This document shows, one piece after another, positions 1 to 64,000 of a stretch of DNA of 64,000 nucleotides. The position numbers were made by a program, and so were the translations under genes. The stretch covers positions 12,376 through 76,375 of IMG/VR virus record IMGVR_UViG_3300013105_000005, one strand, 5' to 3'. Every line of letters starts with the position of its first letter. Positions within the stretch are counted from its first letter, which is position 1. The notes under the pieces were generated by a model. That model made no database searches. It was given only the letters and a program-made list of their open reading frames with translations, and was not told where the DNA came from. Source of the stretch: a virus (Duplodnaviria; Caudoviricetes).

Positions 1-142
1 CGCACCACGCGACATGCAGTTGGAGCACACCGATTATTCTTTTGACCATCTCTGTCCGCCAATACACCAACCACACCGTTGGCATCAATCTGATTTAGCG
101 CTCAATCGGCAAATAGAGGAGTCGGCCGCGGAAGGAGGTTGA

Positions 143-952
143 TTACTCTTCCAAATTGATGCCCACCGCCTCAGCCAGCATGCAGGCTGCTCGATATGCC
201 TCATCGTCGCCGTCCCCGTCGTTGCAGCGTGTGACGATCGGCGGCTCGGTGCCCGGGCGCAGCACCGCATGGAGTTCGGCTGTATCGTTCACACAAAAAA
301 GCTTGACGATGTAGCCGAGCGATTCGACCTGGAGGATGATTGCCCGAGTTGTGACATCCAATGTGGGTGCTCTTTCCTTCGAAACTCTTGCCGGCTTCGG
401 TTTTGTCTTTGTTGCTGTCTTTGTCTCTTTCTTTGGCTCATGCTGAGAACGTTTCTGGCGATTCCGTCCACTGATCCGAATCGACTTTCTCACCGGCATC
501 GGAATCACTTTCATTACCGGCAAACGGCCTGGCCGGCGCCGCTGCCGCTTACGTGCGGGGCGTCCTGGCTTCGGCTGCGACCGTCCCTGCACGTCCGGCT
601 CTTCAACGGGCTTGCCGTGCTCATCGCCGTTGCCGGCCACGCTGCGAGCCGACCGCAGTTCCTCCATCACCCCCCACGTCTTGGCCCTACCGTCCTCGAA
701 CTGCATCGCGTGCTGGCCGACGCTCCGATGGATCACATAGGCGAACAACTCGCCCCGGCTGTTGGCGCTGAACCGGCGATAGAGCGTTTTAACGTAAACG
801 TGAACGGTGTGCTTGCTGATGCCGAGCTTGTACGCAATCTGCTTCTCGGAATCTCCGCGTAACAGCATCGTGAGCGTTGCAATCAGTCGCGGTGAAAGAT
901 GTACGCCGTCGGCGGCGATGCTCGCCACCTGCTCGAATGCATCCATGCCCAA
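143..952 (-). CDS. LuxR-type HTH transcriptional regulator with a basic linker and C-terminal domain (host side)
   Basis: LSPRLIATLTMLLRGDSEKQIAYKLGISKHTVHVYVKTLYRRF matches the LuxR HTH pattern; could be two fused or merged genes. Confidence 0.75.
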   Translation of the reverse strand: MGMDAFEQVASIAADGVHLSPRLIATLTMLLRGDSEKQIAYKLGISKHTVHVYVKTLYRRFSANSRGELFAYVIHRSVGQHAMQFEDGRAKTWGVMEELRSARSVAGNGDEHGKPVEEPDVQGRSQPKPGRPARKRQRRRPGRLPVMKVIPMPVRKSIRISGRNRQKRSQHEPKKETKTATKTKPKPARVSKERAPTLDVTTRAIILQVESLGYIVKLFCVNDTAELHAVLRPGTEPPIVTRCNDGDGDDEAYRAACMLAEAVGINLEE

Positions 953-1075
953 TACTCCCAGCCCCTTGCCGATATGTGGACTGCGCAGCCGCCATCCATG
1001 ACAGCTTTTTCAGCGCAGCACCCATTATCTATTACACGGCTTGCACGCCACGAGGGACATTTTTGCAAGAATTAC

Positions 1076-1231
1076 TCACGGCCGGGATTGCGGCGGCGTT
1101 TCCATCAACAGCTGATGCTCGGGCGACTCCTGGCGGTATTGCTCGTGCTGGCGCTCAAGCCGGAGCCTCAGCGTGTGGTAGCCGCTGGTGATGACCACCA
1201 TCGCCGCCAGCAGGACGATGAGACCCCACAT
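1076..1231 (-). CDS. Small single-TM protein or gene fragment (51 aa)
   Basis: Manual translation MWGLIVLLAAMVVITSGYHTLRLRLERQ...; ATG overlaps the integrase-remnant stop (TGATG). Confidence 0.35.
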   Translation of the reverse strand: MWGLIVLLAAMVVITSGYHTLRLRLERQHEQYRQESPEHQLLMETPPQSRP

Positions 1232-1524
1232 CAGCCGCGGATGCAATCGACTTCGTTGGTGACGGTGCCATCTGGCCTGCGGTAATAAGTCTCCGCGTGC
1301 TTCAGATAGGCGACCATCAGTTCAGCGACGGTCAGTTCCGACGGCGCAACCAGCGGCCGGCGATCGTTGGCCAGCCATTCGGAGATGAGCCTGTCGTACT
1401 GGGCGCGGCTGGCGCGGCTGCCGTGCGGGCCAAGGTAGTTTTCTTTGCCGTCGATGCAGACCACGGCCTGGCCCGAAGCCTTGTGCTTGCGATACGCGGG
1501 ATTTCGATGCAACAATCGAGGCAT
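1231..1524 (-). pseudogene. Truncated tyrosine integrase (N-terminal arm-binding part only)
   Basis: MPRLLHRNPAYRKHKASGQAVVCIDGKENYLGPHGS...YDRLISEWLA resembles the N-terminus of planctomycete integrases; stops after 97 aa with no catalytic domain. Confidence 0.75.
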
Positions 1525-1642
1525 GTGGCGTCACTCCGGTAGCGCAAACCCGTATGTACGGGTTTGGACTCGGAATATAGCCATCACTCAGCGCACGATG
1601 CGCAGGGTTATAAGCAGCTTAAATCAAATGACTTGAGGGAAA

Positions 1643-1687
1643 TGGGCGATACAGGGCTCGAACCTGTGACCTCAGGTGTGTGATACC
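1643..1687 (-). other. att site: 3' half of tRNA-Val(CAC) (anticodon loop, T arm, acceptor 3' strand)
   Basis: Minus strand GGTATCACACACCTGAGGTCACAGGTTCGAGCCCTGTATCGCCCA has CAC in the anticodon loop and a perfect T arm; no D arm or acceptor 5' strand upstream. Confidence 0.85.
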
Positions 1688-1828
1688 GCAATCAGATACG
1701 TTTGTCTCCATTCGAGACAATTGTATCTAGGCGGGTTTTGTTAAGCAAGAGAAAAATCTTTCGGCATGGAACCGCCTCCCAAGCCGCTGGCGAGCACGAC
1801 GCCAAAGCCTGTCGTAGCACACGCCTAA

Positions 1829-2236
1829 ATGCTTGCCACCATCACCGACTCCCTGATTGTTGCCGCCGCACCGACCATCGCTGTACTTGCGTCCGCGTTC
1901 ATCGGCAACGCGCTGGCCGAACGGCGCGCTAAAAAGCTGAAGCTGGAAGCCGAAGAACGGGCCAGGTACGCGGCGAGGGTCGCCAACGGTGTCGCCGAAG
2001 AAATGGCCAAGCAGGCGGCCCGGCGCGAAGACGCGGCCAAGCAGCGCGACGAGGCGGCGCAGAAGTCGCTACAGGTCGTACACAAGCTGGTGAACTCAAA
2101 CCTGCTGGACGTGAAGCGCCGATTGTCCGAAGCCCTGACGCTGCGGGCAAACGAGCATCCCGATAATCTGGATTTGCAGGAGGATGCGCGGCTGGCACGT
2201 CTGGATTACGAATCACATTTGAAATCGCAGGCATGA
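1829..2236 (+). CDS. N-terminal TM plus coiled-coil protein (holin/lysis-like candidate)
   Basis: Hydrophobic LIVAAAPTIAVLASAFIG followed by charged helical region. Confidence 0.45.
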   Translation: MLATITDSLIVAAAPTIAVLASAFIGNALAERRAKKLKLEAEERARYAARVANGVAEEMAKQAARREDAAKQRDEAAQKSLQVVHKLVNSNLLDVKRRLSEALTLRANEHPDNLDLQEDARLARLDYESHLKSQA

Positions 2237-2385
2237 TTACCGAAGCCCCGACACTCACCCCGCGCACTGTCACGGTTGACGAATGCCGCGCGTTGCTCGT
2301 CGAACTGGGCTGGTCGCGCCGCACGATCCACCTGCTGTTGAGCGTTCCGCCGAAGCCAAAAGCGTTTGCGGCGGGCAGTTTCTAG
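2233..2385 (+). CDS. Hypothetical protein (50 aa)
   Basis: ATGA overlap with upstream stop; MITEAPTLTPRTVTVDECRALLVELGWSRR... Confidence 0.45.
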   Translation: MITEAPTLTPRTVTVDECRALLVELGWSRRTIHLLLSVPPKPKAFAAGSF

Positions 2386-2425
2386 TTGACGGTCAAGTAA
2401 TCAAAGCAAAACCAACGAAAGGACC

Positions 2426-2707
2426 ATGATGGACCGGGATACTTATCTTCGGCAGGTGGAAAATGCAGCCATTGAAGGTGTGATCGCACGCGCGACCGCC
2501 TCTGATCGCCGCAAGTTCGTGGAGCGGGAAAACGGCAGGCGCGATGCAATGCGCAGCTTCCCGAACCATAAAGGCGGATATGCTGGATATCGCGGCGGAG
2601 CGGACAAGCCACCAGTTCCAGCATTGTCGCCTCGCGAACGGTTCCACAATCTCGTGGCGTTCATCGTGTCGAAACGGCGCAATTATCGCTTTCTCCAAAC
2701 GGCATGA
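2426..2707 (+). CDS. Hypothetical protein
   Basis: GAAAGGA RBS before ATG; coupled to the next ORF. Confidence 0.55.
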   Translation: MMDRDTYLRQVENAAIEGVIARATASDRRKFVERENGRRDAMRSFPNHKGGYAGYRGGADKPPVPALSPRERFHNLVAFIVSKRRNYRFLQTA

Positions 2708-2985
2708 TGCAAAGCTCCCACCGAAGGCGTGCGGAAATGTTCGCCCCGTCCGAAGTCCTCCATGCAATCGGCTCACTTGACGATCACGGTCAGGTTGTGA
2801 TTCGCGGCTACATAGAAGAACTCGACGGCAAACTGCGACTCGCGGCTTCCCGCGAACTCGACGCGCGGGGCAAGGTCGTGCGGCTCAAAGACGCCATCAA
2901 TCACGCAATCCAGAACACCCGAGGGCTTCCCCCGGACTGCCGGGTGCATTTGATGGACGCGGTGGAGGGGCTGACCAAGCCATGA
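2704..2985 (+). CDS. Hypothetical protein
   Basis: ATGA overlaps at both ends. Confidence 0.5.
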   Translation: MMQSSHRRRAEMFAPSEVLHAIGSLDDHGQVVIRGYIEELDGKLRLAASRELDARGKVVRLKDAINHAIQNTRGLPPDCRVHLMDAVEGLTKP

Positions 2986-3308
2986 CTATCGTCATCTACG
3001 AAATCCTGACCCAACTGATTATCTGGCTGGGGTTGATACGTAGCAGCCTATGCGAGCGCTCGTTAACGATGCAGCGGAAGCATCAGCGGACATTCTTCGC
3101 CAGCAACAACGAGATGGCGGAATGTTGTGACTGCGGACTTGTCCATGTCCACTACCCGCTTTTCGGCGAAGATGTGCGGGAAAAGCATTTCCGCATGGTG
3201 CCGCTGCGACCCAAAAGCTATCAGTACAAAGCCCGCATTGGCTGTGCACCCGCATCGGCAAGCGTTGATCTATCGGGCGTTGATGCTTGGACGGGAAACC
3301 CAAAGTAA
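2982..3308 (+). CDS. Hypothetical protein with CCDCGLVH motif
   Basis: Translational coupling; Zn-ribbon-like motif. Confidence 0.5.
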   Translation: MTIVIYEILTQLIIWLGLIRSSLCERSLTMQRKHQRTFFASNNEMAECCDCGLVHVHYPLFGEDVREKHFRMVPLRPKSYQYKARIGCAPASASVDLSGVDAWTGNPK

Positions 3309-3446
3309 ATGACCATCGGCCTCGGCATCATCGCGTTCTGCATCGCCTCCATCGGCTTCGGCGTCGGCTGGGTCTGCGGGCGCGGGATGAAGCGGGAAGC
3401 GGAATGGGAGCGGGCAGCGAGAGAAGAACTGGACGAAATGCCATGA
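3309..3446 (+). CDS. Small membrane protein (45 aa)
   Basis: MTIGLGIIAFCIASIGFGVGWVCGRGMKRE...; directly follows upstream stop. Confidence 0.6.
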   Translation: MTIGLGIIAFCIASIGFGVGWVCGRGMKREAEWERAAREELDEMP

Positions 3447-3541
3447 GACTCCGCCACCTCAGCGTCGGCGACTGGTTCCTCTTCGCGGCGCTCACGCTGC
3501 TGTGCATCGCGATGGTGTGGGGCGGAATCGCGCGACTCTAA
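3443..3541 (+). CDS. Small membrane protein (32 aa)
   Basis: MRLRHLSVGDWFLFAALTLLCIAMVWGGIARL; ATGA overlap. Confidence 0.55.
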   Translation: MRLRHLSVGDWFLFAALTLLCIAMVWGGIARL

Positions 3542-3543
3542 CC

Positions 3544-3645
3544 ATGCTCGCCCTTCTCTCCATCATCGCCATCACCGCATCGACATCGTTCGCCGTCGGC
3601 TGGATTTGCGGCGTGCATACCGAACGAAAGCACTGGCAGCGATAA
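3544..3645 (+). CDS. Small membrane protein (33 aa)
   Basis: MLALLSIIAITASTSFAVGWICGVHTERKHWQR; resembles 3309-3446. Confidence 0.55.
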   Translation: MLALLSIIAITASTSFAVGWICGVHTERKHWQR

Positions 3646-3708
3646 CCGAGCCTTCCTCCTTCGCCGCGCCAGTGCCGAGAAGCTGGCGCGGCACTTGAAA
3701 CAAAACCC

Positions 3709-4791
3709 ATGACCCTCACCGACCTGCTCAACCAGACCGTCACCGACCCCGCCGCGCGCCAGAAGCTAGCCGATGCAATCGCAAAGGCGGGGGGCAAGCT
3801 GGATTACACGCTCGGCACGGTGGTTCCCGCTGGCGCTGACCTCGCGACCTACCTTGCCGCCGCCAAGCCAGGCGACGTACTGCTTCCCGCCAATCCCACG
3901 GCGGCATACACCTGTACCGCTGGCGTCCACCCCGCCGCGGATAACGTGACGCTCGCCTTCGGCGGCAACCCCGTGACCATCCTCCCCGGCGTGCCGGGTG
4001 TCACCGTTGCCATTACCCCGATGGGCGCGAACTTTTCCTTCGGCGGCATCACCATCGCAGCCATGCCACAGAACGATTCGCTGATGCGCTGCGCAGGACT
4101 CGCGCCAAACATCCACGATGTAACGGTTAATTGCCAAGTCAACGATGTACTGATTCTGGACAAGGCGCATGGGGCAAAGGTGAGCAACCTCGTCGCGACC
4201 GTGCCGCACGGCTCGCGGCTGATTTTCAACACCGGCTCCGATGACACGACGATTCTTGATCCAGTGTCGGTTGGTTCGCTCGGTGAGGACTGCATCCGCT
4301 TCGGACCCGCCAACGACGGGCACGTTCCCAGCGGCCACCACGTTATCCGCGTCAAGAGCCTCAAGACGCTCAAGCTGCCCAACAAGCAGCCTTCGACCAT
4401 CTCCCTGCGGCGGGCAGGTGTCACTGCCAACGATTCGTTCGATATCAGCGGCGGCGAATGCGACGGCTGGATTCGCATGGGCGAGGAAGGCCACGGCGGG
4501 CCAACGGTCGCCAACGTGCTGATTCACGATATCACCCTTGGCGTGGACCCGGCTGGCATCAACGCGATAGACGCGCATGCCGGAACCTTCGCGCTGGCGC
4601 GGGTCAAGTTCCTCATCCCCGACGCGAACCGCCGCGCGGTGGGATTCGCAACCACGTCCGGCTCGAAGATGACCTCCGCAGTCGATTGCATCCTGCAATG
4701 TCCGGCGGGTTCGACGTTCACTCCGAAAAAGCTGTGCAATGCGGGTGGGGTCGAGATTCCGGGGACGAACACGCAAGTGGTTCGCGCTTAA
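3709..4791 (+). CDS. Right-handed beta-helix (pectin lyase-like) virion or tailspike protein
   Basis: AAAKPGDVLL start motif and repeating short beta-strand/turn pattern. Confidence 0.6.
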   Translation: MTLTDLLNQTVTDPAARQKLADAIAKAGGKLDYTLGTVVPAGADLATYLAAAKPGDVLLPANPTAAYTCTAGVHPAADNVTLAFGGNPVTILPGVPGVTVAITPMGANFSFGGITIAAMPQNDSLMRCAGLAPNIHDVTVNCQVNDVLILDKAHGAKVSNLVATVPHGSRLIFNTGSDDTTILDPVSVGSLGEDCIRFGPANDGHVPSGHHVIRVKSLKTLKLPNKQPSTISLRRAGVTANDSFDISGGECDGWIRMGEEGHGGPTVANVLIHDITLGVDPAGINAIDAHAGTFALARVKFLIPDANRRAVGFATTSGSKMTSAVDCILQCPAGSTFTPKKLCNAGGVEIPGTNTQVVRA

Positions 4792-5070
4792 TGCAGCGGC
4801 AGCTTCGCCGCGTGACGATCACCGTCGTCGCGGTGCCGGACGATCAGCTTCCGGCGGGTGTGCCGGTGCTCGATGAACTGGTGTTTTAACTATGCTCGAC
4901 CTCAACCAACTCGACGCTGCTGTAAGCGATCCATCCAACGTCGCCCTTTCATCGGTGGACCTGGCGACCAAACTCTCCGCGCCGATCCTGACGCCCAAAA
5001 AGACCACCGTCACCAGTACGACGCTGGGCAACGACTGGGGCGTGACGGCGGCGATAGTCCCGTGGTTGGC

Positions 5071-5346
5071 TTGAAGTTCAACCACAACCATTGCCATTTG
5101 GTCACGCAGGGGAGCCAGGCACATTTCGACCACCTGCAAGTCATGGGCGGCGCATCCGTGATCGAATGCGACAGCAACATCTTCGACTGCGATTCGCCCC
5201 AGCGCGCCATTGGCGTTGACCCCAAGGCGACGGCGACCACCCCGACCAACAACACGATGCGGATGGTTCCCACCGGCGCAGCGCGCAAGAAGCTGATGAT
5301 TAGCGGCTCAGGGGAAACTGACGGCACCGGGCTTGTCGTGGCATGA
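5071..5346 (+). pseudogene. Orphan C-terminal fragment of a beta-helix paralog
   Basis: QRAIGV...KKL...GETDGTGLVVA parallels RRAVGF...KKL...VEIPGTNTQVVRA at the end of 3709-4791; no good start. Confidence 0.4.
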
Positions 5347-5426
5347 CCGCCCTCGCCCTCCTCGCCCCGCTCATCCGTGTTGCGCCGCGACGGGAAGATT
5401 TACCGGACAAATAAGGAGTTTTGTCA

Positions 5427-6089
5427 ATGACCCCTGCCCAACTGCAAACACTCAAAGCCGATCTGGCGGCGAACGTGAATACCGTCAGCATCGGTGGCAC
5501 GCCCACCGCGATTAACGCGGTCCCGCACACAGCGGATAACGCGCAGGCGATCGCCGATTGGTACAACCTCGTCGCCGCGCCAGCCTACACGGTCTGGAAC
5601 AACTCGGTTCCCATCAAGACGATTCGCGGTCTGGTGAACCTCGCCAATTACACGCCGTCCGATGCGGTTCCCGCGTCTGGCAGCACGGTTCAAATCACCA
5701 ACGACCAGATGGTTTTCCAAAACCGGGCGTTGGCGTGTCAGCTTAAACAGGCGAATGCAATTTCGCTGATTCAGGGCGCGGACAGCGTTGATTGCTCACC
5801 GCTCCAATTCCGGCAGGATTGCAGTGATTGCATGACGGCGATTTCCAGCGGCACCGGTGGCGCGCCGCTGAATGCCGGGTGGGGAACATCGGCATCGCCC
5901 GGACCCGTGCGAACGGCCATGCAGCGAACGGCAACCAACGTCGAGAAGCTGTTTGCGGTGCAATCCACGCCAGCGCCCAATGCGGGCAACGTTGGCGCAG
6001 ACCCTCGGGGCGGAATCACCAATCCCGACACACTTGTATTTGTCGGGACCATCTCCCTGACTGACGTGCAGAACGCCTGGAACTCCTAA
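5427..6089 (+). CDS. Putative virion structural protein
   Basis: AAGGAG RBS 8 nt before ATG; A/T/G/N-rich composition. Confidence 0.65.
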   Translation: MTPAQLQTLKADLAANVNTVSIGGTPTAINAVPHTADNAQAIADWYNLVAAPAYTVWNNSVPIKTIRGLVNLANYTPSDAVPASGSTVQITNDQMVFQNRALACQLKQANAISLIQGADSVDCSPLQFRQDCSDCMTAISSGTGGAPLNAGWGTSASPGPVRTAMQRTATNVEKLFAVQSTPAPNAGNVGADPRGGITNPDTLVFVGTISLTDVQNAWNS

Positions 6090-6099
6090 GCCTTAACCC

Positions 6100-6597
6100 A
6101 TGAGCACCAGCCTTTATCAAACGCCCGGCACGCAAGCGGCGATCACGATCACGCTTGCCTCGCTGGCAACCAGCAGTTCGCTCACCGCCGGGCAGGCGTC
6201 AACCGTCGTCACGCCAAGCAACTGGGCCGATGCGCTGGTGAGTGGCGTCATCGAAACTGGTACCAGTCCGACCGGCGGCGAAATCGACGTGTACGTGTGG
6301 GCGCAGCAGGACGATACGCCGAATTACCCCGACTCGATTACCGGGACCAATGCGGCCAAGTCATTCGCCAGCGCCAACGTGCGCGATGCGGCTTTGGTGC
6401 TGGCGCGGACCATCGCCTGCGATACCACCAGCAATCAGGCATACCAAGTCAAAGCATTCTCCGTGGCCGCGCTATTCAGCGGCGTGCTTCCGAAACGCTG
6501 GGGCATCTGGGTCACACACAGCAGCGGCGTGAATCTCAACAGCACCGGCGCGAATCACGAGCTCGTCGTTCTTCCCTATACGTGGACGCAGGCCTGA
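6100..6597 (+). CDS. Putative virion structural protein (beta-sandwich)
   Basis: T/S/A-rich, beta-strand pattern, lies in the structural operon. Confidence 0.6.
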   Translation: MSTSLYQTPGTQAAITITLASLATSSSLTAGQASTVVTPSNWADALVSGVIETGTSPTGGEIDVYVWAQQDDTPNYPDSITGTNAAKSFASANVRDAALVLARTIACDTTSNQAYQVKAFSVAALFSGVLPKRWGIWVTHSSGVNLNSTGANHELVVLPYTWTQA

Positions 6598-6600
6598 TAA

Positions 6601-7443
6601 ATGCTTCAGCAGCGGCTCAATCTTGGCAGTCCGGCAAATCGCTCGCATCCGCTCAATCGCGGGTTGGTTTCGTGGTATATGTCGCTGCCCGCTCAATCGC
6701 GCGGCCTGAACGTCAGAGACCTTTTTTCGCACAACCTTGGCACGCTCACAGCATCCGCTACGTGGACAAATCGGCATCAGGCGGGCGGGTATGGCTCTTG
6801 GACATTTGGCGCATCCGGCCAGCGCATTGCGATTACCGAGAGCAATTCATCTCTACAATTTGCCGACACCCTTACCCTATCGGCTTGGGTACGACTCGAT
6901 ACAGGCACATCGTTCGCGCAGCCGTGCGGGTATTGCCAGCCGAGCGGCAGCACCGGAGGGTATGGCTTCTACATCCTGACCGGAATCAATTTCTTTTGCA
7001 GCGTCTACAACGGCTCATACTCGACTTTCTCGACATTCACCGCAGATAGCAAGTGGCATCATATCGTCGGCACCTACAACCGGCTGGCGAGCGTGCTGGA
7101 TATTTATGTCGATGGCGTTAAAGGTGTCGCTGGAATCGGCTCTTCGATCCCCGGCGCTTCGCTTAGCTATACATCCTGCATCCCCGCCATCAGCTCTCAG
7201 GGCGGCGGGTTCGCTTCGTGGCCCGGCGCTGTGGATGACGTTCGCTTCTACAATCGCTCACTTTCCGCCAGCGAAATCTGGGCACTCTACGACCAATCCC
7301 GCCGTGGCTACCCCGAGGCTTTGAACTGGATTCGCACGCCGGGGATGCTGGCGCAGGCGGCGGGAGCACCAGCTTCGACCCTGTTCCGCCGCAGTCTTTA
7401 TCGCCGCTCCGGTTCGCGGGGGGTGATGAATGCCGCAGCTTAA
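6601..7443 (+). CDS. LamG / concanavalin A-like lectin domain protein
   Basis: TLSAWVRL, WHHIVGTY, IYVDG, GAVDDVRFYNRSLSASEI motifs. Confidence 0.88.
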   Translation: MLQQRLNLGSPANRSHPLNRGLVSWYMSLPAQSRGLNVRDLFSHNLGTLTASATWTNRHQAGGYGSWTFGASGQRIAITESNSSLQFADTLTLSAWVRLDTGTSFAQPCGYCQPSGSTGGYGFYILTGINFFCSVYNGSYSTFSTFTADSKWHHIVGTYNRLASVLDIYVDGVKGVAGIGSSIPGASLSYTSCIPAISSQGGGFASWPGAVDDVRFYNRSLSASEIWALYDQSRRGYPEALNWIRTPGMLAQAAGAPASTLFRRSLYRRSGSRGVMNAAA

Positions 7444-10363
7444 GCAATCTTCAACCGCGCAGCCGCTGGTTTTCCTGCTGGTATTGACCAGCGATCATAT
7501 CAGCGGCGCGACCGGATTGACGCCGACCGTCACCCTCAGCAAAAACGGTGGCGCGTTCGCCTCGCCGTCTGGGGCGGTGACTGAAATATCCGCGGGTTGG
7601 TACAAGGTTGCGGGCAACGCGACGGATACGAACACGCTTGGACCGCTGCTCTTGCATGCGACTGGCACGGGCGCGGACCCAGTTGACCTGTATTATGATG
7701 TGGTGGCTTACGATCCGCAGGATGCAGTGGCCCTCGGCCTTTCGATGGTGCCGACGAACGTCAAGCAGATCAACGCGGTGGCCACAACAAGCGTTACCAC
7801 CGTCAACGCCAATCAGGGCACGACCCAGCCGCTCAACTTCACGGACACAGGCGCATCGGCGCTGGTCAAGGGCGATGCGATTGACGTTGGCAGCGTGGCA
7901 CAAACGGGCCGCGACCTTGGCGCATCGGTGCTGCTCAGCGCGGGGACGGGGACGGGGCAACTGGACTTCACGAGCGGCGTGGTCAAGAGCAGCCTCGTGC
8001 AAATCCTGGGCACGGCACTCACCGAAACCGCAGGGCAAATCGCAGCCGCGTTCAAGAAATTCTTCAACATCGCCACTCCGGCGAGCACGATGGATCATTT
8101 GACGTTGCTGGATACGGTGACAACCTACACGGGGAACACGCCGCAGACCGGCGATGGGTATGCGATTGTCAACAGTGGCAGCTTTGGAAATTCGGCACTG
8201 CTATCTGTGATCCAGAACGTCCAAAACAATACGTTCATCGCGACCTCGATCCCGTATACGTTGGAGCGCCCTGACAGCTCAAGCACTTCCATTTCGATCT
8301 CGATTGTTTTCTCGGATGAAACTGGTGCCGCAAAGAATCTGGATAGCGGAAGTCCGTCAATCACCCTGGTTAACGACGCCGGCACAGACCGCAGCGGACG
8401 GCTTGGATCAATCACTAACCCCGCGACTGGCAAGTACGTCGTTGCCTATACGAATACCTCCACCGACACAATTGAGGGTCTGCATTGGGACATCACAGGC
8501 ACTATCAACAGCAAGTTGCGGCGAATGGTGGCGTACACGCAGATAGTCGATACAACTGCGGTCGATTTCACTAGCAGCGATCGAACGAACCTGAATTCTG
8601 TTCTTTCGACTGTGACTACAAATCTCGATACTAATGTGGGTAGCCGTGCCAGCCCGACGAACATCACCGGCGGCACGATTACGACCGTCACCAATCTGAC
8701 CAATGCCCCGACCAATGGCGATTTCACGGCGACAATGAAAACGTCGCTCAACGCGGCAACGCCTGTGGCTCGCGAGGCGATCAATTACAGCATCTGCTAC
8801 GTGGATGCGACCAATGGCAATGACTCCAACGATGGCCTGACCTGGGCCAAAGCATTCAAGACTCTGAACGCGGCATTTCTCACGGCTGCCGTGAACTATG
8901 CTACCGTGGTACGGCTTGCCCCCGGCACTTATACCGTCGGCAACTGGTCGGACATGCCCGCTTATACGGGCATCACCTTGCAAGGTCCGCCCGACCGATC
9001 CGCAGTCCTCACCGGCAGCGTCAACCTTGCCAACAACGGCGTGCTCTATCCGCAGGCGGGATGGGTACTGCGCGATGTGACTGTTACCAACACCAACGCT
9101 GGAAGCTCGGCCTCCCCGCTCAACACGATCGCCATCTACATGACCGGCATCAACGATGTGACCTTCGAGCGGGTGACGATTGCCGCAACCGGAGGCGTCG
9201 GAATCTTTGCGAACAATTGCCAGCGATTGAAGATGATTGATGTGCAGGCATCGGGGATGCAGAACGGAATGCGCCTTGTCGGCTGCAACGGCTGGTTGAT
9301 TCGCCCGCGATGCACGGTCACTAACGGCTGGAACGGCAGCATTCCGTTGAGTATCAACAACAGCGGGGCACAGAACACCGAGCGCGAAATGATGCTGGTG
9401 GAGAATGTGCAGGCCATCAACGAAATCAACGTGCGCAATGCCACCACGGACGCGGCAACCCTGATTTACGGCGCCGAAGCATCCGGCTCAATGAACGTGC
9501 AATTCAGGGGTGGGCATATCCTGTGTCGGCGGCTGATTGCCCCAACCACGGGTACGGCGGATTGCCAGGGATTGATAGAGAGCGAAGGCGGCAAGATTAC
9601 GCTGTCGGATGGTGTGCTGATTGATGCTTATTCCATCGCGCCGGGGGCATCGACGTACGATATCAACACGGATGATAGCAGCGTGACGGATGGGCATGTG
9701 TATGCCGAGGTGGCCTATTTCACGACGACAACCGGGAGCCGGGCGATTGAGTATGCGCCGACGAGTTTTAACCCCACGGCAAATTCCAGCGTCGCCACGA
9801 CCCTTGCCCGCATCGGCACGCCGGCGGTGAGCGTGTCGGCGGATATCGCGACACGATTGGCCGCAAGTGCATACACCGCACCGGACAACGCGAATATCGG
9901 CGTTGCTGCGACTCAGGCGACCACGGCCGCGACCAATACGGGCACAATCCTCAACCGGCTTGGCGCGTGGACGGGCACGGGAATCAACAACGTGCTGGGC
10001 GCGTTCCGTGCTGCACTCAACAAGCTGGCGGGCCTGACTCCAACCGATCTGACAGCGGGCGGCGGCACGTTCGACAACACCGAAGATTCCCTCGAAGCGC
10101 AACACGATGCAGGCGCATCGGTCACGGTCGCCGGGTACGCACCAGGTCAAGACCCGGCAACGCTGGTGCTCGACGTGGCGGCATCCGGCCACAACACGGC
10201 GGGAACAATCGGCGCAAAGATCAACGCATCTGGCGCGTCGGGCGACCCGCTCGCGAACGACGTGCCTGGAGCTTATGCGCCGGGGACCGCAGGCTACAAG
10301 ATTGGCCATTCGTCGGACGTGGTAGAGATCATTCAGCGCAACGAAGTAATCGAGCAAACGTAA
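7430..10363 (+). CDS. Large virion fibre/spike protein with pectin lyase-like beta-helix
   Basis: YVDATNGNDSNDGLTWAKAFKTL...VRLAPGTY motif; 977 aa, T/A/G-rich. Confidence 0.75.
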   Translation: MPQLKQSSTAQPLVFLLVLTSDHISGATGLTPTVTLSKNGGAFASPSGAVTEISAGWYKVAGNATDTNTLGPLLLHATGTGADPVDLYYDVVAYDPQDAVALGLSMVPTNVKQINAVATTSVTTVNANQGTTQPLNFTDTGASALVKGDAIDVGSVAQTGRDLGASVLLSAGTGTGQLDFTSGVVKSSLVQILGTALTETAGQIAAAFKKFFNIATPASTMDHLTLLDTVTTYTGNTPQTGDGYAIVNSGSFGNSALLSVIQNVQNNTFIATSIPYTLERPDSSSTSISISIVFSDETGAAKNLDSGSPSITLVNDAGTDRSGRLGSITNPATGKYVVAYTNTSTDTIEGLHWDITGTINSKLRRMVAYTQIVDTTAVDFTSSDRTNLNSVLSTVTTNLDTNVGSRASPTNITGGTITTVTNLTNAPTNGDFTATMKTSLNAATPVAREAINYSICYVDATNGNDSNDGLTWAKAFKTLNAAFLTAAVNYATVVRLAPGTYTVGNWSDMPAYTGITLQGPPDRSAVLTGSVNLANNGVLYPQAGWVLRDVTVTNTNAGSSASPLNTIAIYMTGINDVTFERVTIAATGGVGIFANNCQRLKMIDVQASGMQNGMRLVGCNGWLIRPRCTVTNGWNGSIPLSINNSGAQNTEREMMLVENVQAINEINVRNATTDAATLIYGAEASGSMNVQFRGGHILCRRLIAPTTGTADCQGLIESEGGKITLSDGVLIDAYSIAPGASTYDINTDDSSVTDGHVYAEVAYFTTTTGSRAIEYAPTSFNPTANSSVATTLARIGTPAVSVSADIATRLAASAYTAPDNANIGVAATQATTAATNTGTILNRLGAWTGTGINNVLGAFRAALNKLAGLTPTDLTAGGGTFDNTEDSLEAQHDAGASVTVAGYAPGQDPATLVLDVAASGHNTAGTIGAKINASGASGDPLANDVPGAYAPGTAGYKIGHSSDVVEIIQRNEVIEQT

Positions 10364-11101
10364 GTGGCGACAGCTACCCTTACATTCCCAAGCCCCTTCC
10401 CGACTTCGGTCACGCTAACGGCGCTGACCCGTACCGACACCGGCGCGACAGTCTCTGGAAGCGTCACGCCCAACGGCAATGGCGTCTACACCATCAGCGT
10501 CACAGAGCCTGCCGCCGGTCTGGTCTATGCCTTCTCGCTGTCTGTGACGTGGGCCGATGGCAGTACAGCCTTCCCTTCTGGAACGATACAGGGGACCGCA
10601 CCACTCGCTGGCATCTACGGCGACCTGTCAGATATCGACGCAGAGATGGGTGAATTCAATCGCGGCGTTGCCGCTGATCCCGACCAGAGCGGTTCGACTC
10701 AGATCATTACCCAACACGAGCAAAAGGCGATTAACTTTGCCGACGCCTTTATCAACACGCGATTGTCCAACGCTGGCATGCCTACGCCGATGACGACCAA
10801 TCTCGATATTCTGCGCATCATCTTCGGCAAGTTGGGTGCATGGCAGCTTTATCGCATTCGCGGCTTGCAGGACGGCGACAAGGGCGACGACAAATTCGCC
10901 GAAAAATACAACTGGGCTGAGCGAGAGTTGATGCGGCTGATTCGCGCCGCATTCATCAACGGAACGATCGGCAGCACCGGTATTCCGCAGTCAATCGCTC
11001 CGACGGTCGATGTGTACGGCAACCCGCTGGTGACCACGCTTACACCGCTGCCGCGTCAGTTGTTCCCGCTGGGATGGAATGCGTGGGGATTCGCTTGGTA
11101 G
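10364..11101 (+). CDS. Head-tail adaptor (Mu gp36/DUF1320-like) with N-terminal beta-sandwich domain
   Basis: AINFADAFINTRL...LRIIFGKLGAWQLY...KYNWAERELMRL matches the gp36 pattern. Confidence 0.65.
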   Translation: MATATLTFPSPFPTSVTLTALTRTDTGATVSGSVTPNGNGVYTISVTEPAAGLVYAFSLSVTWADGSTAFPSGTIQGTAPLAGIYGDLSDIDAEMGEFNRGVAADPDQSGSTQIITQHEQKAINFADAFINTRLSNAGMPTPMTTNLDILRIIFGKLGAWQLYRIRGLQDGDKGDDKFAEKYNWAERELMRLIRAAFINGTIGSTGIPQSIAPTVDVYGNPLVTTLTPLPRQLFPLGWNAWGFAW

Positions 11102-11113
11102 TAAGGCTGTCAT

Positions 11114-11686
11114 GTGGCAAAGCAAAAGAACAAAGGTGGAAGACCGCGCAAGGAAATACCGGAAGCGGTACGCAAGATCATTCTTGGCTTGATAGGTGCG
11201 GGCGACAGCGATAATCGAGTCCAGAAAATTACCCACGTACAGCCTCGTGAATGGAAGCGTCTTGCGGCAGAGAACGAGGGTTTTGCAGAGCTATTAGATA
11301 GGGCCGAGGAACAACGTGACGGTGGACTCGCGAATACACTTCGCGAGTCGATGATTAACCAGATTAAAAAGGGTCATCCGTGGTGGGCCAAACTGGCTAT
11401 CCACAATTACAACGTCTTGCTCAAAGACCCGGACGTAATCGGGGCTGCGAAGGTCAAGAAGTTACTCGAACAAGCCAAGCAGCATGATGACCCATCCGCC
11501 TACGTTGAAACTAACCCGTCGCTGGCTGCCGTTGCGTTTCCACCCGGAGCAATGCCGTCTGGAGGAATCGGACGCCCGATTCAAAATAGTCCCAGCGGGA
11601 CGGCGCAGCGGGAAAACGGAAATAGCCAAGCGGATGCTGGTAAAAAAGCTTTGGGAGATGAAAACCACGAGCCGCCCGTGGAGTGA
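11114..11686 (+). CDS. terS: Terminase small subunit
   Basis: GGRP N-terminal motif, HTH-like region, position before TerL. Confidence 0.65.
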   Translation: MAKQKNKGGRPRKEIPEAVRKIILGLIGAGDSDNRVQKITHVQPREWKRLAAENEGFAELLDRAEEQRDGGLANTLRESMINQIKKGHPWWAKLAIHNYNVLLKDPDVIGAAKVKKLLEQAKQHDDPSAYVETNPSLAAVAFPPGAMPSGGIGRPIQNSPSGTAQRENGNSQADAGKKALGDENHEPPVE

Positions 11687-12797
11687 TCCGCGATACTTTG
11701 CAGCAGCGCCGACGCGAGATCAGGCCAAGCGAATCTTCTGGAGCGATCTAAAGCGATTGGTGCCGCCGTATTGGAAACTCTCCACCTGCGAAACAGACCT
11801 GCGCATCACAACCAAATGGGGTGCGGAACTTTGGGTAGTCGGCCTCGACAAAGCCGAGCGCGTCGAGGGTACGCCGTGGGATGGATGCGTGATAGACGAG
11901 TTGGCCAACTGCAAGTCGGGAATTTGGGATGCCAACATTCGCCCCGCGCTGTCAGACCGGAAGGGATGGGCCTGGCTGATTGGCGTGCCGGATTTCGACG
12001 GGCCAAGTCAGGTTGAGTACGCTCGAATGTACGACATGGCACGCACTGGCCAAGACCCGGAATGGGCTGGTTTTAATTGGGGATCGGCCGACATTCTCCC
12101 GGCGTCTGAGGTGGAATCGGCTCGTCGCACGATGGATGCAACTCTGTTTGACCAGGAGTTCGGCGGAGTCTTTGTAAAACCCGGTGGCTTAGCATTCATG
12201 GACTTTGATTCGGCAACCCACGTGCGCGACGATATCGCAACCTACGATCCGAGTCTCCCGCTGTGCTGGTCACTGGATTTCAACGTAGACCCGTTCTGCA
12301 CTGGCGTCATTCAGCATCACCAAGGCAAAGTGCGTGTAATCGCCGAAGTCATTACCCGCGACAGCAGCACGCCGGTCATGGTCAATGCCTTCCTCGAACG
12401 GGCGCAGCACGAGGGTTGGAACCTGCGGGACCTGAGAATATACGGTGATGCAACCGGCAACGCCCGTGATACAACCAGCGGAGAATCGGACTGGGCAATC
12501 GTACGGCGAATGCTCCGTGAGTACGAGCCAAAGTACAAGGTTCCCGTTTCTCCGTGGCCAATTAAGGATACGCTCAATAGTGTGCGCGCAAAGCTGAAGA
12601 ATGCCGCTGGGGAAGTAAGCCTCTGGATCAATTCGTCTTGCCGCCAGCTCATCGCAGACTTCGGAAACCTTTTGTGGCCGTCCGATCTTTCCGAAGGTCA
12701 TTGCGTGGCGTGGCTGCGATATTTCTCGCAATGGGAATATCCGGTTCGCGTGATTCATCGTGCCCCTCTGTTCGGCGGCTCCGCACTCGCCAGTTAA
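11484..12797 (+). CDS. terL: Terminase large subunit
   Basis: Walker A AGRRSGKT, Walker B CVIDE, nuclease SLDFN and IYGDATG motifs. Confidence 0.95.
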   Translation: MMTHPPTLKLTRRWLPLRFHPEQCRLEESDARFKIVPAGRRSGKTEIAKRMLVKKLWEMKTTSRPWSDPRYFAAAPTRDQAKRIFWSDLKRLVPPYWKLSTCETDLRITTKWGAELWVVGLDKAERVEGTPWDGCVIDELANCKSGIWDANIRPALSDRKGWAWLIGVPDFDGPSQVEYARMYDMARTGQDPEWAGFNWGSADILPASEVESARRTMDATLFDQEFGGVFVKPGGLAFMDFDSATHVRDDIATYDPSLPLCWSLDFNVDPFCTGVIQHHQGKVRVIAEVITRDSSTPVMVNAFLERAQHEGWNLRDLRIYGDATGNARDTTSGESDWAIVRRMLREYEPKYKVPVSPWPIKDTLNSVRAKLKNAAGEVSLWINSSCRQLIADFGNLLWPSDLSEGHCVAWLRYFSQWEYPVRVIHRAPLFGGSALAS

Positions 12798-12800
12798 TCC

Positions 12801-14345
12801 ATGTCCTCGTTTAGTTGGTACAACCCGCTCACCTGGGGCTACGGCTGGATAAACGCCGCCGCCACGGTAGACCAGCCTGCGCCACAGTCACCCGTCAAGC
12901 AGGGCGAGTCCGACCCGCTCAAGAGGACGCCCTACTACTTCGGCGCTGGCGGCGTCGGGGTGCTCGGTCAGTTCCCGCCGTACGTCGATGCACCGCCTCT
13001 GACGGACAACACGATGCGGGCCATGTCGATGCATTCGACACTCGCATTCCTGTTTGCAAACATCGTTAAGCCGATCAGTGCATCGACCTATACCGTCGAG
13101 GTCAACCCGGCGATGGCCGAAAAACCGGGCATGGCCGAGAAACTGGAGAAGCGCAAGAAGTATATCGAGGCGGCATTCAAGCCGATTACAATGGGGGCGA
13201 TTCGCTCGGCATGCCGCGCTCTGCAATTTGGCCGCTGGACACAGGAGAGTATTTTCGATCGGGTCGATGGCTTCACCGTGCCGGTTCGCTTCAAGAGCTT
13301 TCTTCCGTGGGAAGTGCAGTTGCTTCGCGATCCCTACAACGACTTTGCCGGTGTCCGCTACCAAGGGACCGAGCGCGATGCGCGGTACATCTACCATCAC
13401 GTCAATGACCCTGAGATGGACCCGATCTTCGGCTACTCGCGGCACGGTAACGTCCTGCCGGAGTGGTGGCACAAGTTGCAGGATGCCGTTGAGCTTTCGC
13501 GATTGAGCAAAAAGGCCGCAAGCATCGTCCCGATCGTCAAAGGTCCGAGCGGCAAACGCCCCGACGTAGATGGTTCGATGAAAGACGGGCTGACCATCTG
13601 TAAGGGCATTGCCGCCGCATTGTCGCGAGGCGAACCTGTCTACATGCCGCAGTATCTGTTCGAGGAAGAGGGCATTAATCCGAGCAATGCGGACATCACC
13701 AAGTTCACCGCCTTCGACATCGACACGGTTGACCTAGGGGAACAGGGACCGGCGATGATGGCGCTGTTGGAGAAGATGGCATACGAGGACGTGTCATTCT
13801 CTCGCGGCTGGCACCAGCCCGAGCGTGCCAGCATGGAAGGCCAGCACGGCACGAAGGCTGAGGCGGGCGTACATAAAGCGGGGAGCACGGAAGATTCAGA
13901 GACGGTCTTCCGTGATATCATCGACTCATTCAATCGCGGCCCGCTTGACCAGACGCTGATTGCCAACGACGGACCCGAGGCAAAAGGATCAATCTTCTTC
14001 AAGGCCGCTCAGCTTCAAGACCCCGACAAAGCGTTCAAGCAGGATCTGCTCAAGGCGGGCATCACGAATGCGAACGCCGCACCGGAGATTCTGGCGAGCA
14101 TCGACCAGCGGAAACTCATGGATGAAGCGGAATTGCCGCTGAAGTCAGAGGAGGACGCGGACGCCGCGCTCGAGGAAATCCAGCAGAAGAACGAGGCGCA
14201 ACAACAGCAGAAGCTTGAGGCGATGAGGCGGGCGAATGGGAACGGATCTCCCAACGGCAAGAAGCCAGCGATAGCCGCATCGGCGGACGGGCGTTACACT
14301 GCGCTGGCGAGCAGGCTGGCGCGGTATCTGGACGATGACGAATGA
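12801..14345 (+). CDS. Portal protein (Mu gp29/DUF935-like)
   Basis: 514 aa immediately after TerL; P.FGYS motif, coiled C-terminus. Confidence 0.8.
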   Translation: MSSFSWYNPLTWGYGWINAAATVDQPAPQSPVKQGESDPLKRTPYYFGAGGVGVLGQFPPYVDAPPLTDNTMRAMSMHSTLAFLFANIVKPISASTYTVEVNPAMAEKPGMAEKLEKRKKYIEAAFKPITMGAIRSACRALQFGRWTQESIFDRVDGFTVPVRFKSFLPWEVQLLRDPYNDFAGVRYQGTERDARYIYHHVNDPEMDPIFGYSRHGNVLPEWWHKLQDAVELSRLSKKAASIVPIVKGPSGKRPDVDGSMKDGLTICKGIAAALSRGEPVYMPQYLFEEEGINPSNADITKFTAFDIDTVDLGEQGPAMMALLEKMAYEDVSFSRGWHQPERASMEGQHGTKAEAGVHKAGSTEDSETVFRDIIDSFNRGPLDQTLIANDGPEAKGSIFFKAAQLQDPDKAFKQDLLKAGITNANAAPEILASIDQRKLMDEAELPLKSEEDADAALEEIQQKNEAQQQQKLEAMRRANGNGSPNGKKPAIAASADGRYTALASRLARYLDDDE

Positions 14346-14584
14346 ACCAAAAAATAGAACCAACCTTGCGAGGACGTACCCGCGACGATCTGGTTGCTGA
14401 GTGCGCACGGATTCTCAGTTGTGATTCATGGGATGATAATTCCGTGATGAACGCCGCCGAACGCTTGGCAGACTTGTTGCGCGAGATTTCTGGCAACACT
14501 GGACAAGTTCGCGACGGCGAAACCAGCGACGAACGCAAGCAGCGTGTTTGGCAAATAGCCGTACAACACGGTCAACAGATATGA
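14342..14584 (+). CDS. Hypothetical protein inserted in the head module
   Basis: ATGA overlaps; lower GC. Confidence 0.45.
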   Translation: MNQKIEPTLRGRTRDDLVAECARILSCDSWDDNSVMNAAERLADLLREISGNTGQVRDGETSDERKQRVWQIAVQHGQQI

Positions 14585-14964
14585 CGCACGCGACCAAGCC
14601 ACGCAACGAACGCGCACGCGGCACCACCGATGAGAATATAGTCGCACTGGTCGAGTCGGCGCGCCGTTTTGTTCACGCCGCCGATGAGTTCATGCCGGAA
14701 TGCCGTGAAGCGGTTGGCGAGTATCTTTCGGAACTGATTGACGACGTTGACCATCTTGGGGACGCATTAGAAGCGAGCGAACACGCTATCACCGCAACAG
14801 AAATGTCGGACCAGCAGAGAAAAGAAGATGCACTGCAAATTCTTAAAACAGCCATTCAGCAAATAGAAACTTTGCGGTGCGCAGCAAACGTCTCAGGATA
14901 TCCCAAAGACGGCGATACAGAACTATTTCATTTTTACGATGTTGAGTTGTCGCCAGCAAAATGA
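14581..14964 (+). CDS. Hypothetical protein inserted in the head module
   Basis: ATGA overlaps; lower GC. Confidence 0.5.
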   Translation: MTHATKPRNERARGTTDENIVALVESARRFVHAADEFMPECREAVGEYLSELIDDVDHLGDALEASEHAITATEMSDQQRKEDALQILKTAIQQIETLRCAANVSGYPKDGDTELFHFYDVELSPAK

Positions 14965-15797
14965 CCCCCGCCGAACAATTCAACCGCGTTGAACGCGAAC
15001 GCCGTCAGCGTGAAGCCGAGCTATTGGCGTTGCTGCTGCTACTGACCACTGGGGCACGTCGCTACGCCGCCAGCGCCATTCGCCACGGTCTGTCACCGAC
15101 CGAAGCGATTACCCGGCACGTCATGGGACACGCGCCGCTTGACCTGCGTGGGGCGGCAAGGCCAATCGCCAAGGCCATGCTCGAAGCACACAGCAACGCC
15201 GTGAGTCGGGTGGAAAAGCTAGTGAATGTGGAATTAAAGTTCTCTCCTGCCGCAGAGCAGCAATTCGTCCGGTACTACGCCAATGCCGCGCAGGAGTACG
15301 CCGCGACCATCAACCGCCAATTGGTCAAGGCTGTCGCTGAAGCACAGCGAATCGGTATCGCCGAAGGGCATAACGTCGTTGAGCAGGTGCGCGATCTTCG
15401 CGATGCGTTTGACGCGGCGGGGATGAGTCCTGACCACCCGCACCGGCTGGATGGGATTGCAACTAAGGCGGTGCTTGAAGCGGATGGAGGAGGGACGGCA
15501 GCGGCGATTGAAGAGCCAGAAGCGAAAGAGCAAATCACGGCATTGACGCATTACTCAGTGATTGACCCTGGCACAACGAAAATCTGCCGGGCGAGGAAGG
15601 GAATCACGCTACCGCCAGACGCGGAGTATTGGACCCGGAATTATCCTATGCTTCACGAAGGATGCAGGTCCGCTGTGCTTCCGAGAATTGGTGCTGTGAA
15701 GTTCAAGGAACCGCCTGAGATCCTGCCCGCGCCGACGCCCGGCTTTGGTGTTGCGCCGTGGGTCACTGGTCTGACGCGGGGGCCGCTGGCGGCATAG
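14961..15797 (+). CDS. Head morphogenesis / minor capsid protein (Mu gpF/SPP1 gp7-like)
   Basis: YSVIDPGTTKICR...G...P.LHEGCRS motif. Confidence 0.85.
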   Translation: MTPAEQFNRVERERRQREAELLALLLLLTTGARRYAASAIRHGLSPTEAITRHVMGHAPLDLRGAARPIAKAMLEAHSNAVSRVEKLVNVELKFSPAAEQQFVRYYANAAQEYAATINRQLVKAVAEAQRIGIAEGHNVVEQVRDLRDAFDAAGMSPDHPHRLDGIATKAVLEADGGGTAAAIEEPEAKEQITALTHYSVIDPGTTKICRARKGITLPPDAEYWTRNYPMLHEGCRSAVLPRIGAVKFKEPPEILPAPTPGFGVAPWVTGLTRGPLAA

Positions 15798-15798
15798 G

Positions 15799-16098
15799 TT
15801 ATGGGCGCAGCCAGGGGGGAGCGCATTCAAGCGAATGGCGAATCCTCCACTGCTTAAACGCCTCCCTGCATTCTTCCGCCGAATGCGTCTTCCCCGGACA
15901 TGCTGGACAGGTCCAGTCAACGAACGAGCCGGAGAGAGCATCAGCAAGATAATTGTATTCCCTGCCGCACGGGCATTTGATGATGCAGGTGTATTTGGCT
16001 TCTGGGACTTTGTGCCCGGTTTCTTTGAGCACCGCCCGCATATCTTCGACTGGCGTGGCAGTCGTTGCATCGCGCCATCCGGTCGATCCTGCGACCAA
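15799..16098 (-). CDS. Hypothetical Cys-containing protein (moron)
   Basis: CPCG and CPAC motifs; antisense to the late operon. Confidence 0.45.
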   Translation of the reverse strand: MVAGSTGWRDATTATPVEDMRAVLKETGHKVPEAKYTCIIKCPCGREYNYLADALSGSFVDWTCPACPGKTHSAEECREAFKQWRIRHSLECAPPWLRP

Positions 16099-16194
16099 TG
16101 AACTTGGAGCTACTGCCCTTTGCGGAGGCTGGACCCATTCGACGCGAATTTCGCGAATTGATTTGGCATTCCCGCATTCTACGGCAGATTTGTC

Positions 16195-16455
16195 TCAGGT
16201 CACAGGCTGCATAGTGTCAGCCCGATATGTGTAGGTCATTCCTGTCGGCAGCATGATTGAAACCTCAGACGCATGCGAGCGATCCCATTGCCCGGTGATG
16301 CATCTTGCACATTGTTCGCACAGCTTCACTTTCAAGCCATCCAAATCTGTCGCGCACGTTGCTTTGTTGAAGCACCTGTGGCCGACAGGATCGCCGCCGA
16401 TGTGTCTGTTTTGGTCGATTAGTGCATCGCAGAGGAGTAGGACAATCGTTTCCAT
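16195..16455 (-). CDS. Hypothetical Cys-containing protein (moron)
   Basis: CEQCARC motif; antisense to the late operon. Confidence 0.4.
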   Translation of the reverse strand: METIVLLLCDALIDQNRHIGGDPVGHRCFNKATCATDLDGLKVKLCEQCARCITGQWDRSHASEVSIMLPTGMTYTYRADTMQPVT

Positions 16456-16596
16456 CCGCGCATTCTACCACAACGCGCGTGAGTTTTACGGCTCAAGATG
16501 TTTCCGCTCGGCCAACAGCCAGAAGAAGAATACGACGCAGACAATCAGTCCAAAGATAATCGGTACGTAGTCCATCCTCACATTCTACCACAAGCC

Positions 16597-18711
16597 ATGT
16601 CAATAAAACTCAACACCGCCCTATACCATCGCGCTCTCGGCGCAGCTCATGCCGGAAGCGTCACGCACGACGAGTGGTCCGCGCCGAAGAATCGCACCGC
16701 AGGCAACTCGATTGCCCATGACGAATCACAGAAGGGCAACGCCGACGAGTACGCCTACCCGATCTTCGCTGAGGGCGGGAAGTTGTCGGCCAAGGGTGTC
16801 GGTTCGGCGCTGGCCTACGCGAAGAAGAATAACGCGGCGGCACTGGTTGGTCCGCTGGAGAAGATTAGCGCAGCTATCAAGATGCATTCGATTGCCGCCA
16901 GCGCCGATCCAGTGCTGTCGCTTGACGCACACCGGTACGCCTCAACACAAATCGACATGCCCGAGGAGATTGCGGAGAAGGTCCGCAGCTTCGGCAAGAG
17001 CATCGCGCAGGACGATCTTGACGAGGAGGGCGTTGAGAAAAACCCTCACGTCACGGTTAAGTACGGCCTGCACTCCGATTCTCCGAAGGCGGTGAAAAGT
17101 GCAATCGAAGGTGAAATGCCGGTTCGGTTTGCCTTAGGCACCACGCATTACTTTCCAGCCAATGAAAAGCGGCAAAGCGATGCGTTGGTCGCGCAGGTTC
17201 ACAGTCCCGATCTTCATCGCCTCAATCAGTTAATCGCAGGTGCGGCCCCACACGTTGACACGCATTCCGACTACATGCCTCATGCGACCATCGCATACCT
17301 CAAGCCGGGCCGTGGGGAAAAGTACGCGTATCGACACGACCTGTCCGGCATTGAAGGCATGACCGATACCGTTTCGCACTCCTCCGCTGATGGCAAGCAA
17401 ACCAAAATCAAACTGACCGGGACAACGCGGAACGCCAAGAAGATGGCTCTTTCTGCCGCCATTTTCTCGCTCTCGACTCCCGAGGCAAGGCCCATCCTCA
17501 CGCTGGGCATTGCCTCGCCCAAGGACATCGACGGCCACCCCGTCTACGCCCGCCGCAAGGAAATCGCCCGCGCAGGTCACTACGTGCATCGTGGCCAGAA
17601 AGACTCTGATGGAAACTGGCGCGAGTTCGATATCACCCCAGACCGCATGAGGCTGTGGGCTGATGCCTTCCAGAAGCGCAAGGCCGCTGGCATCCGCCCG
17701 TTCGTCCCCGAGCGCCACGTCGAGAGCGCAGCCGACGCCCGCGCAAACATGGGCTATGTCGATGACCTGCAAATCGAGGGGGATTCGCTCTATGCCACGA
17801 TGCATCTGATTGGCGAGGACGCGCTTGCCGCAGCCGCACGCAATGACGTGAGCATTTACGTTATTGGTGATGCCACTGATGCCAATGGCGAAAAGTACGA
17901 TGAGTGTATCGAGCATGTCTGCCTGACAGCCAACCCGGTAATTCCCAATCTTCAACCCTTTGTGCAGATCGCCGCATCCGCAGACCGCCCGGCGATTTCT
18001 GCGCCTGTCTATGTCCTGGCGGTCGAACCCAACCCCACCGCGGCCCCGAGCCGCAGGAGCTTTAAAATGACAGATGCACTTGCACAACAGGTGCGCGCTA
18101 AGCTCGGCTTTGGTGCCGAGGTGCCCGATGACCAGCTTGACGACAAAGCCGCCGAAAAGGCGCTGGCGTTGTCCGCCGAAGTCCCGACGCTCACTGGCAA
18201 GGTGACAACCTTGACCACCGAGCGCGACGCGCTGGCGACGGAACGCGACACCCTCAAGAGCGAGCTTGCCACGGCCAAGACCAAGGCGGAGGAAGCCAAC
18301 AATAAGGTGCTGCAACTGTCGGCGGATGCGCCGAACACCACCGACCCGCTGGCTATCGCGCTCATTACCCGGTCCTTTAAGACCGATCGCGAGCGCGTCA
18401 TCGAATCCGGCGTTATCAGCGAAGCCGGGATGAAGGAAGTGGACGCGCTGATGTTCAGCGAGGGCAAGCCAACGCGCACGGCGCTGGCGCTTTCCGCCGG
18501 CGGCGTTGACCCGTTCTATTCCCGCCTCTGCGACATCATCCGCCGGAACCCTGGCATCAAGACCAACAACGGCGTGCCGCGCGGTACGACGGAAGCCGAG
18601 CGGCTGGCGCTCGCTGCTGATCCCACCAAGCGGGAAGAGGATAAGGTTGACCCGGTGGCGCTGGCCGAAATGCGCCGCTATGCACACCTCCCCACTCCCG
18701 CCGCCAAGTAA
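16597..18711 (+). CDS. Prohead protease/scaffold (Mu gpI-like) with an embedded 2H phosphoesterase domain
   Basis: PHVTVKYG and PHATIAY (two HxT motifs) at about 16933-17420; protease-like IARAGHY...GYVDDL...HVCLTANPVI at about 17550-17960; C-terminal coiled coil. Confidence 0.8.
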   Translation: MSIKLNTALYHRALGAAHAGSVTHDEWSAPKNRTAGNSIAHDESQKGNADEYAYPIFAEGGKLSAKGVGSALAYAKKNNAAALVGPLEKISAAIKMHSIAASADPVLSLDAHRYASTQIDMPEEIAEKVRSFGKSIAQDDLDEEGVEKNPHVTVKYGLHSDSPKAVKSAIEGEMPVRFALGTTHYFPANEKRQSDALVAQVHSPDLHRLNQLIAGAAPHVDTHSDYMPHATIAYLKPGRGEKYAYRHDLSGIEGMTDTVSHSSADGKQTKIKLTGTTRNAKKMALSAAIFSLSTPEARPILTLGIASPKDIDGHPVYARRKEIARAGHYVHRGQKDSDGNWREFDITPDRMRLWADAFQKRKAAGIRPFVPERHVESAADARANMGYVDDLQIEGDSLYATMHLIGEDALAAAARNDVSIYVIGDATDANGEKYDECIEHVCLTANPVIPNLQPFVQIAASADRPAISAPVYVLAVEPNPTAAPSRRSFKMTDALAQQVRAKLGFGAEVPDDQLDDKAAEKALALSAEVPTLTGKVTTLTTERDALATERDTLKSELATAKTKAEEANNKVLQLSADAPNTTDPLAIALITRSFKTDRERVIESGVISEAGMKEVDALMFSEGKPTRTALALSAGGVDPFYSRLCDIIRRNPGIKTNNGVPRGTTEAERLALAADPTKREEDKVDPVALAEMRRYAHLPTPAAK
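18055..18069 (+). promoter_or_regulatory. Internal in-frame RBS and ATG for a separate scaffolding protein (18067-18711)
   Basis: AGGAG, 7 nt spacer, ATG in frame before the coiled coil; analogous to Mu I/Z. Confidence 0.6.
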
Positions 18712-18800
18712 GTCACCTCACGCAACCAGCGTTGGAATTCAACCGGCTGCATAAGCCGCGAAGATTTCACATTCCCTGAAATTTCTACAGGAGCTTTACA

Positions 18801-19859
18801 ATGATCGCTCAAGAATTCCGTTTCGACCCCGGCCAAATCTTGCAGCCGGCGCTTCCCTCTCCGCTGAACCGGCTGGAGCCGGCGGCGTTCGGGGCTTCCC
18901 TGACCATTGCCAAGGGTCAGGCGCTCGCCCAGAAGACCAGTGATGCCAAGCTGTACCCCCTGAACCTTGCGGCCACCGACGGCACGCAGATTTTCGTGGG
19001 TTTCAGCCAATATCCGGTTGTCACCGATGCCAGCGGCAACGTGCAATACTTTTTCAGTGGCACGGCCACCGGCATCAATTTCTTCGCGCCGCCGACGCAA
19101 TCCGCTGGCATCTACACCGGCGGCATCTTCGACCCGCGCGACCTGATTACGGCCACCGCAGGAACCGCCGTCGCTGAAGTCGATACGATCACTCCGACCA
19201 ACCCGACCACTGGCGACATCTATTCCGTCACCACCCCAAACGGCGACGGCGTTGAAGTGACCGTGGGTGCCACGCAGACGGCCACCGCGACCGTTACGCT
19301 GCTGGCGAATGCCTGGAACGCCAACCCCGTGCTGAAGGCCCTGGCGACCACCAGCGGCACTTCTACGCTCATCCTGACAGCGGTGACGCCCGGCGTGGCA
19401 CTGGGCCTGAAAGCCGCCTCTGTCGGTACTGGCACTGTTGCTTTGGTCATCACGACCGCGGCTGTCGCACTGGCTCAAGGTGAGGTGGATACCTTCACCG
19501 CAACCAACCCGACGACCGGCGACGTGTATACGATCACCGCAACCCTGCCGAACGGCACGACCAAAGCAATCAGCGCAACGGTCGGCGCGACTCAGACAGC
19601 CACGGCTATTGATGCCCTGCTCATCGCGGCATGGAACGCAGACCCAGCCGCTGCGGCGATCGCCACGGCTTCGGGAACGACCACGCTGATTCTGACGGCA
19701 CCTGCGGGCGCTACGCTCAATCTCGCGGGTACGGTTGTCGGCACGGGCACGATCGCCAAAGTCGTGACGACCCCGGCGACGGGCCGCAAGCTGTCGGATA
19801 TCTTGCCCGGTTGCCCTGGCGCTCGTGTGCTGTCAAGTGGCTTCTGGGAGCTGCCCTGA
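18801..19859 (+). CDS. Head decoration protein with two inserted repeat domains
   Basis: gpD-like KLYP...ATDGTQ...G motif; AGGAG RBS; located before the capsid gene. Confidence 0.7.
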   Translation: MIAQEFRFDPGQILQPALPSPLNRLEPAAFGASLTIAKGQALAQKTSDAKLYPLNLAATDGTQIFVGFSQYPVVTDASGNVQYFFSGTATGINFFAPPTQSAGIYTGGIFDPRDLITATAGTAVAEVDTITPTNPTTGDIYSVTTPNGDGVEVTVGATQTATATVTLLANAWNANPVLKALATTSGTSTLILTAVTPGVALGLKAASVGTGTVALVITTAAVALAQGEVDTFTATNPTTGDVYTITATLPNGTTKAISATVGATQTATAIDALLIAAWNADPAAAAIATASGTTTLILTAPAGATLNLAGTVVGTGTIAKVVTTPATGRKLSDILPGCPGARVLSSGFWELP

Positions 19860-20042
19860 CCTCTAGCCGCTTCGTTCCTTCACCAAAATTACCAAATCTC
19901 AGAACTGTCGGGCCGGGAAAGCTACCCGAGCGGGTCGCGTCACCACGCGCGACCCCGCCCGCCTTTCATTCCATCTTCCGTGGTGATTCTCGCTTGGTGG
20001 TGAGCGTCTTTCGTGCCGCGTTGCGGCCGGGAGATCCCTCAA

Positions 20043-21113
20043 ATGTTGAATCTTGTTTATCCGTCTGCCGCAACGATGAAAGAAATCGACGCCGATCTCA
20101 CCGTGCGCTCGCGCGCCAATCGGCTTGGTTTTCAGCTCTTCCCCGTCGAAGAGGAGACCACGTTCCAGGTCCGCTGGATTCAGAAGGACAACTATTACGG
20201 CCTAATGGCCATGCGCGGAATCGACGGCGCGCCGCCAAAGGTCCAGCGCGTCGGAGAAAACTCGTTTGTCTACGAGCCGGGTGTCTACGGTGAGAATGTC
20301 GTCATCACCGAGCGCGAACTGCTCATGCGATCTGTCCCCAATCGACCGGATATCCCGATTCCCGTCACCGATCTTGTGACCGAAGCGCAGATGCAGCTTA
20401 CTCAGCGCAAGGATGATCGCGTTGAGGCCAATGTGTTCTCTCTGCTTTCGACCGGGACACTTTCAATTCCCCTCCCCGGTCCTAACGGCGTCATCGCCTA
20501 CAAAGACGCCTACACCTTCCAGACCATCACCGCTTCCGTGCCATGGGCGACGGCGGCAACGGCCACTCCGTTGCTTAACTTCCAACAGGCGCAGCAGCTT
20601 CAGATTGGTCACGGCGTTGATTTTGGTGCAGCGGCCACGGCGTACATGAATCAGTTCACGGCGAATCTGTTGCTCAACAACGCAAACGCCTCTGACTTCG
20701 GAGGCCGCCGCAATCAGTTTGGCGCGACGATCAATGACCTGGCCGCGTTCAACAACTACTTCGCGGGCCAGAACCTGCCGAAGATTCAGGTGTACGATCA
20801 GGGCTACCAGCCCAACCCGATCAGCGGCCCAATCACCACGCCGTCTTCGCAGTTCATCAAGTTCATTCCCGACCACACCGTCATCATTGTTGGTCGTCGC
20901 CCTGGCAATACGCCCGTTGGCGCGTTCAAGCAGACGCTCCAAGCGATGCAGCCCGGCGCAGCGCCTTCGCCCGGCGCATACAGCTTCATTAAGGACTACG
21001 CGCGCGGTATCAATGCGCCGCTCGAAGTCCCGCCGAAGTTGGAAGTCCACGAAGGGTTCAATGGGGGATTGGTCATGTACTACCAAAATAGCGTAATCGT
21101 GATGACCGTGTGA
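20043..21113 (+). CDS. Major capsid protein (HK97 fold, phage cap E-like)
   Basis: 356 aa after decoration gene; W....ATPL, KFIPD..V motifs. Confidence 0.85.
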   Translation: MLNLVYPSAATMKEIDADLTVRSRANRLGFQLFPVEEETTFQVRWIQKDNYYGLMAMRGIDGAPPKVQRVGENSFVYEPGVYGENVVITERELLMRSVPNRPDIPIPVTDLVTEAQMQLTQRKDDRVEANVFSLLSTGTLSIPLPGPNGVIAYKDAYTFQTITASVPWATAATATPLLNFQQAQQLQIGHGVDFGAAATAYMNQFTANLLLNNANASDFGGRRNQFGATINDLAAFNNYFAGQNLPKIQVYDQGYQPNPISGPITTPSSQFIKFIPDHTVIIVGRRPGNTPVGAFKQTLQAMQPGAAPSPGAYSFIKDYARGINAPLEVPPKLEVHEGFNGGLVMYYQNSVIVMTV

Positions 21114-21171
21114 CGCACGCGATGGTACATCGCTGCTCATTTCCGATTTATTTCTTTAGGAGCATTCCCAC

Positions 21172-21594
21172 ATGCCAGAACCAGAAAAAGAAAAGAAGGT
21201 CCAGGCCCGCAATCGCAAGTTCCGCGTCATTAAGGGTCAAGTCGGCCCATGGCGATACGATACTCCCGGCGGCACAGTTTTCGACGAAGACACCTTCAAG
21301 CGGCTCAACCCCGAGCCGAAGGAAGGGGCCGACAAAGAAGGCTATCACGATGCCTTGCTTGGCCGGCTCATCGTGCTGGAGGTCATCCGCGAGGTGCCGG
21401 ATACCGAGAAGACGACGCCGACGCCAATCGGCCCCGGCGGCGAGAAGGGCCACAGCGCAGGCACCATCGCCGACAGCGCGAAGGCGGTCATCGACCAGCG
21501 AGCGGCGATTGCGCAGTCCGTGGCCGCGCGCCCAGCGGAAGGCGAGCCTCAGGCCGCGCCGCGCCCCGAAGTGAAGCAGGGCGGCCAAACGTAA
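21172..21594 (+). CDS. Hypothetical head-associated protein
   Basis: AGGAG RBS; usual position after the capsid gene. Confidence 0.6.
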   Translation: MPEPEKEKKVQARNRKFRVIKGQVGPWRYDTPGGTVFDEDTFKRLNPEPKEGADKEGYHDALLGRLIVLEVIREVPDTEKTTPTPIGPGGEKGHSAGTIADSAKAVIDQRAAIAQSVAARPAEGEPQAAPRPEVKQGGQT

Positions 21595-21666
21595 ACCCTG
21601 GCATCCCCTCCGGCGCGGTTGCATGTCCCCGCGTGCGCCGCGCCGGAACTTGCCTCAGTATTTGTC

Positions 21667-21927
21667 TTAGCGGTTTTTACGCAATGCCCATTGCCCAAAG
21701 GTATCCTTCAAAGTCTCGATGACAATCTCTCTTGGCGCGAGTTCTTTTATATATATTTCCGGATGACTGCGCTGGGCATGCACAACCGCCAACACTTCGT
21801 ATAGGCTCTGATTGAGCTTGCCGTATTCGATTTCCATCCACTCTCCCACTCGCGGCATTTGTTCAAATTGAAGAGTCAGGGGCTTCAGAATTTCATGCCT
21901 GCGAACTACGAAAATGCGTGTGTCCAT
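21667..21927 (-). CDS. Hypothetical protein (moron)
   Basis: AT-rich antisense ORF inside the late operon. Confidence 0.5.
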   Translation of the reverse strand: MDTRIFVVRRHEILKPLTLQFEQMPRVGEWMEIEYGKLNQSLYEVLAVVHAQRSHPEIYIKELAPREIVIETLKDTFGQWALRKNR

Positions 21928-22016
21928 CCCTGAATTGTAACATGCGTATCCGATTCCGCGTCAATTCACGGGGGTTTACGCGCCCACGCTTCACCATCAA
22001 TTAAAGGAACTATCCC

Positions 22017-22514
22017 ATGACAATTGTCGATGCATCTTCGCAGACACAGATCGTTGTCCACGACAGCAAGAGCGGCGGCATTTCCACCAAAAGCGGCTCG
22101 CTGATTTATACCAAGCAGAACACCTACACCCAAGGCAGTGGCAACAATCAGATTGGCATTCAGTTCAACGACGAGCGCACTCTATCTGCTGGCGCGAATG
22201 AGGTTTTGGATTTCAGCGGCACGATGTTGCAGGACGATTTCGGCAACAACATTGCCCTGACCAAAATCAAAGAATTGCTGATTGAAAACGAGTCGCTTAC
22301 CGGAACGCTTTCGGTTGGCGGCGGCACATCGAATTTGGTTTTGGATGTTGACCATGCGACCGTTACCAATGTGATTCAGCCGGGCGGAAGGATGCACATC
22401 GTCAACCCGCTGGCCGGATGGACCGTCACGGCTACAACCGGCGACTTGCTGAAAATCACCAACGGCGACGGCTCTAACGCCACAACCTACAAGATCGTTG
22501 TCCTGGGCATCTAA
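22017..22514 (+). CDS. Putative virion structural protein
   Basis: AAGGA RBS; beta-rich composition. Confidence 0.6.
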   Translation: MTIVDASSQTQIVVHDSKSGGISTKSGSLIYTKQNTYTQGSGNNQIGIQFNDERTLSAGANEVLDFSGTMLQDDFGNNIALTKIKELLIENESLTGTLSVGGGTSNLVLDVDHATVTNVIQPGGRMHIVNPLAGWTVTATTGDLLKITNGDGSNATTYKIVVLGI

Positions 22515-22544
22515 GCCAGTTCTCACTGAGAACCGGAGTAAAAC

Positions 22545-23459
22545 ATGGGCACATTGAATTGGGTTGGCGGCTCTGGCTCCCAGTCGTGGGCTACCGCAGC
22601 AAATTGGGACACGGCGGCGGTTCCCGTCACTGGCGACGATGTTTACATTGCGCAGGGCAACAGCGATATCAACTCTGGACTTGCGCAGTCTGGCGTTACA
22701 CTCAATAGCCTTAACATCCTTCCTGGATTCAGCGGCACCATCGGCTCGACCGGCAACAGCGGCGATTCGCTGGCGATCGGTGCGACCAATGTTTACGTCA
22801 ACAGCCAGAGCGGGCGAACCAAGCTGGATTTCGGCTCCGTTACCCACACGACAACCGTCGTGAGCACGGGCGGTTCAAGTGACACGAACCTTGAAGCCTT
22901 CCGAATTCGCGGCGGCACCAATACCAGCAAACTCTATGTTGTCGGGAACAATCAGACGGCCGTAGGCGTGGCCACTACTCGCGCGGGCATTACTGCTACG
23001 CTGAGCGAGTGGGACGTACGCGGGGGCACCGTGAATCTTGGCGCTGGACTCACTTGCGCCACCGGGAAACAATCCGGCGGCACCGTGACGCTGGGCGGAT
23101 CAGCAACGACGATCACTCAGACCGGCAGCGGCACGCTGATTCATCAGGGAAGCGGCACCATCACAACCCTGACGGCAACAGGTACTGTGATTGAAAACAG
23201 CAGGCCGGCGGCAGGAACTGATGTAATTGGCACGTTGACGACTGGTCCGGGTGCGACGGTCGATTTCTCGCAGAACCCCGCACCTTGCACGCTCACCAAC
23301 GCTCCGATACTCGGCAAGGGCACTAACTTTCTGGCGTTCATGCCGAATCAGGTGGCCTTGCATGCGGCTTCACTGACCATCAAGGGCCAGCAGTGCGGAC
23401 TGAGCGACCTGACCATTAACGTCGGCTCACAGGTGCAGGCGACGATTACGAATTGGTGA
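22545..23459 (+). CDS. Beta-solenoid virion protein
   Basis: W..AANW...VP..GDDVYI start motif and G/T/S-rich repeats. Confidence 0.6.
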   Translation: MGTLNWVGGSGSQSWATAANWDTAAVPVTGDDVYIAQGNSDINSGLAQSGVTLNSLNILPGFSGTIGSTGNSGDSLAIGATNVYVNSQSGRTKLDFGSVTHTTTVVSTGGSSDTNLEAFRIRGGTNTSKLYVVGNNQTAVGVATTRAGITATLSEWDVRGGTVNLGAGLTCATGKQSGGTVTLGGSATTITQTGSGTLIHQGSGTITTLTATGTVIENSRPAAGTDVIGTLTTGPGATVDFSQNPAPCTLTNAPILGKGTNFLAFMPNQVALHAASLTIKGQQCGLSDLTINVGSQVQATITNW

Positions 23460-23463
23460 TGAA

Positions 23464-23700
23464 ATGAAAGAAATTCCCGCCTCAGAATGGGACAAGCCAC
23501 CATTTGTTGCCGCTACAGATCACACTCTTCCGCCGGGCAGCAGGGTCTTTGTTGATGGCGAAGACGTTACGAATCGTGCGCAGGTCTGCCATCCGGTGCA
23601 AGGATGGGTGCGGGCTTACGTGATGGAAGGTGACCGAATTGCCGTTCCGATAAGGATGGTTGTCTTAGTCGGGAACATTGAAATCCGCCCTGGTGAGTAA
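23464..23700 (+). CDS. Hypothetical protein
   Basis: In operon with short spacers. Confidence 0.5.
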   Translation: MKEIPASEWDKPPFVAATDHTLPPGSRVFVDGEDVTNRAQVCHPVQGWVRAYVMEGDRIAVPIRMVVLVGNIEIRPGE

Positions 23701-23703
23701 CTG

Positions 23704-24240
23704 ATGACGGACTACATCACCCAAGGCTCATCCGCGATCTGGGCGCTGCTGACGGCCCCAAATTCGTTCTTCGCGAACAACGTAAAATCTGGCAATCGCC
23801 TCAGCTTCATTTCCGGCAAGCCGTTCCCCGAGAAGACCAATCGGCAGGCTGGCGACTACCCGGAAGCAAAGCTACGTGCTGCATCATGGCAGAGCCAAGG
23901 ATTCACCGGCACCAACTCGCAGAAGACGTTCGGCAATACCGCGCCGGGCGTCAACCTCAATTTCGATTTTGTCATTGAGAAAAGCGTCACCTACGAATTG
24001 ACGCTCACTTACTCGAACGTCGATGAGGTTCTTCCTGGCCAACTCGAAACCGCCGTGGAATCGGCGTTGCTGAATGGCGGCATCAATCTGGGTCTGGCCA
24101 AGGTGAAGACCTGGGGGCCGCTGTCGGGTCGCTACGAGCAAAAGTACACGGACACCGCCGGAAAACATCTATCACTCGTTCAAACCATTTTTATCCCCGT
24201 CCTTTTTCGCTTACATCGCGCCGACGTGCTTGGCGCATAA
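23704..24240 (+). CDS. Putative tail terminator/completion protein
   Basis: Size and position between head and tail genes. Confidence 0.5.
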   Translation: MTDYITQGSSAIWALLTAPNSFFANNVKSGNRLSFISGKPFPEKTNRQAGDYPEAKLRAASWQSQGFTGTNSQKTFGNTAPGVNLNFDFVIEKSVTYELTLTYSNVDEVLPGQLETAVESALLNGGINLGLAKVKTWGPLSGRYEQKYTDTAGKHLSLVQTIFIPVLFRLHRADVLGA

Positions 24241-24252
24241 AGGAGCCTCGTC

Positions 24253-24603
24253 ATGGCAGAGCAAGATCGCCCGAAAATCATCGCGCCGGTGTCGGCGGGT
24301 TTCACGATGGTGCATTGGTTTTATATGTACGAATTGCCGGATGGTACGAAGCACATCATGCGCCTCACTGGCGTCGAAAACCGCGAGCTGGTCCTTCAGC
24401 ACGCCGAGCAGATGCACAAGCACGCCGGCGGCAAGACGATAGAGCTTCGACGATTGAAGGACGATTCGGAAATCCACGAGGCGGCACAGAAGCTCGCCGA
24501 AGATCCCAAGTGGTATCCCGTCAACGAGCAGACGCTCAAGGCTCTCAATAACGCTGGCGTGATGGGCGAGCAGCTTATCGTTCCCGCTGGCCAGACGGCT
24601 TAA
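24253..24603 (+). CDS. Hypothetical protein
   Basis: AGGAG RBS; coupled to next gene. Confidence 0.55.
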   Translation: MAEQDRPKIIAPVSAGFTMVHWFYMYELPDGTKHIMRLTGVENRELVLQHAEQMHKHAGGKTIELRRLKDDSEIHEAAQKLAEDPKWYPVNEQTLKALNNAGVMGEQLIVPAGQTA

Positions 24604-25004
24604 TGACGCCAGAAGAGAAAATCCGCGACATCACATTCGGCGTGCTGCATCAATTTGCGTCGGACGTGATGGACGATCTACACCAGAAGCTGGACAACGC
24701 ATACCCGCCAGCAAGTAAACCGGGAGAAGTCCCTCGCCGACGCAGCGGCGAATTGCAGGAGGGGATTGATTATCTCATCACGCAAGAGGGGTCGCTGATT
24801 GTCCTCACGATCATCTCTTCCGCACCGCACTCGGCGTACCTCGAATTTGGAACCGACCGCATGAGCAAGCGGCCCTTCATGCTGCCGGCGTTGCAGTCGT
24901 GGACGCCGGAACTGATTCGCAGGCTTCAAGCCGCGTTCTCCGGTCCTTCCCCTGTTGTATCGCCCGCCGGGGCGATCATTCCTTTCACTAACATTGCCGC
25001 CTAA
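24603..25004 (+). CDS. HK97 gp10-like neck/tail completion protein
   Basis: P..RSG.L...I...APHSAYLEFGT.RM..RPF motif. Confidence 0.85.
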   Translation: MTPEEKIRDITFGVLHQFASDVMDDLHQKLDNAYPPASKPGEVPRRRSGELQEGIDYLITQEGSLIVLTIISSAPHSAYLEFGTDRMSKRPFMLPALQSWTPELIRRLQAAFSGPSPVVSPAGAIIPFTNIAA

Positions 25005-25028
25005 AGCGGCCCAATCAGGAGCAATACA

Positions 25029-25436
25029 ATGGCACTCGCGCTTTTAGACGGCACCGATGCGACCATCGACATCCAACTCAACTCCGTGTCCTACAAGGGC
25101 ATCATGGGTCAGTGGGTGGCGCGCATGGGTCGCGAGTTTTTCGAGCAGACGACTTTCGCTAGTGGCGGTTGGAGGTCACGTGTACCGGGGCTCAAGCAAG
25201 TTACTGGAAGCATGGCCGGATTCAACAGCAAAGGGTCGGCGGCGTCCGACCCGCTCGCGCTGTTCGCCAATCAGACGCCGTATGCGGGCGTCTTCACTTC
25301 GACGACCGGATGCACGCTCACGGGAACCTTCCATGAGCAGAGCGATAGCGTCTCGGAGATCGCGGCTGGCGTCTCTGGCCGAGCAATTGACTTTGAGAGC
25401 TACGGCGCTGTTACGAGTGCATGGGTAATCGCCTAA
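25029..25436 (+). CDS. Major tail tube protein
   Basis: 135 aa, AGGAG RBS, immediately before the chaperone. Confidence 0.65.
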   Translation: MALALLDGTDATIDIQLNSVSYKGIMGQWVARMGREFFEQTTFASGGWRSRVPGLKQVTGSMAGFNSKGSAASDPLALFANQTPYAGVFTSTTGCTLTGTFHEQSDSVSEIAAGVSGRAIDFESYGAVTSAWVIA

Positions 25437-25449
25437 TCAGGAGAACAAC

Positions 25450-25971
25450 GTGAATTTTCTGGAAGCGTTCGAAGCTCCAATCGTGGAGAAAATCGGCGGG
25501 GTGGCTGTAAGTTTCCCCGTCCTGTCGATTGATGACTACGCGCCGTGGGTCGCGGAGATCGCGGCGGCGCGCAAGCAGGTGGCCAAAGCATCCATCCCCC
25601 GCGCCATTGACCCGCAGACCAAGCTGCCAACGCTGCTGAACCCTACGGCGCAGTGGAGCATTAACCAGCGCATCGAGAATATCGAATGCGGTCTCGAAGA
25701 TGTGGCCGAGAAGGTTTGGACGCTGGCGGGCGCTCGTCGCGTGCTGACGATGAGCCTCGCGAAAGCGGGTCTTTCCGAAGAGGACCAAAAGCAGGTGTTG
25801 GCTCGGATTAAGCCGGTGAGGTTGCACGCCCTGGCCGTCGAGGTATCGGGACTGTTTGAGGCCAAGCCAGAAGCGGAGAAGGCTGACGCCAAGCCAGCGG
25901 AGGGCCAGCCCGACCCAAACTCCAACTTGCCGGCGGTCAACCAGCAACCCACCGGCGCAACTGGCTCTTAG
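25450..25971 (+). CDS. Tail assembly chaperone; -1 frameshift product extends to 26129
   Basis: Position; in-frame slippery heptamer; open -1 frame ...LLDLMLVHRY...DKFVG*. Confidence 0.75.
   Translation: MNFLEAFEAPIVEKIGGVAVSFPVLSIDDYAPWVAEIAAARKQVAKASIPRAIDPQTKLPTLLNPTAQWSINQRIENIECGLEDVAEKVWTLAGARRVLTMSLAKAGLSEEDQKQVLARIKPVRLHALAVEVSGLFEAKPEAEKADAKPAEGQPDPNSNLPAVNQQPTGATGS
25914..25920 (+). promoter_or_regulatory. Programmed -1 ribosomal frameshift site C CCA AAC
   Basis: X XXY YYZ heptamer in the correct phase of the chaperone ORF. Confidence 0.7.
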
Positions 25972-26125
25972 ACCTGATGCTGGTGCATCGCTATAGCGGC
26001 AGGGATGGCCGCAAGATGAGTTGGATCGTGTTCCAAGGCGTCCTCGGTCGTATCCAGAAGCTGCGGCGGATGGAAGCGGGCAAGATGCCCAGCGACCGGG
26101 AGAGGTTGATGGATAAGTTCGTCGG

Positions 26126-26809
26126 CTAGACACCATCGATCTTGAGGATACGCGAAAACTCCTCTGGCATACTGGCATGCTTTCGACAATTGCAACTGCG
26201 GCAGGAAGGAACGAGATTAGCTACACAGTGCTTTCCCCCTTTGGCGAGCGGAATCTTGTGGTCAACATGCCGAAGTCTGCGCGGCACAGGACGACCGCAC
26301 CAATGGCAAAGGATAACGGATGATTCTCGTACCCAGAGATAGAAATCTGCGATAGACTTGGGATCGCCAACTGTCCGGATTTTTATTCGGCGATGACGAT
26401 TGATGACGTTCAGCAAGAACTTGGCGTAGTTTTTCCGGTACCATTCGCGATGGCGGACCTTTATCTTGTCGGCATGCAATCGCCATTTCTTTAATCCTTG
26501 AAGCCTGTACTTTTCTGGATTCCTCTTTCGGTCTAGTCGTCGCTCACGATTATATTTACCTCTTTCGCGATAGTACCGATCCCGCATGCGTTGTAGTTTT
26601 TGAGGTCGGTTTTCTGCATGCCGTTTTCTCCAATCGGATTTATGCGCATCGTAATATTGCTTGTGTCGTAGCTGAATCACCTCCTTGTTTTTGCGGTACA
26701 TTTTTCGGTGAAGCTTTTGTAAATATCGCTTCCGGTGTGGATCGTTTCTCCGCTTCGCTTCATAGGCTTGGTGATACGCCTTCCGCTTTTCTGGGTCTTT
26801 GTGTGGCAT
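26126..26809 (-). CDS. HNH endonuclease with long basic N-terminus
   Basis: CHWCG...HVDHKIPLAKGG.H...NLVPSCRSCN.RK. Confidence 0.9.
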   Translation of the reverse strand: MPHKDPEKRKAYHQAYEAKRRNDPHRKRYLQKLHRKMYRKNKEVIQLRHKQYYDAHKSDWRKRHAENRPQKLQRMRDRYYRERGKYNRERRLDRKRNPEKYRLQGLKKWRLHADKIKVRHREWYRKNYAKFLLNVINRHRRIKIRTVGDPKSIADFYLWVRESSVILCHWCGRPVPRRLRHVDHKIPLAKGGKHCVANLVPSCRSCNCRKHASMPEEFSRILKIDGV

Positions 26810-26817
26810 AGTGAATC

Positions 26818-27180
26818 TCAAGCTACCAGCAACCCCGCGCATTTCCGGCACAAACCAACGCCCGTACCTTCAGGAATCAGAATCCCAGTCTTGCACTTGA
26901 CGCAGCAGGTGTCGATGTATCCCGCTGGAACGGATGGATGACGCCGTTCCAACTCGGCTTGAGCCTCATCAATCATCACCTGCGGGTTATCGAATGCAGT
27001 CGGTTGCGGATCGGCGATAATCTGCCGGAGAATCTCATCGGTCACGTTGCGGAATCCAGGGTACTTCAGCGGCGGCTCGTTCTGTCCGCACCGCGTCAGT
27101 TCCTCTTGGCGGTCAATCTCGTCGTAAAACGCCTCAAGGTCCAGTTGCTCCAACGACGGAATGGGTGTAAAAGCTGACAT
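26818..27180 (-). CDS. Hypothetical protein with C-terminal Zn ribbon
   Basis: CVKC...CRKC; GGAGG RBS. Confidence 0.55.
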   Translation of the reverse strand: MSAFTPIPSLEQLDLEAFYDEIDRQEELTRCGQNEPPLKYPGFRNVTDEILRQIIADPQPTAFDNPQVMIDEAQAELERRHPSVPAGYIDTCCVKCKTGILIPEGTGVGLCRKCAGLLVA

Positions 27181-27249
27181 GCTTAAGCCTCCGAAATAGG
27201 TTTAGGCCACGCCGTCGGGTGTACCACCACCGCGACGGCATTTCTTTAA

Positions 27250-27330
27250 CTGACGTATATCATACGTAAAATATCTTCGCTTGCAAGCGCAAAATTTTAA
27301 GATTGCACGGAATCTTACGTAAGCTATACT
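27250..27330. promoter_or_regulatory. Divergent sigma70-like promoters with TACGTA-core operators
   Basis: Plus: TTGCAC...TATACT with CTTACGTAAG in the spacer; minus: TTGCAA...TATGAT overlapping TACGTA. Confidence 0.55.
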
Positions 27331-27336
27331 TGTGGC

Positions 27337-27534
27337 ATGCCACGGCCACGAAAACTGGACAGATCGCTCTACACCGCTACGATGCATCGACCACTCTTGG
27401 AGCGGCTTGACCTATTCGCCGAAAGAAACGGGCAGACAAGATCGGCTGCGATTGAAGATGCGGTATCGTGTTACTTGGAGCGGGAAGAGGCTAAGCAAAG
27501 CGGAAACATCAAAAGACGTGTAGCGCGTCAATAG
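27337..27534 (+). CDS. Ribbon-helix-helix (CopG-like) DNA-binding protein
   Basis: LERLDLFAERNGQTRSAAIEDAVSCYL. Confidence 0.75.
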   Translation: MPRPRKLDRSLYTATMHRPLLERLDLFAERNGQTRSAAIEDAVSCYLEREEAKQSGNIKRRVARQ

Positions 27535-27683
27535 CGAGATTCTTTGGGTCCAGATGGGGATTTAATCGAATCATCCGATTTTCTGGTTGCTGCATCCCTC
27601 ACGCCATCTCGGACCGCCAGACGAACAACGAAATACCCCAGTACCACGGCAATAGCCAATTCCACAAAGAATTCTGGCGTCAT
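27528..27683 (-). CDS. Small single-TM protein (51 aa)
   Basis: Manual translation MTPEFFVELAIAVVLGYFVVRLAVRDGVRDAA... Confidence 0.55.
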   Translation of the reverse strand: MTPEFFVELAIAVVLGYFVVRLAVRDGVRDAATRKSDDSIKSPSGPKESRY

Positions 27684-27725
27684 GGAAGTTCAAGTTAGCC
27701 CCCCAGCCACCTCGCGTCAATCAAA

Positions 27726-30164
27726 ATGAGTGCAGCCACCCCAGCAGGTGCCGTCAGCATCGCGTTTCAACCGGAAACCTCAACGGTTGACGCTTACTTA
27801 GAAAATCTGCGCAAAGGCGTAGATGTCCCCCTGCGCGCCAAGTGGATCGGACCCAGCGGAGAACCTACGCCACCAGCTTCGGCGCAAGTATCCACGCCTG
27901 CGCCAACTACCTTTTCTTCGGCGCGTGACAATTACGTTGGTCCTTCTGGCACTGGCTCATTCACCGGCCCAGCGGGATTGGCGTTTACGGCGGGACAAGG
28001 ATTTTCGGTTGAACCGGAATCGCCAGAGGATCGAGCGGCCACCAAAACCATCGGGCCAATTCCGCCGAAGGTTGAGCCATCGCGTGCCGTATTGGACCTC
28101 GGCTCTGCCTTGACCGTAGCCGAGCAAAAAGCGCGTTCCATGAAAGAGGCGGCGGCGGGGCCAATCGACGTTGCCGGCGTAAACGAGTCTTCATCGCACG
28201 AAGGAGTGAGTCTGGCCTCTTCAGTTGGCGCGGTGCCGCCAGCATTGACCGCAGCGGCAGACCGAATGTTGCGCGCTGCAGAGCAGATGGAACGCGCCGC
28301 TGGATTGCAGGAACGATCATCGCAGCGGCGGGAATCTTCTTACACGCCAGAGCAGAGAGAGCAGCAAGTTGTTTCGGCGCGGTTGCAGCGGAGAGCAGCC
28401 CGCGACCTGGGCATCAGCAGCGCGGAAGCAACCGCACTTGGCATTCCCGAATCGGAGAAAGAAGAGGAGGAGGGGGCAGAGCCAATTGCTCGACCGCGTG
28501 GCCGTGGCGGCATGCCGTTCATGCTTCCACGAGGTCCGCGTTCGATATTCGCTCAAGGCGGCAGGGCACTTAGCCGTCGCTTCGGCGGGGCCGGCGCATT
28601 CGCCGCTGCCTATGTGGGCTATGAAGCTTATCAGGGCGCAAATGAACTGGTAACCGAATACAACCAGCGGCGCGTTGCCCAATTGACGGGACAAAATATT
28701 TTTCAGCAGGCCGGAAGAATCCGCGAAGAAGCATCGGACTTGCGTGGTGGGAATCTGGTCAACTTCGGCATCACGCGGAGCATGGAGTTTATCAGCGACC
28801 AGCTTGGATCTGCTGGCGTGAATGCTCCTGAGTTTCTTACCCGCGCCCGTTCCGCCGAAAGTTATTACGCCAGTATTGAACGCGCGGGAGGCGAGCGAGA
28901 TTTCCTGCATGCCAGCCGCCGCGAAGAAGTTTTGCGCAACCGAGCGATCCGCGAGGCTGGTGAGGTCAACCCATTTGCTCGCGAACGCCTGAATATCCAG
29001 ACACAGGCCGTCGAAGCCACGCAAGGCATAAGCGAGCGGTACAACGCTGAATTACTCAAGTACAACGACGTGAACGATCCGCAACAGCGGATGCGTGACG
29101 AACTTGAAAAAGAAAGAGCGGAAGCGCTAAAGCGAAACGATGACTTGTATCAGGCGCGCCTGCGCGGACAGCAACGCGACGAATCCGCCCAATATCGCGC
29201 CCAAGCCTACACCAGCCGGGGCCAGACCATCGCCAATGCCGCCCGATTGCGTGGCGACGTGCAAGGCGCATTATCCGCCGAAGCTTTCGGCGCTTACCAA
29301 TCCTTCCGAGCCACCGAAGCCCAGCGGTACGATCTGACTACACCAGAGGGCAGTCGCGCACGCGATACCGCCCTCGAAAACCTCGCATCGAACTACAACA
29401 CACAGGGCCAGCTTGCGCGGCAATCCGAGCAATCCCAGCGCATCAGCATGGCCGGCGAAAGCGAATCGCTTGGCTTTGCCATTGCCCGCCGTCCGTTGCA
29501 GGCGCAGATTGCCGCGATCCAGTCGCAGACCCAAGCAGCCATCAACGAGGAGCACCGTCCCGAATTTGTGCAGCGGATTTTTGAGGAGGGAGAACAGCGC
29601 AAGCAACTGGCGGCGCAGGAATACAACGACCGCCAGCAGATGCAGCTTTTCTCCCTGCGCTCACAAACTGAACGATTCAATATCGAAGCGGGCCTGACGC
29701 CACAATCGCAGGGCCAGACCTTGCCGACGCGGCGCGTCTTGGAAGAGATTCAGGACATTACTTCAGGCACCGAAGCCGAGCGCCGACTGCTGGTGATTGA
29801 AGGCGCACCGGATGATCTATTGCATGCCAATGCGCAACGCGGACGCGCCCAGCTTGCGGCATTTCGCTCGCGCCTGACCGAATCTCAACGCGGCACCGAG
29901 ATTGACCCCTTCGCACAATCGGCGACGGGCATCGGAACTTTGGATATCGGCAGCATCCAAAAAAGGATTGCGGCGGCGTTCAAAGATGTAAGCCGCGAGG
30001 ATCGCAATCCTGGCGACAACGCGAGTATTTCAAATTCCGGCGGCGCTGGCGCAAACGTCGGGCAAAACGTACAGCAAATTCAGCAGGTTCTGGCGCAAAG
30101 TCTTCAAGTTCAGCAGCAGCTTTACGATCTCTGGCGAGGGCTTGGCCCCGTCGTTTCCGCATAG
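27726..30164 (+). CDS. Tape measure protein
   Basis: 812 aa, helical A/E/Q/R-rich, central hydrophobic patch, follows the chaperone. Confidence 0.75.
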   Translation: MSAATPAGAVSIAFQPETSTVDAYLENLRKGVDVPLRAKWIGPSGEPTPPASAQVSTPAPTTFSSARDNYVGPSGTGSFTGPAGLAFTAGQGFSVEPESPEDRAATKTIGPIPPKVEPSRAVLDLGSALTVAEQKARSMKEAAAGPIDVAGVNESSSHEGVSLASSVGAVPPALTAAADRMLRAAEQMERAAGLQERSSQRRESSYTPEQREQQVVSARLQRRAARDLGISSAEATALGIPESEKEEEEGAEPIARPRGRGGMPFMLPRGPRSIFAQGGRALSRRFGGAGAFAAAYVGYEAYQGANELVTEYNQRRVAQLTGQNIFQQAGRIREEASDLRGGNLVNFGITRSMEFISDQLGSAGVNAPEFLTRARSAESYYASIERAGGERDFLHASRREEVLRNRAIREAGEVNPFARERLNIQTQAVEATQGISERYNAELLKYNDVNDPQQRMRDELEKERAEALKRNDDLYQARLRGQQRDESAQYRAQAYTSRGQTIANAARLRGDVQGALSAEAFGAYQSFRATEAQRYDLTTPEGSRARDTALENLASNYNTQGQLARQSEQSQRISMAGESESLGFAIARRPLQAQIAAIQSQTQAAINEEHRPEFVQRIFEEGEQRKQLAAQEYNDRQQMQLFSLRSQTERFNIEAGLTPQSQGQTLPTRRVLEEIQDITSGTEAERRLLVIEGAPDDLLHANAQRGRAQLAAFRSRLTESQRGTEIDPFAQSATGIGTLDIGSIQKRIAAAFKDVSREDRNPGDNASISNSGGAGANVGQNVQQIQQVLAQSLQVQQQLYDLWRGLGPVVSA

Positions 30165-30191
30165 CCGCGCTCCCTTCACCCAAAAACTAAA

Positions 30192-31082
30192 ATGGCCACA
30201 GCCGTAGCGGACATCGTTCATCCCGCCGCTTACATCGAGCAGCACGTTGAAATCGGCAACGTCGTTTATCAGGCTACGCGCGTGTTCAGCGTTACCGGCC
30301 TTTCGGCAGACGGGCCGGCCAATACGCTGCAATCCCGCGCCCAGCGCACCGCCGGAATCCCGAAAGTTGGCGATGCCCACCCCGATTCGGTGCCCGCGTC
30401 ATTTGGCTGCGTCGTGCGCGGCATTCGTACCCAGCCCATCCCGCAGAGTGATGATGCGTGTTACGTCTATGTGGACTACTGGACGGTCATCCCGCAGTTT
30501 CAAGGCGGCGTCGGCATCATCTCGATAGAGCGCGATACAAATTTGTCCTTTGAGACTGGCGATCGTCACTACGGAAGCGGCCAGCAAATCCTTATCAACC
30601 CGCCGCGAAACAAAGGCGGTACGAAAACGCTGGCCGGCTCGCCTGTCCCTGGCTCTCGCTCGTTTGGCCTGCCACTGCGCCGCATGATCATTCGCGCCGC
30701 AGTAGTGCCGCAGAATCTTGCATCCATCGAAGTGCAGGTTGGCACCGTTAACGGCGACAGCACCTGGTTTGGGCTTCAGCGCGGATACTGGAGATTCGAC
30801 AGCTTCCGTGATGTGTATCAACTCGGCACCGGCAACATCGTCGTTGAAGCGGAATTTTTGACCCGCAATACCCGCAACTGGCACACCTTCACGGTTCGCA
30901 CCAGCGAAATCAACGGGGAGATTATTGCTGTGAATACGCAGGACATGACCGCCGCCATGCAAGCCTCTTACGTCTATGGCATCCAGCAATTTCCTGGCAT
31001 AACGGTTGTCGGGGATTACCCTGCGGTCACCTTTGGACCCGGCGGGTTGTTCGGCATCAGCAAGAATCCATTCCTTCCCTAA
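30192..31082 (+). CDS. Putative distal tail/hub protein
   Basis: Position directly after the tape measure gene. Confidence 0.5.
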   Translation: MATAVADIVHPAAYIEQHVEIGNVVYQATRVFSVTGLSADGPANTLQSRAQRTAGIPKVGDAHPDSVPASFGCVVRGIRTQPIPQSDDACYVYVDYWTVIPQFQGGVGIISIERDTNLSFETGDRHYGSGQQILINPPRNKGGTKTLAGSPVPGSRSFGLPLRRMIIRAAVVPQNLASIEVQVGTVNGDSTWFGLQRGYWRFDSFRDVYQLGTGNIVVEAEFLTRNTRNWHTFTVRTSEINGEIIAVNTQDMTAAMQASYVYGIQQFPGITVVGDYPAVTFGPGGLFGISKNPFLP

Positions 31083-31822
31083 TGGCCGAAGTCTCTCTTA
31101 AATCCCTAACCGATTGGCCTACCGGCAAAAATGTTTTGCCGAAGGGTTCGCACTTGCAGGAGAGCGTCGATGCCCTGCGCGAGATCGCCAACGCCAGCGG
31201 CTATGACCTGCGCCACCACCGCAAGACCATCACCGCCGATTGGAAGCTCGGCAAGATCGTCGCCGCTGGCCCAAACAATGAAGCCGACTACGACGACGAG
31301 CGCTATTGGATAGAGCTGCAAGCCATCTCCGACGCCGACCCCACCGACACGCTGCAAGTCGAGGTAGACGACTCCGAACCGTACGTTGACAACAGCGGAA
31401 ATCCCAAGCCGATCATCACCGCGACAAACCTTTTCGAGTTTCTTGACAGCTCGCACCAACTCGCCACCGATCGCCTCGTTTGGGTGAAAGGAAAACTCGA
31501 CCTCGGCCAGCCGCAGCAAATCCACTGGCAATTCGAGGCAAGCCCGCCGCGCCCATTCTTCGTGGTCCTCGTCACAGACGGCGGTGCCAACGCTGCCACG
31601 CCGACGGGCGTAGCCACCTACACCTATACCGCCAAGACGCCCGACTCCCTTGTGGTCATCGCCACCGGGCTTAGTCCCGTGAATAGCTTCAACCCATCCA
31701 CGAACCGAGAGCAAGGTGTCTTGACTGGCCCGGCGACGTGCGGGGAATTGCGGCGCAATCCAGACGGATCATATTCCATCATCTCCTGCAACGAGCGCCG
31801 CGCCCTGATTCTCTGCCCGTGA
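31082..31822 (+). CDS. Putative tail tip protein
   Basis: Coupled to upstream tail gene. Confidence 0.5.
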   Translation: MAEVSLKSLTDWPTGKNVLPKGSHLQESVDALREIANASGYDLRHHRKTITADWKLGKIVAAGPNNEADYDDERYWIELQAISDADPTDTLQVEVDDSEPYVDNSGNPKPIITATNLFEFLDSSHQLATDRLVWVKGKLDLGQPQQIHWQFEASPPRPFFVVLVTDGGANAATPTGVATYTYTAKTPDSLVVIATGLSPVNSFNPSTNREQGVLTGPATCGELRRNPDGSYSIISCNERRALILCP

Positions 31823-32592
31823 CCGCCTTCCCCTCCATCTACATCCCGCGCCGTCCGCGCATCCTCACTGCCGCCGAGTATGCCGCCAGCAAGCTCCGTC
31901 AGGCCGGCAACGCGGCGCTGGACAAGGCCAAGCGACTTCGCGCCAGCCTCGGCACCCTCATGGCCCAAGGCGGCTTTGCGGGCGCTGGCGGGGAGTACGT
32001 CAATGCTGGCGGTGCGATCGTCGGCGACACGGCGAACTGCGGGGCGTGCCCGTGCGGGAGCGGGAGCGGCGGTTGCCCCGATGGCTGCGCGTTGCCCTTC
32101 GGGTTTCTTTTGACGTTCGCTGGGGGCGACGCAACGGGTGGATGCGATTCGAGCAACACGTTCGCCTACGCCGGCTCGATGGATGGTGTATCGCTATGTG
32201 TCAACGCGCTTGGCACCATCATGGGCGTGGCCGGATGTGACGGAGCGCCATGCTGCTACGCATTTTGTGACGCAGTTCCTTTCTATTTGACGGGATGTGG
32301 ACTTGGTGGGGTCGGCGGAGCCCCGACCGGAAACAACCGTTTCAATTTAGTACTTAGGCGAGTTGTCGGAGGCTGGCGGATCAACTTTTATCCCGGTTGC
32401 AGCGCTTGTATTGGAGCAACTGGCTTCGGACAGTTTTGGTCCGATTGGTCCAGCGTCGATTATTCGATGTTTGTTGCATCGGATTGCACGAGTACTTGCA
32501 CTCTCAGTCTTCCTGCGTTGACATTTGCTCCGACCGACGGTTCGGTTTTGGCGACTGCCGCCACAGTCACGATCACGCCGGGGGGATGCTGA
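31819..32592 (+). CDS. Cys/Gly-rich putative tail tip protein
   Basis: 17 Cys counted in about 257 aa; GTGA overlap start. Confidence 0.55.
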   Translation: MTAFPSIYIPRRPRILTAAEYAASKLRQAGNAALDKAKRLRASLGTLMAQGGFAGAGGEYVNAGGAIVGDTANCGACPCGSGSGGCPDGCALPFGFLLTFAGGDATGGCDSSNTFAYAGSMDGVSLCVNALGTIMGVAGCDGAPCCYAFCDAVPFYLTGCGLGGVGGAPTGNNRFNLVLRRVVGGWRINFYPGCSACIGATGFGQFWSDWSSVDYSMFVASDCTSTCTLSLPALTFAPTDGSVLATAATVTITPGGC

Positions 32593-34085
32593 TGCTTGCC
32601 AAGCCGATTGAGATTTGCCACCACTGCTATCTGCATCAATTCCGCCCCGCCGAATCGAAGATAGTTTGCCTCGCCACGCCCGCCGAAAACAATATCGTCA
32701 CCCAATCCCGCCTCGGCTGCCCCCACGGCCTGCACACCCATCCCCTCCCCCAGCACACCACCCCGCCCGCCGAACTATCCCTTCCCGGCGAATCCGATAC
32801 CGACCGCCTCTTCCGCGCCGCCTGGCGCACCCTTCACCGCCGCCCCGGCACGCTCCCCGAAGACTTCGACCGCGAAGCCGAGCGGCGATGGCTGGCGTTC
32901 CTGCCACTGAACATCCCCAAGAAATGCGGCTGCAAGGTGACGCCCGCCACAGTGATGCAAGCGGCCAAGGTGGGCGCTGCGCGGGCCTGGTGGGCATGGG
33001 CGCTCGAGCAATTCCCCATCGACCTGACTTCGCGGCGGACCTATCACGATTCGCTCTGCCGAATCCACAACGCCAAGAACGCGGAACTGGACAAGCCGCA
33101 ACTGACGCCGGCCCATTCGGCGCGGGTTCATGGATGCCTGCATCTGTTTGACCCGGAAGAAATCGCCGAAGACGTGGAGCAAACCGGGCCTGTCGGCGTG
33201 TACCTCAATGCCGATTGGGGGCTTGGCGATGCAGTGTGCCTTACGGCTTCGCTGAGGGACGCTGCGGCGGCATACCCCTCTGAGTACGAGTTTTTCCTTT
33301 CGACGCCCTATGGTGACGTATTCCGCAATCTGCCGGGGGTCTACGTGGGAACCAAGGCGGCGGGGGAGCGATTGCCAGAGATACGGTCGCGGCTGAACGG
33401 GCCGCACCACGGAGAGATACACCTGATTGACTTCCTGCGCGATAAGCTGTCGGCCATCCTGGGGCGGAAGATCCCGCCGGGACCGCAGAAGCCGCACCTG
33501 GTGCTCGGGCAGGACGAGACGATTTCCCCGCCGGTCGCCGGTCGGTATTGGGTGCTGAGTTGCGGGCATCGCGTCGATATCACCGCGAAAAGCTGGCCGG
33601 CGGAGAACTGGCAGGCCGTCATCAGTGCCCTACCCGACGTGCAATTTGTCCGCGTAGGTCAGACCTGCAAATGGGACGTACAGCCGCCGCTATCGGGCAT
33701 CGCCGCCGACCTGACCGGGAAGACCAGCATCCGCGATCTTATCCGGCTCATCGGACACCCCAACTGCATCGGCGTGCTTGGCGGTGAGTCTTCCGCCATT
33801 CACATTGCCGCTGGATTCGGGAAGCGCATGGTCTGTATTGCCGGCGACAGGATGCTCAAGGCGGCGGTGTGCTATGAAGGGGAAGATTACCTGGGCGACA
33901 ACGGCTTTGCCTGTACCGGATGCGTCAAGTATCGCGTGAAGCCGCTGGCCATCCCCGACGATCAGTGGCCGCACCATGACAGGAGTCTGTGCGTGCTGCC
34001 GTTGGAACGTGGATTCGCGTCCTGCATGGAAGCGGTTAAGCCAGCCGACGTAATTGCCCGTATTGCGAGTGCCCCGCATGGATGA
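32586..34085 (+). CDS. Fusion of Cys-rich N-terminus, ERV/ALR sulfhydryl-oxidase-like domain and family 9 glycosyltransferase
   Basis: W..LH...P..CGC...DL.SR...C..HN..N..L.KP; GLGDAV...KSWP.E.W...DLTGKTSIRDL...SSAIHIAAGFGK. Confidence 0.78.
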   Translation: MLMLAKPIEICHHCYLHQFRPAESKIVCLATPAENNIVTQSRLGCPHGLHTHPLPQHTTPPAELSLPGESDTDRLFRAAWRTLHRRPGTLPEDFDREAERRWLAFLPLNIPKKCGCKVTPATVMQAAKVGAARAWWAWALEQFPIDLTSRRTYHDSLCRIHNAKNAELDKPQLTPAHSARVHGCLHLFDPEEIAEDVEQTGPVGVYLNADWGLGDAVCLTASLRDAAAAYPSEYEFFLSTPYGDVFRNLPGVYVGTKAAGERLPEIRSRLNGPHHGEIHLIDFLRDKLSAILGRKIPPGPQKPHLVLGQDETISPPVAGRYWVLSCGHRVDITAKSWPAENWQAVISALPDVQFVRVGQTCKWDVQPPLSGIAADLTGKTSIRDLIRLIGHPNCIGVLGGESSAIHIAAGFGKRMVCIAGDRMLKAAVCYEGEDYLGDNGFACTGCVKYRVKPLAIPDDQWPHHDRSLCVLPLERGFASCMEAVKPADVIARIASAPHG

Positions 34086-34692
34086 AATTTCAATAGACCC
34101 CGCAGGCGTTCAGATCGTCGAACCTGTCGCACGCGATGGGAACGTATCGGAATCTGAATTGAGGATTCTCTCCAAGCTGGCACAGGGCAGAGAGTCTTTG
34201 TTGGAAATCGGCACATTTGACGGACGCACCACCGTTAATCTCGCCATCCATTGCGCGCCGCATGGTCGCGTATGGACGCTGGACCTTCCCGCTGGGCAGA
34301 CGCCCGTATTTACATCGCACCCCGCAGACCTGAATTACATCCATGCGGAGAAGCCGCCCCGATGGCTGAAGTACCAGGATGCGGCCATGAAGATCACTGC
34401 GCTGGCCGGCGATTCCGCGTCCTACGACTTCGGCACCCTGAGATTCGACTTCATTTTCGTTGACGGCTGCCACGCCGCCGATTGCGTCAGGAGCGACACC
34501 TACCGAATGCTTTCCTTAATTCTTCCGGGCGGCATTTGTCTGTGGCACGATTACGGGGGATGCTTCCGCAGCGTCACGGGCGTTCTGGATGATATGGCCC
34601 GGTTCCTGCCGATGAGGCGCATTGAGGGAACGTCGCTGGTGGTGTACCAGTGCCGCCACAATCCCGATTGGAACGCATTGGCTTCCCCCTGA
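34078..34692 (+). CDS. Class I SAM-dependent methyltransferase (Methyltransf_24-like)
   Basis: LEIGTFDG.T, FDFIFVDG.H, GG...WHDY. Confidence 0.88.
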   Translation: MDEISIDPAGVQIVEPVARDGNVSESELRILSKLAQGRESLLEIGTFDGRTTVNLAIHCAPHGRVWTLDLPAGQTPVFTSHPADLNYIHAEKPPRWLKYQDAAMKITALAGDSASYDFGTLRFDFIFVDGCHAADCVRSDTYRMLSLILPGGICLWHDYGGCFRSVTGVLDDMARFLPMRRIEGTSLVVYQCRHNPDWNALASP

Positions 34693-34845
34693 GCCCCGGA
34701 ATGTCCTCTACGCGATCCACGTACATATGCCCGCACCGCCACGCCGTATCGAACGATGATCGCCACGCGGCAATGTAGCCGTAGCGTCCGACGGCGTAGC
34801 CCAGCGCGAAGCCACGATACTTGATGCCAAGCGGCGTGACGCTTA

Positions 34846-35028
34846 TCACGGGTTCTCCTTCATCTTGAACGACTCCCGCCACTCGACACGCTTCCGCAGC
34901 TCCGCATTCTCCGCGCGCAGGTGGCGGACTTCGACGATGAGCAAGCACGCCTGAAAAGAGTAGGGGTCGCTCTTGCACTGTAGCCGCATTTCCAGTTCCT
35001 CCAGTTCCGCATCGGTCAGGTCCGGCAT
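34846..35028 (-). CDS. Hypothetical coiled-coil protein
   Basis: MPDLTDAELEEL...LRAENAELR; typical small early gene. Confidence 0.5.
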   Translation of the reverse strand: MPDLTDAELEELEMRLQCKSDPYSFQACLLIVEVRHLRAENAELRKRVEWRESFKMKENP

Positions 35029-35465
35029 GGTGACTCCTTCGCGATATAGATTAGTGCGGCGCGACATATCGCCAGTGGTAATGTTTCCCCGTCTAAAACT
35101 TCCCCGCCAAAATCGCAGGCCCAGAAGTTCGGCTCCAACTTGTCGAACTGGATGAACACGGAGTACCCCCTCTTCATCATCGCCTCCACAACGCCGAACG
35201 CCGCGGCTATGTCGCTCGACACCTTCGGCGCTTCCACCCACCCACTGAATGTCCAGTCCTTAAACCTTTCGGACTCGTCAGGCCATCCGGCAAACGGTCC
35301 GTGTGTGCCGTCTTCTACGGACGGATGATTCGGTGGAACCAGCGAGCACGCCTTAGCCTGCTTGTACAGCCACCAGCGCCAGCCGCAGACGTGGACGAGC
35401 ACGCGGGCGTCAAGCTCGCGCCCGGCTGGCATGGCTTCGATTTGGGCGGGGGTGAGGTCGGTCAT
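35016..35465 (-). CDS. Phage hypothetical protein (ABA-sandwich-like)
   Basis: GRELDA.V...SSDIAAAF.VVE...LAICRAAL pattern. Confidence 0.55.
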   Translation of the reverse strand: MTDLTPAQIEAMPAGRELDARVLVHVCGWRWWLYKQAKACSLVPPNHPSVEDGTHGPFAGWPDESERFKDWTFSGWVEAPKVSSDIAAAFGVVEAMMKRGYSVFIQFDKLEPNFWACDFGGEVLDGETLPLAICRAALIYIAKESPCRT

Positions 35466-35704
35466 CGTGTTCCTTTTTCCGCTGCCAGCCCCGGATTCAA
35501 GATCACCAGATTCCGGCACGCATGAACGAACTGCTCGCGCGACATCAACCCATCGCGCCATTCCAGCGTCAGTTGCATCAGCGTCGCGTTCCCGCTCCGC
35601 ACTGCCTTCGCCGGGTCAATCCCAGCTTCGCGCATCGCGGCGATGGCAATGTCCGCCACTCGGTTGCGGATTTCGATGGTCTGTCTGGGCAGGCGTTCGG
35701 TCAT
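35462..35704 (-). CDS. Hypothetical protein
   Basis: Coupled ORF in the early operon. Confidence 0.5.
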   Translation of the reverse strand: MTERLPRQTIEIRNRVADIAIAAMREAGIDPAKAVRSGNATLMQLTLEWRDGLMSREQFVHACRNLVILNPGLAAEKGTR

Positions 35705-35916
35705 GCTATCAATCCCAACTGCGCCAGCCGCAGTGTCATCCGCTCTGGCTCAACCTGATACTTCTGCGCCAGCGTGCGCACCATGTCCTCGAACCCGATC
35801 TTTGCGCCACGGTATTCTGCCACGTCGGCGCGCAAGAAGTTCTCAGGCATCAGCAGGCACATCGCGAAGTAATTAGCTTCGCGGTCCTGATCGGTTGTGT
35901 CGATTTCGTCGCTCAC
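35701..35916 (-). CDS. Stand-alone C-terminal half of an ImmA/IrrE-like metallopeptidase (no HExxH)
   Basis: DREANYFAMCLLMPE...LAQKYQV....M..RL. Confidence 0.7.
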   Translation of the reverse strand: MSDEIDTTDQDREANYFAMCLLMPENFLRADVAEYRGAKIGFEDMVRTLAQKYQVEPERMTLRLAQLGLIA

Positions 35917-36094
35917 GCCGCCTCTTTCCTTTTCCGAATCTTCTTCGCATCAAGCCGCGTCAGTTGAAACTTGTCGGTCGCTCTCCACTCCCACAGCGGC
36001 ACCGGCGCGAGAGGCGGAAGGGTGCCGCCTTGCGCTAGGTACATCGCCCGTTCGGGAGGGCTGAGCGTTCGGAGGATGCGGGCGATTTCTGGGG

Positions 36095-36436
36095 TCACTT
36101 TGGCATCACGGTATTGACCGAAAAATCTGCGGCGTCTTTGCGTTTTGCCAGCGCGATATCCAGCCTGCCGCCGATTCGGCACCCTTCGGCCTTGTGCGGC
36201 GAATCCGGGTCTGCGGGAATTCCTGCTTCGTCCAGCCGCTGATGCACGTAGGCTTTGAACTTGGAGAGCGCATCGACGCTCACGCGCAGATCGGCAATCT
36301 GCGCATCCCGCCACGCCAATTCTGCGGCAATCTCCGACTTCCCGAACAGGTTCTCGGTGGTCATGTGGTCGAGGTGGCGCATGTAGTGACCGGACAGTCG
36401 GTCGCTTTCGATATCGCGCTGGGCGTAGATTTTCAT
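36095..36436 (-). CDS. Hypothetical protein
   Basis: GAGG RBS; coupled. Confidence 0.55.
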   Translation of the reverse strand: MKIYAQRDIESDRLSGHYMRHLDHMTTENLFGKSEIAAELAWRDAQIADLRVSVDALSKFKAYVHQRLDEAGIPADPDSPHKAEGCRIGGRLDIALAKRKDAADFSVNTVMPK

Positions 36437-36705
36437 CGTGTCCTCATTTCATAATGATTTCTGCACGCCTTCTTTGCTGCCGATAGGGACATTGCCGGTT
36501 CCCCAGCGATCGCTGTATTGCGCCCATCGTCGCTGGCCCAGTGCCACCCATTTGCGCGGGGAAGCCGAAACACAGTGCCCCTGACACTATTAACCACGAC
36601 ATATTGAAAGCCGTGATTCCCGTTTGCCATTTGGGCGCGACGCCATCCATCCACTGAAGTCATGGCTCGAAATATTTCCGCGTTTATCTTTGCGTTCTTT
36701 TTCAT
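36433..36705 (-). CDS. Hypothetical protein
   Basis: GGAGG RBS; lower GC. Confidence 0.5.
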   Translation of the reverse strand: MKKNAKINAEIFRAMTSVDGWRRAQMANGNHGFQYVVVNSVRGTVFRLPRANGWHWASDDGRNTAIAGEPAMSLSAAKKACRNHYEMRTR

Positions 36706-36748
36706 GCTGCCTCCAGGGCTTCAACGTCGCGTTGTGCGTATTGCTTCA

Positions 36749-37081
36749 TTAGCCGATCATCCTTTCCACAATGGGGTCGATGTATCCGCGAAGCTGCGAC
36801 CAGCCGCGCTCGCGCAGGCGAATTGCCTCTGCGGTCGTCAGATTTCGCACCTTGTTGTAAGGCTCATAACACACAAACGAATGGCCGCACTTCCTGCAAA
36901 ACCCGAGTCTTGCCCTGCGATCTGGTTCATCCGACAGAACATAATTTTCAACTTGGTGTCGTGGTTTGGCGGCGTGCCTGTCGATAAACTGATGCCCGCA
37001 GGCGCACTTGCTCCCCGGCTCCGTCCTTCGGCAGCCGACGATGCGTTCGAGTTCGGCGAGGGCTAGTTGCGAGGGGGTCAT
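36749..37081 (-). CDS. Hypothetical Zn-ribbon protein
   Basis: CACGH and CRKCGH motifs. Confidence 0.5.
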   Translation of the reverse strand: MTPSQLALAELERIVGCRRTEPGSKCACGHQFIDRHAAKPRHQVENYVLSDEPDRRARLGFCRKCGHSFVCYEPYNKVRNLTTAEAIRLRERGWSQLRGYIDPIVERMIG

Positions 37082-37089
37082 AAAATATC

Positions 37090-37321
37090 CACGATGACAG
37101 GCATCCGACTTCTATCAGCGCGTCTCACGACGTGGCCTGGCGTGACCTTAGCAATGCCTTTTAGAGCCTAATCGCGGGGATCGCCGACCCGCATTATCGC
37201 CCGAGTGTGCATTGCCGTTTCGGCTTTGTCTTTAGAGCTTGCCGCCGAGTCACCAACGGTCGAAGGAAGGCCGATGCCCACTTCATTGCCGTGGTCGAGC
37301 GGGGCTAAACCTGTCATCGTG
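37090..37321 (-). ncRNA. Candidate structured intergenic RNA
   Basis: Perfect 12-bp terminal inverted repeat enclosing further stems; strand inferred from operon. Confidence 0.45.
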
Positions 37322-37328
37322 TTTTGGT

Positions 37329-37520
37329 TCATGTCACATCCTTAAATCGTTCGTCCTTCGGCTTCCCCTCGACCAGCTTCGACGGAAGGCACAGGTTCAC
37401 GAGTTTTGATCCGCTGGCGATGCGGTACTCAATCGCCGCCTCTCCGTAAATCCACGTACCGTCCGGCAGGCATTTGGCCTGCGATAAAAGACGGCGTTCG
37501 GCTCGTTCAAGCTCAGTCAT
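37329..37520 (-). CDS. Hypothetical protein
   Basis: AAGGA RBS. Confidence 0.5.
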   Translation of the reverse strand: MTELERAERRLLSQAKCLPDGTWIYGEAAIEYRIASGSKLVNLCLPSKLVEGKPKDERFKDVT

Positions 37521-38038
37521 CTGTTACATCCTTAAATTGTGTCCGCCACGCCATCGCGGCCGCGCCGTAGAGCCAGGTGCCGTCGGGGAGCAGCACGGCT
37601 TGCATGAGGAGGCGCGATGTACATCTCTCACTTTCAGTCACAGGTCACTTATCCTTTCTTCCCCTAAAGCATCGAAGGGGAAAGACTCTCACATCTACAA
37701 GTACGCCACACCCAACACTTCCTTCGCGCTGATCCAGACTCTTACAAACTCGCGAGAACCGCTCGCTTGACGCACCGACCCCGCTGAAAGCGAAGTCGAT
37801 GCGACAATACATATGCCGCCGGGAGGTGATTTATTGGTTTCGCAGTTACTCCCGGTTTCACCCGTCAACTGCGCTGCGGTTCGTGTAGCCGTCTGGATCG
37901 TCGTCACCTTCACGGCATCCGCAGTACGCCCGCTTCAACCACTTCGCGTACAGGCGGGTTGCTGCCCTCGTGCCTCAGCACTGTTTGATCGCGGCGCATT
38001 CGTGGCGAGAACGTGGCGCGCCGCTGATTGGGAGATTG

Positions 38039-39022
38039 TCAGACGGTTGGCAATCTCCTTTCGGTTTTCACTCTTTCCGCCAGACGCTTTCGCGCTCTGG
38101 CAATCCATGCCCAGTTGATAAGCGGCGCGGCCATCAACTCCGCCAAGAGCCGTGCCATGTCGCCGCCCTTGTTTTTCCACTCGCGCAAATCCTTGTCGGG
38201 CTTCGGCGTCAACATGAATTTGGCTTTCCCGGCTTCCGGCAAGATCGCCTCGGCCAGTTCCACTGCGCCCTCGATGCCCGGCCAGTATGGCGTCCCGTTG
38301 GGCATGTACTTCGTGCGGTCGTTGTCGGCGACCACGATTACGATTTGCTTGGGAAGCTCGTGCAACAGTTCCTTGGCGTACCCAGATCCCGCCTTGTTGC
38401 TCGGGCGCCCGACGGCCATCAGGCCGAAGTCGTAGGCCGTCATGGCGTCGGTCAGACCCTCAGGGAGCATCAGGAGCCAGGGCATCGGATCGTCGCTCAC
38501 TTCGGCGGGAATTGGCTTGGGGTCGTAATCGCCGGGGATGAACAAACCAAGCTGCGAACCGGGCACGCACCATTTCTTGCCGGCACCGTCGCGCAGATGA
38601 ATGCCGATGATATTTCGTTTGCCATCGTACATCGGGAATGACCACGCCCCGCGTTCGGTGTCCCAGCCCACTCCGTACGCTTTCAGTGCCTTGACCGACA
38701 CGCCCAGCGAAGTCGCAAACTTCGTTAGCCGTTGCGGGTTTACCGCCGTCTTGTGCGATTTAAGGATGGATGCGATTTCCGATTTGGTCAGGCGCGCCCG
38801 TTGCGCCTTGGCTTTCAGCTTGTCGGCCTTGCCGGTTTTCGCCGATGAATGCAGGTAGGCTATCGAGCCGTCTTTCTGCTTGATCGGGCGATCTGATATC
38901 GCTCTCATGCACTTGATGATTAGGCCATCCGCCGATGCGGTACACCATCCGCCCTTGTGTCCGCAGGCCGGGCACTCGCCTTTGATTTCGCACCACTTCG
39001 CAGCCGGGGGAGTAATGGTCAT
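38039..39022 (-). CDS. DNA primase (Zn finger plus TOPRIM)
   Basis: CPACGH...WC; PEG.TD; VVADND; KDLREW. Confidence 0.85.
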   Translation of the reverse strand: MTITPPAAKWCEIKGECPACGHKGGWCTASADGLIIKCMRAISDRPIKQKDGSIAYLHSSAKTGKADKLKAKAQRARLTKSEIASILKSHKTAVNPQRLTKFATSLGVSVKALKAYGVGWDTERGAWSFPMYDGKRNIIGIHLRDGAGKKWCVPGSQLGLFIPGDYDPKPIPAEVSDDPMPWLLMLPEGLTDAMTAYDFGLMAVGRPSNKAGSGYAKELLHELPKQIVIVVADNDRTKYMPNGTPYWPGIEGAVELAEAILPEAGKAKFMLTPKPDKDLREWKNKGGDMARLLAELMAAPLINWAWIARARKRLAERVKTERRLPTV

Positions 39023-41748
39023 GCTGCACCTGCAACTTCCTTGGCGCTTTCGATGGCGCGGCTGGCGGCATCGAAGTTCATCAATGAAATGGTTTCGGCT
39101 GAATACCCCAGGTAACGGAGATACTTGGCCTGCCCCGTCGTACAGCGTTCAGACTTAAGCTTTTCGATTACTGCCGATGCTTGGCGCTTGCTGAATGCGC
39201 CGGCGGCTTCACGCTTCACGCCCAGTTTCACCAGCAACTCAACCTGCTTATCACTCGACCCGCCCGACGTGGCGGCGAACTTCCGCGCCGGCCCGATATC
39301 GTGCGGGTCCATCGCGTTAATTTCTGTCATGTCGTAGCTGGTGGTAGCGACCAACGCGGCGCGCCGTGCGGCTTCGGCGTTTCGCTTCTTCGCTTCCTCG
39401 GCAAGCAGTTGCTCGTATTCTTCCTGCTCGCGCATCGCTTTGACTTGGCGCTCTTCGTCAATCTCAAGTTCCGCCTGCTGTAACGCCGCTTCTACATCGA
39501 CGGCTTCCTGCTGCGCCAGCAGCTTGGCCCGCTCGATAACCTGATCGTCGTAGCGTTCATCGCCAAGAATATCGGCGGTCGAAATGAGCTTGTGCCGCCC
39601 GGCGTTGCCGACGAAATCCAAAATCTCACAATTCGAAACTAAGAGACCCTCGACAGTGAAGCGATGGCGGGGTCCGGCGTTAATGATGTCGAATACGCGA
39701 GCTTTCCTTTGTATGGGCCTCGCGGACGGTGATTCCGAATAATCTGCTCGAAAGATATTCCGCGACCGAGAAGTCTCCTCAAGTGATCGTCCGAGAATCC
39801 AGCAAAGGGAAACATCAGTCTGAATCTGTGAATCATTGGAGTGATGCGCTTCCCGCGTTGGTTGTTGCACTGGATGGTCCTTGTGGCCCATCGCAGGTTC
39901 CCAGGCTCGTAGTGCCTGTTGTTGTCGATCCGATCGATTTGCATATTGCGGCGCAGGCCGAGATTTACTTGAATCCAAATTGCCATTTCGAGCGGGGAGG
40001 CGAAGCGAAATTGAATGCCTCTGCCCCCGTAATGCGCAAAAACATCCGAGTTTGGATTCACGCATCGATTCTTCGCCAGATTGCATCGCCGGATTAGCCA
40101 CGGCGGAGCGTTCTGTGGACTGCCGCATTTGCGACACCCCGCAGTATTTTTTTTCAAGCTTTGTATCTCTTTCAGTTCCTCTTTCCCGCAGAACGTGCAT
40201 CTTGTCAGCAGAAATGCGCGGGTCGATTTCCGTACAATGTTTCCGTTCACAACGATCAGCTTCCCGCACCGCCTGCCCTCCCACTCCGGTAACACAGATG
40301 GGAATTTGTTGGGCGGCACACTCCCCAAACGTCTTCCGCATTTTAAGTGGGGACGATTTACCGGTCTGGTCATAGACGTATACCTCGTGGTCGGGAGTTG
40401 CGGTCAATCCCGCGTAATCAATTACCCCTTGTTTGCCACGAAATATACTACCACCACAAGATACAAATTCAATCCCATCCCATACAAGCATCTTGTCTGT
40501 CACGAATTCGATAGGAACCAATCCGACGTTAGTTAAGACTCTTTGTCCCTCAGCGATGCAACTGGGTTTTTGGCTTGATGCGATGAGCGAGCGACGACCG
40601 GATGCTTCGGCGATATCCCCAAGCCGATGCGCAATGGAATCTTGCGGTCGCGTACCACGTCCGGCCATCTGCGCATACAAAGCGCGGCTCTTGGTCGGAC
40701 GAGCCATAACGACAAGCTCGATGCCAGGATCATCGAAGCCTTCGGTAGCCACGCCAACATTAACAAGAATGGAAAATCTGTTTTTTGCGTAGTCCGCGAG
40801 CATGTCCCGGCGAGTCTGCTTGGCGGTTTCGCCGCAGACGAACCGCGCGCACCCGTCCACCCAACGATTGAAGATTTCCGCCAGCCGCTCAGCCTGCGCC
40901 ACCGACACGGTGAACACCAGCGTCTTGCGCATCTTGCGCCCGGCCATCATCGCGGCGAGTTTTTCCTGCCGTTTATCATCGTCCTTCAACGCCGCAAGAG
41001 ATCCCGGTTCAAGATTGGCGGCGCGTTCGATGGTCGCATGGGCGACAGGATGCAGCGACGATTCAAACTCCATGACGGCGGCAAGGTCCGCCTGATTCAA
41101 GTCATTACCAACGGTGCGGCACTTGCTGAAATCCAAGCCAGCCACAGCGACCGAAAACTGTCGAACTGGAACAAGCCAGCCATCGCGGATCGCGGAATGC
41201 AGGTCGTAATTGAAGGCAACAGTATCAAAGACGCTGCCAAGTCCTTCCCCGTCGCCACGATCGCCAGTCGCCGTCACACCCAAAACGCGAAGATCGGGAT
41301 TGGTGCGGAAGTGGTCAACCACTCGCCGGTAACTTGCGGCAACCGAATGATGAGCTTCGTCGATGACCAGCAGCGCGAAGTCGTTGGGATTGAATCGGTG
41401 CATGCGCTTGCCATCGTCCAACGATGCGTTTTGCGTCTGCACTGACGAGATGATGAAGTTTGCCGCCCAGGGCGAATGCTCCGGAAGTGTTGCCCACTGC
41501 GAGGCCATTTCGATATCGACGCCCTCGCCGGTGACGGCCTTGATCTTGTCGGCGGCTTGGTAAATCAGTTCCTCGCGATGCGCCAGTACCAGCACGCGGC
41601 CACGCGATGAAAACTCTTTGGCGACGTGGGCAAACACTACCGTCTTGCCGGTGCCCGTCGGCAAGGTCACGATTGTTGATATGCGCCCGCCAGCAAACTC
41701 ACGATGCACGGCGTCATAGGCGGACTGCTGGTAAGGTCGTAGTTTCAT
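39019..41748 (-). CDS. SF2 DEAD/DEAH helicase precursor containing an intein
   Basis: LRPYQ, PTGTGKT, DEAH, TAT, EGFD, QMAGRGTR; intein at residues 397-706. Confidence 0.93.
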   Translation of the reverse strand: MKLRPYQQSAYDAVHREFAGGRISTIVTLPTGTGKTVVFAHVAKEFSSRGRVLVLAHREELIYQAADKIKAVTGEGVDIEMASQWATLPEHSPWAANFIISSVQTQNASLDDGKRMHRFNPNDFALLVIDEAHHSVAASYRRVVDHFRTNPDLRVLGVTATGDRGDGEGLGSVFDTVAFNYDLHSAIRDGWLVPVRQFSVAVAGLDFSKCRTVGNDLNQADLAAVMEFESSLHPVAHATIERAANLEPGSLAALKDDDKRQEKLAAMMAGRKMRKTLVFTVSVAQAERLAEIFNRWVDGCARFVCGETAKQTRRDMLADYAKNRFSILVNVGVATEGFDDPGIELVVMARPTKSRALYAQMAGRGTRPQDSIAHRLGDIAEASGRRSLIASSQKPSCIAEGQRVLTNVGLVPIEFVTDKMLVWDGIEFVSCGGSIFRGKQGVIDYAGLTATPDHEVYVYDQTGKSSPLKMRKTFGECAAQQIPICVTGVGGQAVREADRCERKHCTEIDPRISADKMHVLRERGTERDTKLEKKYCGVSQMRQSTERSAVANPAMQSGEESMRESKLGCFCALRGQRHSISLRLPARNGNLDSSKSRPAPQYANRSDRQQQALRAWEPAMGHKDHPVQQPTREAHHSNDSQIQTDVSLCWILGRSLEETSRSRNIFRADYSESPSARPIQRKARVFDIINAGPRHRFTVEGLLVSNCEILDFVGNAGRHKLISTADILGDERYDDQVIERAKLLAQQEAVDVEAALQQAELEIDEERQVKAMREQEEYEQLLAEEAKKRNAEAARRAALVATTSYDMTEINAMDPHDIGPARKFAATSGGSSDKQVELLVKLGVKREAAGAFSKRQASAVIEKLKSERCTTGQAKYLRYLGYSAETISLMNFDAASRAIESAKEVAGAA
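39631..40560 (-). mobile_element. Intein (310 aa) in the helicase
   Basis: Block A CIAEGQRVLT, block B LTATPDHEV, block F VFDIINAGPRHRFTV, end VSN followed by extein Cys (CEILDFVGN). Confidence 0.9.
39639..40373 (-). CDS. HNH homing endonuclease encoded in an alternative frame inside the intein
   Basis: RC.NP.....YGGRGI and IDRIDNN.HYEPGNLRWAT...Q.NN.R; GAGGT 8 nt before ATG. Confidence 0.88.
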   Translation of the reverse strand: MTRPVNRPHLKCGRRLGSVPPNKFPSVLPEWEGRRCGKLIVVNGNIVRKSTRAFLLTRCTFCGKEELKEIQSLKKNTAGCRKCGSPQNAPPWLIRRCNLAKNRCVNPNSDVFAHYGGRGIQFRFASPLEMAIWIQVNLGLRRNMQIDRIDNNRHYEPGNLRWATRTIQCNNQRGKRITPMIHRFRLMFPFAGFSDDHLRRLLGRGISFEQIIRNHRPRGPYKGKLAYSTSLTPDPAIASLSRVS

Positions 41749-42725
41749 GCCGCCCCCTTGCTCGTGCGCATCTCACGCGGCGCGCTGGTGTAGATGGATT
41801 CGCAGACCCAGCCCAGCCCCTTGCAGGCATTGCATTCTTCGCGCTTCGTCGCCTTGCCCTTGCAGTACGGGCAGACCGCGTGCGGCTTGCCGAATCGCAC
41901 CGCTTCGTATGCGTTATGTACGTCGGCCTCGAACTGCTGTAGCCGGATGTAGCTGGCGGGAGCGCCGAGATTCTTGATGACTGATTTGACCCGGCGCAGG
42001 TCATTCATCGCTTGCTTGAAAACATCGCTGGAAGCGAACGCTTCGCGGATGTTGGCGCGATCGGGAAGTGGCTGGTCCAGCATGTCCACTGGCGGCGGTG
42101 CCGCTTTCTCGTCGTCTTTGCCATCAAGAATTTCCTTCGCCTTTTTTGGATTGGTGTCAACTACCTTGGCGGCTTTGATAACCCGATTCTTCGGCGGCGC
42201 CTTACCAGCGATGGCTTTATCCCCAATTTCCTTGTCAATCTTTTTTACCTTTTCGACCGCTTCGGCAAATTCACCGTCCCTGCGAATCGTCCTTTCTGTC
42301 ACGCCAAATTCTTCGGCAAGTTTCTGCGAAGTTTTCAAGTGGACATTTTGTCCACTTGAACTTTTGTCTCTTGCCCCGCCATGCCCTTTACTTGTCTGGT
42401 TGTAAATTGAACCCCTGATAATACTGGCCTGATCCGGCGACAGATTGCGCCGCCCAAGTTGGGTTTTCTTCACCCATATTTCGGCATCATTCCGTTCTGT
42501 GAAACTGATTTCCTTGACCCGATATCCGATCCCCAGGCGGTCCCCGATTTCCTTCCGGTTGTGGCCGTCCAGAAGGATTCGCTTTTCCTTCCAAACAATC
42601 AATGGCGACAGGATTTCCTTGTCGGCCTTAATATTTTCTTCCAGTGTTGCTCGCTCGTCATCGGTGAGCGGCGGTATCATCGACCGGATATCAACGTCGA
42701 TGATGATGTTGTCTTCCTTGCCCAT
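41745..42725 (-). CDS. ParB-like N-terminal domain protein
   Basis: IPPL...L..NI....PLIVW...LLDGHNR...QLGRRNL; C-terminal CPYC...CNAC. Confidence 0.75.
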   Translation of the reverse strand: MGKEDNIIIDVDIRSMIPPLTDDERATLEENIKADKEILSPLIVWKEKRILLDGHNRKEIGDRLGIGYRVKEISFTERNDAEIWVKKTQLGRRNLSPDQASIIRGSIYNQTSKGHGGARDKSSSGQNVHLKTSQKLAEEFGVTERTIRRDGEFAEAVEKVKKIDKEIGDKAIAGKAPPKNRVIKAAKVVDTNPKKAKEILDGKDDEKAAPPPVDMLDQPLPDRANIREAFASSDVFKQAMNDLRRVKSVIKNLGAPASYIRLQQFEADVHNAYEAVRFGKPHAVCPYCKGKATKREECNACKGLGWVCESIYTSAPREMRTSKGAA

Positions 42726-43439
42726 AACCCGCGCTCCGTCCCGTAGACTTCCTTCCCCCGCCGCGCCATCCCCAACTCACGCCGCGCCTTCCTCAAAAAT
42801 GTTCACCGCACCGGAGTTTTGGCCTACTGCTATGGCGCTCGCGCCGGTCGCCAGCCTAGCTCCATCGTCGGATCAAACCTGCGAACGGCGCTATCCGACG
42901 TGTGCGATGAACAGTTCATCGCCTCACCTTGGCCTTCCGCGCCACCCGTCCCGCGCCGCCGCACTGGTAGCACGACACCCACGCGCGGCACACATTCACC
43001 CAGCCGCTTCCCCGGCACCTCGGACATTTCGCAAGGGCGGGTGGTTTTGTCGCCGTCATGCTCCGCCCTCCAACTGAATCAGCGTTTCCGAATCGCAGTA
43101 GATCGTCCCTTCGTGCCCTTCCTCGCACTTCCACGTATCGCCGCAGTAGGCGTACGGCGGCATTTGCCCTTCGCCGATATCCCCGGTGTCCTGCTGCGAG
43201 CACGCCGTCAGGATTTGCACCGGGAAGCCGCACATGGGGCATTCGTCGTGCGGGTAATCCAGCCACTGCGGGGATGGTTTGGCTGAAGTCATTTGCATCC
43301 TCAATTCGTCGTCCACAACACCACCGCGTTCACATCCATCCCACCGTCCGAGTCTCCAATCGGCCCGCTCCACGTCGTTTTCGGTTCGTACTTCTCAACG
43401 CTGATTGCCCCGCCGTCCGGGTCGCTTGTCCGGCGACGG

Positions 43440-44465
43440 TCATGCGGTTGCTCCGGTTGCGATAAAATCAAACAGTGGTGAATCTGATTCGCCCTTGAGA
43501 CAATGCGAACTGAACCAAACGCGCTCCCTGCTCCGGTTCAACTGCGCCTGTGTTTCATCGTCGGCAGTAACCGAATATCCCCCGGCGGTTTTCCACTCAT
43601 GGACCGCCCAATCGTCTGGCATGACGTGCTGGCCTTCGTACCCGCAAAGTGCAATTCGCATCAGCGGGTTTGCGCCGTTGCTGATTGCCCATTCGCGCAC
43701 GGCGGACGCAATTCCGGTGCAGCGGTTTCCGCCGACGGCGTAATCAAGCTCTCCCTCACCGTAGGGCGGATCGAGCAACACGCCGGTCATGCCGTGGCGG
43801 AAGGTGATGCTTGGCGTCAGTACGCGCGTCCAATCACCGCAGGCCACGCGAACACGACGGAGCCGGTCGGATAGATCGTGAAGGTAGGCGGCAACACCCT
43901 TCCCCGCGTCGCCCAGGTGCGGGAGTTTCCTATTGACACCCTTCCCCGCGTCGCCCAGGTGCGGGAGTTGGCGATTGATGCCCTGTCCCGCGTTGCGCAG
44001 TTCCCAGCCGTTTTCGGTGACGCGCCATGGTCCTTCTCCTGAACACCACCCCGAACCGATCCAAGCACACGCGCCCCATACCCACCATCCGGCAATCTTG
44101 GCGTCGTAGCCTTCTGGCTCAACCAGCAACTTCCCCAGCTTCTTCGCGCCATCGGTGATGAGCCAGAAGTGGCGGGACTCGAGGTCGCATTCATTCACCG
44201 GCCAATCAGCATGAGCCGCAACGGAGTCCGGGTCAGCTTGGACCGCGCGCCAGAAGTTGCAGATGAATCGGTCGGCGTCGTTGACGGTTTCAATCTTCGG
44301 CTCATGCGGCCGCGCCAGCAGGACAGCGAGCGATCCGCAGAACGGGTCAACAAAGTTGTCAACGTCGCCGAACCGCCGCCAGATTTCTTCCGCGACCCGG
44401 CTCTTTCCGCCGAAGTACGGGTATGGAGATTTCAGTGGCGATGCTGGTGCAGCTTCGGCTCTCAT
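43440..44465 (-). CDS. DNA adenine methyltransferase (D12/Dam class)
   Basis: PYPYFGGKS, DPFCGS, NDAD, DPPY. Confidence 0.9.
   Translation of the reverse strand: MRAEAAPASPLKSPYPYFGGKSRVAEEIWRRFGDVDNFVDPFCGSLAVLLARPHEPKIETVNDADRFICNFWRAVQADPDSVAAHADWPVNECDLESRHFWLITDGAKKLGKLLVEPEGYDAKIAGWWVWGACAWIGSGWCSGEGPWRVTENGWELRNAGQGINRQLPHLGDAGKGVNRKLPHLGDAGKGVAAYLHDLSDRLRRVRVACGDWTRVLTPSITFRHGMTGVLLDPPYGEGELDYAVGGNRCTGIASAVREWAISNGANPLMRIALCGYEGQHVMPDDWAVHEWKTAGGYSVTADDETQAQLNRSRERVWFSSHCLKGESDSPLFDFIATGATA
43894..44006. repeat. 42-bp coding tandem repeat (two near-identical copies plus one degenerate) in the methyltransferase
   Basis: Encodes NR(Q/K)LPHLGDAGKGV twice. Confidence 0.8.
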
Positions 44466-44695
44466 GCCTTCCTCTTGTTCCAGACGGCCAACGCCTTCTC
44501 TTCCGCCTCCGCCGACGTGTTCCCGCAAATGCTCTCGGTCCTGATGCCGCACTTGCTGCATTTGACGCAGGCAACGAAATCGCCGTCGCGAGGTGGCCTA
44601 TCTCTGTGCTGCCGTTGCATGAACTGTTGCGGGAGCGGCGCAACCACAACCTGCGCTTTCTCTCCGCAATGGGCACATGGTTTTGCTTTGTTCAT
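44462..44695 (-). CDS. Lar-family restriction alleviation protein
   Basis: KPCAHCG...V.C.KC...A...WNKR. Confidence 0.75.
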   Translation of the reverse strand: MNKAKPCAHCGEKAQVVVAPLPQQFMQRQHRDRPPRDGDFVACVKCSKCGIRTESICGNTSAEAEEKALAVWNKRKA

Positions 44696-44744
44696 GGCAC
44701 TTCCCAACCGCGCTCCCCGCCGCGAAGCGGAAAAGCGAGTGCGT

Positions 44745-44775
44745 AAAAAGGGCCGCCCTGCCCCGGCAAGGGCGG
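44745..44775 (-). terminator. Rho-independent terminator candidate
   Basis: Minus strand CCGCCCTTGCC-GG-GGCAGGGCGG followed by CCCTTTTT. Confidence 0.6.
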
Positions 44776-45502
44776 TTGTAGGCGGCGGCTAAGAAGACTT
44801 ATGGTTGACAGGCGGCAAGTGGTGCCGCTAAGAAGGGGATTGATGCGAGCGTCTTCTTAGCGGTAGTGCTCGCGTCACACGGGTCCGTTCCGGTATTTGC
44901 CGTACCGGGCGGACCTTCTGTTTTTTGCTGATGGTGGGATACCATAAACTGCCTCATCTGCAATATCCTTTCTGCATAAAAAGCGTCATTTTCCCCCGCG
45001 TTTCTATAACTTCCGCGCCACACTACAATTACGCTGCAAAATTTATTTGTTAGGGTGTTCATACAGAATGTCGTGAGCCTGCTCGGTTGTTGCGGGCGCG
45101 ATTTCAGCATCAAGGCAAGCCTCTCTGCCAACCATCGTCGTCTGGAATTTTTCAGGACTACCGCCGCGACTTACCATGTAGCCGCGCGTCACCAAATGTC
45201 GGCAGCTTGCCAGCGCCGGACCGGAAGCGGTGCGCGGCTCCATGACGTAGTTGCCGAGAAGATTCAGTTGGAACTTGTTGAGTGGTTTAGCTTTCATTTT
45301 TGCTCCATCTCCCTTTCCGCGCGTTCCGCCGCCGCTTTCGTCGGGTGAACGCTGGATGCAAGGCATCTCCTGCTTCCGCCTCGCTCATCGGTGAAGGTGA
45401 CATCGACATATGCGGACCCGATCTTGCCGTCCGGCGTGATGTACGCCTTGGCGATGCGCGCCGGTCGCGGGGTGCTGCCGTGTTCGATGACGTAGACGGC
45501 GC

Positions 45503-46384
45503 TCATCGCACACCCCCGGCCGCGTAGTTGCACCACACCACCTCAGTCATGCGCCGCTTTGAATCCCCGCCAGCGGCGTTGTTCGGCAACTCGAATGCGT
45601 ACCGCTGCCACTTAGCCAACCGCTCGCGATACAAATCGCAGTCGTAGCCGCTGATGACCACATAGCCCTTGCATGCCAAGCAAGCGTCGAGGAATTCCTC
45701 GTGGTCCTGCCGACTCATTTCGTGCTGGTAAACGTCCGGCGTGGATCGCGTCTCGTGCATGTAAGGAGGGTCGCAGTAAAAGAGCGTGTCCTTCCCATCC
45801 TGCGTGCGCAGGCATTCGACGGCGGGACGGTTCAAGATGACGACGCGGGACAGTCGGGCATGTACTTCTGGTAAGCCGTCTATTGCATTCCACCAGGCGG
45901 AGGGCAACTCGTTCATGTTGCGCCGCGTGCGGGTCTTGGCGAGCGTGGTGAAGTCCTTGAAAGTCGCGGCGCGCGATTGACGGCAGAGAATTAAGAAGTT
46001 GATTGCGCGGCAAACGGCCTCGCCGCCCCTGCCTACTCGCTGGGCTTCAACAAAAAGTTCTTCAGAACAGGGAGTTGCTTGCGCCGTCCGCAGAAACATC
46101 GGGAACAGCACCGGATCGGCGAGCACGCGCCAGAAGTTAATCAGGTCGCCATTTAGGTCGTTGACGACTTCGCTAGCGCCGACCGGGTTCTTTGCCAGCA
46201 GGACAGCGCCGCCGCCGAAGAACGGTTCAACGTAATGAATGTGCGGCGGGAACAGGGCAATCAGGCGATCGGCAAGGTAAGTCTTGCCGCCGTGCCACTT
46301 GAGAGGGGGGTTAAGTGTTTGCGTCATGGTTGTAGCCTTGGCGTGGGCGGCTCCGGTGGTGGTTTGGGAGGGGGAAGTGGTCAT
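45503..46384 (-). CDS. Second DNA adenine methyltransferase (Dam-like)
   Basis: PLKWHGGK, YVEPFFGGGAV, NDLN, FYCDPPY. Confidence 0.92.
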   Translation of the reverse strand: MTTSPSQTTTGAAHAKATTMTQTLNPPLKWHGGKTYLADRLIALFPPHIHYVEPFFGGGAVLLAKNPVGASEVVNDLNGDLINFWRVLADPVLFPMFLRTAQATPCSEELFVEAQRVGRGGEAVCRAINFLILCRQSRAATFKDFTTLAKTRTRRNMNELPSAWWNAIDGLPEVHARLSRVVILNRPAVECLRTQDGKDTLFYCDPPYMHETRSTPDVYQHEMSRQDHEEFLDACLACKGYVVISGYDCDLYRERLAKWQRYAFELPNNAAGGDSKRRMTEVVWCNYAAGGVR

Positions 46385-46761
46385 TCGCGATTCTCCCTCG
46401 TCATTGGCGGCGGACCCTTTTGCCACTTACACGGCGGCGGCGGAGCCAAAATCCGATAGCTCGCGCACCCCCAGCAAATCTCCGTCGGCCACGATCCGTA
46501 CGATGCCGGGATGCGCGGGCCGGGGGTGCGCAGATTGGCGGGGTGGCGGCAGGGTTTATCGTCGCTCTGTTCCGCCAGTTGGCTCAGCAGGTCTTGCGTC
46601 CGCTTCACCGGACAGTCGCGGTAGAAGACTGCGCCGCCGTTGTTGCCGATGTAGACGCCGACGTATCCGGTCGAGGCGCAGTGCTTGGCGACAAGCTGCA
46701 TCGCATCGAAGACGTGCGGTGGGGTGCGCTGGGGTGGTGATGTGATTGTCTTTGGGTTCAT
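46381..46761 (-). CDS. Hypothetical protein
   Basis: Coupled ORF; C.H...CWGC motif. Confidence 0.5.
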   Translation of the reverse strand: MNPKTITSPPQRTPPHVFDAMQLVAKHCASTGYVGVYIGNNGGAVFYRDCPVKRTQDLLSQLAEQSDDKPCRHPANLRTPGPRIPASYGSWPTEICWGCASYRILAPPPPCKWQKGPPPMTRENRE

Positions 46762-46963
46762 GCCGTCTTCCCTTTAATCTGCCGCGCCCAATAATCCCGG
46801 CTCTTCTTCGTACATCGCAAGCAACTCCGGCAATTCACGTTGCCGCGCTTCGTGATAACCGCGAAGTGCTCAAGGCTGTCGAATAGCCTGCCGCAGTGCG
46901 AACGGATCGGGCCGAAGGACGGCGGGAACAACCCGTCAGAATGAAGGATGCGTTTGCGTTTTC

Positions 46964-47428
46964 TCATGGTGATACCCTCCCGCATTCCGCGACCTTCTCC
47001 GAAGCGGCCGCAATCACAACCTCGGCGCGCGGGTTGTGCTTATCCTCATCGCGGTAGGCATGAATCTCGGTAATCTGTCGGTCGTCCGCGTAGGTGATGC
47101 CTCGCAGCGCGTCGATGAGTACCTTGAGGCTGTTGTCGAGATCCCCGCGCTTCGCTGGGCGGAATAGGCACACGCTGAGCGATACATTGCCGGTGAACTG
47201 GGGGGCACACGCCTGTCGCGCGATCAGACCCGCTTGCTGAATGAACATGGCCGCCTCTTTCGAGCGGTATGTCCTGCCGCGCGCGTGCCGCCAGTAGAGG
47301 TTCGCCGTCGGCGGGTATGGGAGCGTCAGTCGAATTGGCTCAAGGTCGCTGCGCCCGGCGAGCGGCGCGGGGCGATTGCCTTGTTCGAGCTGGGAGAGCC
47401 AGGCGCCACGGGGCATCTTTATCGGCAT
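46964..47428 (-). CDS. rusA: RusA-like Holliday junction resolvase
   Basis: LPYPPTAN..WR, DLDN.LK...DAL....DD.QI. Confidence 0.88.
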   Translation of the reverse strand: MPIKMPRGAWLSQLEQGNRPAPLAGRSDLEPIRLTLPYPPTANLYWRHARGRTYRSKEAAMFIQQAGLIARQACAPQFTGNVSLSVCLFRPAKRGDLDNSLKVLIDALRGITYADDRQITEIHAYRDEDKHNPRAEVVIAAASEKVAECGRVSP

Positions 47429-47694
47429 GGCGTTTCCCCCTTCGCTGCCTCAGCGGCAATCTTCTGCCTGAGTTTCGCCAGTTCCCATGCCAGCTTTTCG
47501 GGGTCAGCCATGATGGCGCGGAGTTGGTCGAGTTCGTCCAGCAGCGATGGCAAATAGATTTCTGAAAGGTTGCCAATCAAACTGGTTACAGATTCCATGT
47601 GACGGCTATGACCCAACCTTATCGCGTTGCGCCATTGTTCTAATGCTTCCCGCAACTCAGCCACGGGGTCGGGGGTGGGGTTACTATTAGACAA
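47419..47694 (-). CDS. Hypothetical protein
   Basis: Coupled helical ORF. Confidence 0.45.
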   Translation of the reverse strand: MSNSNPTPDPVAELREALEQWRNAIRLGHSRHMESVTSLIGNLSEIYLPSLLDELDQLRAIMADPEKLAWELAKLRQKIAAEAAKGETPCR

Positions 47695-47938
47695 GGGAAC
47701 CTCCGCGCTTTTTGAGTGCCCGTTCGCCTTCCGTGCTGATCTTTTCTTTCAGCATCGTCCGGGATTTTCTGCACGCACTTTCCATCACGTCCGGCATCAC
47801 GTAGCCATCGCGAATTCCGATCAACATGGATGCTTCCGCCTGGCGCAGGGTGAAGATTAGCTCGTCAACGTCACGTCGCGCGATGATGGAGAACATGGCG
47901 CTGTGGTGGCGGCAGAGGGGGCAATTGCAGGTGCTCAC
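47687..47938 (-). CDS. Hypothetical protein
   Basis: Coupled ORF. Confidence 0.45.
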   Translation of the reverse strand: MSTCNCPLCRHHSAMFSIIARRDVDELIFTLRQAEASMLIGIRDGYVMPDVMESACRKSRTMLKEKISTEGERALKKRGGSLV

Positions 47939-48501
47939 GTTCTCCCCCTTTCCGAGCCGGCGGCAAGGGGAAGGGGAGAGGCGAATAACGCCGCCTGCAT
48001 CCCTTTCGCCGGTTGCGCCGCCGGCATCAGCTCCGGGCGCTGTCCGACCGCGATCAATCCAGCCTGCGTCTTACCGATGTACTCCCAGCCCGCTTTGAGA
48101 TAGCAGCGACCGGGGGTTTCTTTCGCCTTCGTCTTTTCGGTGTCGATGAAACTGACGATGCCAACGTGCGCGGAGATTTCCGCAGCCCACACCTTCGGAA
48201 CGTCCGGCCACTCGTAGCGCGTCGCGGCGACGGCTTCGGTGATGAGTTGACTGCTCAATCCCGCGCCAACGTTGCGGAAGGCGCTGCACACCCATGCACC
48301 CGCCCATTCGTGTTTCGTGTATTCCGCAAATGGCCAGGACGTGACCCAATAAGCCCGCACCTTGCGACGACGGATCGCGCGGAGCACGATGCAGCGACCG
48401 GGCGGAACGAACTGCGGGGTGCCGGGCTTCTGGCGGCTGTAGTGCGCGTCAGCGAGCGGGAGGACGGACTTGCCGGCGCGGTGGGAGAGGGTCCAAGTCA
48501 T
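47935..48501 (-). CDS. Putative Mom-like / GNAT-fold protein
   Basis: HYSRQKPG.PQF.PPG...FRN...SS.LI.EA...SFID...PG.CY..AGW...G.T pattern; family assignment from memory. Confidence 0.45.
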   Translation of the reverse strand: MTWTLSHRAGKSVLPLADAHYSRQKPGTPQFVPPGRCIVLRAIRRRKVRAYWVTSWPFAEYTKHEWAGAWVCSAFRNVGAGLSSQLITEAVAATRYEWPDVPKVWAAEISAHVGIVSFIDTEKTKAKETPGRCYLKAGWEYIGKTQAGLIAVGQRPELMPAAQPAKGMQAALFASPLPLAAGSERGRT

Positions 48502-49550
48502 CACGCCACCCCTTCCGGCGCGCAGTTCTCGGCGGCACTTTTCTTTCGCTTGACTTTGGTCAGAGAGTCGTTGTTGTATCTCGGCATCAACAGGTCGATG
48601 AACTTGCGTTCGAGTTCCTCCAATTGATCGGGGCGGCATGGAAACAGGAACGCGCTGTCGAACTTTTTGAACTTCTCCCCGCAGTGGGTGCCGATGCGTC
48701 CCCCGACACACGTTGATTGGCCGACGTAGACCACTTCTTTGCCGTCGCAGAGAAAGTAGACGCCAGATAGGAAAGAACTGTGCAGAGAAATCCGTCGCAG
48801 GCCGTCAATGTCCCTGATACTTTGCGGAGCCGCGATGTACGCTGGCTCAAGATCGGCGTGAGGCAGAACATTGACCTCGATTCGGCTGGCAACGTCCAAG
48901 CCGCCGTGCTTTTCGCTGAACTGGATAGCCCATCTTTTAACGTCTTTGATTCTGAACCATGCCGAAGTACTGCCGGGGAATGTGTGGTACGGAATGATCT
49001 TGGCCGCTATCCAGTTCTCCACCAACTCCACGGGCACGCCAATGGCCTGCGCTGCGCCGGTCGTATCTACAAACTCCGGTTCGATTCTCCGCGACAGGTC
49101 GGTGTAGAACTCTGAGATTGCCGCCGCTGCATCTTCCAGTCCGGTGACGTACGCCATGCACGTACCGGATTCGAGCGCCACGTCAGCGGCAGAGCAAAGC
49201 TTGCCGGGTTGACGACGCCAGCGGCCTTGCGCCAACTCAAATTTTGAAGTGAATCCATCGGCGTAGCGAACGGCCAGGATCACACTGCTGGAATCGGTTT
49301 CAACTCTGACGGAGATTGCCGACTCGATGCGCTTATGCCAACCGATGAAGGTGTCGCAGGCATAAGCGAGCGTGTCGAGAGCATCGCGAAGGAATTCCGA
49401 AGTCACCAGCTTGCCGGGTTCCGCGTGCTTGATCGCATCGCGGATTGTTTGGACGTGGGCAACCAATTGCGCATCAATCGCGCCGAAGGTTGCGGTGTAG
49501 GCCCAACGCGCAGTGGCCAATTCTTGCCCGTTCAGTTTCCGGTCGCTCAT
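48501..49550 (-). CDS. HTH plus GIY-YIG nuclease domain protein
   Basis: Central excisionase-type HTH; SGVYFL...VVYVGQS...RI..H...E..I....P.YN. Confidence 0.75.
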   Translation of the reverse strand: MSDRKLNGQELATARWAYTATFGAIDAQLVAHVQTIRDAIKHAEPGKLVTSEFLRDALDTLAYACDTFIGWHKRIESAISVRVETDSSSVILAVRYADGFTSKFELAQGRWRRQPGKLCSAADVALESGTCMAYVTGLEDAAAAISEFYTDLSRRIEPEFVDTTGAAQAIGVPVELVENWIAAKIIPYHTFPGSTSAWFRIKDVKRWAIQFSEKHGGLDVASRIEVNVLPHADLEPAYIAAPQSIRDIDGLRRISLHSSFLSGVYFLCDGKEVVYVGQSTCVGGRIGTHCGEKFKKFDSAFLFPCRPDQLEELERKFIDLLMPRYNNDSLTKVKRKKSAAENCAPEGVA

Positions 49551-49783
49551 CTTCCCTCCTTTGGCGAGTAACCCGCGCGGTAACACGGGTATGGGGTACG
49601 TTGGGTTACGCTGGCGCCGAAGTGGATTAGCGCAGGGATGATGTTTGCTGATGTAAGTGCAGCATTTAACAGCAACTTATGGATTGCTGGCGATAACGCG
49701 CATAAAAAAAGCCGTCCCGGGCAAGGCGGGCGCGTACCCTGTTTTTTTGTATCGCCAAGCCAGATTTGTACGATGTTTCGCCC

Positions 49784-51055
49784 ATGAGTACCACGCCAGT
49801 AACACCAACCGCCGCCGAAATCGTCTTCATGCGCGAGAGCGGCCTGCACTGGCACAAGCGCGGCGGCTGGGCGCGAAAGTTCCCCGGGGACCGCAACCGG
49901 ACCTACTTTGGCCGTGTTTCGCCAGGGGAAGCACTCAAGCTCCATGCCGCCGAAGAACTGCGACGGCAGAAGGGCGAGCCAGAGCTTGCGCCAAACAACC
50001 TGAGTATCGGACAGGCGGTCAACCTGTTTCTGGCCAGCCTTGACCAGCGATACGCCGACGGAACGATCGGCGCTTCGCAACGAGCCCGCTATGGACAGGA
50101 GATGGAATTCCTCGTCAGCGCCAAGTCCAAAGACGGTAACACCATCATCGGCAGGCACCGCAGGCTTTCCGACTTCTGCCAACTGTACGCACCGGACACG
50201 CTCTTTCGTCCGCTGCGCGCCGCTGCGGTCGCCCGCGGCATCATCGCAGGAGAAAAAAGCATCGTGCAGATTCGCACGTTCTTCGACTGGTGCAGCACTG
50301 TGCGCCGCTTCATCCCGCCGGCATTCTTTGCCGATGCGTTTGACGCACCCGGGGAACGTGAAAAGCGCATCGCTCGCAAGTCCGAGCGAAAAGCCCGGGG
50401 CACTGCCTACTGGACCCCGGAACAGGTTCGGGAAATTATTGAAGCGGCCCGGGCGACCAATGTTCACCGCTACGCCCAGGTGCTGCTGACGCTCAACAGC
50501 GGCATGGGCGCAACTGACCTTTCCAACCTTGAGGACGTTGATATCGACTGGGGCCGATGCTGCATTCAGACGGATCGCAGCAAGACGATGGTTCCCCGGG
50601 TCGTGCCCCTGTGGGACATCACCGTCGAAGCGATGCGGCGGAGCCGAGCGGCGCGGCCGATTCCGGCTGACGCCAAATGGGCTGATCGGTTCTTTCTGAC
50701 TTCCCGGGGCAGGCCGCTGGTGGAAGATTTGGGCATGGACGAAAAGCGGAAGCGGCACCGAAGGACAGACAGCTTGAAGAATTGGTTCTACCGTCTTCTC
50801 AACGCGCCGGATCGGGTTCACTGGAAGAACAAAGCGGTACGGCTGCGCCACCTGAAGCGATGGCGGGGCGGTTGGTATACCTTGCGAGCGGTGTTTGCCA
50901 CGTTGGCCCGGGGACATGCTGGCGATCCCAACCTTGATGCGATTGTTATGGGGCAGAAGCTGGACCGCGCCATCTTGGAGGGATACCTCCGTGGCGACGT
51001 TCTCCAAAAGCTCTTGCCTGTTGTGAATCATGTTCGTAGCCAACTCGGAATTTAG
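49784..51055 (+). CDS. Tyrosine recombinase (planctomycete-type, atypical active site)
   Basis: LL.LNSGMG.TDL, RSKT, YTLR, MGQ, GY; C-terminal V..HVR. Confidence 0.8.
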   Translation: MSTTPVTPTAAEIVFMRESGLHWHKRGGWARKFPGDRNRTYFGRVSPGEALKLHAAEELRRQKGEPELAPNNLSIGQAVNLFLASLDQRYADGTIGASQRARYGQEMEFLVSAKSKDGNTIIGRHRRLSDFCQLYAPDTLFRPLRAAAVARGIIAGEKSIVQIRTFFDWCSTVRRFIPPAFFADAFDAPGEREKRIARKSERKARGTAYWTPEQVREIIEAARATNVHRYAQVLLTLNSGMGATDLSNLEDVDIDWGRCCIQTDRSKTMVPRVVPLWDITVEAMRRSRAARPIPADAKWADRFFLTSRGRPLVEDLGMDEKRKRHRRTDSLKNWFYRLLNAPDRVHWKNKAVRLRHLKRWRGGWYTLRAVFATLARGHAGDPNLDAIVMGQKLDRAILEGYLRGDVLQKLLPVVNHVRSQLGI

Positions 51056-51252
51056 CGCCTCAGCAGATCGTCAACCTTGCAACCGAGCACCTTCGCCACG
51101 CGAACGGCGGTTTCGAGCGACACGCTCTTTCGCAGTCCTTTTTCCAGACGCCACCAAACCTGCGGCTGGGTCATTCTCGCCCGCTTGGCCGCATCTCTCT
51201 GCGTCATCTTGAGCGCCAGTCTGCGACGTTTAATCTCTCTGCCGTTCAACAT
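51052..51252 (-). CDS. XRE-family HTH regulator
   Basis: IKRRRLALKMTQRDAA...W.RLE...SLET...AKVL. Confidence 0.85.
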   Translation of the reverse strand: MLNGREIKRRRLALKMTQRDAAKRARMTQPQVWWRLEKGLRKSVSLETAVRVAKVLGCKVDDLLRR

Positions 51253-51255
51253 TGT

Positions 51256-51275
51256 AGTATACCGCCTTGGTATAT
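51256..51275. promoter_or_regulatory. Palindromic operator and promoter upstream of the XRE gene
   Basis: TATACC-N5-GGTATA; minus strand TTGAAC-N17-TATACT. Confidence 0.5.
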
Positions 51276-51285
51276 CAAGTTCAAA

Positions 51286-51576
51286 TCACACATATTTTGG
51301 CGCTGCGTCCAATTCCTTCCGCAACTGCGCCGACGAAATGCGGCGCTGGCGTTTGGGTGATTCCTTCGCAGCGAACGGTTCCCGGGCATCCGGAAGAGAC
51401 TCCAAGTACGTCTTGAGGCTGCTTTCCAGAACATATAGGCGCGGGAGCTTTCCCTTGCCCCGAATCACCTGCCGGCGCGCTTCCAACGATCCGCGACGTA
51501 TGAGCAGGAGCACGTCATGGGTGCCGATGCCCAGGGTCGTGGCGACGGACGAGGTTGGAATAAGGCGGTCGTTCAT
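51286..51576 (-). CDS. Excisionase-like HTH protein
   Basis: VA..LGI....V..LIRRG.L...RLYV.ESSL..YL. Confidence 0.7.
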   Translation of the reverse strand: MNDRLIPTSSVATTLGIGTHDVLLLIRRGSLEARRQVIRGKGKLPRLYVLESSLKTYLESLPDAREPFAAKESPKRQRRISSAQLRKELDAAPKYV

Positions 51577-51626
51577 GCTTCATCCGCGGTGAACAGGTCG
51601 GGATGTTGCCTTTGCGTTTCCATCAC

Positions 51627-51938
51627 TCATTTCCCGCGAACGGTCCGAACCTTTGATTTCCGCCTCGGGCCGTTCGATGGAATCCACGGGGTCGGGCCAA
51701 AAGCGCGCTTAACACGTCGATTCACTTCCGCCTTCGTACAGCCGAAATGTTCCCGATAGCCATCAGGGTCGCATTTTGGGCACGGAATTTCTCCACCGTG
51801 AAAAAGTGGCCCGCCCGGTACCTCGCAAGAATCCAAGTCCCAGAGATAGCCGTCGATACATTGCGCATCGAGATAGCCTCCGCCGAACTCGAAACCTTCG
51901 TAGCCACAGTATTTGCGTTTTGCTGTCTTGCTCATCAC
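51627..51938 (-). CDS. Hypothetical protein
   Basis: Coupled; CPKC motif. Confidence 0.55.
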   Translation of the reverse strand: MMSKTAKRKYCGYEGFEFGGGYLDAQCIDGYLWDLDSCEVPGGPLFHGGEIPCPKCDPDGYREHFGCTKAEVNRRVKRAFGPTPWIPSNGPRRKSKVRTVRGK

Positions 51939-52128
51939 TCATCTCCCGCGCACGGCACGCTTTCGGGAATACCAAGCACCTCGCGCACCCGCCGCTTGTG
52001 CAGGTCAACTTCCGACTTGGCAAAGCCGGCGAGCATCCCCGCCAACACCACCGCCGCATCGTCGATGTGCGGGCAGCCGCGGATTTCGAGAGCCATTGCA
52101 CGCGCGGTCTTGAGTAGTTCGTCGTTAG

Positions 52129-52845
52129 TCATGGCTTTTTCTCCGCTGGCAAAAGGCTATTGAACCGCGCGATATATCGTTCTAACTCCGCCTCAGCATC
52201 TTCACCTTCCGACTTTGCCGCATCGGCGAGAATCGGAAGTCCAGTGCGCACCGATTCGTCAATCTCTGCGCGAGTTGCCTGCCTGCCATCCTTAAAGAAT
52301 TCAATTGACTCGGGTTCACCGATGCGAATGAGAATCTTCCCCGCGCCATCGCCGAATGGACGATAACCCTTCGTTGTCCAAAGCAGCGTTACGCCAGGAT
52401 TGCGAGCAATTGCCAGTCCCGCCGAATCCCTCTGGAAGTTCTCGATGTTTACCACCTCATCTTCCCGACGCTTCCGGGCCGCGTTGCTCAAGAACGGGCA
52501 GTTGCGCGCGGACCATCTGGCGCATTCCAAATGCGACGGCGGCTCAGCCGAAGTGCGATTGATGCCGCACATCGGACCAATGACAAATGTCATGTGGACG
52601 CCAAGGGAGTGACCGCAGACCCAGCAAAGACGGTCGCGGATAGCGAGGCGGAGTTTGCTGGCATCTGCGGCGCGGAACTCTGGTTTGCCGTCATGCCACG
52701 CGACGAACCACGGGACAGGATACCCGCGATCATCAATCGCCAGACCGCGCATGCGAATCGGCAAAGGTTCAAGGTCGGGGCGGATTCTGGTTATTGTTTC
52801 CATCACTTCTGCTCCGTGGCAAGGGTGCGAATCTGCATCTCGCAT
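52129..52845 (-). CDS. Conserved-looking phage hypothetical protein
   Basis: RGYPVPWFV, LCWVCG, GPMC, EPP.H.ECA...CPFL; start uncertain. Confidence 0.65.
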   Translation of the reverse strand: MRDADSHPCHGAEVMETITRIRPDLEPLPIRMRGLAIDDRGYPVPWFVAWHDGKPEFRAADASKLRLAIRDRLCWVCGHSLGVHMTFVIGPMCGINRTSAEPPSHLECARWSARNCPFLSNAARKRREDEVVNIENFQRDSAGLAIARNPGVTLLWTTKGYRPFGDGAGKILIRIGEPESIEFFKDGRQATRAEIDESVRTGLPILADAAKSEGEDAEAELERYIARFNSLLPAEKKP

Positions 52846-53453
52846 TGCTCCAGCCTGAAGGTTGCAGCATGGCTGAATGATTCAGCAAGCTGACCTGCGA
52901 TTATCTTCGCCGCCGCCTCGGCGCAGGCGTTCCACCCCGCAAGAGCCAACGCGCGTGCGCCGTGACCCGTGCGGATCGGCGTAAGCACGTCCGGTTGCGT
53001 GCTCCACCACTTGTCGAACGCTTCGCTCATCACCGCACCTTCCTTCGTTTGCGCCGGAGCTTCTTAAAATCATTCGTCGCCACAAAGGCACAGCACTCCG
53101 CGTCTTCAGCGCCGAAACCTGCCACACCGCCAAGTATCAGCAGAACCTCGTCCTGCAACTTCTCCTTTTCGATGCCGCTCTCGATTGCGTCGTGAATGTC
53201 TTCCGGCGTGATGTAGTCACGTCCAGCTGAACGGGCGATTTGTCGGACGGTCTTGCTCACGTTATTTCCTTTCCCCGATGCGCCAGCGGAATTTTCGCAT
53301 CCATCCTGCTCACGCTCATCACGTACCGCACCACGGCATCCTCCACCTTGCGGACCCTTCGACGGGCGACGTACTTGGCGGCGCTGTTGTGGTCTTCGGC
53401 GTAGACCTGCTGGGCGTCGGCAACGGCGTCGAAGTAGACCTTGAACAAGTGGA

Positions 53454-53684
53454 TCACGCCGGCGCTCCGAGCACGCTGGTAACATCCACTTCGAGCGGGT
53501 TGGCGCGGACGACCTGATGCGGCTCGATAATCGCTCGCATCAAGCCGAATTGATCGGATCCGTTGTCCGCCGTGTCCGGCAACTCAACTTCGATAAGTTC
53601 AGTGTCCGCCGATTTCACGCGACACGGGATAAGCACCACGTCTCCGACCTTGACGGGCAAGCCTTTTGCGTCTAATGGGTCCAT
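53454..53684 (-). CDS. Small SH3/KOW-like hypothetical protein
   Basis: D.KG..VKVGDVV motif; AAGGA RBS. Confidence 0.55.
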   Translation of the reverse strand: MDPLDAKGLPVKVGDVVLIPCRVKSADTELIEVELPDTADNGSDQFGLMRAIIEPHQVVRANPLEVDVTSVLGAPA

Positions 53685-53832
53685 AGGTTTAGTCCTTTCA
53701 TCGCCTCAGCCAGCATCGAAGCTGGTCCCCGCAGCGCCTCTTTGCTCGCGGGTGACGCCGACCGTCCAGAGGCATTACGCCGGGCTTGTAAACAACGGGA
53801 GCCGCCCGGCGTGCGGGACCATCCCGCGTTAA

Positions 53833-54333
53833 TCACTCGTCGTCAGCATCAACAACGCCGAACTTCTGCATTAACGCAGCGTTTAGCAGTCGCTCTAGCT
53901 CGTATTGGTTGAGCTTCGCGTCGGCGGTGTTGTTCTCTGTCAGTTTGAATCCAGTCGTCGCAATCGCTTCCCGCTGCTTTGGCTTCAGTTCCGCCAGCAC
54001 CGCATTGGTTTTGTGCCTGATGCCGACGATGCCCAAGGAGCGAATGTGATTGCTGCGCTTCCATGCATCCATTTCGTGCTTACGGAAATAGCGATCGCGA
54101 GACTCTTTCGTGTCGTCAACCAGCTTCGCTACAGGGACGGTCAGATCCCCCACGCCGTCAATGGGCGCGATGACGATTTGCGGGCCGTCGCTGCATCGGC
54201 AGTCCGAGCCACCGAAGCTGATGCCCTTCACCATCACGCGGAAAAGGGACGACTCGGTTGCCGGATAGAGCATCTTCATACCCTTCACGGAAGCCTTGCC
54301 GGTTTCGAGCCTCTGCATGATCGCGTTCATCAC
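53833..54333 (-). CDS. Hypothetical protein
   Basis: AAGGA RBS; 166 aa. Confidence 0.6.
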   Translation of the reverse strand: MMNAIMQRLETGKASVKGMKMLYPATESSLFRVMVKGISFGGSDCRCSDGPQIVIAPIDGVGDLTVPVAKLVDDTKESRDRYFRKHEMDAWKRSNHIRSLGIVGIRHKTNAVLAELKPKQREAIATTGFKLTENNTADAKLNQYELERLLNAALMQKFGVVDADDE

Positions 54334-54361
54334 TTTCCTTTCGGTCTAGTTTCCAAACACT

Positions 54362-54557
54362 TTCAAAAGCTGCTGGCGGGATTTCTCCCGCTCCGAGGAT
54401 GCGGCTTTACGGTGATCTCGGACTCCACGATGCCTGATTGCACAGGCTTCAGCAGCTCGCCCTTTCGGGCAATCCAGCCGCCCACCGGGCAAGCGGGCGG
54501 CTGGAATTACTGAAGCAGAAACAAATCGGACGGTCGCAGTCGATCGCTGGCCGATCC
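54362..54557 (-). ncRNA. Candidate structured RNA with two GAAA tetraloop hairpins and alternative pairings
   Basis: 11-bp, 8-bp, 7-bp and several 4-6-bp stems in an ORF-free gap. Confidence 0.55.
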
Positions 54558-54655
54558 TTTCTTCTCATGGGTTAATCGACCGTCCGAACACGCCGGGCAA
54601 ACGCTGCTCGGCAGAAGGCTCCGGTGCCCTGTTGGGGGTTCCGAAGCTGGGGGCG

Positions 54656-54916
54656 CTATGTCAGCCGCACGACCTTCTTTTCTTCGATGGCGCTGGTGAA
54701 CTCGGATACGACGCGGATCACGCGGAAGCGCCCGACGTGCTGTCCGTCGCGTACGAACTTGCGGGCGGAGGCGTCGTCTTTGAACGAATCTGGCACCGTC
54801 CCGCCGACGAAATCTCCCCAAATGCCCTTCTCGCTAATCTGTAGGATGTAGTCGCTTTTGCGCCGCATCATTCGCGGCTTCGCTGGGGCTTCCGGGGCTG
54901 TTGCTGTCGCTGGCAT
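54656..54916 (-). CDS. Hypothetical protein
   Basis: AGGAG RBS. Confidence 0.6.
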   Translation of the reverse strand: MPATATAPEAPAKPRMMRRKSDYILQISEKGIWGDFVGGTVPDSFKDDASARKFVRDGQHVGRFRVIRVVSEFTSAIEEKKVVRLT

Positions 54917-54933
54917 GGCTAGTCTCCTTTGTC

Positions 54934-55389
54934 TCAGAACGGAATTGAATCCGAGTCGAACACTGGTTCCCCTTCAAACGGCGACTCCGCCGGCGGTCGT
55001 TGCGTTGGCTTTCGTCCCTGTTGCGCCGGTGCGGAGTCGTCACCGTCCGCCTGCTGACGCGAGCCGACAAACTGAAAGTTGTCCACGACGACACTCAGCT
55101 TTGATCGCTTGTTGCCAGTCTGCTTGTCCTCCCACTGGTCATACTTCAAACGACCTTCGACGAGGATGGCCGCGCCTTTCTTGCAATACTGATTGATGAT
55201 CTCTGCGACCTTCCCGAAAGCAGTGCAGTCGATGAAACAAACCTCTTCGCGTGCCTCGCCGCTGGAGGTTTTGTATTTTCGATTGGCTGCCATTCCCCAC
55301 TCGGCAAGATTGGTCTGGCTCGGCAGAGTTTTCATCTGCGGATCGCGCGTTAGATGACCGACGAAAATAACTTTATTGAATGATGGCAT
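54934..55389 (-). CDS. ssb: Single-stranded DNA-binding protein
   Basis: FNKV...G.LTRDP, F.DC.AFGK.AE, VEGRL...W, acidic DSIPF tail. Confidence 0.95.
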   Translation of the reverse strand: MPSFNKVIFVGHLTRDPQMKTLPSQTNLAEWGMAANRKYKTSSGEAREEVCFIDCTAFGKVAEIINQYCKKGAAILVEGRLKYDQWEDKQTGNKRSKLSVVVDNFQFVGSRQQADGDDSAPAQQGRKPTQRPPAESPFEGEPVFDSDSIPF

Positions 55390-55390
55390 G

Positions 55391-56188
55391 TTACGCCGCA
55401 CTTTCCGCCGCGACCGGCTTCATCTTGTCCAACTGCCCCGATTCAATCGCCGTGATGAGCTTTTCGCACCACTCTTTGCCTGCGCCCTTGAGGTTGGCGA
55501 CCTTGTGTTTCTTGAACACTGCCGCGAGCGCCGCATCAGCGCCGTCGGGGTCGAACCCTCGGGACTGAAAGGCGCGGTCGATACGCTCGTGATACTGCGC
55601 CGATTCTTCGACCGTCATTCCCGCGCCGGGGACGGCATGCACTTTTGAATCGACCTGCTTGCGAGCCGGAACCGCCTGGTGCTCGAATCCATCGTCCGGC
55701 ACTTCCTCGGCTGGCGTCGTTGACAGTCCGCTGTCGATGAGCACCACGACATGAGCGAACACCGCACGGGCTGCGCGGCTCATGGCCCTGGTCTGGCTCA
55801 TTGCGCGGCGGGCATATCGCGGTCCGCCCTTCCATCGCGGCTCGTCCATTCCGACAAAGCCTTCGGCATGAGCCAGCACAGCGCCGTCAGCCATGCGCCG
55901 AACCGATGCAATGCTCGTGACGTTGCCGGCGTCGTCCTCGCTCACCTGGTCAATCGACAGGCAGCAGCCGTGCGCGGTGGCGATGGCCTGCCAGCCTTCG
56001 ATGCAGACGTACTTGCGCCTCTGGATCATCTTGGCAGTTTTGGTCACAATCTCGCGGCAGATGCCAGCCACGTCGGTTGCGATGCGATACAGGTCCCGCG
56101 GTGCCTGCTGAATAGCGGCGGGTTGCGCGACCACCGGCAGAGTTGCCGTCGCGTCATCGGGTTTTGCCAGTTCGGTTGTCATATCCAT
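55391..56188 (-). CDS. Putative single-strand annealing/recombination protein
   Basis: Position next to ssb; KYV..EGW and A.AMSQTRA..RA motifs. Confidence 0.5.
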   Translation of the reverse strand: MDMTTELAKPDDATATLPVVAQPAAIQQAPRDLYRIATDVAGICREIVTKTAKMIQRRKYVCIEGWQAIATAHGCCLSIDQVSEDDAGNVTSIASVRRMADGAVLAHAEGFVGMDEPRWKGGPRYARRAMSQTRAMSRAARAVFAHVVVLIDSGLSTTPAEEVPDDGFEHQAVPARKQVDSKVHAVPGAGMTVEESAQYHERIDRAFQSRGFDPDGADAALAAVFKKHKVANLKGAGKEWCEKLITAIESGQLDKMKPVAAESAA

Positions 56189-56215
56189 TCCTTCTCCGCA
56201 CCAGTCGATGCGGTA

Positions 56216-56677
56216 TTAGTGTTTGATGAATCGCTGGTCCGCTTTCTGCAATTTCCGTTCGGCTTTCGCCGCCTCCTCGCACTGCAACTCCTCGCGCTCC
56301 TCCACCTTGAACAACTCCGCGTACTTCTCCGCAGATAGTGTCTGCTTGCACGCGCCGGGCTTAATGGCGTTGGCGCTCAGGTGCTGGCAGAATTGGTCGA
56401 AGTCGCCGCCGCATGCCTGCAAGATCGCCTCGACCGTCGCGGGCAGGTTCTGACACTTGGGCGGCTTCCTGACGGTGCCGACGAATAGGATTGTTTCTCC
56501 GATGTGAATTGGGCCGTTTACTTCAATCCATTCAAAAAGTTGCTGCTCAAGGATTCCCTGCAATTCCTTAGCTCTTTCCCGTACGAATGACATTGCGCTA
56601 TAGACTTCTGCGACGCGCTCGATTGGCGTCGTCGTTGTGATAGCGCAAATATCTGCTTCAATTTTTTCAAGCGACAT
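56216..56677 (-). CDS. Hypothetical protein in the recombination module
   Basis: Helical ORF between HNH and annealing protein. Confidence 0.55.
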   Translation of the reverse strand: MSLEKIEADICAITTTTPIERVAEVYSAMSFVRERAKELQGILEQQLFEWIEVNGPIHIGETILFVGTVRKPPKCQNLPATVEAILQACGGDFDQFCQHLSANAIKPGACKQTLSAEKYAELFKVEEREELQCEEAAKAERKLQKADQRFIKH

Positions 56678-57362
56678 TGGCCTCCCTGTTTTCTGGAAAA
56701 TTGAGCCAAGCAAATTCACCGAAAATCCGCAAAGCGTGAACGTCGTATGCTTTCGCGGCTTCTGCGGCAGAATCAAATGTACCTATGTGCTTGTTAACCC
56801 CGTTTCTCTTGATGACGGCTATCCAGCGTCCCGAATTCGACTGCTTTACGCCCTTAAATTTTCCAATTGGTCGGCGGTTGGCGTTATTTTGAGAAGTTGT
56901 ACAGGTGCGAAGGTTGTTTCGACGATTATCCAACCCATTGCTATTTCGATGGTCTGTCACCATCCCCGCCACTCGGCCTGTTACCTCTCGATGCAGATAA
57001 ACAATGTGGCGGTCTCTCCCTCTGCGAAATGCGTACTGCCTTCCGTCTCGATGCAAAAGATAAGTCCAGTTGTAAGCCTTAACTAAATCCCAATCGATCG
57101 AGTCGATTAGCGAATATTTCCCGCGAGAAAGGAACACAATGGTTGTCGATTTGTTTATGGTCAAGGGAATCAAATCGAATCTCTTTCTTGGCAAGCTCTC
57201 CCTCCATTTTGCCAAGCAACTGCGAGAACAGAATAATCCTTCTCCACGGTGTCTTGCGGTTTCATGTTTCGGGATGAAAATAGAGCCGCAGTGCTTGCAC
57301 GGCCTTTCGTCATCAAGTCGAACGGCCTGGGGCGCGGCGATGATGTCGAAGGTGTCGGTCAT
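56667..57362 (-). CDS. HNH-AP2 endonuclease
   Basis: DHRN.NGLDNRR.NLR; FKGV...W.A.I...HIG.F...EAA.AYD...GEFA.LNF. Confidence 0.92.
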   Translation of the reverse strand: MTDTFDIIAAPQAVRLDDERPCKHCGSIFIPKHETARHRGEGLFCSRSCLAKWRESLPRKRFDLIPLTINKSTTIVFLSRGKYSLIDSIDWDLVKAYNWTYLLHRDGRQYAFRRGRDRHIVYLHREVTGRVAGMVTDHRNSNGLDNRRNNLRTCTTSQNNANRRPIGKFKGVKQSNSGRWIAVIKRNGVNKHIGTFDSAAEAAKAYDVHALRIFGEFAWLNFPENREANVA

Positions 57363-57857
57363 TCAATCCTCGTCGTGCCAACTGGTGCCGGGGAGTATTC
57401 GGGCGTCGTCATCGTTCGGGACGGGGACCGGATCGGGCATCGCCACGCCGTATTCGCCGGGATCAAGCGTGTCCAAACCAATGTCATTTCTCAGCATGAT
57501 TCGCGAGCGGTCGATGAAGTCCCAAAAGGTGTGGGAATCCATCTTGCTTGTCCGATATGGCACGGTTTCGAGAATCCTGCCAACATGCACCGTCTGCTCG
57601 CCGAGCACCATCTTTTTCAGAAGGAGGAACGTCTGGTCCTTATCAAGCTTCCGCTCGTTCTGTGCGTTCAGGAAGTGCATCAGTGGCGTAATGATTGCAG
57701 CCCACATATAGGCATTGGCCCTGTTGCTTCGCGTTGGTCGCACTGGCGTACCAACCCAGTGCACCAGCCCGCGCGTTGCGGCGACTGCGGATCGGAACTC
57801 CGCGTTGAGCTTTGGGTTGCTCATGTCAATCGTGCTGTCGATGATCGGGTCTGACAT
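57363..57857 (-). CDS. NinB/YbcN-like recombination protein
   Basis: RS..ANAY.W...TSKM....F..FID pattern. Confidence 0.6.
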   Translation of the reverse strand: MSDPIIDSTIDMSNPKLNAEFRSAVAATRGLVHWVGTPVRPTRSNRANAYMWAAIITPLMHFLNAQNERKLDKDQTFLLLKKMVLGEQTVHVGRILETVPYRTSKMDSHTFWDFIDRSRIMLRNDIGLDTLDPGEYGVAMPDPVPVPNDDDARILPGTSWHDED

Positions 57858-58723
57858 TGCTATTCCGCCGCAAAAACCTTTTCGCGTTCGACCGCAACAA
57901 CCACGTCCTCCCACGCCTCGCGGAGCCATTGAGCCGCTTTGTTTGCATCGTCGCTGGTCGTCGTCGGACCTACGCGCAGGGAATTGACGGTGACGACGTA
58001 TGTTGGCGGCTTGCTGCTCCACTGAATGACCGCGATTTCTGGTGCCATCGTTTCACCTTCAAATCCGCCGCACCCATTTACGGGCGTTGCGGATACAGCG
58101 CGGAGTCGTCAGGGGGCCGGGCGGCGCGGCTATCGTGGGGTGTGACGCCAGCGGCCTGCCCGGCACGTTCGCTACTCCAAATAAGCCACACGTAAGATGC
58201 GGTGGCACTCGCCACCATCCTCCGTGATAGCCCTCCGCGCCAATTTTCGCGTTCGGTACAGGGTGATCGGAACTCCGCACAGCAGCGCCGTCTTTGCATC
58301 GCCGAATCCGTGGCAGGCAATTGTCGGGTGGCCAAACTTATTGACCACGATGTATCCGACCGCCTTGCCGTGCTTTTTCGATGTTCCCTGCATGGTGCTC
58401 CTACTCGAACCGGTCGCATTCTCGTGCTGCGCCCGCTTCTTCCTCCGCCAGCCGATCCGCCAGCGAAAAGTGGTCGGTCGTCTTGTCCAAGTGCCGGTCA
58501 ATCGCCCGTTTTGCGTCCGCGCAAGCCATCGTCTGTGTCGTGGTCCAGGCGTCGGCAGCGCACATCGGCGAGCCATCTTCGTAGGACCAGATTGCGCGGT
58601 AGTACGGGCAGCGGGGGCCGTCCTTGCGCTGGACGGACACGGGTAGGCCGCGGTACTCGAAGTCCTGCACGATCTGGTGCGCGGCGGGGTCGATGGATTG
58701 AGTGGGGGTCATGTCAAAATCCT

Positions 58724-59665
58724 TTATTGCTGTTTCACTAATTTCCCGTCCTGTACGACGTACCAAACGTCCGCTTCAATGCCGCCCTCTCCGACCTTAC
58801 CGCAGAGGAATCGCCAGCCATCCGCAGTCGTGTAGTATGGAATTGCGAAGGCACCGCGCCGTCCGACCTTGACGGCGCATCCAGACCCAGCGCAACACGC
58901 GACAGTGTTTTCGCCTTTCGCTTCGGCTTTGCTGTAGTTGCCCGACGACGCGGCTGTGCTGTAGTTGCCCGACGACGCGGCTTTGCTGTAGTTGCCCGAC
59001 GACGCGGCTTTGCTGTAGTCGCCCGACGACGCGGCTGTGCTGGAGTTGCCCGACGACGCGGCTGTGCTGGAGTCGCCCGACGACGCGGCTGTGCTGGAGT
59101 TGCCCGACGACGCGGCTGTGCTGGAGTCGCCCGACGACGCGGCTTTGCTGGAGTCGCCCGACGACGCGGCTTTGCTGGAGTTGCCCGATGCAATCTCTGG
59201 GCTACCGTCTTTTGACATCGCGTCAATCAGGCGATGACGACCGCCGTTAATCATTGCCCATGCCGCGGCAAATGCGCCGTGAAACACGACCTCGGCTTTG
59301 CGGCACTTGCACTTTCCACCGATACCGCCGCTGTCGTCAGGAATTTCCCCAATCACATCATCCGGCAGTGCAGCCAATACCAGCCATGAATCGCCGATGA
59401 TGTCGTAATCCATCCCCTCGCCAAGTGCCCAACCCCAAGGCCAGCCGTGCAAACCGCCGCCGCATTCGGTGCGGTCGTTGAAGTCTGGCGCTTCGACCAT
59501 GCCCGACTTCGGATACGTGAAGCCATTGCGCGAAGTGCCGTCGGCATTGCAGCGGCGGAGAATCAGAACCTTGTCGCCGCCATCGGTCCATTGATGCGGC
59601 TTTGTGGCTTTGGTTGTAGTCTTGGCTTTCTTCTTTGTCGCTGTCACGTTGTCCTCATTTCCCAT
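58724..59665 (-). CDS. Phage repeat protein (DUF7666-like N-terminus plus 9-aa SSG repeats)
   Basis: GF.YP..G...D.....CG.GLHG; about ten AASSG(N/D)(S/Y)S(K/T) units. Confidence 0.75.
   Translation of the reverse strand: MGNEDNVTATKKKAKTTTKATKPHQWTDGGDKVLILRRCNADGTSRNGFTYPKSGMVEAPDFNDRTECGGGLHGWPWGWALGEGMDYDIIGDSWLVLAALPDDVIGEIPDDSGGIGGKCKCRKAEVVFHGAFAAAWAMINGGRHRLIDAMSKDGSPEIASGNSSKAASSGDSSKAASSGDSSTAASSGNSSTAASSGDSSTAASSGNSSTAASSGDYSKAASSGNYSKAASSGNYSTAASSGNYSKAEAKGENTVACCAGSGCAVKVGRRGAFAIPYYTTADGWRFLCGKVGEGGIEADVWYVVQDGKLVKQQ
58926..59188. repeat. 27-bp coding tandem repeat, about 10 copies
   Basis: Unit GCT(T/G)TGCTG(T/G)AGT(T/C)GCCCGACGACGCG. Confidence 0.92.
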
Positions 59666-59869
59666 TCGGGTACACAATCGCCAGTCGCCATTCTCGCCCG
59701 CGCCGGGTGCCGCAGTCGTGCGAGTGAGCCAGGAGCGCGGCGCTGGCGAGGCCGCATTCGGACCACTCGGACTCGCCGGTCATTTGTATGTAGGCGCGGG
59801 CACCGGCGGCGCGATAGCTTTCCTCAAGCTCAACGCAATCTGGACCAGCTTTGAACGTCGGTGGCATAA

Positions 59870-59909
59870 AGCGGATGGGCCGAGTCGAACGGCCAACGCC
59901 CGAATCCGC
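59870..59909 (-). other. tRNA-like element (acceptor-stem mimic plus perfect T arm, no D or anticodon arm)
   Basis: GCGGAUU-CGGGCGUU-GGCCG-UUCGACU-CGGCC-CAUCCGC-U. Confidence 0.5.
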
Positions 59910-60263
59910 GTAGTGCCGCCGGGTGGGTATCCGGCGGCGGGGGAGATGAACCACCGGGCCTGTTGTGGGGTGCCCGGTGCGTTCGGGGGTCGTCAGCTAG
60001 AACGGGCCGCAATCCGCGCCTCAATCTTCGCGCCGCCTTTGGGCAGGCTCCGAAGCTGGTCCTCCAGCGACATGCTCTGGAATCGCTTCTGGTAAAACTC
60101 GTTGCGCTGGATGTTCACCTCTTTGCGGGCGAGGTTGCGCATCTTCGATCGCGTGTTCTTTTCCGGTGAACGCTGTTTGTGGAAAGATGACATTGCCTTG
60201 CTCCATTCCCCGCCAGTCCATGCCATGCCCATCCCGACCTGTCCAAGCCTGACCGATACGCGC

Positions 60264-60806
60264 TCACAGCTTCGACGCTATCAATTGCTTCAAATCCCGT
60301 ATTTCATTTAAAATGTCCTGAAGAACGGGAAGCTTCAAATCTACCGATGGTTTCGGGGCGGGCTTATCCGCTGGCTTTGGCTGACGATTAACCCTATCGC
60401 GAATATTTCTGATTTTTGCTCTAACGACTTCGTATGCTGCCCGTGTCTCCCGAAGTTCCTCCATTAGCGCTGACTTCTTTTCAGCCATTTCGCCGCGTTT
60501 TTTGAACCACAATCGCTTTGATTCAAAATCACGAAGCCCCATGTTCATGATCTTGGCTTGTTCCATGGAAAAGTTGTGGGCGGAGTAGTGGCTCAATTCC
60601 ATTTCAATATTGGCCATCTTTACCTGTAGCTTGCCCATATCTGCTCGCCACATTTCAAGGTGATATTCTGGCGACGTGTGAGCATCGCGCCGGGATGATT
60701 CTGATACGGCAACCTCTTTCAGAGCCGAACCTTCACAGTTGAGTGGCATTTCATCTTTTGCTGTTAGAGGCATGCTTGGCCTTTCCTTTGTCGATGGATT
60801 CGGCAC
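60264..60806 (-). CDS. Hypothetical coiled-coil protein
   Basis: Helical, lower GC, AAGG RBS. Confidence 0.55.
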   Translation of the reverse strand: MPNPSTKERPSMPLTAKDEMPLNCEGSALKEVAVSESSRRDAHTSPEYHLEMWRADMGKLQVKMANIEMELSHYSAHNFSMEQAKIMNMGLRDFESKRLWFKKRGEMAEKKSALMEELRETRAAYEVVRAKIRNIRDRVNRQPKPADKPAPKPSVDLKLPVLQDILNEIRDLKQLIASKL

Positions 60807-60826
60807 AGCCGAGATGATTTGGAAAG

Positions 60827-61081
60827 TTAGGCAGTGGCTAGTTTTGGCGCGTTAATCTGTCTCGCCAGCTTGACGATTTCTTGTTCAATCTTGTCCTGAG
60901 ACACCTGATAGGCTTGAGCCATCTTCTCGGCGAGCTTTAGATTCGGGATGAGTTCTCCCCTTTCCCACAGACCGACGCAGTTTGGAGTGACTCCGATCGC
61001 GACGGCAATTTTGTGCTGGGAAATTTTCTTCCCTGCACGCTTGCCGAGTTCAATTCGACGCTGGTGGAAAAAGTTGTTCAT
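60827..61081 (-). CDS. Cro-like XRE HTH protein
   Basis: RRIELG..ISQ..IA.AIGVT...V..WERG...P. Confidence 0.85.
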   Translation of the reverse strand: MNNFFHQRRIELGKRAGKKISQHKIAVAIGVTPNCVGLWERGELIPNLKLAEKMAQAYQVSQDKIEQEIVKLARQINAPKLATA

Positions 61082-61088
61082 CGATCCC

Positions 61089-61280
61089 TCAGTGGGCCCG
61101 TTTAACCAGGCCGAGTTCTTCAAGCACTTGTGGCTTTTCTTCCCACAGCTTCACGATGCGGAGCATCATCAATGCATGCATCGAGCGCTTTGATCGCCGC
61201 TCTACGCTGGCGATTTCCTTGAACCTCGCATCAGTTTTCCGATCCAGCTCGACACCAAATCTTACCGATTCGTATGCCAT
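61089..61280 (-). CDS. Arc-like ribbon-helix-helix protein
   Basis: VRFGVELD.....F..IA..ERRS.RS. Confidence 0.65.
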   Translation of the reverse strand: MAYESVRFGVELDRKTDARFKEIASVERRSKRSMHALMMLRIVKLWEEKPQVLEELGLVKRAH

Positions 61281-61378
61281 AGCTGCACCAAAGATACACC
61301 AAAGATCGGCCATTGCAAGAAGAATTTCGCAATAATTTCTTTACAAGAAAGCGTTTTGCTGTAACCCTTGAAACAACA
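61281..61378. promoter_or_regulatory. Divergent immunity-region promoter/operators
   Basis: Minus strand TTGCAA-N16-TATCTT overlapped by a CACCAAAGAT direct repeat. Confidence 0.55.
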
Positions 61379-61831
61379 ATGGGTAGGAACTCAAAAGTTT
61401 TTGGCTTCAAGGTGCGGAAGCGCCGCGAGGAGTTGGATATCACCCAAGGCGAAGTCGGAGAACGCATGGGCAGGTTCAACCCAGAGATGCGGATGTCAGA
61501 CGAGAATATTGGAAGAATAGAGCGTCATGAAATAGCGGGGATAATGACCAAGAATGTCCCTGCCCTTGCGCATGCCCTTGATGTACCGCACGATGTTTTT
61601 CGACGTGAATATATCGTAATCGCTGAAGGTTCCAGCAAATCTACCGATGCCAAAGCAACGGAATCTCCGTCCGCCGATGATCATGTACGCATCCCAATCG
61701 CCCAAGCCAAAACTCAACTTGAAAAGGCCGAGTCGCAGGGGATGGATTACGTGCTATTCCCAATATCGAGATCACATCGACGGCGAGAGGCCGCCAAACC
61801 TCAACAGAAACCAAAGGGCGGCAGACCCTGA
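61379..61831 (+). CDS. CI-like XRE repressor
   Basis: FG.KVRKRREELDITQ.EV.ERM...I.RIE; divergent from Cro-like genes; no S24 peptidase domain seen. Confidence 0.8.
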   Translation: MGRNSKVFGFKVRKRREELDITQGEVGERMGRFNPEMRMSDENIGRIERHEIAGIMTKNVPALAHALDVPHDVFRREYIVIAEGSSKSTDAKATESPSADDHVRIPIAQAKTQLEKAESQGMDYVLFPISRSHRRREAAKPQQKPKGGRP

Positions 61832-61832
61832 T

Positions 61833-62504
61833 TCATTCCTCGGCCACGTATTGCAGATCCTGCACAGAATGTTCCTTGAGCCAGTGCTGCGCCTCAATTC
61901 CCCGCAACATGCGCGGAGCCGGCACACTGACAATCTCCCCCATCAACTCGCCGCTTGACCGGCAGTATTGATACCACGTCTGCAAGATTCCGCAGGAGTC
62001 GCACACAAACCATCGCAGAACCCGGAACCGCCCAGATGCGTCGGCTTCCGGCTGCGCGTGGGAGATAGACCCGCATAGCGTCTCCGTCCCGCACGATCCG
62101 CAGGTCATGCGATCGCTGCTCCCCATGGCACTGTCCTGCGGCTTGGGTGCGACCGCGCTCGGCGCGGGCGGTTCGCCGACGTTGCCAATTACTGTTGATT
62201 CCATCTGTTGCAAGGCATTGTTTCCGCCAGCGGCTTCAAGGTCGCGGTCGAACTGCTCGCCGATGAATGCGAAGAACTGCGCCCGCTCCTCTTCAGTACG
62301 CGGGGCCGGGACGTGAAATTCCCAGCAATGAGCAATCTCATGTCGGGCAATCTCCGCCCTGCGCGCCGGATGAACGGTGGGGCTGATTATAAACAGTCGT
62401 CGGTGTTCAATGGCGACAGCTTCCAGCGGCTCGCCCTGTCCGCCGTAGATTTGCCTGTCTGAGATAACGAGCGTGTACGCGTACGGGCCAACCTGAAATC
62501 GCAT
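61833..62504 (-). CDS. ImmA-like zinc metallopeptidase with C-terminal Zn ribbon
   Basis: RHEIAH (HExxH), EEERAQFFA, CGSC...CDSC. Confidence 0.7.
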   Translation of the reverse strand: MRFQVGPYAYTLVISDRQIYGGQGEPLEAVAIEHRRLFIISPTVHPARRAEIARHEIAHCWEFHVPAPRTEEERAQFFAFIGEQFDRDLEAAGGNNALQQMESTVIGNVGEPPAPSAVAPKPQDSAMGSSDRMTCGSCGTETLCGSISHAQPEADASGRFRVLRWFVCDSCGILQTWYQYCRSSGELMGEIVSVPAPRMLRGIEAQHWLKEHSVQDLQYVAEE

Positions 62505-62607
62505 GATGCACCGTCATGTTAGAGCCGAGCCATGCGTGGCTGAAATGGCCTTCCCTGTGCGAGCCGCGCCCAATCCTAACAATGACCGTACCAATATAGC
62601 AAGGGCT

Positions 62608-62865
62608 TCAATCGCCCGCGACATGTCTGTTGAATGGTAAACCTTCGGGCATACCCGGCAACGGCATCCAATGGGTTACATCCCACGAGCTTGGGCTACC
62701 TTCGATCTTCCATTGCCCGCACATTCGCCAGCCGAAGCGAATACAGTCGTCCGGCAGTACGGCGTCGTGCCCGCGAGCGAAGTCCGGCGAGTAGACCAGC
62801 ACCTTGCGGATTGCCATTGGGTCGGCGTTATCGGGAAGGCGGGTCGAGCACTTAATCCAGTTCAT
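62608..62865 (-). CDS. DUF551-like protein
   Basis: MNWIKCS.RLP...VTHWMPLP. Confidence 0.8.
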   Translation of the reverse strand: MNWIKCSTRLPDNADPMAIRKVLVYSPDFARGHDAVLPDDCIRFGWRMCGQWKIEGSPSSWDVTHWMPLPGMPEGLPFNRHVAGD

Positions 62866-62944
62866 CGGTTCTGTTCCTTCGGTTGCGTTGCCACCAGCAC
62901 GCGCTCGCCGGGGGCGGGAAGATGCTCGGGGGTGGGGAGCCAAG

Positions 62945-63151
62945 TCATTTCGATAGTCCTTTCAGATTCGGACGGCCCCGCGTCTCGGCTTCGCGCAAAC
63001 GCAGCACGTCGGCGACACTCACGAGCATGGCTGGCATCCGCCCAACCTTCGTCGGCTTGCCCTTTATCTTTTTCGCTTTCAGCCAACGAGAAATTGTCTG
63101 CCGGGCAACGCCCGTTTCAATCGCCGCCTGTCGCACGGTTTTGAGCCTCAT
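62945..63151 (-). CDS. HTH DNA-binding protein (excisionase/MerR-like)
   Basis: TVRQAA..TGV...TISRW....I.G...V...DV. Confidence 0.75.
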   Translation of the reverse strand: MRLKTVRQAAIETGVARQTISRWLKAKKIKGKPTKVGRMPAMLVSVADVLRLREAETRGRPNLKGLSK

Positions 63152-63154
63152 AGT

Positions 63155-63237
63155 GGCATCTTAGCAACCTAGGTAATAAATGCAAAAGATTTTCTGAAAG
63201 ATTTCTCTTGCAATTGTTTTGCACCTAGGTTACAATA
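63155..63237. promoter_or_regulatory. Divergent promoters, each with an ACCTAGGT palindrome in its spacer
   Basis: Plus TTGCAA-N17-TACAAT; minus TTGCAT-N16-TAAGAT. Confidence 0.65.
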
Positions 63238-63258
63238 CGCCCGTCAGACGAAAGGAGC

Positions 63259-63636
63259 ATGATGGTGGCAACGAAGCGAAAACAACTCGTACCGAAGAAC
63301 ATCGACACGATGAGCGATGCGGAATACGAGGCGTGGTTTCAATCGCTGGACAGCGACACCCACTGCAAGTTGCAGGGCCGCACCTTCAAGGGCAAGCCCG
63401 AATGGTTCGTCTATGCCGAAGCAAAGGACAGCCAGAGCGGGCGAGACTTGCAGGGCACATGGGATACGCTCGATGAGGCCATGCGGCAATACAACGACCT
63501 GATCGCCGACGCCAGCACCATCGGCGCAGAAGTTGAAAAGGTTGTCGGTCATTACGATGTGCTCGAACGCGAGAACCTTGGCGACCGCGATTACACCAGC
63601 GTTGCGAAGTTCGGGGAGTTCACTGACGAGGAGTAG
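63259..63636 (+). CDS. Hypothetical acidic protein
   Basis: AAGGAG RBS downstream of a strong promoter. Confidence 0.65.
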   Translation: MMVATKRKQLVPKNIDTMSDAEYEAWFQSLDSDTHCKLQGRTFKGKPEWFVYAEAKDSQSGRDLQGTWDTLDEAMRQYNDLIADASTIGAEVEKVVGHYDVLERENLGDRDYTSVAKFGEFTDEE

Positions 63637-63688
63637 CCCCCTTCGCGTAATCGGGTTCGCAACCGGAAGGGGATTTAAGGAGCATCAC

Positions 63689-63877
63689 ATGGAAATCATT
63701 GTACTTCACTTCACGCAGGTTGGCGGCAGCGGCGAATGCATCAAGATCATAGATGCGGAAGCATTCTGTGAAGATGACAAAGAGCCACCTCTTGGATTCA
63801 AATTCGAGAATCAGCACAGCGGAGAAATTGAAGGCGCGGGCAGCTTGCCGCTCGGTTATGTTTTGCGGCGCGAGTAG
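63689..63877 (+). CDS. Hypothetical protein
   Basis: AAGGAG RBS; MEIIVLHF... Confidence 0.55.
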   Translation: MEIIVLHFTQVGGSGECIKIIDAEAFCEDDKEPPLGFKFENQHSGEIEGAGSLPLGYVLRRE

Positions 63878-64000
63878 CCCCTCCCCACCCCGCCCGCTCG
63901 AAACAGGAGAACGAAAAATGGCGCGCATTCACACAATACGCCCCTCATGCGGCATGGTTATCGCGAACTACGTTGACGATGAAATGTTTCACACTGATAC

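Follow-up and report, generated by a model that had tools for sequence, protein, structure and literature searches.

The late operon of a temperate tailed phage ends in genes for a Cys-rich protein, a fusion of an Erv/ALR-type domain with a GT9 glycosyltransferase domain, and a methyltransferase, and the Erv-derived domain carries an alanine at the flavin-proximal position, where the other Ervs compared have a cysteine. Since this cysteine, which normally reacts with the flavin, has been replaced, the cassette probably sugar-coats the tail-end protein, and disulfides may not be among its own products. We tentatively propose that the cassette glycosylates and O-methylates the Cys-rich, presumed tail-end protein and that the remodelled Erv domain serves for docking or thiol exchange. 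The stretch of 64,000 nucleotides analysed here (the window) belongs to a complete phage genome of 76 kb, which also encodes an integrase. The three final ORFs of the operon are translationally coupled via overlapping stop and start codons. The relevant features are:

27726..30164, plus strand: putative tape-measure protein, 812 aa, 0 Cys, proposed from size, composition and its place after a tail tube-like gene
30192..31082, plus strand: putative distal-tail protein, 296 aa, proposed from its place after the tape measure
31082..31822, plus strand: putative tail-end protein, 246 aa; the start of the next gene (Cys-rich) overlaps with its stop
31819..32592, plus strand: Cys-rich protein, 257 aa, 17 Cys, GTG start (ORF); probably serves the cassette as acceptor and client
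32592..34085, plus strand: Erv-GT9 fusion, 497 aa (ORF; the JGI start lies two codons earlier)
32592..32723, plus strand: four-Cys motif at the N terminus of the fusion (C9, C12, C26, C43, Pro after C43)
32796..33131, plus strand: Erv/ALR-fold domain, about residues 69-180 (sequence profiles, model, structure comparison)
32925..32981, plus strand: remodelled redox site, C112-G-C114 with a 15-16-residue insert and Ala130 (alignments, model helix boundaries)
33177..34085, plus strand: GT9-like GT-B domain (PF01075 over cut-off, Foldseek, invariant columns)
34078..34692, plus strand: class I SAM-dependent O-methyltransferase, 204 aa, accessory (Methyltransf_24)

The late operon and its Cys-rich gene

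An assembly error was rejected as an unlikely source of the fusion ORF, as the identical 497-aa protein is on record in Logan and ENA contigs. An alternative upstream TTG start (32397) was rejected; it would overlap the Cys-rich gene, and the homologues begin at the ATG. Family searches returned no match for the putative tape-measure protein or the 296-aa putative distal-tail protein and no reliable one for the 246-aa putative tail-end protein, and neither of the latter two is detectably homologous to its counterpart in the two related loci L001 and L002.

The cysteine content of the 257-aa protein is far above expectation (binomial p 1e-14 against a Cys content of 0.46% across 19 further late genes, and 5e-7 at a generic background of 1.5% Cys). 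The protein has no assignment in Pfam, PHROG, NCBIfam or Atlas. The original prediction had described a tail-tip gene with 17 Cys ahead of the fusion; the 17 Cys are there, and the tail-tip label comes from gene order only, because the protein matches no family. In L001 and L002 the gene ahead of the fusion is a weak homologue (hhalign E 5e-5), with 15 Cys in the former and 11 in the latter. An HMM of the Cys-rich neighbours at other loci does not recognise the protein of the window, so these neighbours do not form one detectable family. With 15% Ser+Thr the Cys-rich protein is not Ser/Thr-rich; other late proteins reach 21-26% and are alternative glycosylation acceptors.

An Erv/ALR domain by descent and fold

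Residues 69-180 of the fusion are an Erv/ALR domain by descent and by their helical-bundle fold. The motifs originally pointed out are present, namely W78 (32823), H82 (32835), C112/C114 (32925/32931), H159 (33066) and P169 (33096). Pfam Evr1_Alr (PF04777) matches the isolated domain with E=0.0035 and 18.1 bits, below the curated cut-off of 27.6, and its phage-type relatives match PF04777 in 30/30 cases. An HMM built from 34 other phage-type Erv domains, with the query excluded, gave 45.9 bits, whereas 2000 shuffled sequences reached at most 11.3 and the reversed one 1.2, which rules out a chance motif. Profile-profile comparison (hhalign) gave a probability of 98% and an E value of 6e-14.

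A structure model of the domain (pLDDT 93, pTM 0.85) superimposed on ASFV pB119L (3gwl) with a VIA Z of 12.5 and an rmsd of 1.8 over 99 residues. All of the top six VIA rows were Erv proteins, unrelated ones reaching Z <= 4.3, and Erv/ALR structures filled all of Foldseek ranks 1-24. Because an alignment of Erv relatives went into the model, it is biased that way, and the sequence tests agree independently. The ESM Atlas gave no match for this domain or for the Cys-rich protein. The predicted Erv/ALR fold and ancestry were thus borne out by profile HMM, model, Foldseek and VIA alike.

A remodelled redox site

The CxC had been thought to replace the CxxC in situ. This register is wrong, as the CxC lies 16 residues upstream of the CxxC site, which is now alanine. 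Position 130, FAD-proximal in other Ervs, is Ala in 4/4 clade members and Cys in 55/55 other Ervs, and the insert of 15-16 residues carrying the CxC is specific to the clade. In the clade, no redox pair places its second Cys where helix 3 starts, at A129 in the model. The distance from the last redox Cys to the helix-4 His is 26-32 residues in 90/94 viral Ervs; in the window the last redox Cys lies 45 residues before this His, and position -29 is Ala130. Helix-3 pattern scores of the four proteins ranged from 5.5 to 9.2 when anchored at Ala130 and from -5.6 to -18.6 when anchored at C114. This predicted layout, with a CxC in a loop and no helix-3 Cys, appears to be undescribed for Erv enzymes in the literature searched.

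At the cofactor pocket the query keeps W78, H82, H159, N160, N163, L166, K168 and P169, with the helix-4 Trp changed to Ser and Val to Lys. Within the clade, helix-4 positions fixed elsewhere have changed (N160 to D in 3/4, Val to Lys in 4/4, N163 to C in 2/4), although this fixation is partly built in, as the comparison loci were fetched by that motif; K168 is also altered among the relatives. The proposal that this phage member of the family oxidises virion proteins is weakened by this pocket drift and by the Ala in 4/4 at the FAD-proximal position.

That the enzyme is an active oxidase whose site has been re-routed is a rather unlikely alternative. Here, the C112-G-C114 loop would fold back over the small Gly-Ala-Ala residues that open helix 3 and reach the flavin, the N-terminal four-Cys motif would act as the shuttle, and one polypeptide would both oxidise and glycosylate the Cys-rich tail protein. 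Several observations fit. Both CxC and Gly-Ala-Ala are invariant in the clade (4/4), and W78, H82, H159, L166 and P169 are kept. CxC is the usual state among phage Ervs (26/34) and was for this reason rejected as a sign of decay by itself. The loop is modelled at a confidence near 89, the two CxC motifs are matched in the hhalign alignment with the insert following them, and the CX6C of locus L042 indicates that the redox-Cys spacing can expand. The Erv domain is under purifying selection, and the phage genome was found to contain no second Erv or thioredoxin, yet the client retains 11-17 Cys. Against this stand the proximal Ala in all four members and the helix-4 drift, which differs among close relatives. 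In addition, active-site cysteines, along with a common fold and cofactor binding, are part of the definition of Erv enzymes, and where known Ervs have a CxC, it is a shuttle motif and not the pair next to the flavin (PMC3509050). It is unlikely that one enzyme forms disulfides through a rewired Erv domain and glycosylates the same tail protein in the cytoplasm, the methyltransferase capping the sugar; if true, such a dual oxidase/glycosyltransferase would amount to a secretory-pathway-like maturation line inside a bacteriophage.

Relatives and recurrence of the module

The fusion is homologous between the window and L001/L002 (62-68%), as is the Cys-rich gene, whereas the upstream tail genes are unrelated. 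The clade consists of only four proteins, of which one is frameshifted and another comes without DNA. No further members were found in viral, metagenome or genome contigs or in GenBank phages, and four metagenome pattern matches proved unrelated. The nearest outgroup, P0009, is likewise an Erv-GT9 fusion and has an intact CxxC (tree support 97/92); thus, the fusion is older than the remodelling. The link between Erv and glycosyltransferase is not general, since 4 viral records that encode a stand-alone Erv, three of them fragments, were found to contain no GT9.

Phage Erv genes occur with Cys-rich genes at the ends of tail modules, as the original prediction had anticipated. A Cys-rich neighbour was present at 23/32 Erv loci and at 0/25 loci of a contrast set, a comparison that is partly circular (loci were sorted by eye) and inflated by kinship. 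Counted by 50% clusters, 7/13 are clear, and 9/13 when one borderline and one downstream case are added. The gathered loci describe a phage Erv family, mostly with CxC, that adjoins Cys-rich tail-module genes and is in some cases fused to glycosyltransferases. The N-terminal four-Cys pattern recurs in P0004, P0005 and P0009 and in the stand-alone phage Erv of L089; it possibly provides shuttle disulfides or a metal site, and it was modelled with low confidence.

Glycosyltransferase and methyltransferase domains

The predicted fusion to GT9 was confirmed, with PF01075 at 24.6 bits, above the cut-off of 22 (E 1.8e-5). The full-length fusion model, from a 4-sequence alignment, is poor (pLDDT 44) and served for the GT-B call only. 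Foldseek with the low-confidence glycosyltransferase part listed WaaC, TibC and 3tov first (WaaC and TibC at E 6e-6), and VIA gave GT-B folds at Z about 8-11. G212-D213 is invariant and aligns with the N-terminal Gly-Asp motif of WaaC; D213 is a candidate catalytic base, the role of the equivalent Asp in WaaC. A C-terminal four-Cys motif (C441, C444, C467, C478) is invariant as well. With its motifs invariant in the clade, the domain looks intact and appears to be a sugar transferase. Transfer of heptose, as originally suggested, is not established, as NCBIfam heptosyltransferase models score far below their cut-offs (TIGR02195, 14.6 bits against 134.6).

The gene after the fusion encodes a SAM methyltransferase, as had been proposed (Methyltransf_24, E 1.8e-11, profile positions 1-105 of 105, SAM-binding motif included). 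Its PDB matches are weak and are to O-methyltransferases. An orthologue follows the fusion in L002 (70%) and is absent from L001.

Proposed function and alternatives

In the reading that we tentatively prefer, the Erv-derived N-terminal half of the fusion would bind the Cys-rich protein late in infection; the ancestors of this half would have been an oxidase for such Cys-rich clients. The GT9 domain would move a host nucleotide-sugar onto hydroxyls of the Cys-rich protein or of virion proteins close to it; where a methyltransferase is encoded, it would O-methylate the transferred sugar. As the flavin-proximal Cys is lost, the most likely role of the Erv domain is to dock the client, perhaps also shuffling or holding its thiols, and not to be a self-sufficient FAD/O2 oxidase. 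Client disulfides would then be made by host enzymes or form in air once the cell has lysed.

A reading in which the Erv domain survives as a structural vestige is quite improbable; here the GT9 domain and methyltransferase would decorate Ser/Thr-rich proteins of head or tail with genes elsewhere, while the Cys-rich protein would bind metals or oxidise itself without contact with the fusion. The dN/dS of the Erv domain, about 0.37, is the highest of the three parts (GT9 0.21), as a vestige would suggest, but is still well below 1, figures that come from a single pair with dS > 1. Several late proteins are Ser/Thr-rich, as noted above, phage disulfides may arise spontaneously or by host enzymes (PMC13576161), and the reported target of Che8-type glycosylation is a capsid protein (PMC11256854, PMC13445384). 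On the other hand, the CxC and insert motif is invariant, and the Cys-rich gene stays immediately upstream of the fusion despite unrelated tail genes.

Accessory genes are often located at the end of phage structural modules. Lysogenic conversion, in which GT9 and methyltransferase would alter the host LPS core or another surface glycan against superinfection, suits this position, the encoded integrase and the action of the GT9 relatives WaaC/WaaF on LPS, but this host-surface alternative of the original prediction is very improbable, as overlapping stop/start codons tie the cassette to the tail operon, no sigma-70-like promoter was found in 30000-35200 (weak evidence, as the consensus may not be the host's), LPS heptosyltransferase models score about a tenth of their cut-offs, and the Erv fusion and fixed Cys-rich neighbour would be left unexplained. 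DNA glycosylation by the GT9 domain was rejected in view of the late tail operon, with no supporting neighbour in a non-exhaustive look.

Comparison with known systems

Virion-protein glycosylation encoded by a phage is known from mycobacteriophage Che8 (Freeman et al. 2023, cited in PMC11256854 and PMC13445384), where phage glycosyltransferases are likewise proposed to modify virion proteins (PMC11256854). The reported Che8 target is the capsid protein and no Erv-like domain is involved, whereas the predicted GT9-like enzyme of the window is encoded beside a Cys-rich, presumed tail-end protein.

Among GT9 enzymes, the C-terminal domain is closest by sequence profile to WaaC/WaaF/WaaQ (E about 1e-3), and the N-terminal Gly-Asp motif aligns; in contrast to these, the domain of the window is far below equivalog cut-offs, fused, and located in a phage late operon. 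The BAHT enzymes TibC/AAH (PMC4358343) share the GT9-type GT-B fold, a candidate Asp base and a gene adjoining the presumed protein acceptor. The C-terminal four-Cys motif of the fusion lies where these enzymes have their iron finger, with a spacing (441/444/467/478) like, not equal to, that of TibC (339/342/358/370; PMC4358343). However, this motif also occurs in the ordinary cellular GT9-like proteins P0007 and P0008, the autotransporter heptosyltransferase model does not match the fusion, and instead of the N-terminal beta-barrel of about 97 residues the fusion has a Cys motif and a helical Erv-derived domain.

Erv/ALR oxidases (PF04777; ASFV pB119L 3GWL, mimivirus R596, yeast Erv1/Erv2, human ALR) share the helical-bundle fold. 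The domain of the window resembles them in its helix-1 Trp/His and helix-4 His/Leu/Pro, in its viral late-gene setting next to a Cys-rich, presumably structural protein, and in an extra flanking Cys cluster as in shuttle-bearing Ervs. It differs in belonging to a tailed bacteriophage, in its fusion to GT9, in scoring below the Pfam cut-off, and in having, in place of a CxxC, a CxC on a 15-16-residue insert with Ala at the FAD-proximal position. Thiol-oxidase machinery is undescribed in phages according to a 2026 paper, and the window adds a clade of Ervs without the flavin-proximal Cys whose domain is still under selection. P0009 with its CxxC, a stand-alone CxC Erv and the clade of the window offer three small soluble domains that can be tried directly in E. 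coli, and compact oxidases working in the cytoplasm would be useful for recombinant disulfide formation. Either outcome would be informative: the clade may have a new geometry of the Erv active site, or it may have reused an Erv pseudo-enzyme to target a virion glycosyltransferase.

Tail-end cassette

Downstream of a Cys-free 812-aa putative tape measure, a 296-aa gene and a 246-aa gene lie three cassette ORFs, which are coupled by overlapping stop and start codons and followed by a strand switch:

31819-32592, + strand: Cys-rich protein, 257 aa, 17 Cys
32592-34085, + strand: Erv-GT9 fusion, 497 aa
34078-34692, + strand: O-methyltransferase, 204 aa (Methyltransf_24)

The tail-end Erv-GT9 feature is real, and the original prediction of a GT9 fusion between a Cys-rich gene and a methyltransferase gene was recovered with GT9 and Methyltransf_24 assigned. 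Since other late genes average 0.46% Cys, 17 Cys in 257 aa are far from chance. In the fusion, a four-Cys motif at the N-terminus precedes a helical domain (~69-180), and the GT9 part starts at ~196; the identical 497-aa protein is recorded in other assemblies.

DNA identity to L001 and L002, two loci with an orthologous fusion, is 68-71% across the fusion region, and the Cys-rich gene shows weak homology to its counterparts there (E 5e-5). For the tape measure, the 296-aa gene and the 246-aa gene, no homology to the L001/L002 equivalents was detectable, although the L001 and L002 tape measures are 52% identical to each other. This pattern suggests that the Cys-rich gene and the fusion were swapped as a pair between tail modules and cooperate; we can only infer joint transfer, because the DNA match stops short of the fast-evolving Cys-rich gene. 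The methyltransferase gene is present in L002 and absent in L001. At L002:9607-11777, several frameshifts, probably read errors, interrupt the orthologous fusion and methyltransferase, with motifs present across frames. Another block shared with both loci lies at 26818-27433, after a tail chaperone-like gene and ahead of the tape measure; it comprises a 120-aa minus-strand gene and its flanks (protein 65%, DNA 71-78%) among unrelated tail genes. An HNH-like ORF, recognised by eye, also lies on the opposite strand within the tail operon (26126-26851, -).

Ancestry of the helical domain

The helical domain matches Pfam Evr1_Alr only at E 0.0035. Searching 1.8 billion representatives connected this domain with P0009, a protein with a clear CxxC-bearing Evr1_Alr domain followed by GT9 and a GT34-like domain. 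Pattern matching for the helix-4 motif at the DNA level retrieved 120 viral loci, of which 34 were of phage type; PF04777 matched all 30 phage-type loci tested. An HMM of the 34 phage-type Ervs, built without the query, gave the query domain 45.9 bits (at most 11.3 in 2000 shuffles), and profile-profile comparison reached a probability of 98%. A structure model on the phage-Erv alignment (pLDDT 93) resembled ASFV pB119L (Z 12.5, rmsd 1.8 over 99 residues), and all top rows were Erv enzymes; the model leans on the Erv alignment, and the sequence tests are independent of it. By these profiles and this modelled fold, the domain is Erv/ALR by descent, which bears out the resemblance first noticed.

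Among the 34 phage-type Ervs, the redox motif is CxC in 26, CxxC in seven and CX6C in one. The typical locus has a Cys-free long gene, a ~290-aa gene, a short gene, a Cys-rich gene and the Erv, the same order as in the window, and a gene with 13-39 Cys precedes most phage-type Ervs. Raw counts of a Cys-rich neighbour were 23/32 for phage-type and 0/25 for giant-virus-type Ervs, in loci sorted by eye and including many kin; by 50% clusters, 7/13 were clear, rising to 9/13 when one borderline and one downstream case are counted. The family context supports the predicted co-occurrence with a Cys-rich tail-module gene. Glycosyltransferase fusion recurs in P0009, most phage Ervs stand alone, and no GT9 was found in four records with stand-alone phage Ervs.

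Several further loci are of note. A CGC-motif phage Erv (L009:10368-11483) continues into a fused C-terminal domain that has a DxD-like motif and may be a GT-A glycosyltransferase; this domain has no Pfam match at E 0.01. A calcineurin-like metallophosphoesterase gene lies directly 3' of the Erv in several related phage loci (L009:11414-12493, L010:319-1347, L023:6995-7939, L063:7184-8212, L118:4044-5075). At L129:5638-8235 (same record as L042), the CX6C Erv is followed, not preceded, by an extremely Cys-rich 639-aa gene. The stand-alone Erv of a provirus (L089:1241-4195) shares the query's N-terminal four-Cys motif; a sigma-54 gene just downstream is probably host DNA. A giant-virus-type Erv without any Cys (L032:8709-9119) is another apparent pseudo-enzyme.

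Remodelled redox site

Ervs contact the flavin through the second CxxC Cys, which lies in the first turn of helix 3. The CxxC adjoining FAD is the Erv signature (PMC3509050, PMC10598087). The predicted CxC is present in the query but does not stand in the CxxC register: an insert follows it, and Ala130 occupies the proximal Cys site. The helix-4 His follows the last redox Cys by 26-32 residues in 90/94 viral Ervs and by 45 in the query, where the residue 29 before this His is Ala130. The close relatives P0004, P0005 and P0006 (58-68% identity) form a clade with the query, and all four proteins have the CxC and then a 15-16-residue insert. In all four, the helix-3 pattern fits the 14 residues after Ala130, not those after C114; helix 3 begins at A129 in the model. 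The gene before each relative encodes 245-292 aa without family, with 15 and 11 Cys in the two loci with DNA. The query's domain, otherwise Erv by profile and fold, hence lacks a Cys at the flavin-proximal position.

The tree recovers the clade (100/95) beside P0009 (97/92), with long branches and unsettled bootstrap; because the tree places it there, its ancestor was likely an Erv-GT9 fusion with an intact CxxC.

An oxidase that is still active through a re-routed CxC is the likeliest of the rival readings but less probable than the one favoured below. No clade member varies in the CxC or at the end of the insert, and neither a second Erv nor a thioredoxin was found in the phage genome; however, the proximal position is Ala in 4/4 and Cys in 55/55 other aligned Erv rows, and helix 4 has drifted (N160 to Asp in 3/4, Val to Lys in 4/4, N163 to Cys and K168 to Val in 2/4 each). 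A loop might bring C112/C114 to the flavin. It is unlikely that the Erv domain is a vestige and that the acceptors are other virion proteins: that same invariance, the missing alternative oxidoreductases and a dN/dS of ~0.37 (GT9 0.21, N-terminus 0.24; one pair, dS above 1) count against simple decay. Conversion of the host surface is the least probable reading.

Glycosyltransferase domain and proposed function

Invariant positions of the GT9 domain are G212-D213, K333, H404 and four C-terminal Cys; D213 aligns with the WaaC motif, and WaaC and the protein heptosyltransferase TibC rank top in Foldseek. From these residues, the domain looks intact; its scores against LPS heptosyltransferase models reach ~1/10 of their cut-offs, too low to assign a sugar or an acceptor. 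TibC carries a four-Cys iron finger in the region equivalent to the C-terminal four Cys (PMC4358343).

The reading we tentatively favour as the most likely is that the remodelled Erv half would dock on the Cys-rich tail-end protein, GT9 would glycosylate this protein or its neighbours, the methyltransferase may act on the transferred sugar as a cap, and disulfides would form without any phage oxidase.

Phage genome

The window is part of a 76,375-base virus record that carries direct terminal repeats and is rated as complete. Its genes include those for a terminase large subunit, a major head protein, a neck protein and an integrase, with a weak major-tail match besides; by this gene set, the source is a tailed phage with a temperate lifestyle. 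A planctomycete host is possible, from the look of one integrase-like fragment.

Elsewhere in the window, a putative protease/scaffold ORF (16498-18711, +) combines a 2H phosphoesterase domain (2_5_RNA_ligase2, E 1e-7; Acb1 E 0.0015, below cut-off) with a scaffold-like coil. Among the Ser/Thr-rich ORFs that form a block before the terminase (3709-11101, +), one encodes a LamG protein (6601-7443, E 5e-21) and another a protein of 977 aa; the block may encode decoration or fibre proteins and offers other candidate acceptors for the glycan. A helicase ORF (39019-41748, -) contains an intein-like insert, and a 244-aa HNH-like ORF (39639-40373, -) overlaps this helicase ORF in a different frame. 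The ORF at 58724-59677 (-) contains a tandem repeat of ~9 codons, seen in an alternative frame.

Comparison with known systems

No report of phage Ervs was found in literature whose coverage lacked most subscription journals, and a 2026 paper states thiol-oxidoreductase machinery to be undescribed in phages (PMC13576161). PF04777 is recorded, without study, in a few bacterial groups including Pirellula (PMC10598087). In proposed protein glycosylation, the cassette is like TibC (PMC4358343) and Che8-type systems (cited in PMC11256854, PMC13445384). ASFV, poxviruses and mimivirus have late Erv genes that resemble it in ancestry and setting, whereas the query differs from those enzymes at the active-site Cys.

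Follow-up and report, generated by a model that had tools for sequence, protein, structure and literature searches.

A candidate homing endonuclease gene overprinted in the +1 frame of a putative class-1 intein in a phage SF2 helicase

We analysed a 64,000-nucleotide stretch of tailed-phage DNA (IMG/VR record IMGVR_UViG_3300013105_000005, positions 12,376 to 76,375; hereafter the window), in which a replicative SF2 helicase gene is interrupted in frame by a long insert. We judge it likely, with good though not full confidence, that this insert is a mobile class-1 intein on whose central segment a homing-endonuclease-like gene is overprinted in the +1 frame. The analysis shows two open frames over the same nucleotides, purifying selection specific to each frame, synonymous avoidance of stop codons, start signals within the Hint N-lobe of relatives, the patchy presence of the insert among helicase homologs and the predicted folds. 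As judged by sequence comparison, the layout is real, selected and common to hundreds of phages.

The helicase gene, its insert and the overlapping frame

The helicase gene and the elements within it are arranged on the minus strand as follows.

39019-41748 (-): phage helicase gene of SF2 type (ResIII/DEAD/Helicase_C), 909 codons, interrupted by the intein, frame open throughout
40560-39631 (-): putative class-1 intein, 310 codons, helicase residues 397-706, with Cys1 and terminal Asn310
40261-40560 (-): predicted Hint N-terminal lobe, intein residues 1-100, including blocks A and B
39721-40248 (-): intein-frame read-through linker, intein residues 105-280, open, unconserved as protein and predicted to be disordered
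39631-39720 (-): predicted Hint C-terminal lobe, intein residues 281-310, blocks F and G (VFDIINAGPRHRFTV, EGLLVSN)
40382-40386 (-): GAGGT, a Shine-Dalgarno-like motif that precedes the ATG of the +1 ORF by 8 nt, in the H-E-V codons adjoining block B
39639-40373 (-): +1-frame ORF for an HNH-like (His-Me finger-like) putative homing endonuclease, 244 residues plus TAG

The helicase ORF matched ResIII (7.8e-29) and Helicase_C (7.4e-12) in Pfam and DNA helicase family 16 in PHROG (1.2e-79). The insert begins with CIAEGQ and terminates in LVSN, directly followed by Cys+1 at 39630-39628; block B reads TPDH at 40398-40387, intein residues 55-58. The original prediction had described a 310-residue intein within a helicase frame that stays open throughout, and all of its coordinates hold. 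Residues C1, H58, D291 and N310 are invariant in an alignment of 94 sequences, and T55 is nearly so. The +1 extein residue is Cys in 160 of 163 related loci and Ser in 2. At the penultimate position of block G, 150 of these 163 loci have His (HN) and 13 have Ser (SN); the window intein has Ser in place of the usual His. The penultimate His is dispensable for splicing in some inteins.

An AlphaFold2 (AF2) model of the intein frame is confident at both ends, with pLDDT above 90 for most of residues 1-100 and between 93 and 96 for residues 281-310. Between the lobes it predicts a disordered loop of about 175 residues, with pLDDT below 50 and no secondary structure, and the consensus of the 94-sequence intein alignment reads "x" throughout this linker. 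By Foldseek against the PDB, the top 40 matches to the model were all inteins or hedgehog Hint domains, with probabilities of 0.95-1.00 for the best 14; the E values, only 3e-3 to 0.5, are modest owing to the length of the loop. The closest helicase homologs are mostly intein-free, with lengths of 545-620 residues, and read KP[HS]C-EIVDFVGN uninterrupted at the insertion site; some other close homologs carry the same intein at the same site. Sequence and predicted Hint fold together identify the insert as a class-1 intein whose splicing is putative.

The overlapping ORF lies in the +1 phase relative to the intein, as (40560-40373) mod 3 = 1. It starts with ATG at 40373-40371 and ends with TAG at 39641-39639, 8 nt before the intein end. 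Over its span we counted no internal stops in the HNH frame, none in the intein frame and 15 in the third frame. The GAGGT motif scores as a Shine-Dalgarno (SD) sequence of at least 4 nt at an allowed spacing. The 244-residue same-strand ORF, the GAGGT 8 nt before its ATG and the position of its stop had each been given in the original prediction and are confirmed by reading the sequence.

Related loci and selection on both frames

A search with the single intein sequence recovered only 2 loci, and an alignment query was needed to obtain a wider set. All 163 loci found in this way with the intein frame had no intein-frame stops and an HNH match in the +1 frame, with a median +1 open stretch of 262 codons; the third frame held 19.5 stops on average. 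Homologs with stops in the intein frame, which the original prediction had named as evidence against itself, were absent among these 163. They lie in SF2 helicases and, for the most part, at PolA motif B. Of 80 loci chosen instead solely by their HNH frame, 78 had an open intein frame with splicing blocks on either side. No natural in-frame version of the HNH was found within the window's intein family.

Start signals in the relatives are embedded in the coding sequence of the Hint N-lobe. A +1 ATG occurs at intein codon 48-49 in 80 of 101 non-redundant loci, 69 of them with an SD, at a site 14 codons upstream of the window's start. Codon choice at this site is biased, with Tyr encoded by TAT in 89 of the 101 loci and Glu by GAG in 71. 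The window has lost this usual SD and ATG and has a displaced ATG with GAGGT instead.

Chance falls far short of explaining the open intein frame. In the window, none of 20,000 shufflings of synonymous HNH codons was stop-free in the intein frame (mean 10.2 stops, minimum 2). Across the related loci the same procedure predicts 11.3 intein-frame stops per locus, where none was observed, while the third frame behaved as expected (15.0 stops observed, 14.7 expected). Stop avoidance is visible in the codons themselves: T-ending HNH codons precede AA/AG/GA codons in 0 of 60 cases in the window and 0 of 7229 in the related loci, compared with 43 of 183 and 24%, respectively, elsewhere. Overprinting in the +1 phase is cheap because each intein-frame stop can be removed by changing T to C, a change that is synonymous for the nuclease.

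Variation by codon position shows where each frame is constrained. In the 101 loci, the wobble position by entropy is intein position 3 over codons 1-70 and 285-310, and intein position 1, which is HNH position 3, over codons 75-285. Substitutions between close pairs fall on the wobble position of the respective segments in 74%, 69% and 58% of cases, the linker accounting for the middle value, on intein codon position 1. These patterns show purifying selection in the intein frame on the splicing lobes, and to purifying selection on the HNH frame with relaxed constraint on the intein frame in the overlap. The claim that both frames are kept open by selection is therefore upheld by the stop-free loci in a single phase, by the frame-specific constraint, with wobble following the intein frame in the lobes and switching to that of the HNH in the interior, and by the synonymous avoidance of stops. 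HNH and splicing-lobe divergences were correlated (rho 0.72). No unusual hydrophilicity of the linker results from the +1 phase, the FILMV fraction being 0.195 compared with 0.213 in the other two frames.

Family, predicted fold and active site of the +1 product

Among PHROG families, the +1 ORF matched two of HNH endonucleases, 374 (2.4e-23) and 3377 (9.7e-19), and the phage sequences that match it most closely are located within annotated DNA polymerase coding sequences, also offset by +1. As a single sequence it had no match in Pfam, NCBIfam or PDB sequences that supports HNH, and a profile of 94 family members returned nothing useful from PDB sequence or Pfam searches; Pfam HNH_3 matched 2 of the 94 weakly, and the window protein not at all. 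At E<=1e-3, BFVD returned 89 matches, to HNH or HTH homing-endonuclease-like proteins of phages. Some free-standing proteins contain 2-4 copies of the same module in tandem and have HTH tails. A literature search by motif strings of the protein returned nothing relevant.

AF2 modelled the protein with a mean pLDDT of 84.6, and residues 31-215 are mostly above 90. Two conserved elements stand out.

40125-40199 (-): putative zinc ribbon, CxxC-x17-CxxC, residues 59-83, with C59, C62, C80 and C83 invariant in 94 sequences
39861-39941 (-): predicted beta-beta-alpha core, residues 145-171, IDRIDNN.HYEPGNLRWAT...N..N

The zinc-ribbon cysteines fall within a beta-rich N-terminal domain of the model. 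The core comprises strands 145-148 and 160-163 and a helix at 165-170; across the 94 sequences D147, R148, Y155 and N159 are invariant, and N168 and N171 nearly so. The position of the catalytic His of HNH enzymes is occupied by an invariant Arg (D147-R148), and no invariant His occurs anywhere in the protein. Against the PDB, Foldseek gave no match at E<=0.001, with I-HmuI and PacI at E about 2. The best specific match by VIA-align was PacI (3m7k), itself weak (Z 5.4, rmsd 3.4, 80 residues); the alignments were otherwise weak, and the N-terminal domain resembled generic SH3/Tudor/KOW barrels.

PacI is a His-less His-Me finger enzyme that uses Tyr (PMC5714182, PMC4081073), and from this likeness we infer that the +1 product may be a nuclease. 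The HNH assignment rests on PHROG 374 and 3377, the motif and the fold. The phrase "complete phage-type HNH nuclease" in the original prediction is overstated, because the family lacks the catalytic His and has DR...Y...N; the Pfam, NCBIfam and PDB sequence searches also lend it no match. Its wider claim, of an intein with a separate out-of-frame homing-endonuclease-like gene, is borne out by the comparative data and by the intein-free alleles among the closest helicases.

Proposed mechanism, alternatives and known systems

The overlapping HNH-like nuclease probably spreads the insert. In our model, ribosomes translating the helicase would read the whole insert, producing the Hint N-lobe (residues 1-100), the disordered linker of about 175 residues and the C-lobe (residues 281-310); the lobes would fold together and splice out, restoring a 599-residue helicase. 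Other ribosomes would start at the internal ATG at 40373, behind GAGGT, and make the 244-residue protein, predicted to consist of a zinc-ribbon/beta-barrel domain, a His-less PacI-like beta-beta-alpha core and a C-terminal helical domain, with D147, R148, Y155, N159 and N168 as proposed core residues. This protein would cut or nick intein-free helicase alleles near the KPS/CEILDF junction in co-infecting phages, and recombinational repair after the cut would copy the whole element.

A different role for the +1 product has to be weighed, since an expressed and selected ORF could encode, in place of a nuclease, a protein that binds specific DNA sequences, acting as a regulator or as a targeting factor for another nuclease, with the spread of the element left to other enzymes or ordinary recombination. 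An Arg at the catalytic position of a protein lacking an invariant His would suit such a role, but three invariant residues, D147, Y155 and N159, map to a predicted beta-beta-alpha element, which recalls PacI and its use of Tyr instead of His. Tandem copies, with HTH tails in the free-standing proteins, typify DNA-binding modules more than they do nucleases, and BFVD relatives include a "DNA-binding domain protein" and an "AP2/ERF domain-containing protein"; many other relatives, however, are annotated as HNH or homing endonucleases. The structural matches to the nuclease fold in the PDB are weak, yet a patchy distribution at conserved sites of several essential genes is typical of homing. We regard a purely DNA-binding protein as unlikely.

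Three further readings bear on how the two frames are used. If the insert no longer splices, it could be tolerated as a surface loop of the helicase, as the ShiLan domain (PMC11855218) exemplifies, leaving the HNH ORF as its sole functional part. The Ser in place of the penultimate His would fit, but C1, T55, H58, D291, N310 and Cys+1 vary little or not at all, purifying selection acts on the lobes in the intein frame and the Hint fold is predicted confidently, so that loss of splicing seems very unlikely. The HNH-like protein might alternatively arise by +1 ribosomal frameshifting, as a fusion of N-extein, Hint N-lobe and HNH, rather than by internal initiation. Both frames lie on one mRNA, and rare database proteins (P0347, P0321, P0299) have a Hint N-lobe fused in frame to HNH; these are few, however, and look like frameshifted or truncated contigs. 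Stops close the HNH frame upstream of its start, the window has its own GAGGT-N8-ATG, and 69-80 of 101 loci conserve an SD and ATG with biased synonymous codons just upstream of the HNH domain, which makes frameshifting highly improbable. Lastly, with the window drawn from a single metagenomic virus record, the overlap could be suspected of being an assembly frameshift, or a decaying HNH pseudogene beside a second frame open by chance. To this reading we assign practically no probability, since the comparative data refute it: phase and both open frames recur in 163/163 and 78/80 independent loci, the shuffles gave no stop-free sequence and selection is frame-specific. A sequencing error or frameshift, which the original prediction had itself raised, is excluded because the layout is conserved across hosts and genes.

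Our preferred reading, a dual-coded mobile intein, has precedents. The architecture has already been described for other nucleases in preprints of 2025-2026 (bioRxiv 10.1101/2025.01.02.630785; 10.64898/2026.09.14.751524), and an intein with an overlapping out-of-frame endonuclease was reported earlier by Gorbalenya (1998), as cited there. In actinobacteriophages, Gosselin, Arsenault & Gogarten (10.1101/2025.01.02.630785) found non-canonical inteins with an endonuclease VII-like enzyme in "reading frame 3 relative to the intein". Like the window element, where splicing is putative, these are splicing-competent inteins with a same-strand out-of-frame endonuclease ORF in the endonuclease-insertion region, an unstructured in-frame reading of that region and a His-Me finger superfamily nuclease, putatively so in the window; we count their proposed origin, a free-standing endonuclease gene invading an intein, as a further likeness. 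The window's putative nuclease, unlike theirs, is of the PHROG 374 type, His-less and without an Endonuclease_7 match, and lies in phase +1 (frame 2) rather than frame 3. Its family occupies SF2 helicases and PolA motif B in hosts well beyond Actinobacteria and runs to hundreds of loci, in contrast to the rarity that the preprint ascribes to such inteins.

The cyanobacterial dnaX intein of Phillips, DeSimone & Gogarten (10.64898/2026.09.14.751524) has a LAGLIDADG endonuclease in a "+2ORF" that overlaps the intein, with purifying selection in the endonuclease frame, relaxed selection in the intein frame and a sporadic distribution with intein-free alleles, all as in the window family. It differs in its nuclease, which is LAGLIDADG rather than HNH-like, in its cellular host gene and in its phase; stop avoidance and an embedded SD and ATG are features of the window family that we did not meet in the consulted text of that preprint. 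The ShiLan domain (Arsenault et al., Genes 2025) is inserted into the methylase of a mycobacteriophage and likewise hides an out-of-frame HNH ORF in a segment open in the host-gene frame, with a disordered in-frame product. ShiLan lacks a splicing domain and presumably stays in the protein, whereas the window element has complete intein blocks, a predicted Hint fold and, ahead of its ATG, an SD-like motif. In fractured genes (Dassa et al., NAR 2009, PMC2677866) a free-standing homing endonuclease gene stands between the parts of a split intein; a free-standing-type endonuclease gene at the endonuclease-insertion site is common to both systems, but in fractured genes the host gene and intein are divided between two ORFs, and the window's intein frame is continuous, as in 163/163 loci. 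With PacI (PDB 3m7k/3ldy; His-Me finger group 20) the window protein has in common a missing catalytic His, a Tyr placed in the inter-strand loop of a beta-beta-alpha-metal core, and metal ligands of Asp/Asn type; in the window protein the core is predicted and the ligands are putative. PacI has no detectable sequence similarity to that protein and different accessory domains, the Z score is weak and catalysis by Y155 is putative.

A broader reading, which we offer tentatively and rate slightly below an even chance, places the element in a large family of dual-coded inteins, old and evolutionarily stable, of which we found no description in the literature; out-of-frame endonucleases would then be a lasting arrangement and not a rare, passing stage that follows when an endonuclease gene invades. 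On this view the loci, in their hundreds, would sit in PolA motif B, SF2 helicases and a small number of other genes, carried by phages and prophages of Bacillota, Actinomycetota, Pseudomonadota, Spirochaetota and other groups; the gene of a His-less PacI-like nuclease would be permanently overprinted in +1; start signals would lie in conserved Hint N-lobe codons; and nothing but synonymous NNT avoidance would keep the intein frame open.

The window family may add a large cross-phylum group to the inteins with splicing and mobility on two overlapping genes, which the 2025-2026 preprints call rare. Should the nuclease be active, PacI-like chemistry would have a second natural example, and splicing lobes that carry a disordered insert of about 175 residues may interest intein engineers. 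For annotation, nested nuclease genes of this kind are easily overlooked and their host genes easily fragmented: in the related loci, gene callers either missed the nested gene or called it with the polymerase or helicase cut into pieces.

The helicase intein and its nested reading frame

The interrupted helicase gene carries ResIII, DEAD and Helicase_C domains, strongly matches a PHROG 'DNA helicase' family and adjoins a primase-like gene in the replication module of a complete 76,375-bp genome with direct terminal repeats. Upstream lie DNA methyltransferases and an ORF that we read as ParB-like, its sole match being a PHROG family of unknown function.

Features of the helicase locus
39019–41748 (−): helicase ORF, 909 codons
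40560–39631 (−): class-1 intein, helicase residues 397–706
40373–39639 (−): HNH ORF, 244 codons in the +1 frame of the intein (ATG at 40373, TAG at 39641–39639)
38039–39022: primase-like gene

An intein with an overlapping out-of-frame ORF is confirmed here, and all coordinates and motifs of the original prediction proved correct when the ORFs and sequence of the window were re-read. The insert starts with Cys1 (CIAEGQ), continues through block B (TPDH) and blocks F and G (VFDIINAGPRHRFTV and EGLLVSN), and is followed by Cys+1. The ATG of the HNH ORF is preceded by GAGGT at 8 nt, and its stop ends 8 nt short of the intein end. As had been proposed, the HNH-like protein is encoded in a shifted frame and not by the intein-frame interior: the +1 ORF matches phrog_374 (2.4e-23) and phrog_3377 (9.7e-19), both families named HNH endonuclease, while domain and PHROG searches with the intein-frame interior gave no meaningful match. 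Two plus-strand ORFs lie opposite the intein, 39881–40375 (+, 164 aa) and 40081–40536 (+, 151 aa); nothing seen here points to either being a gene.

Both frames were folded from 94-sequence alignments. The +1 protein model has a mean pLDDT of 84.6, with residues 31–215 mostly above 90, and is poor at the first 20 and last ~25 residues, the parts that overlap the Hint lobes. In the intein frame, pLDDT exceeds 90 for most of residues 1–100 and for 281–310, and falls below 50 at residues 105–280, which are predicted without secondary structure. The 40 top PDB matches of the ordered part are exclusively inteins and hedgehog Hint domains.

Conservation of, and selection on, the two frames

In a protein database, 1103 proteins, SF2 helicases and family-A DNA polymerases (PolA), cover all 310 residues of the intein-frame peptide. 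By tblastn against phage genomes, the best matches of the +1 protein fell within annotated DNA polymerase CDSs of Gardnerella phage vB_Gva_AB1 and Streptococcus Javan prophages; here, too, the offset was +1. Viral and prokaryotic contigs yielded 160 loci; the full-length set comprises 163 loci including the window. In all 163, the intein frame was stop-free, so that the homologs with intein-frame stops named as a refuting case are absent from this set, and the HNH match lay in +1 phase. The +1 open stretch had a median of 262 codons, and the third frame a mean of 19.5 stops. Because this set had been selected by its intein frame, loci were collected afresh with the HNH alignment as query; of the 80 best, 78 had an open intein frame with splicing blocks on both sides. 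The exceptions are L243, whose would-be intein frame has 16 stops and which is seemingly a genuine free-standing homolog, and L177, with one intein-frame stop, where the host gene may be broken or split.

The pattern of variation, measured on 101 loci less than 90% identical, changes along the element. Intein position 3 is the most variable codon position at intein codons 1–70 and again at 285–310, and intein position 1, which is HNH position 3, at codons 75–285; in close pairs, 74% (codons 1–70), 69% (75–285) and 58% (285–310) of substitutions fall on these positions. This shift indicates selection on the splicing lobes as parts of the intein protein and on the interior as HNH protein; across the interior, the intein frame is selected solely to stay open. 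In +1 phase, an intein-frame stop requires a T-ending HNH codon followed by a codon starting AA, AG or GA. At such sites, T-ending codons occurred 0 times in 7229, against 24% elsewhere, and synonymous shuffling predicted 11.3 intein-frame stops per locus where none was observed; third-frame stops were not avoided (15.0 observed, 14.7 expected). The window alone has 0/60 T-ending codons at such sites and 43/183 elsewhere, and none of 20,000 synonymous shuffles left its intein frame stop-free. Codon-position pattern and stop avoidance thus back the claim that both frames are held open by selection and, with the invariant +1 phase, support the reading of the element as an intein plus a separate, overlapping HNH-like gene.

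Some loci depart from the usual annotation or layout. On high-GC metagenomic contigs (L166–L169, e.g. L167:785–1579), the nested ORF is annotated as a stand-alone gene and the gene caller split the surrounding PolA gene into pieces; the polymerase-plus-intein frame is open throughout, so the HNH relatives that rank highest in the database as 'free-standing' are in fact nested ORFs. In rare database proteins (P0347, P0321, P0299), the extein and Hint N-lobe continue in frame into the HNH sequence, and the protein stops where the HNH ORF or the contig does. These may reflect frameshift mutation in nature, faulty assembly or expression by frameshifting. At L044, L103, L130 and L140, the intein frame is open and the HNH frame shortened or interrupted, with open stretches of 146–196 codons, and two of these inteins measure only 261–263 aa. 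They look like stages of endonuclease decay toward mini-inteins, a process for which this pattern is expected.

Start signals of the nested gene

Of 101 relatives, 80 have a +1 ATG at intein codons 48–49, where the Hint N-lobe encodes a conserved Tyr-Glu/Asp-Gly (TAT-GAx), and in 69 of these 80 the ATG follows a Shine-Dalgarno sequence (consensus AGGGAGGT-N8-ATG). Synonymous usage is skewed at this site, with Tyr encoded by TAT in 89/101 and Glu by GAG in 71/101. The window is without this usual start: it reads TAC GCG there, its HNH frame is closed upstream, and the replacement ATG, with its own GAGGT, lies 14 codons downstream. The conserved signals and the displaced start favour, but do not prove, that the HNH protein would be made by independent internal initiation rather than frameshifting.

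Putative nuclease function, precedents and mobility

The 'complete phage-type HNH nuclease' of the original prediction goes further than the evidence: the +1 protein matches PHROG HNH families, but the canonical catalytic His is replaced by Arg. Across the family, a CxxC...CxxC zinc ribbon, G116, R118, G119, F124, D147, R148, Y155 and N159 are invariant, and no His is. The BFVD relatives come from phages and are labelled HNH or HTH homing endonuclease, AP2/ERF domain protein or DNA-binding domain protein; a search with the HNH-module profile picks up 114,605 representative proteins, and in some of them the module stands in 2–4 tandem copies. That such copies exist and that Arg occupies the catalytic position would suit a protein that only binds DNA; we consider this unlikely. 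The best specific PDB match of the +1 protein, though weak (Z 5.4), is PacI, itself an HNH enzyme without the catalytic His. In PacI, a loop Tyr takes the place of that His and the metal is bound by Asp and Asn (PMC5714182, PMC4081073); the +1 family has the invariant Y155. Taken together, the Arg substitution, PacI resemblance, BFVD names and tandem copies leave nuclease activity of the putative +1 protein plausible but unproven. The tandem proteins include P0279, P0295, P0354, P0364 and P0368, free-standing and often with an HTH-like tail after each YGGRGI...DRIDN..Y.PGN.RW copy; a nuclease domain is seldom repeated like this, and one may ask what role the module plays.

Whether the architecture had been described was left undecided by the original prediction; an out-of-frame endonuclease inside an intein is a known design, published for other nucleases in 2025–2026 preprints. 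In actinophage inteins (bioRxiv 10.1101/2025.01.02.630785), an endonuclease VII-like gene occupies 'frame 3', and LAGLIDADG and VSR-like genes occur in antisense. A cyanobacterial dnaX intein has a LAGLIDADG enzyme in a +2-ORF, supported by frame-specific dN/dS, in a preprint that cites Gorbalenya 1998 (bioRxiv 10.64898/2026.09.14.751524). An out-of-frame HNH is also concealed in the ShiLan insertion (PMC11855218), which, unlike the window element with its intein blocks and predicted Hint fold, is devoid of a splicing domain. Our literature search found no paper describing an HNH-like, +1-phase intein family in helicases or PolA. Compared with the published cases, the family to which the window element belongs has another type of nuclease, lies in another phase and in other host genes (SF2 helicase and PolA), and is far larger.

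Most of the closest helicase homologs (50–63% identity in the N-extein) are 545–620 aa long with KP[HS]C-EIVDFVGN uninterrupted; others carry the same intein at exactly the same site, and still others unrelated inteins at different positions. P0121, P0122 and P0140, among the closest, have no insert here, are ~900 aa long and contain Pfam intein or LAGLIDADG domains, indicating that unrelated inteins have also invaded this helicase family at other sites. In the collected set, the intein family occupies PolA motif B at 134 loci, the window's site in ~20 SF2 helicases, and a few other sites. Divergences of the HNH protein and splicing lobes are correlated (rho 0.72) and helicase-borne elements group together in both, which argues that HNH gene and intein travelled as one unit. 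Further junctions, WLDH|SGNYL (L014, L020), PD[IV]V|C[VI]DYA (L042, L067) and AKFY|CYNKQ (L065), place the dual-coded family in other host genes, one with Ser at +1.
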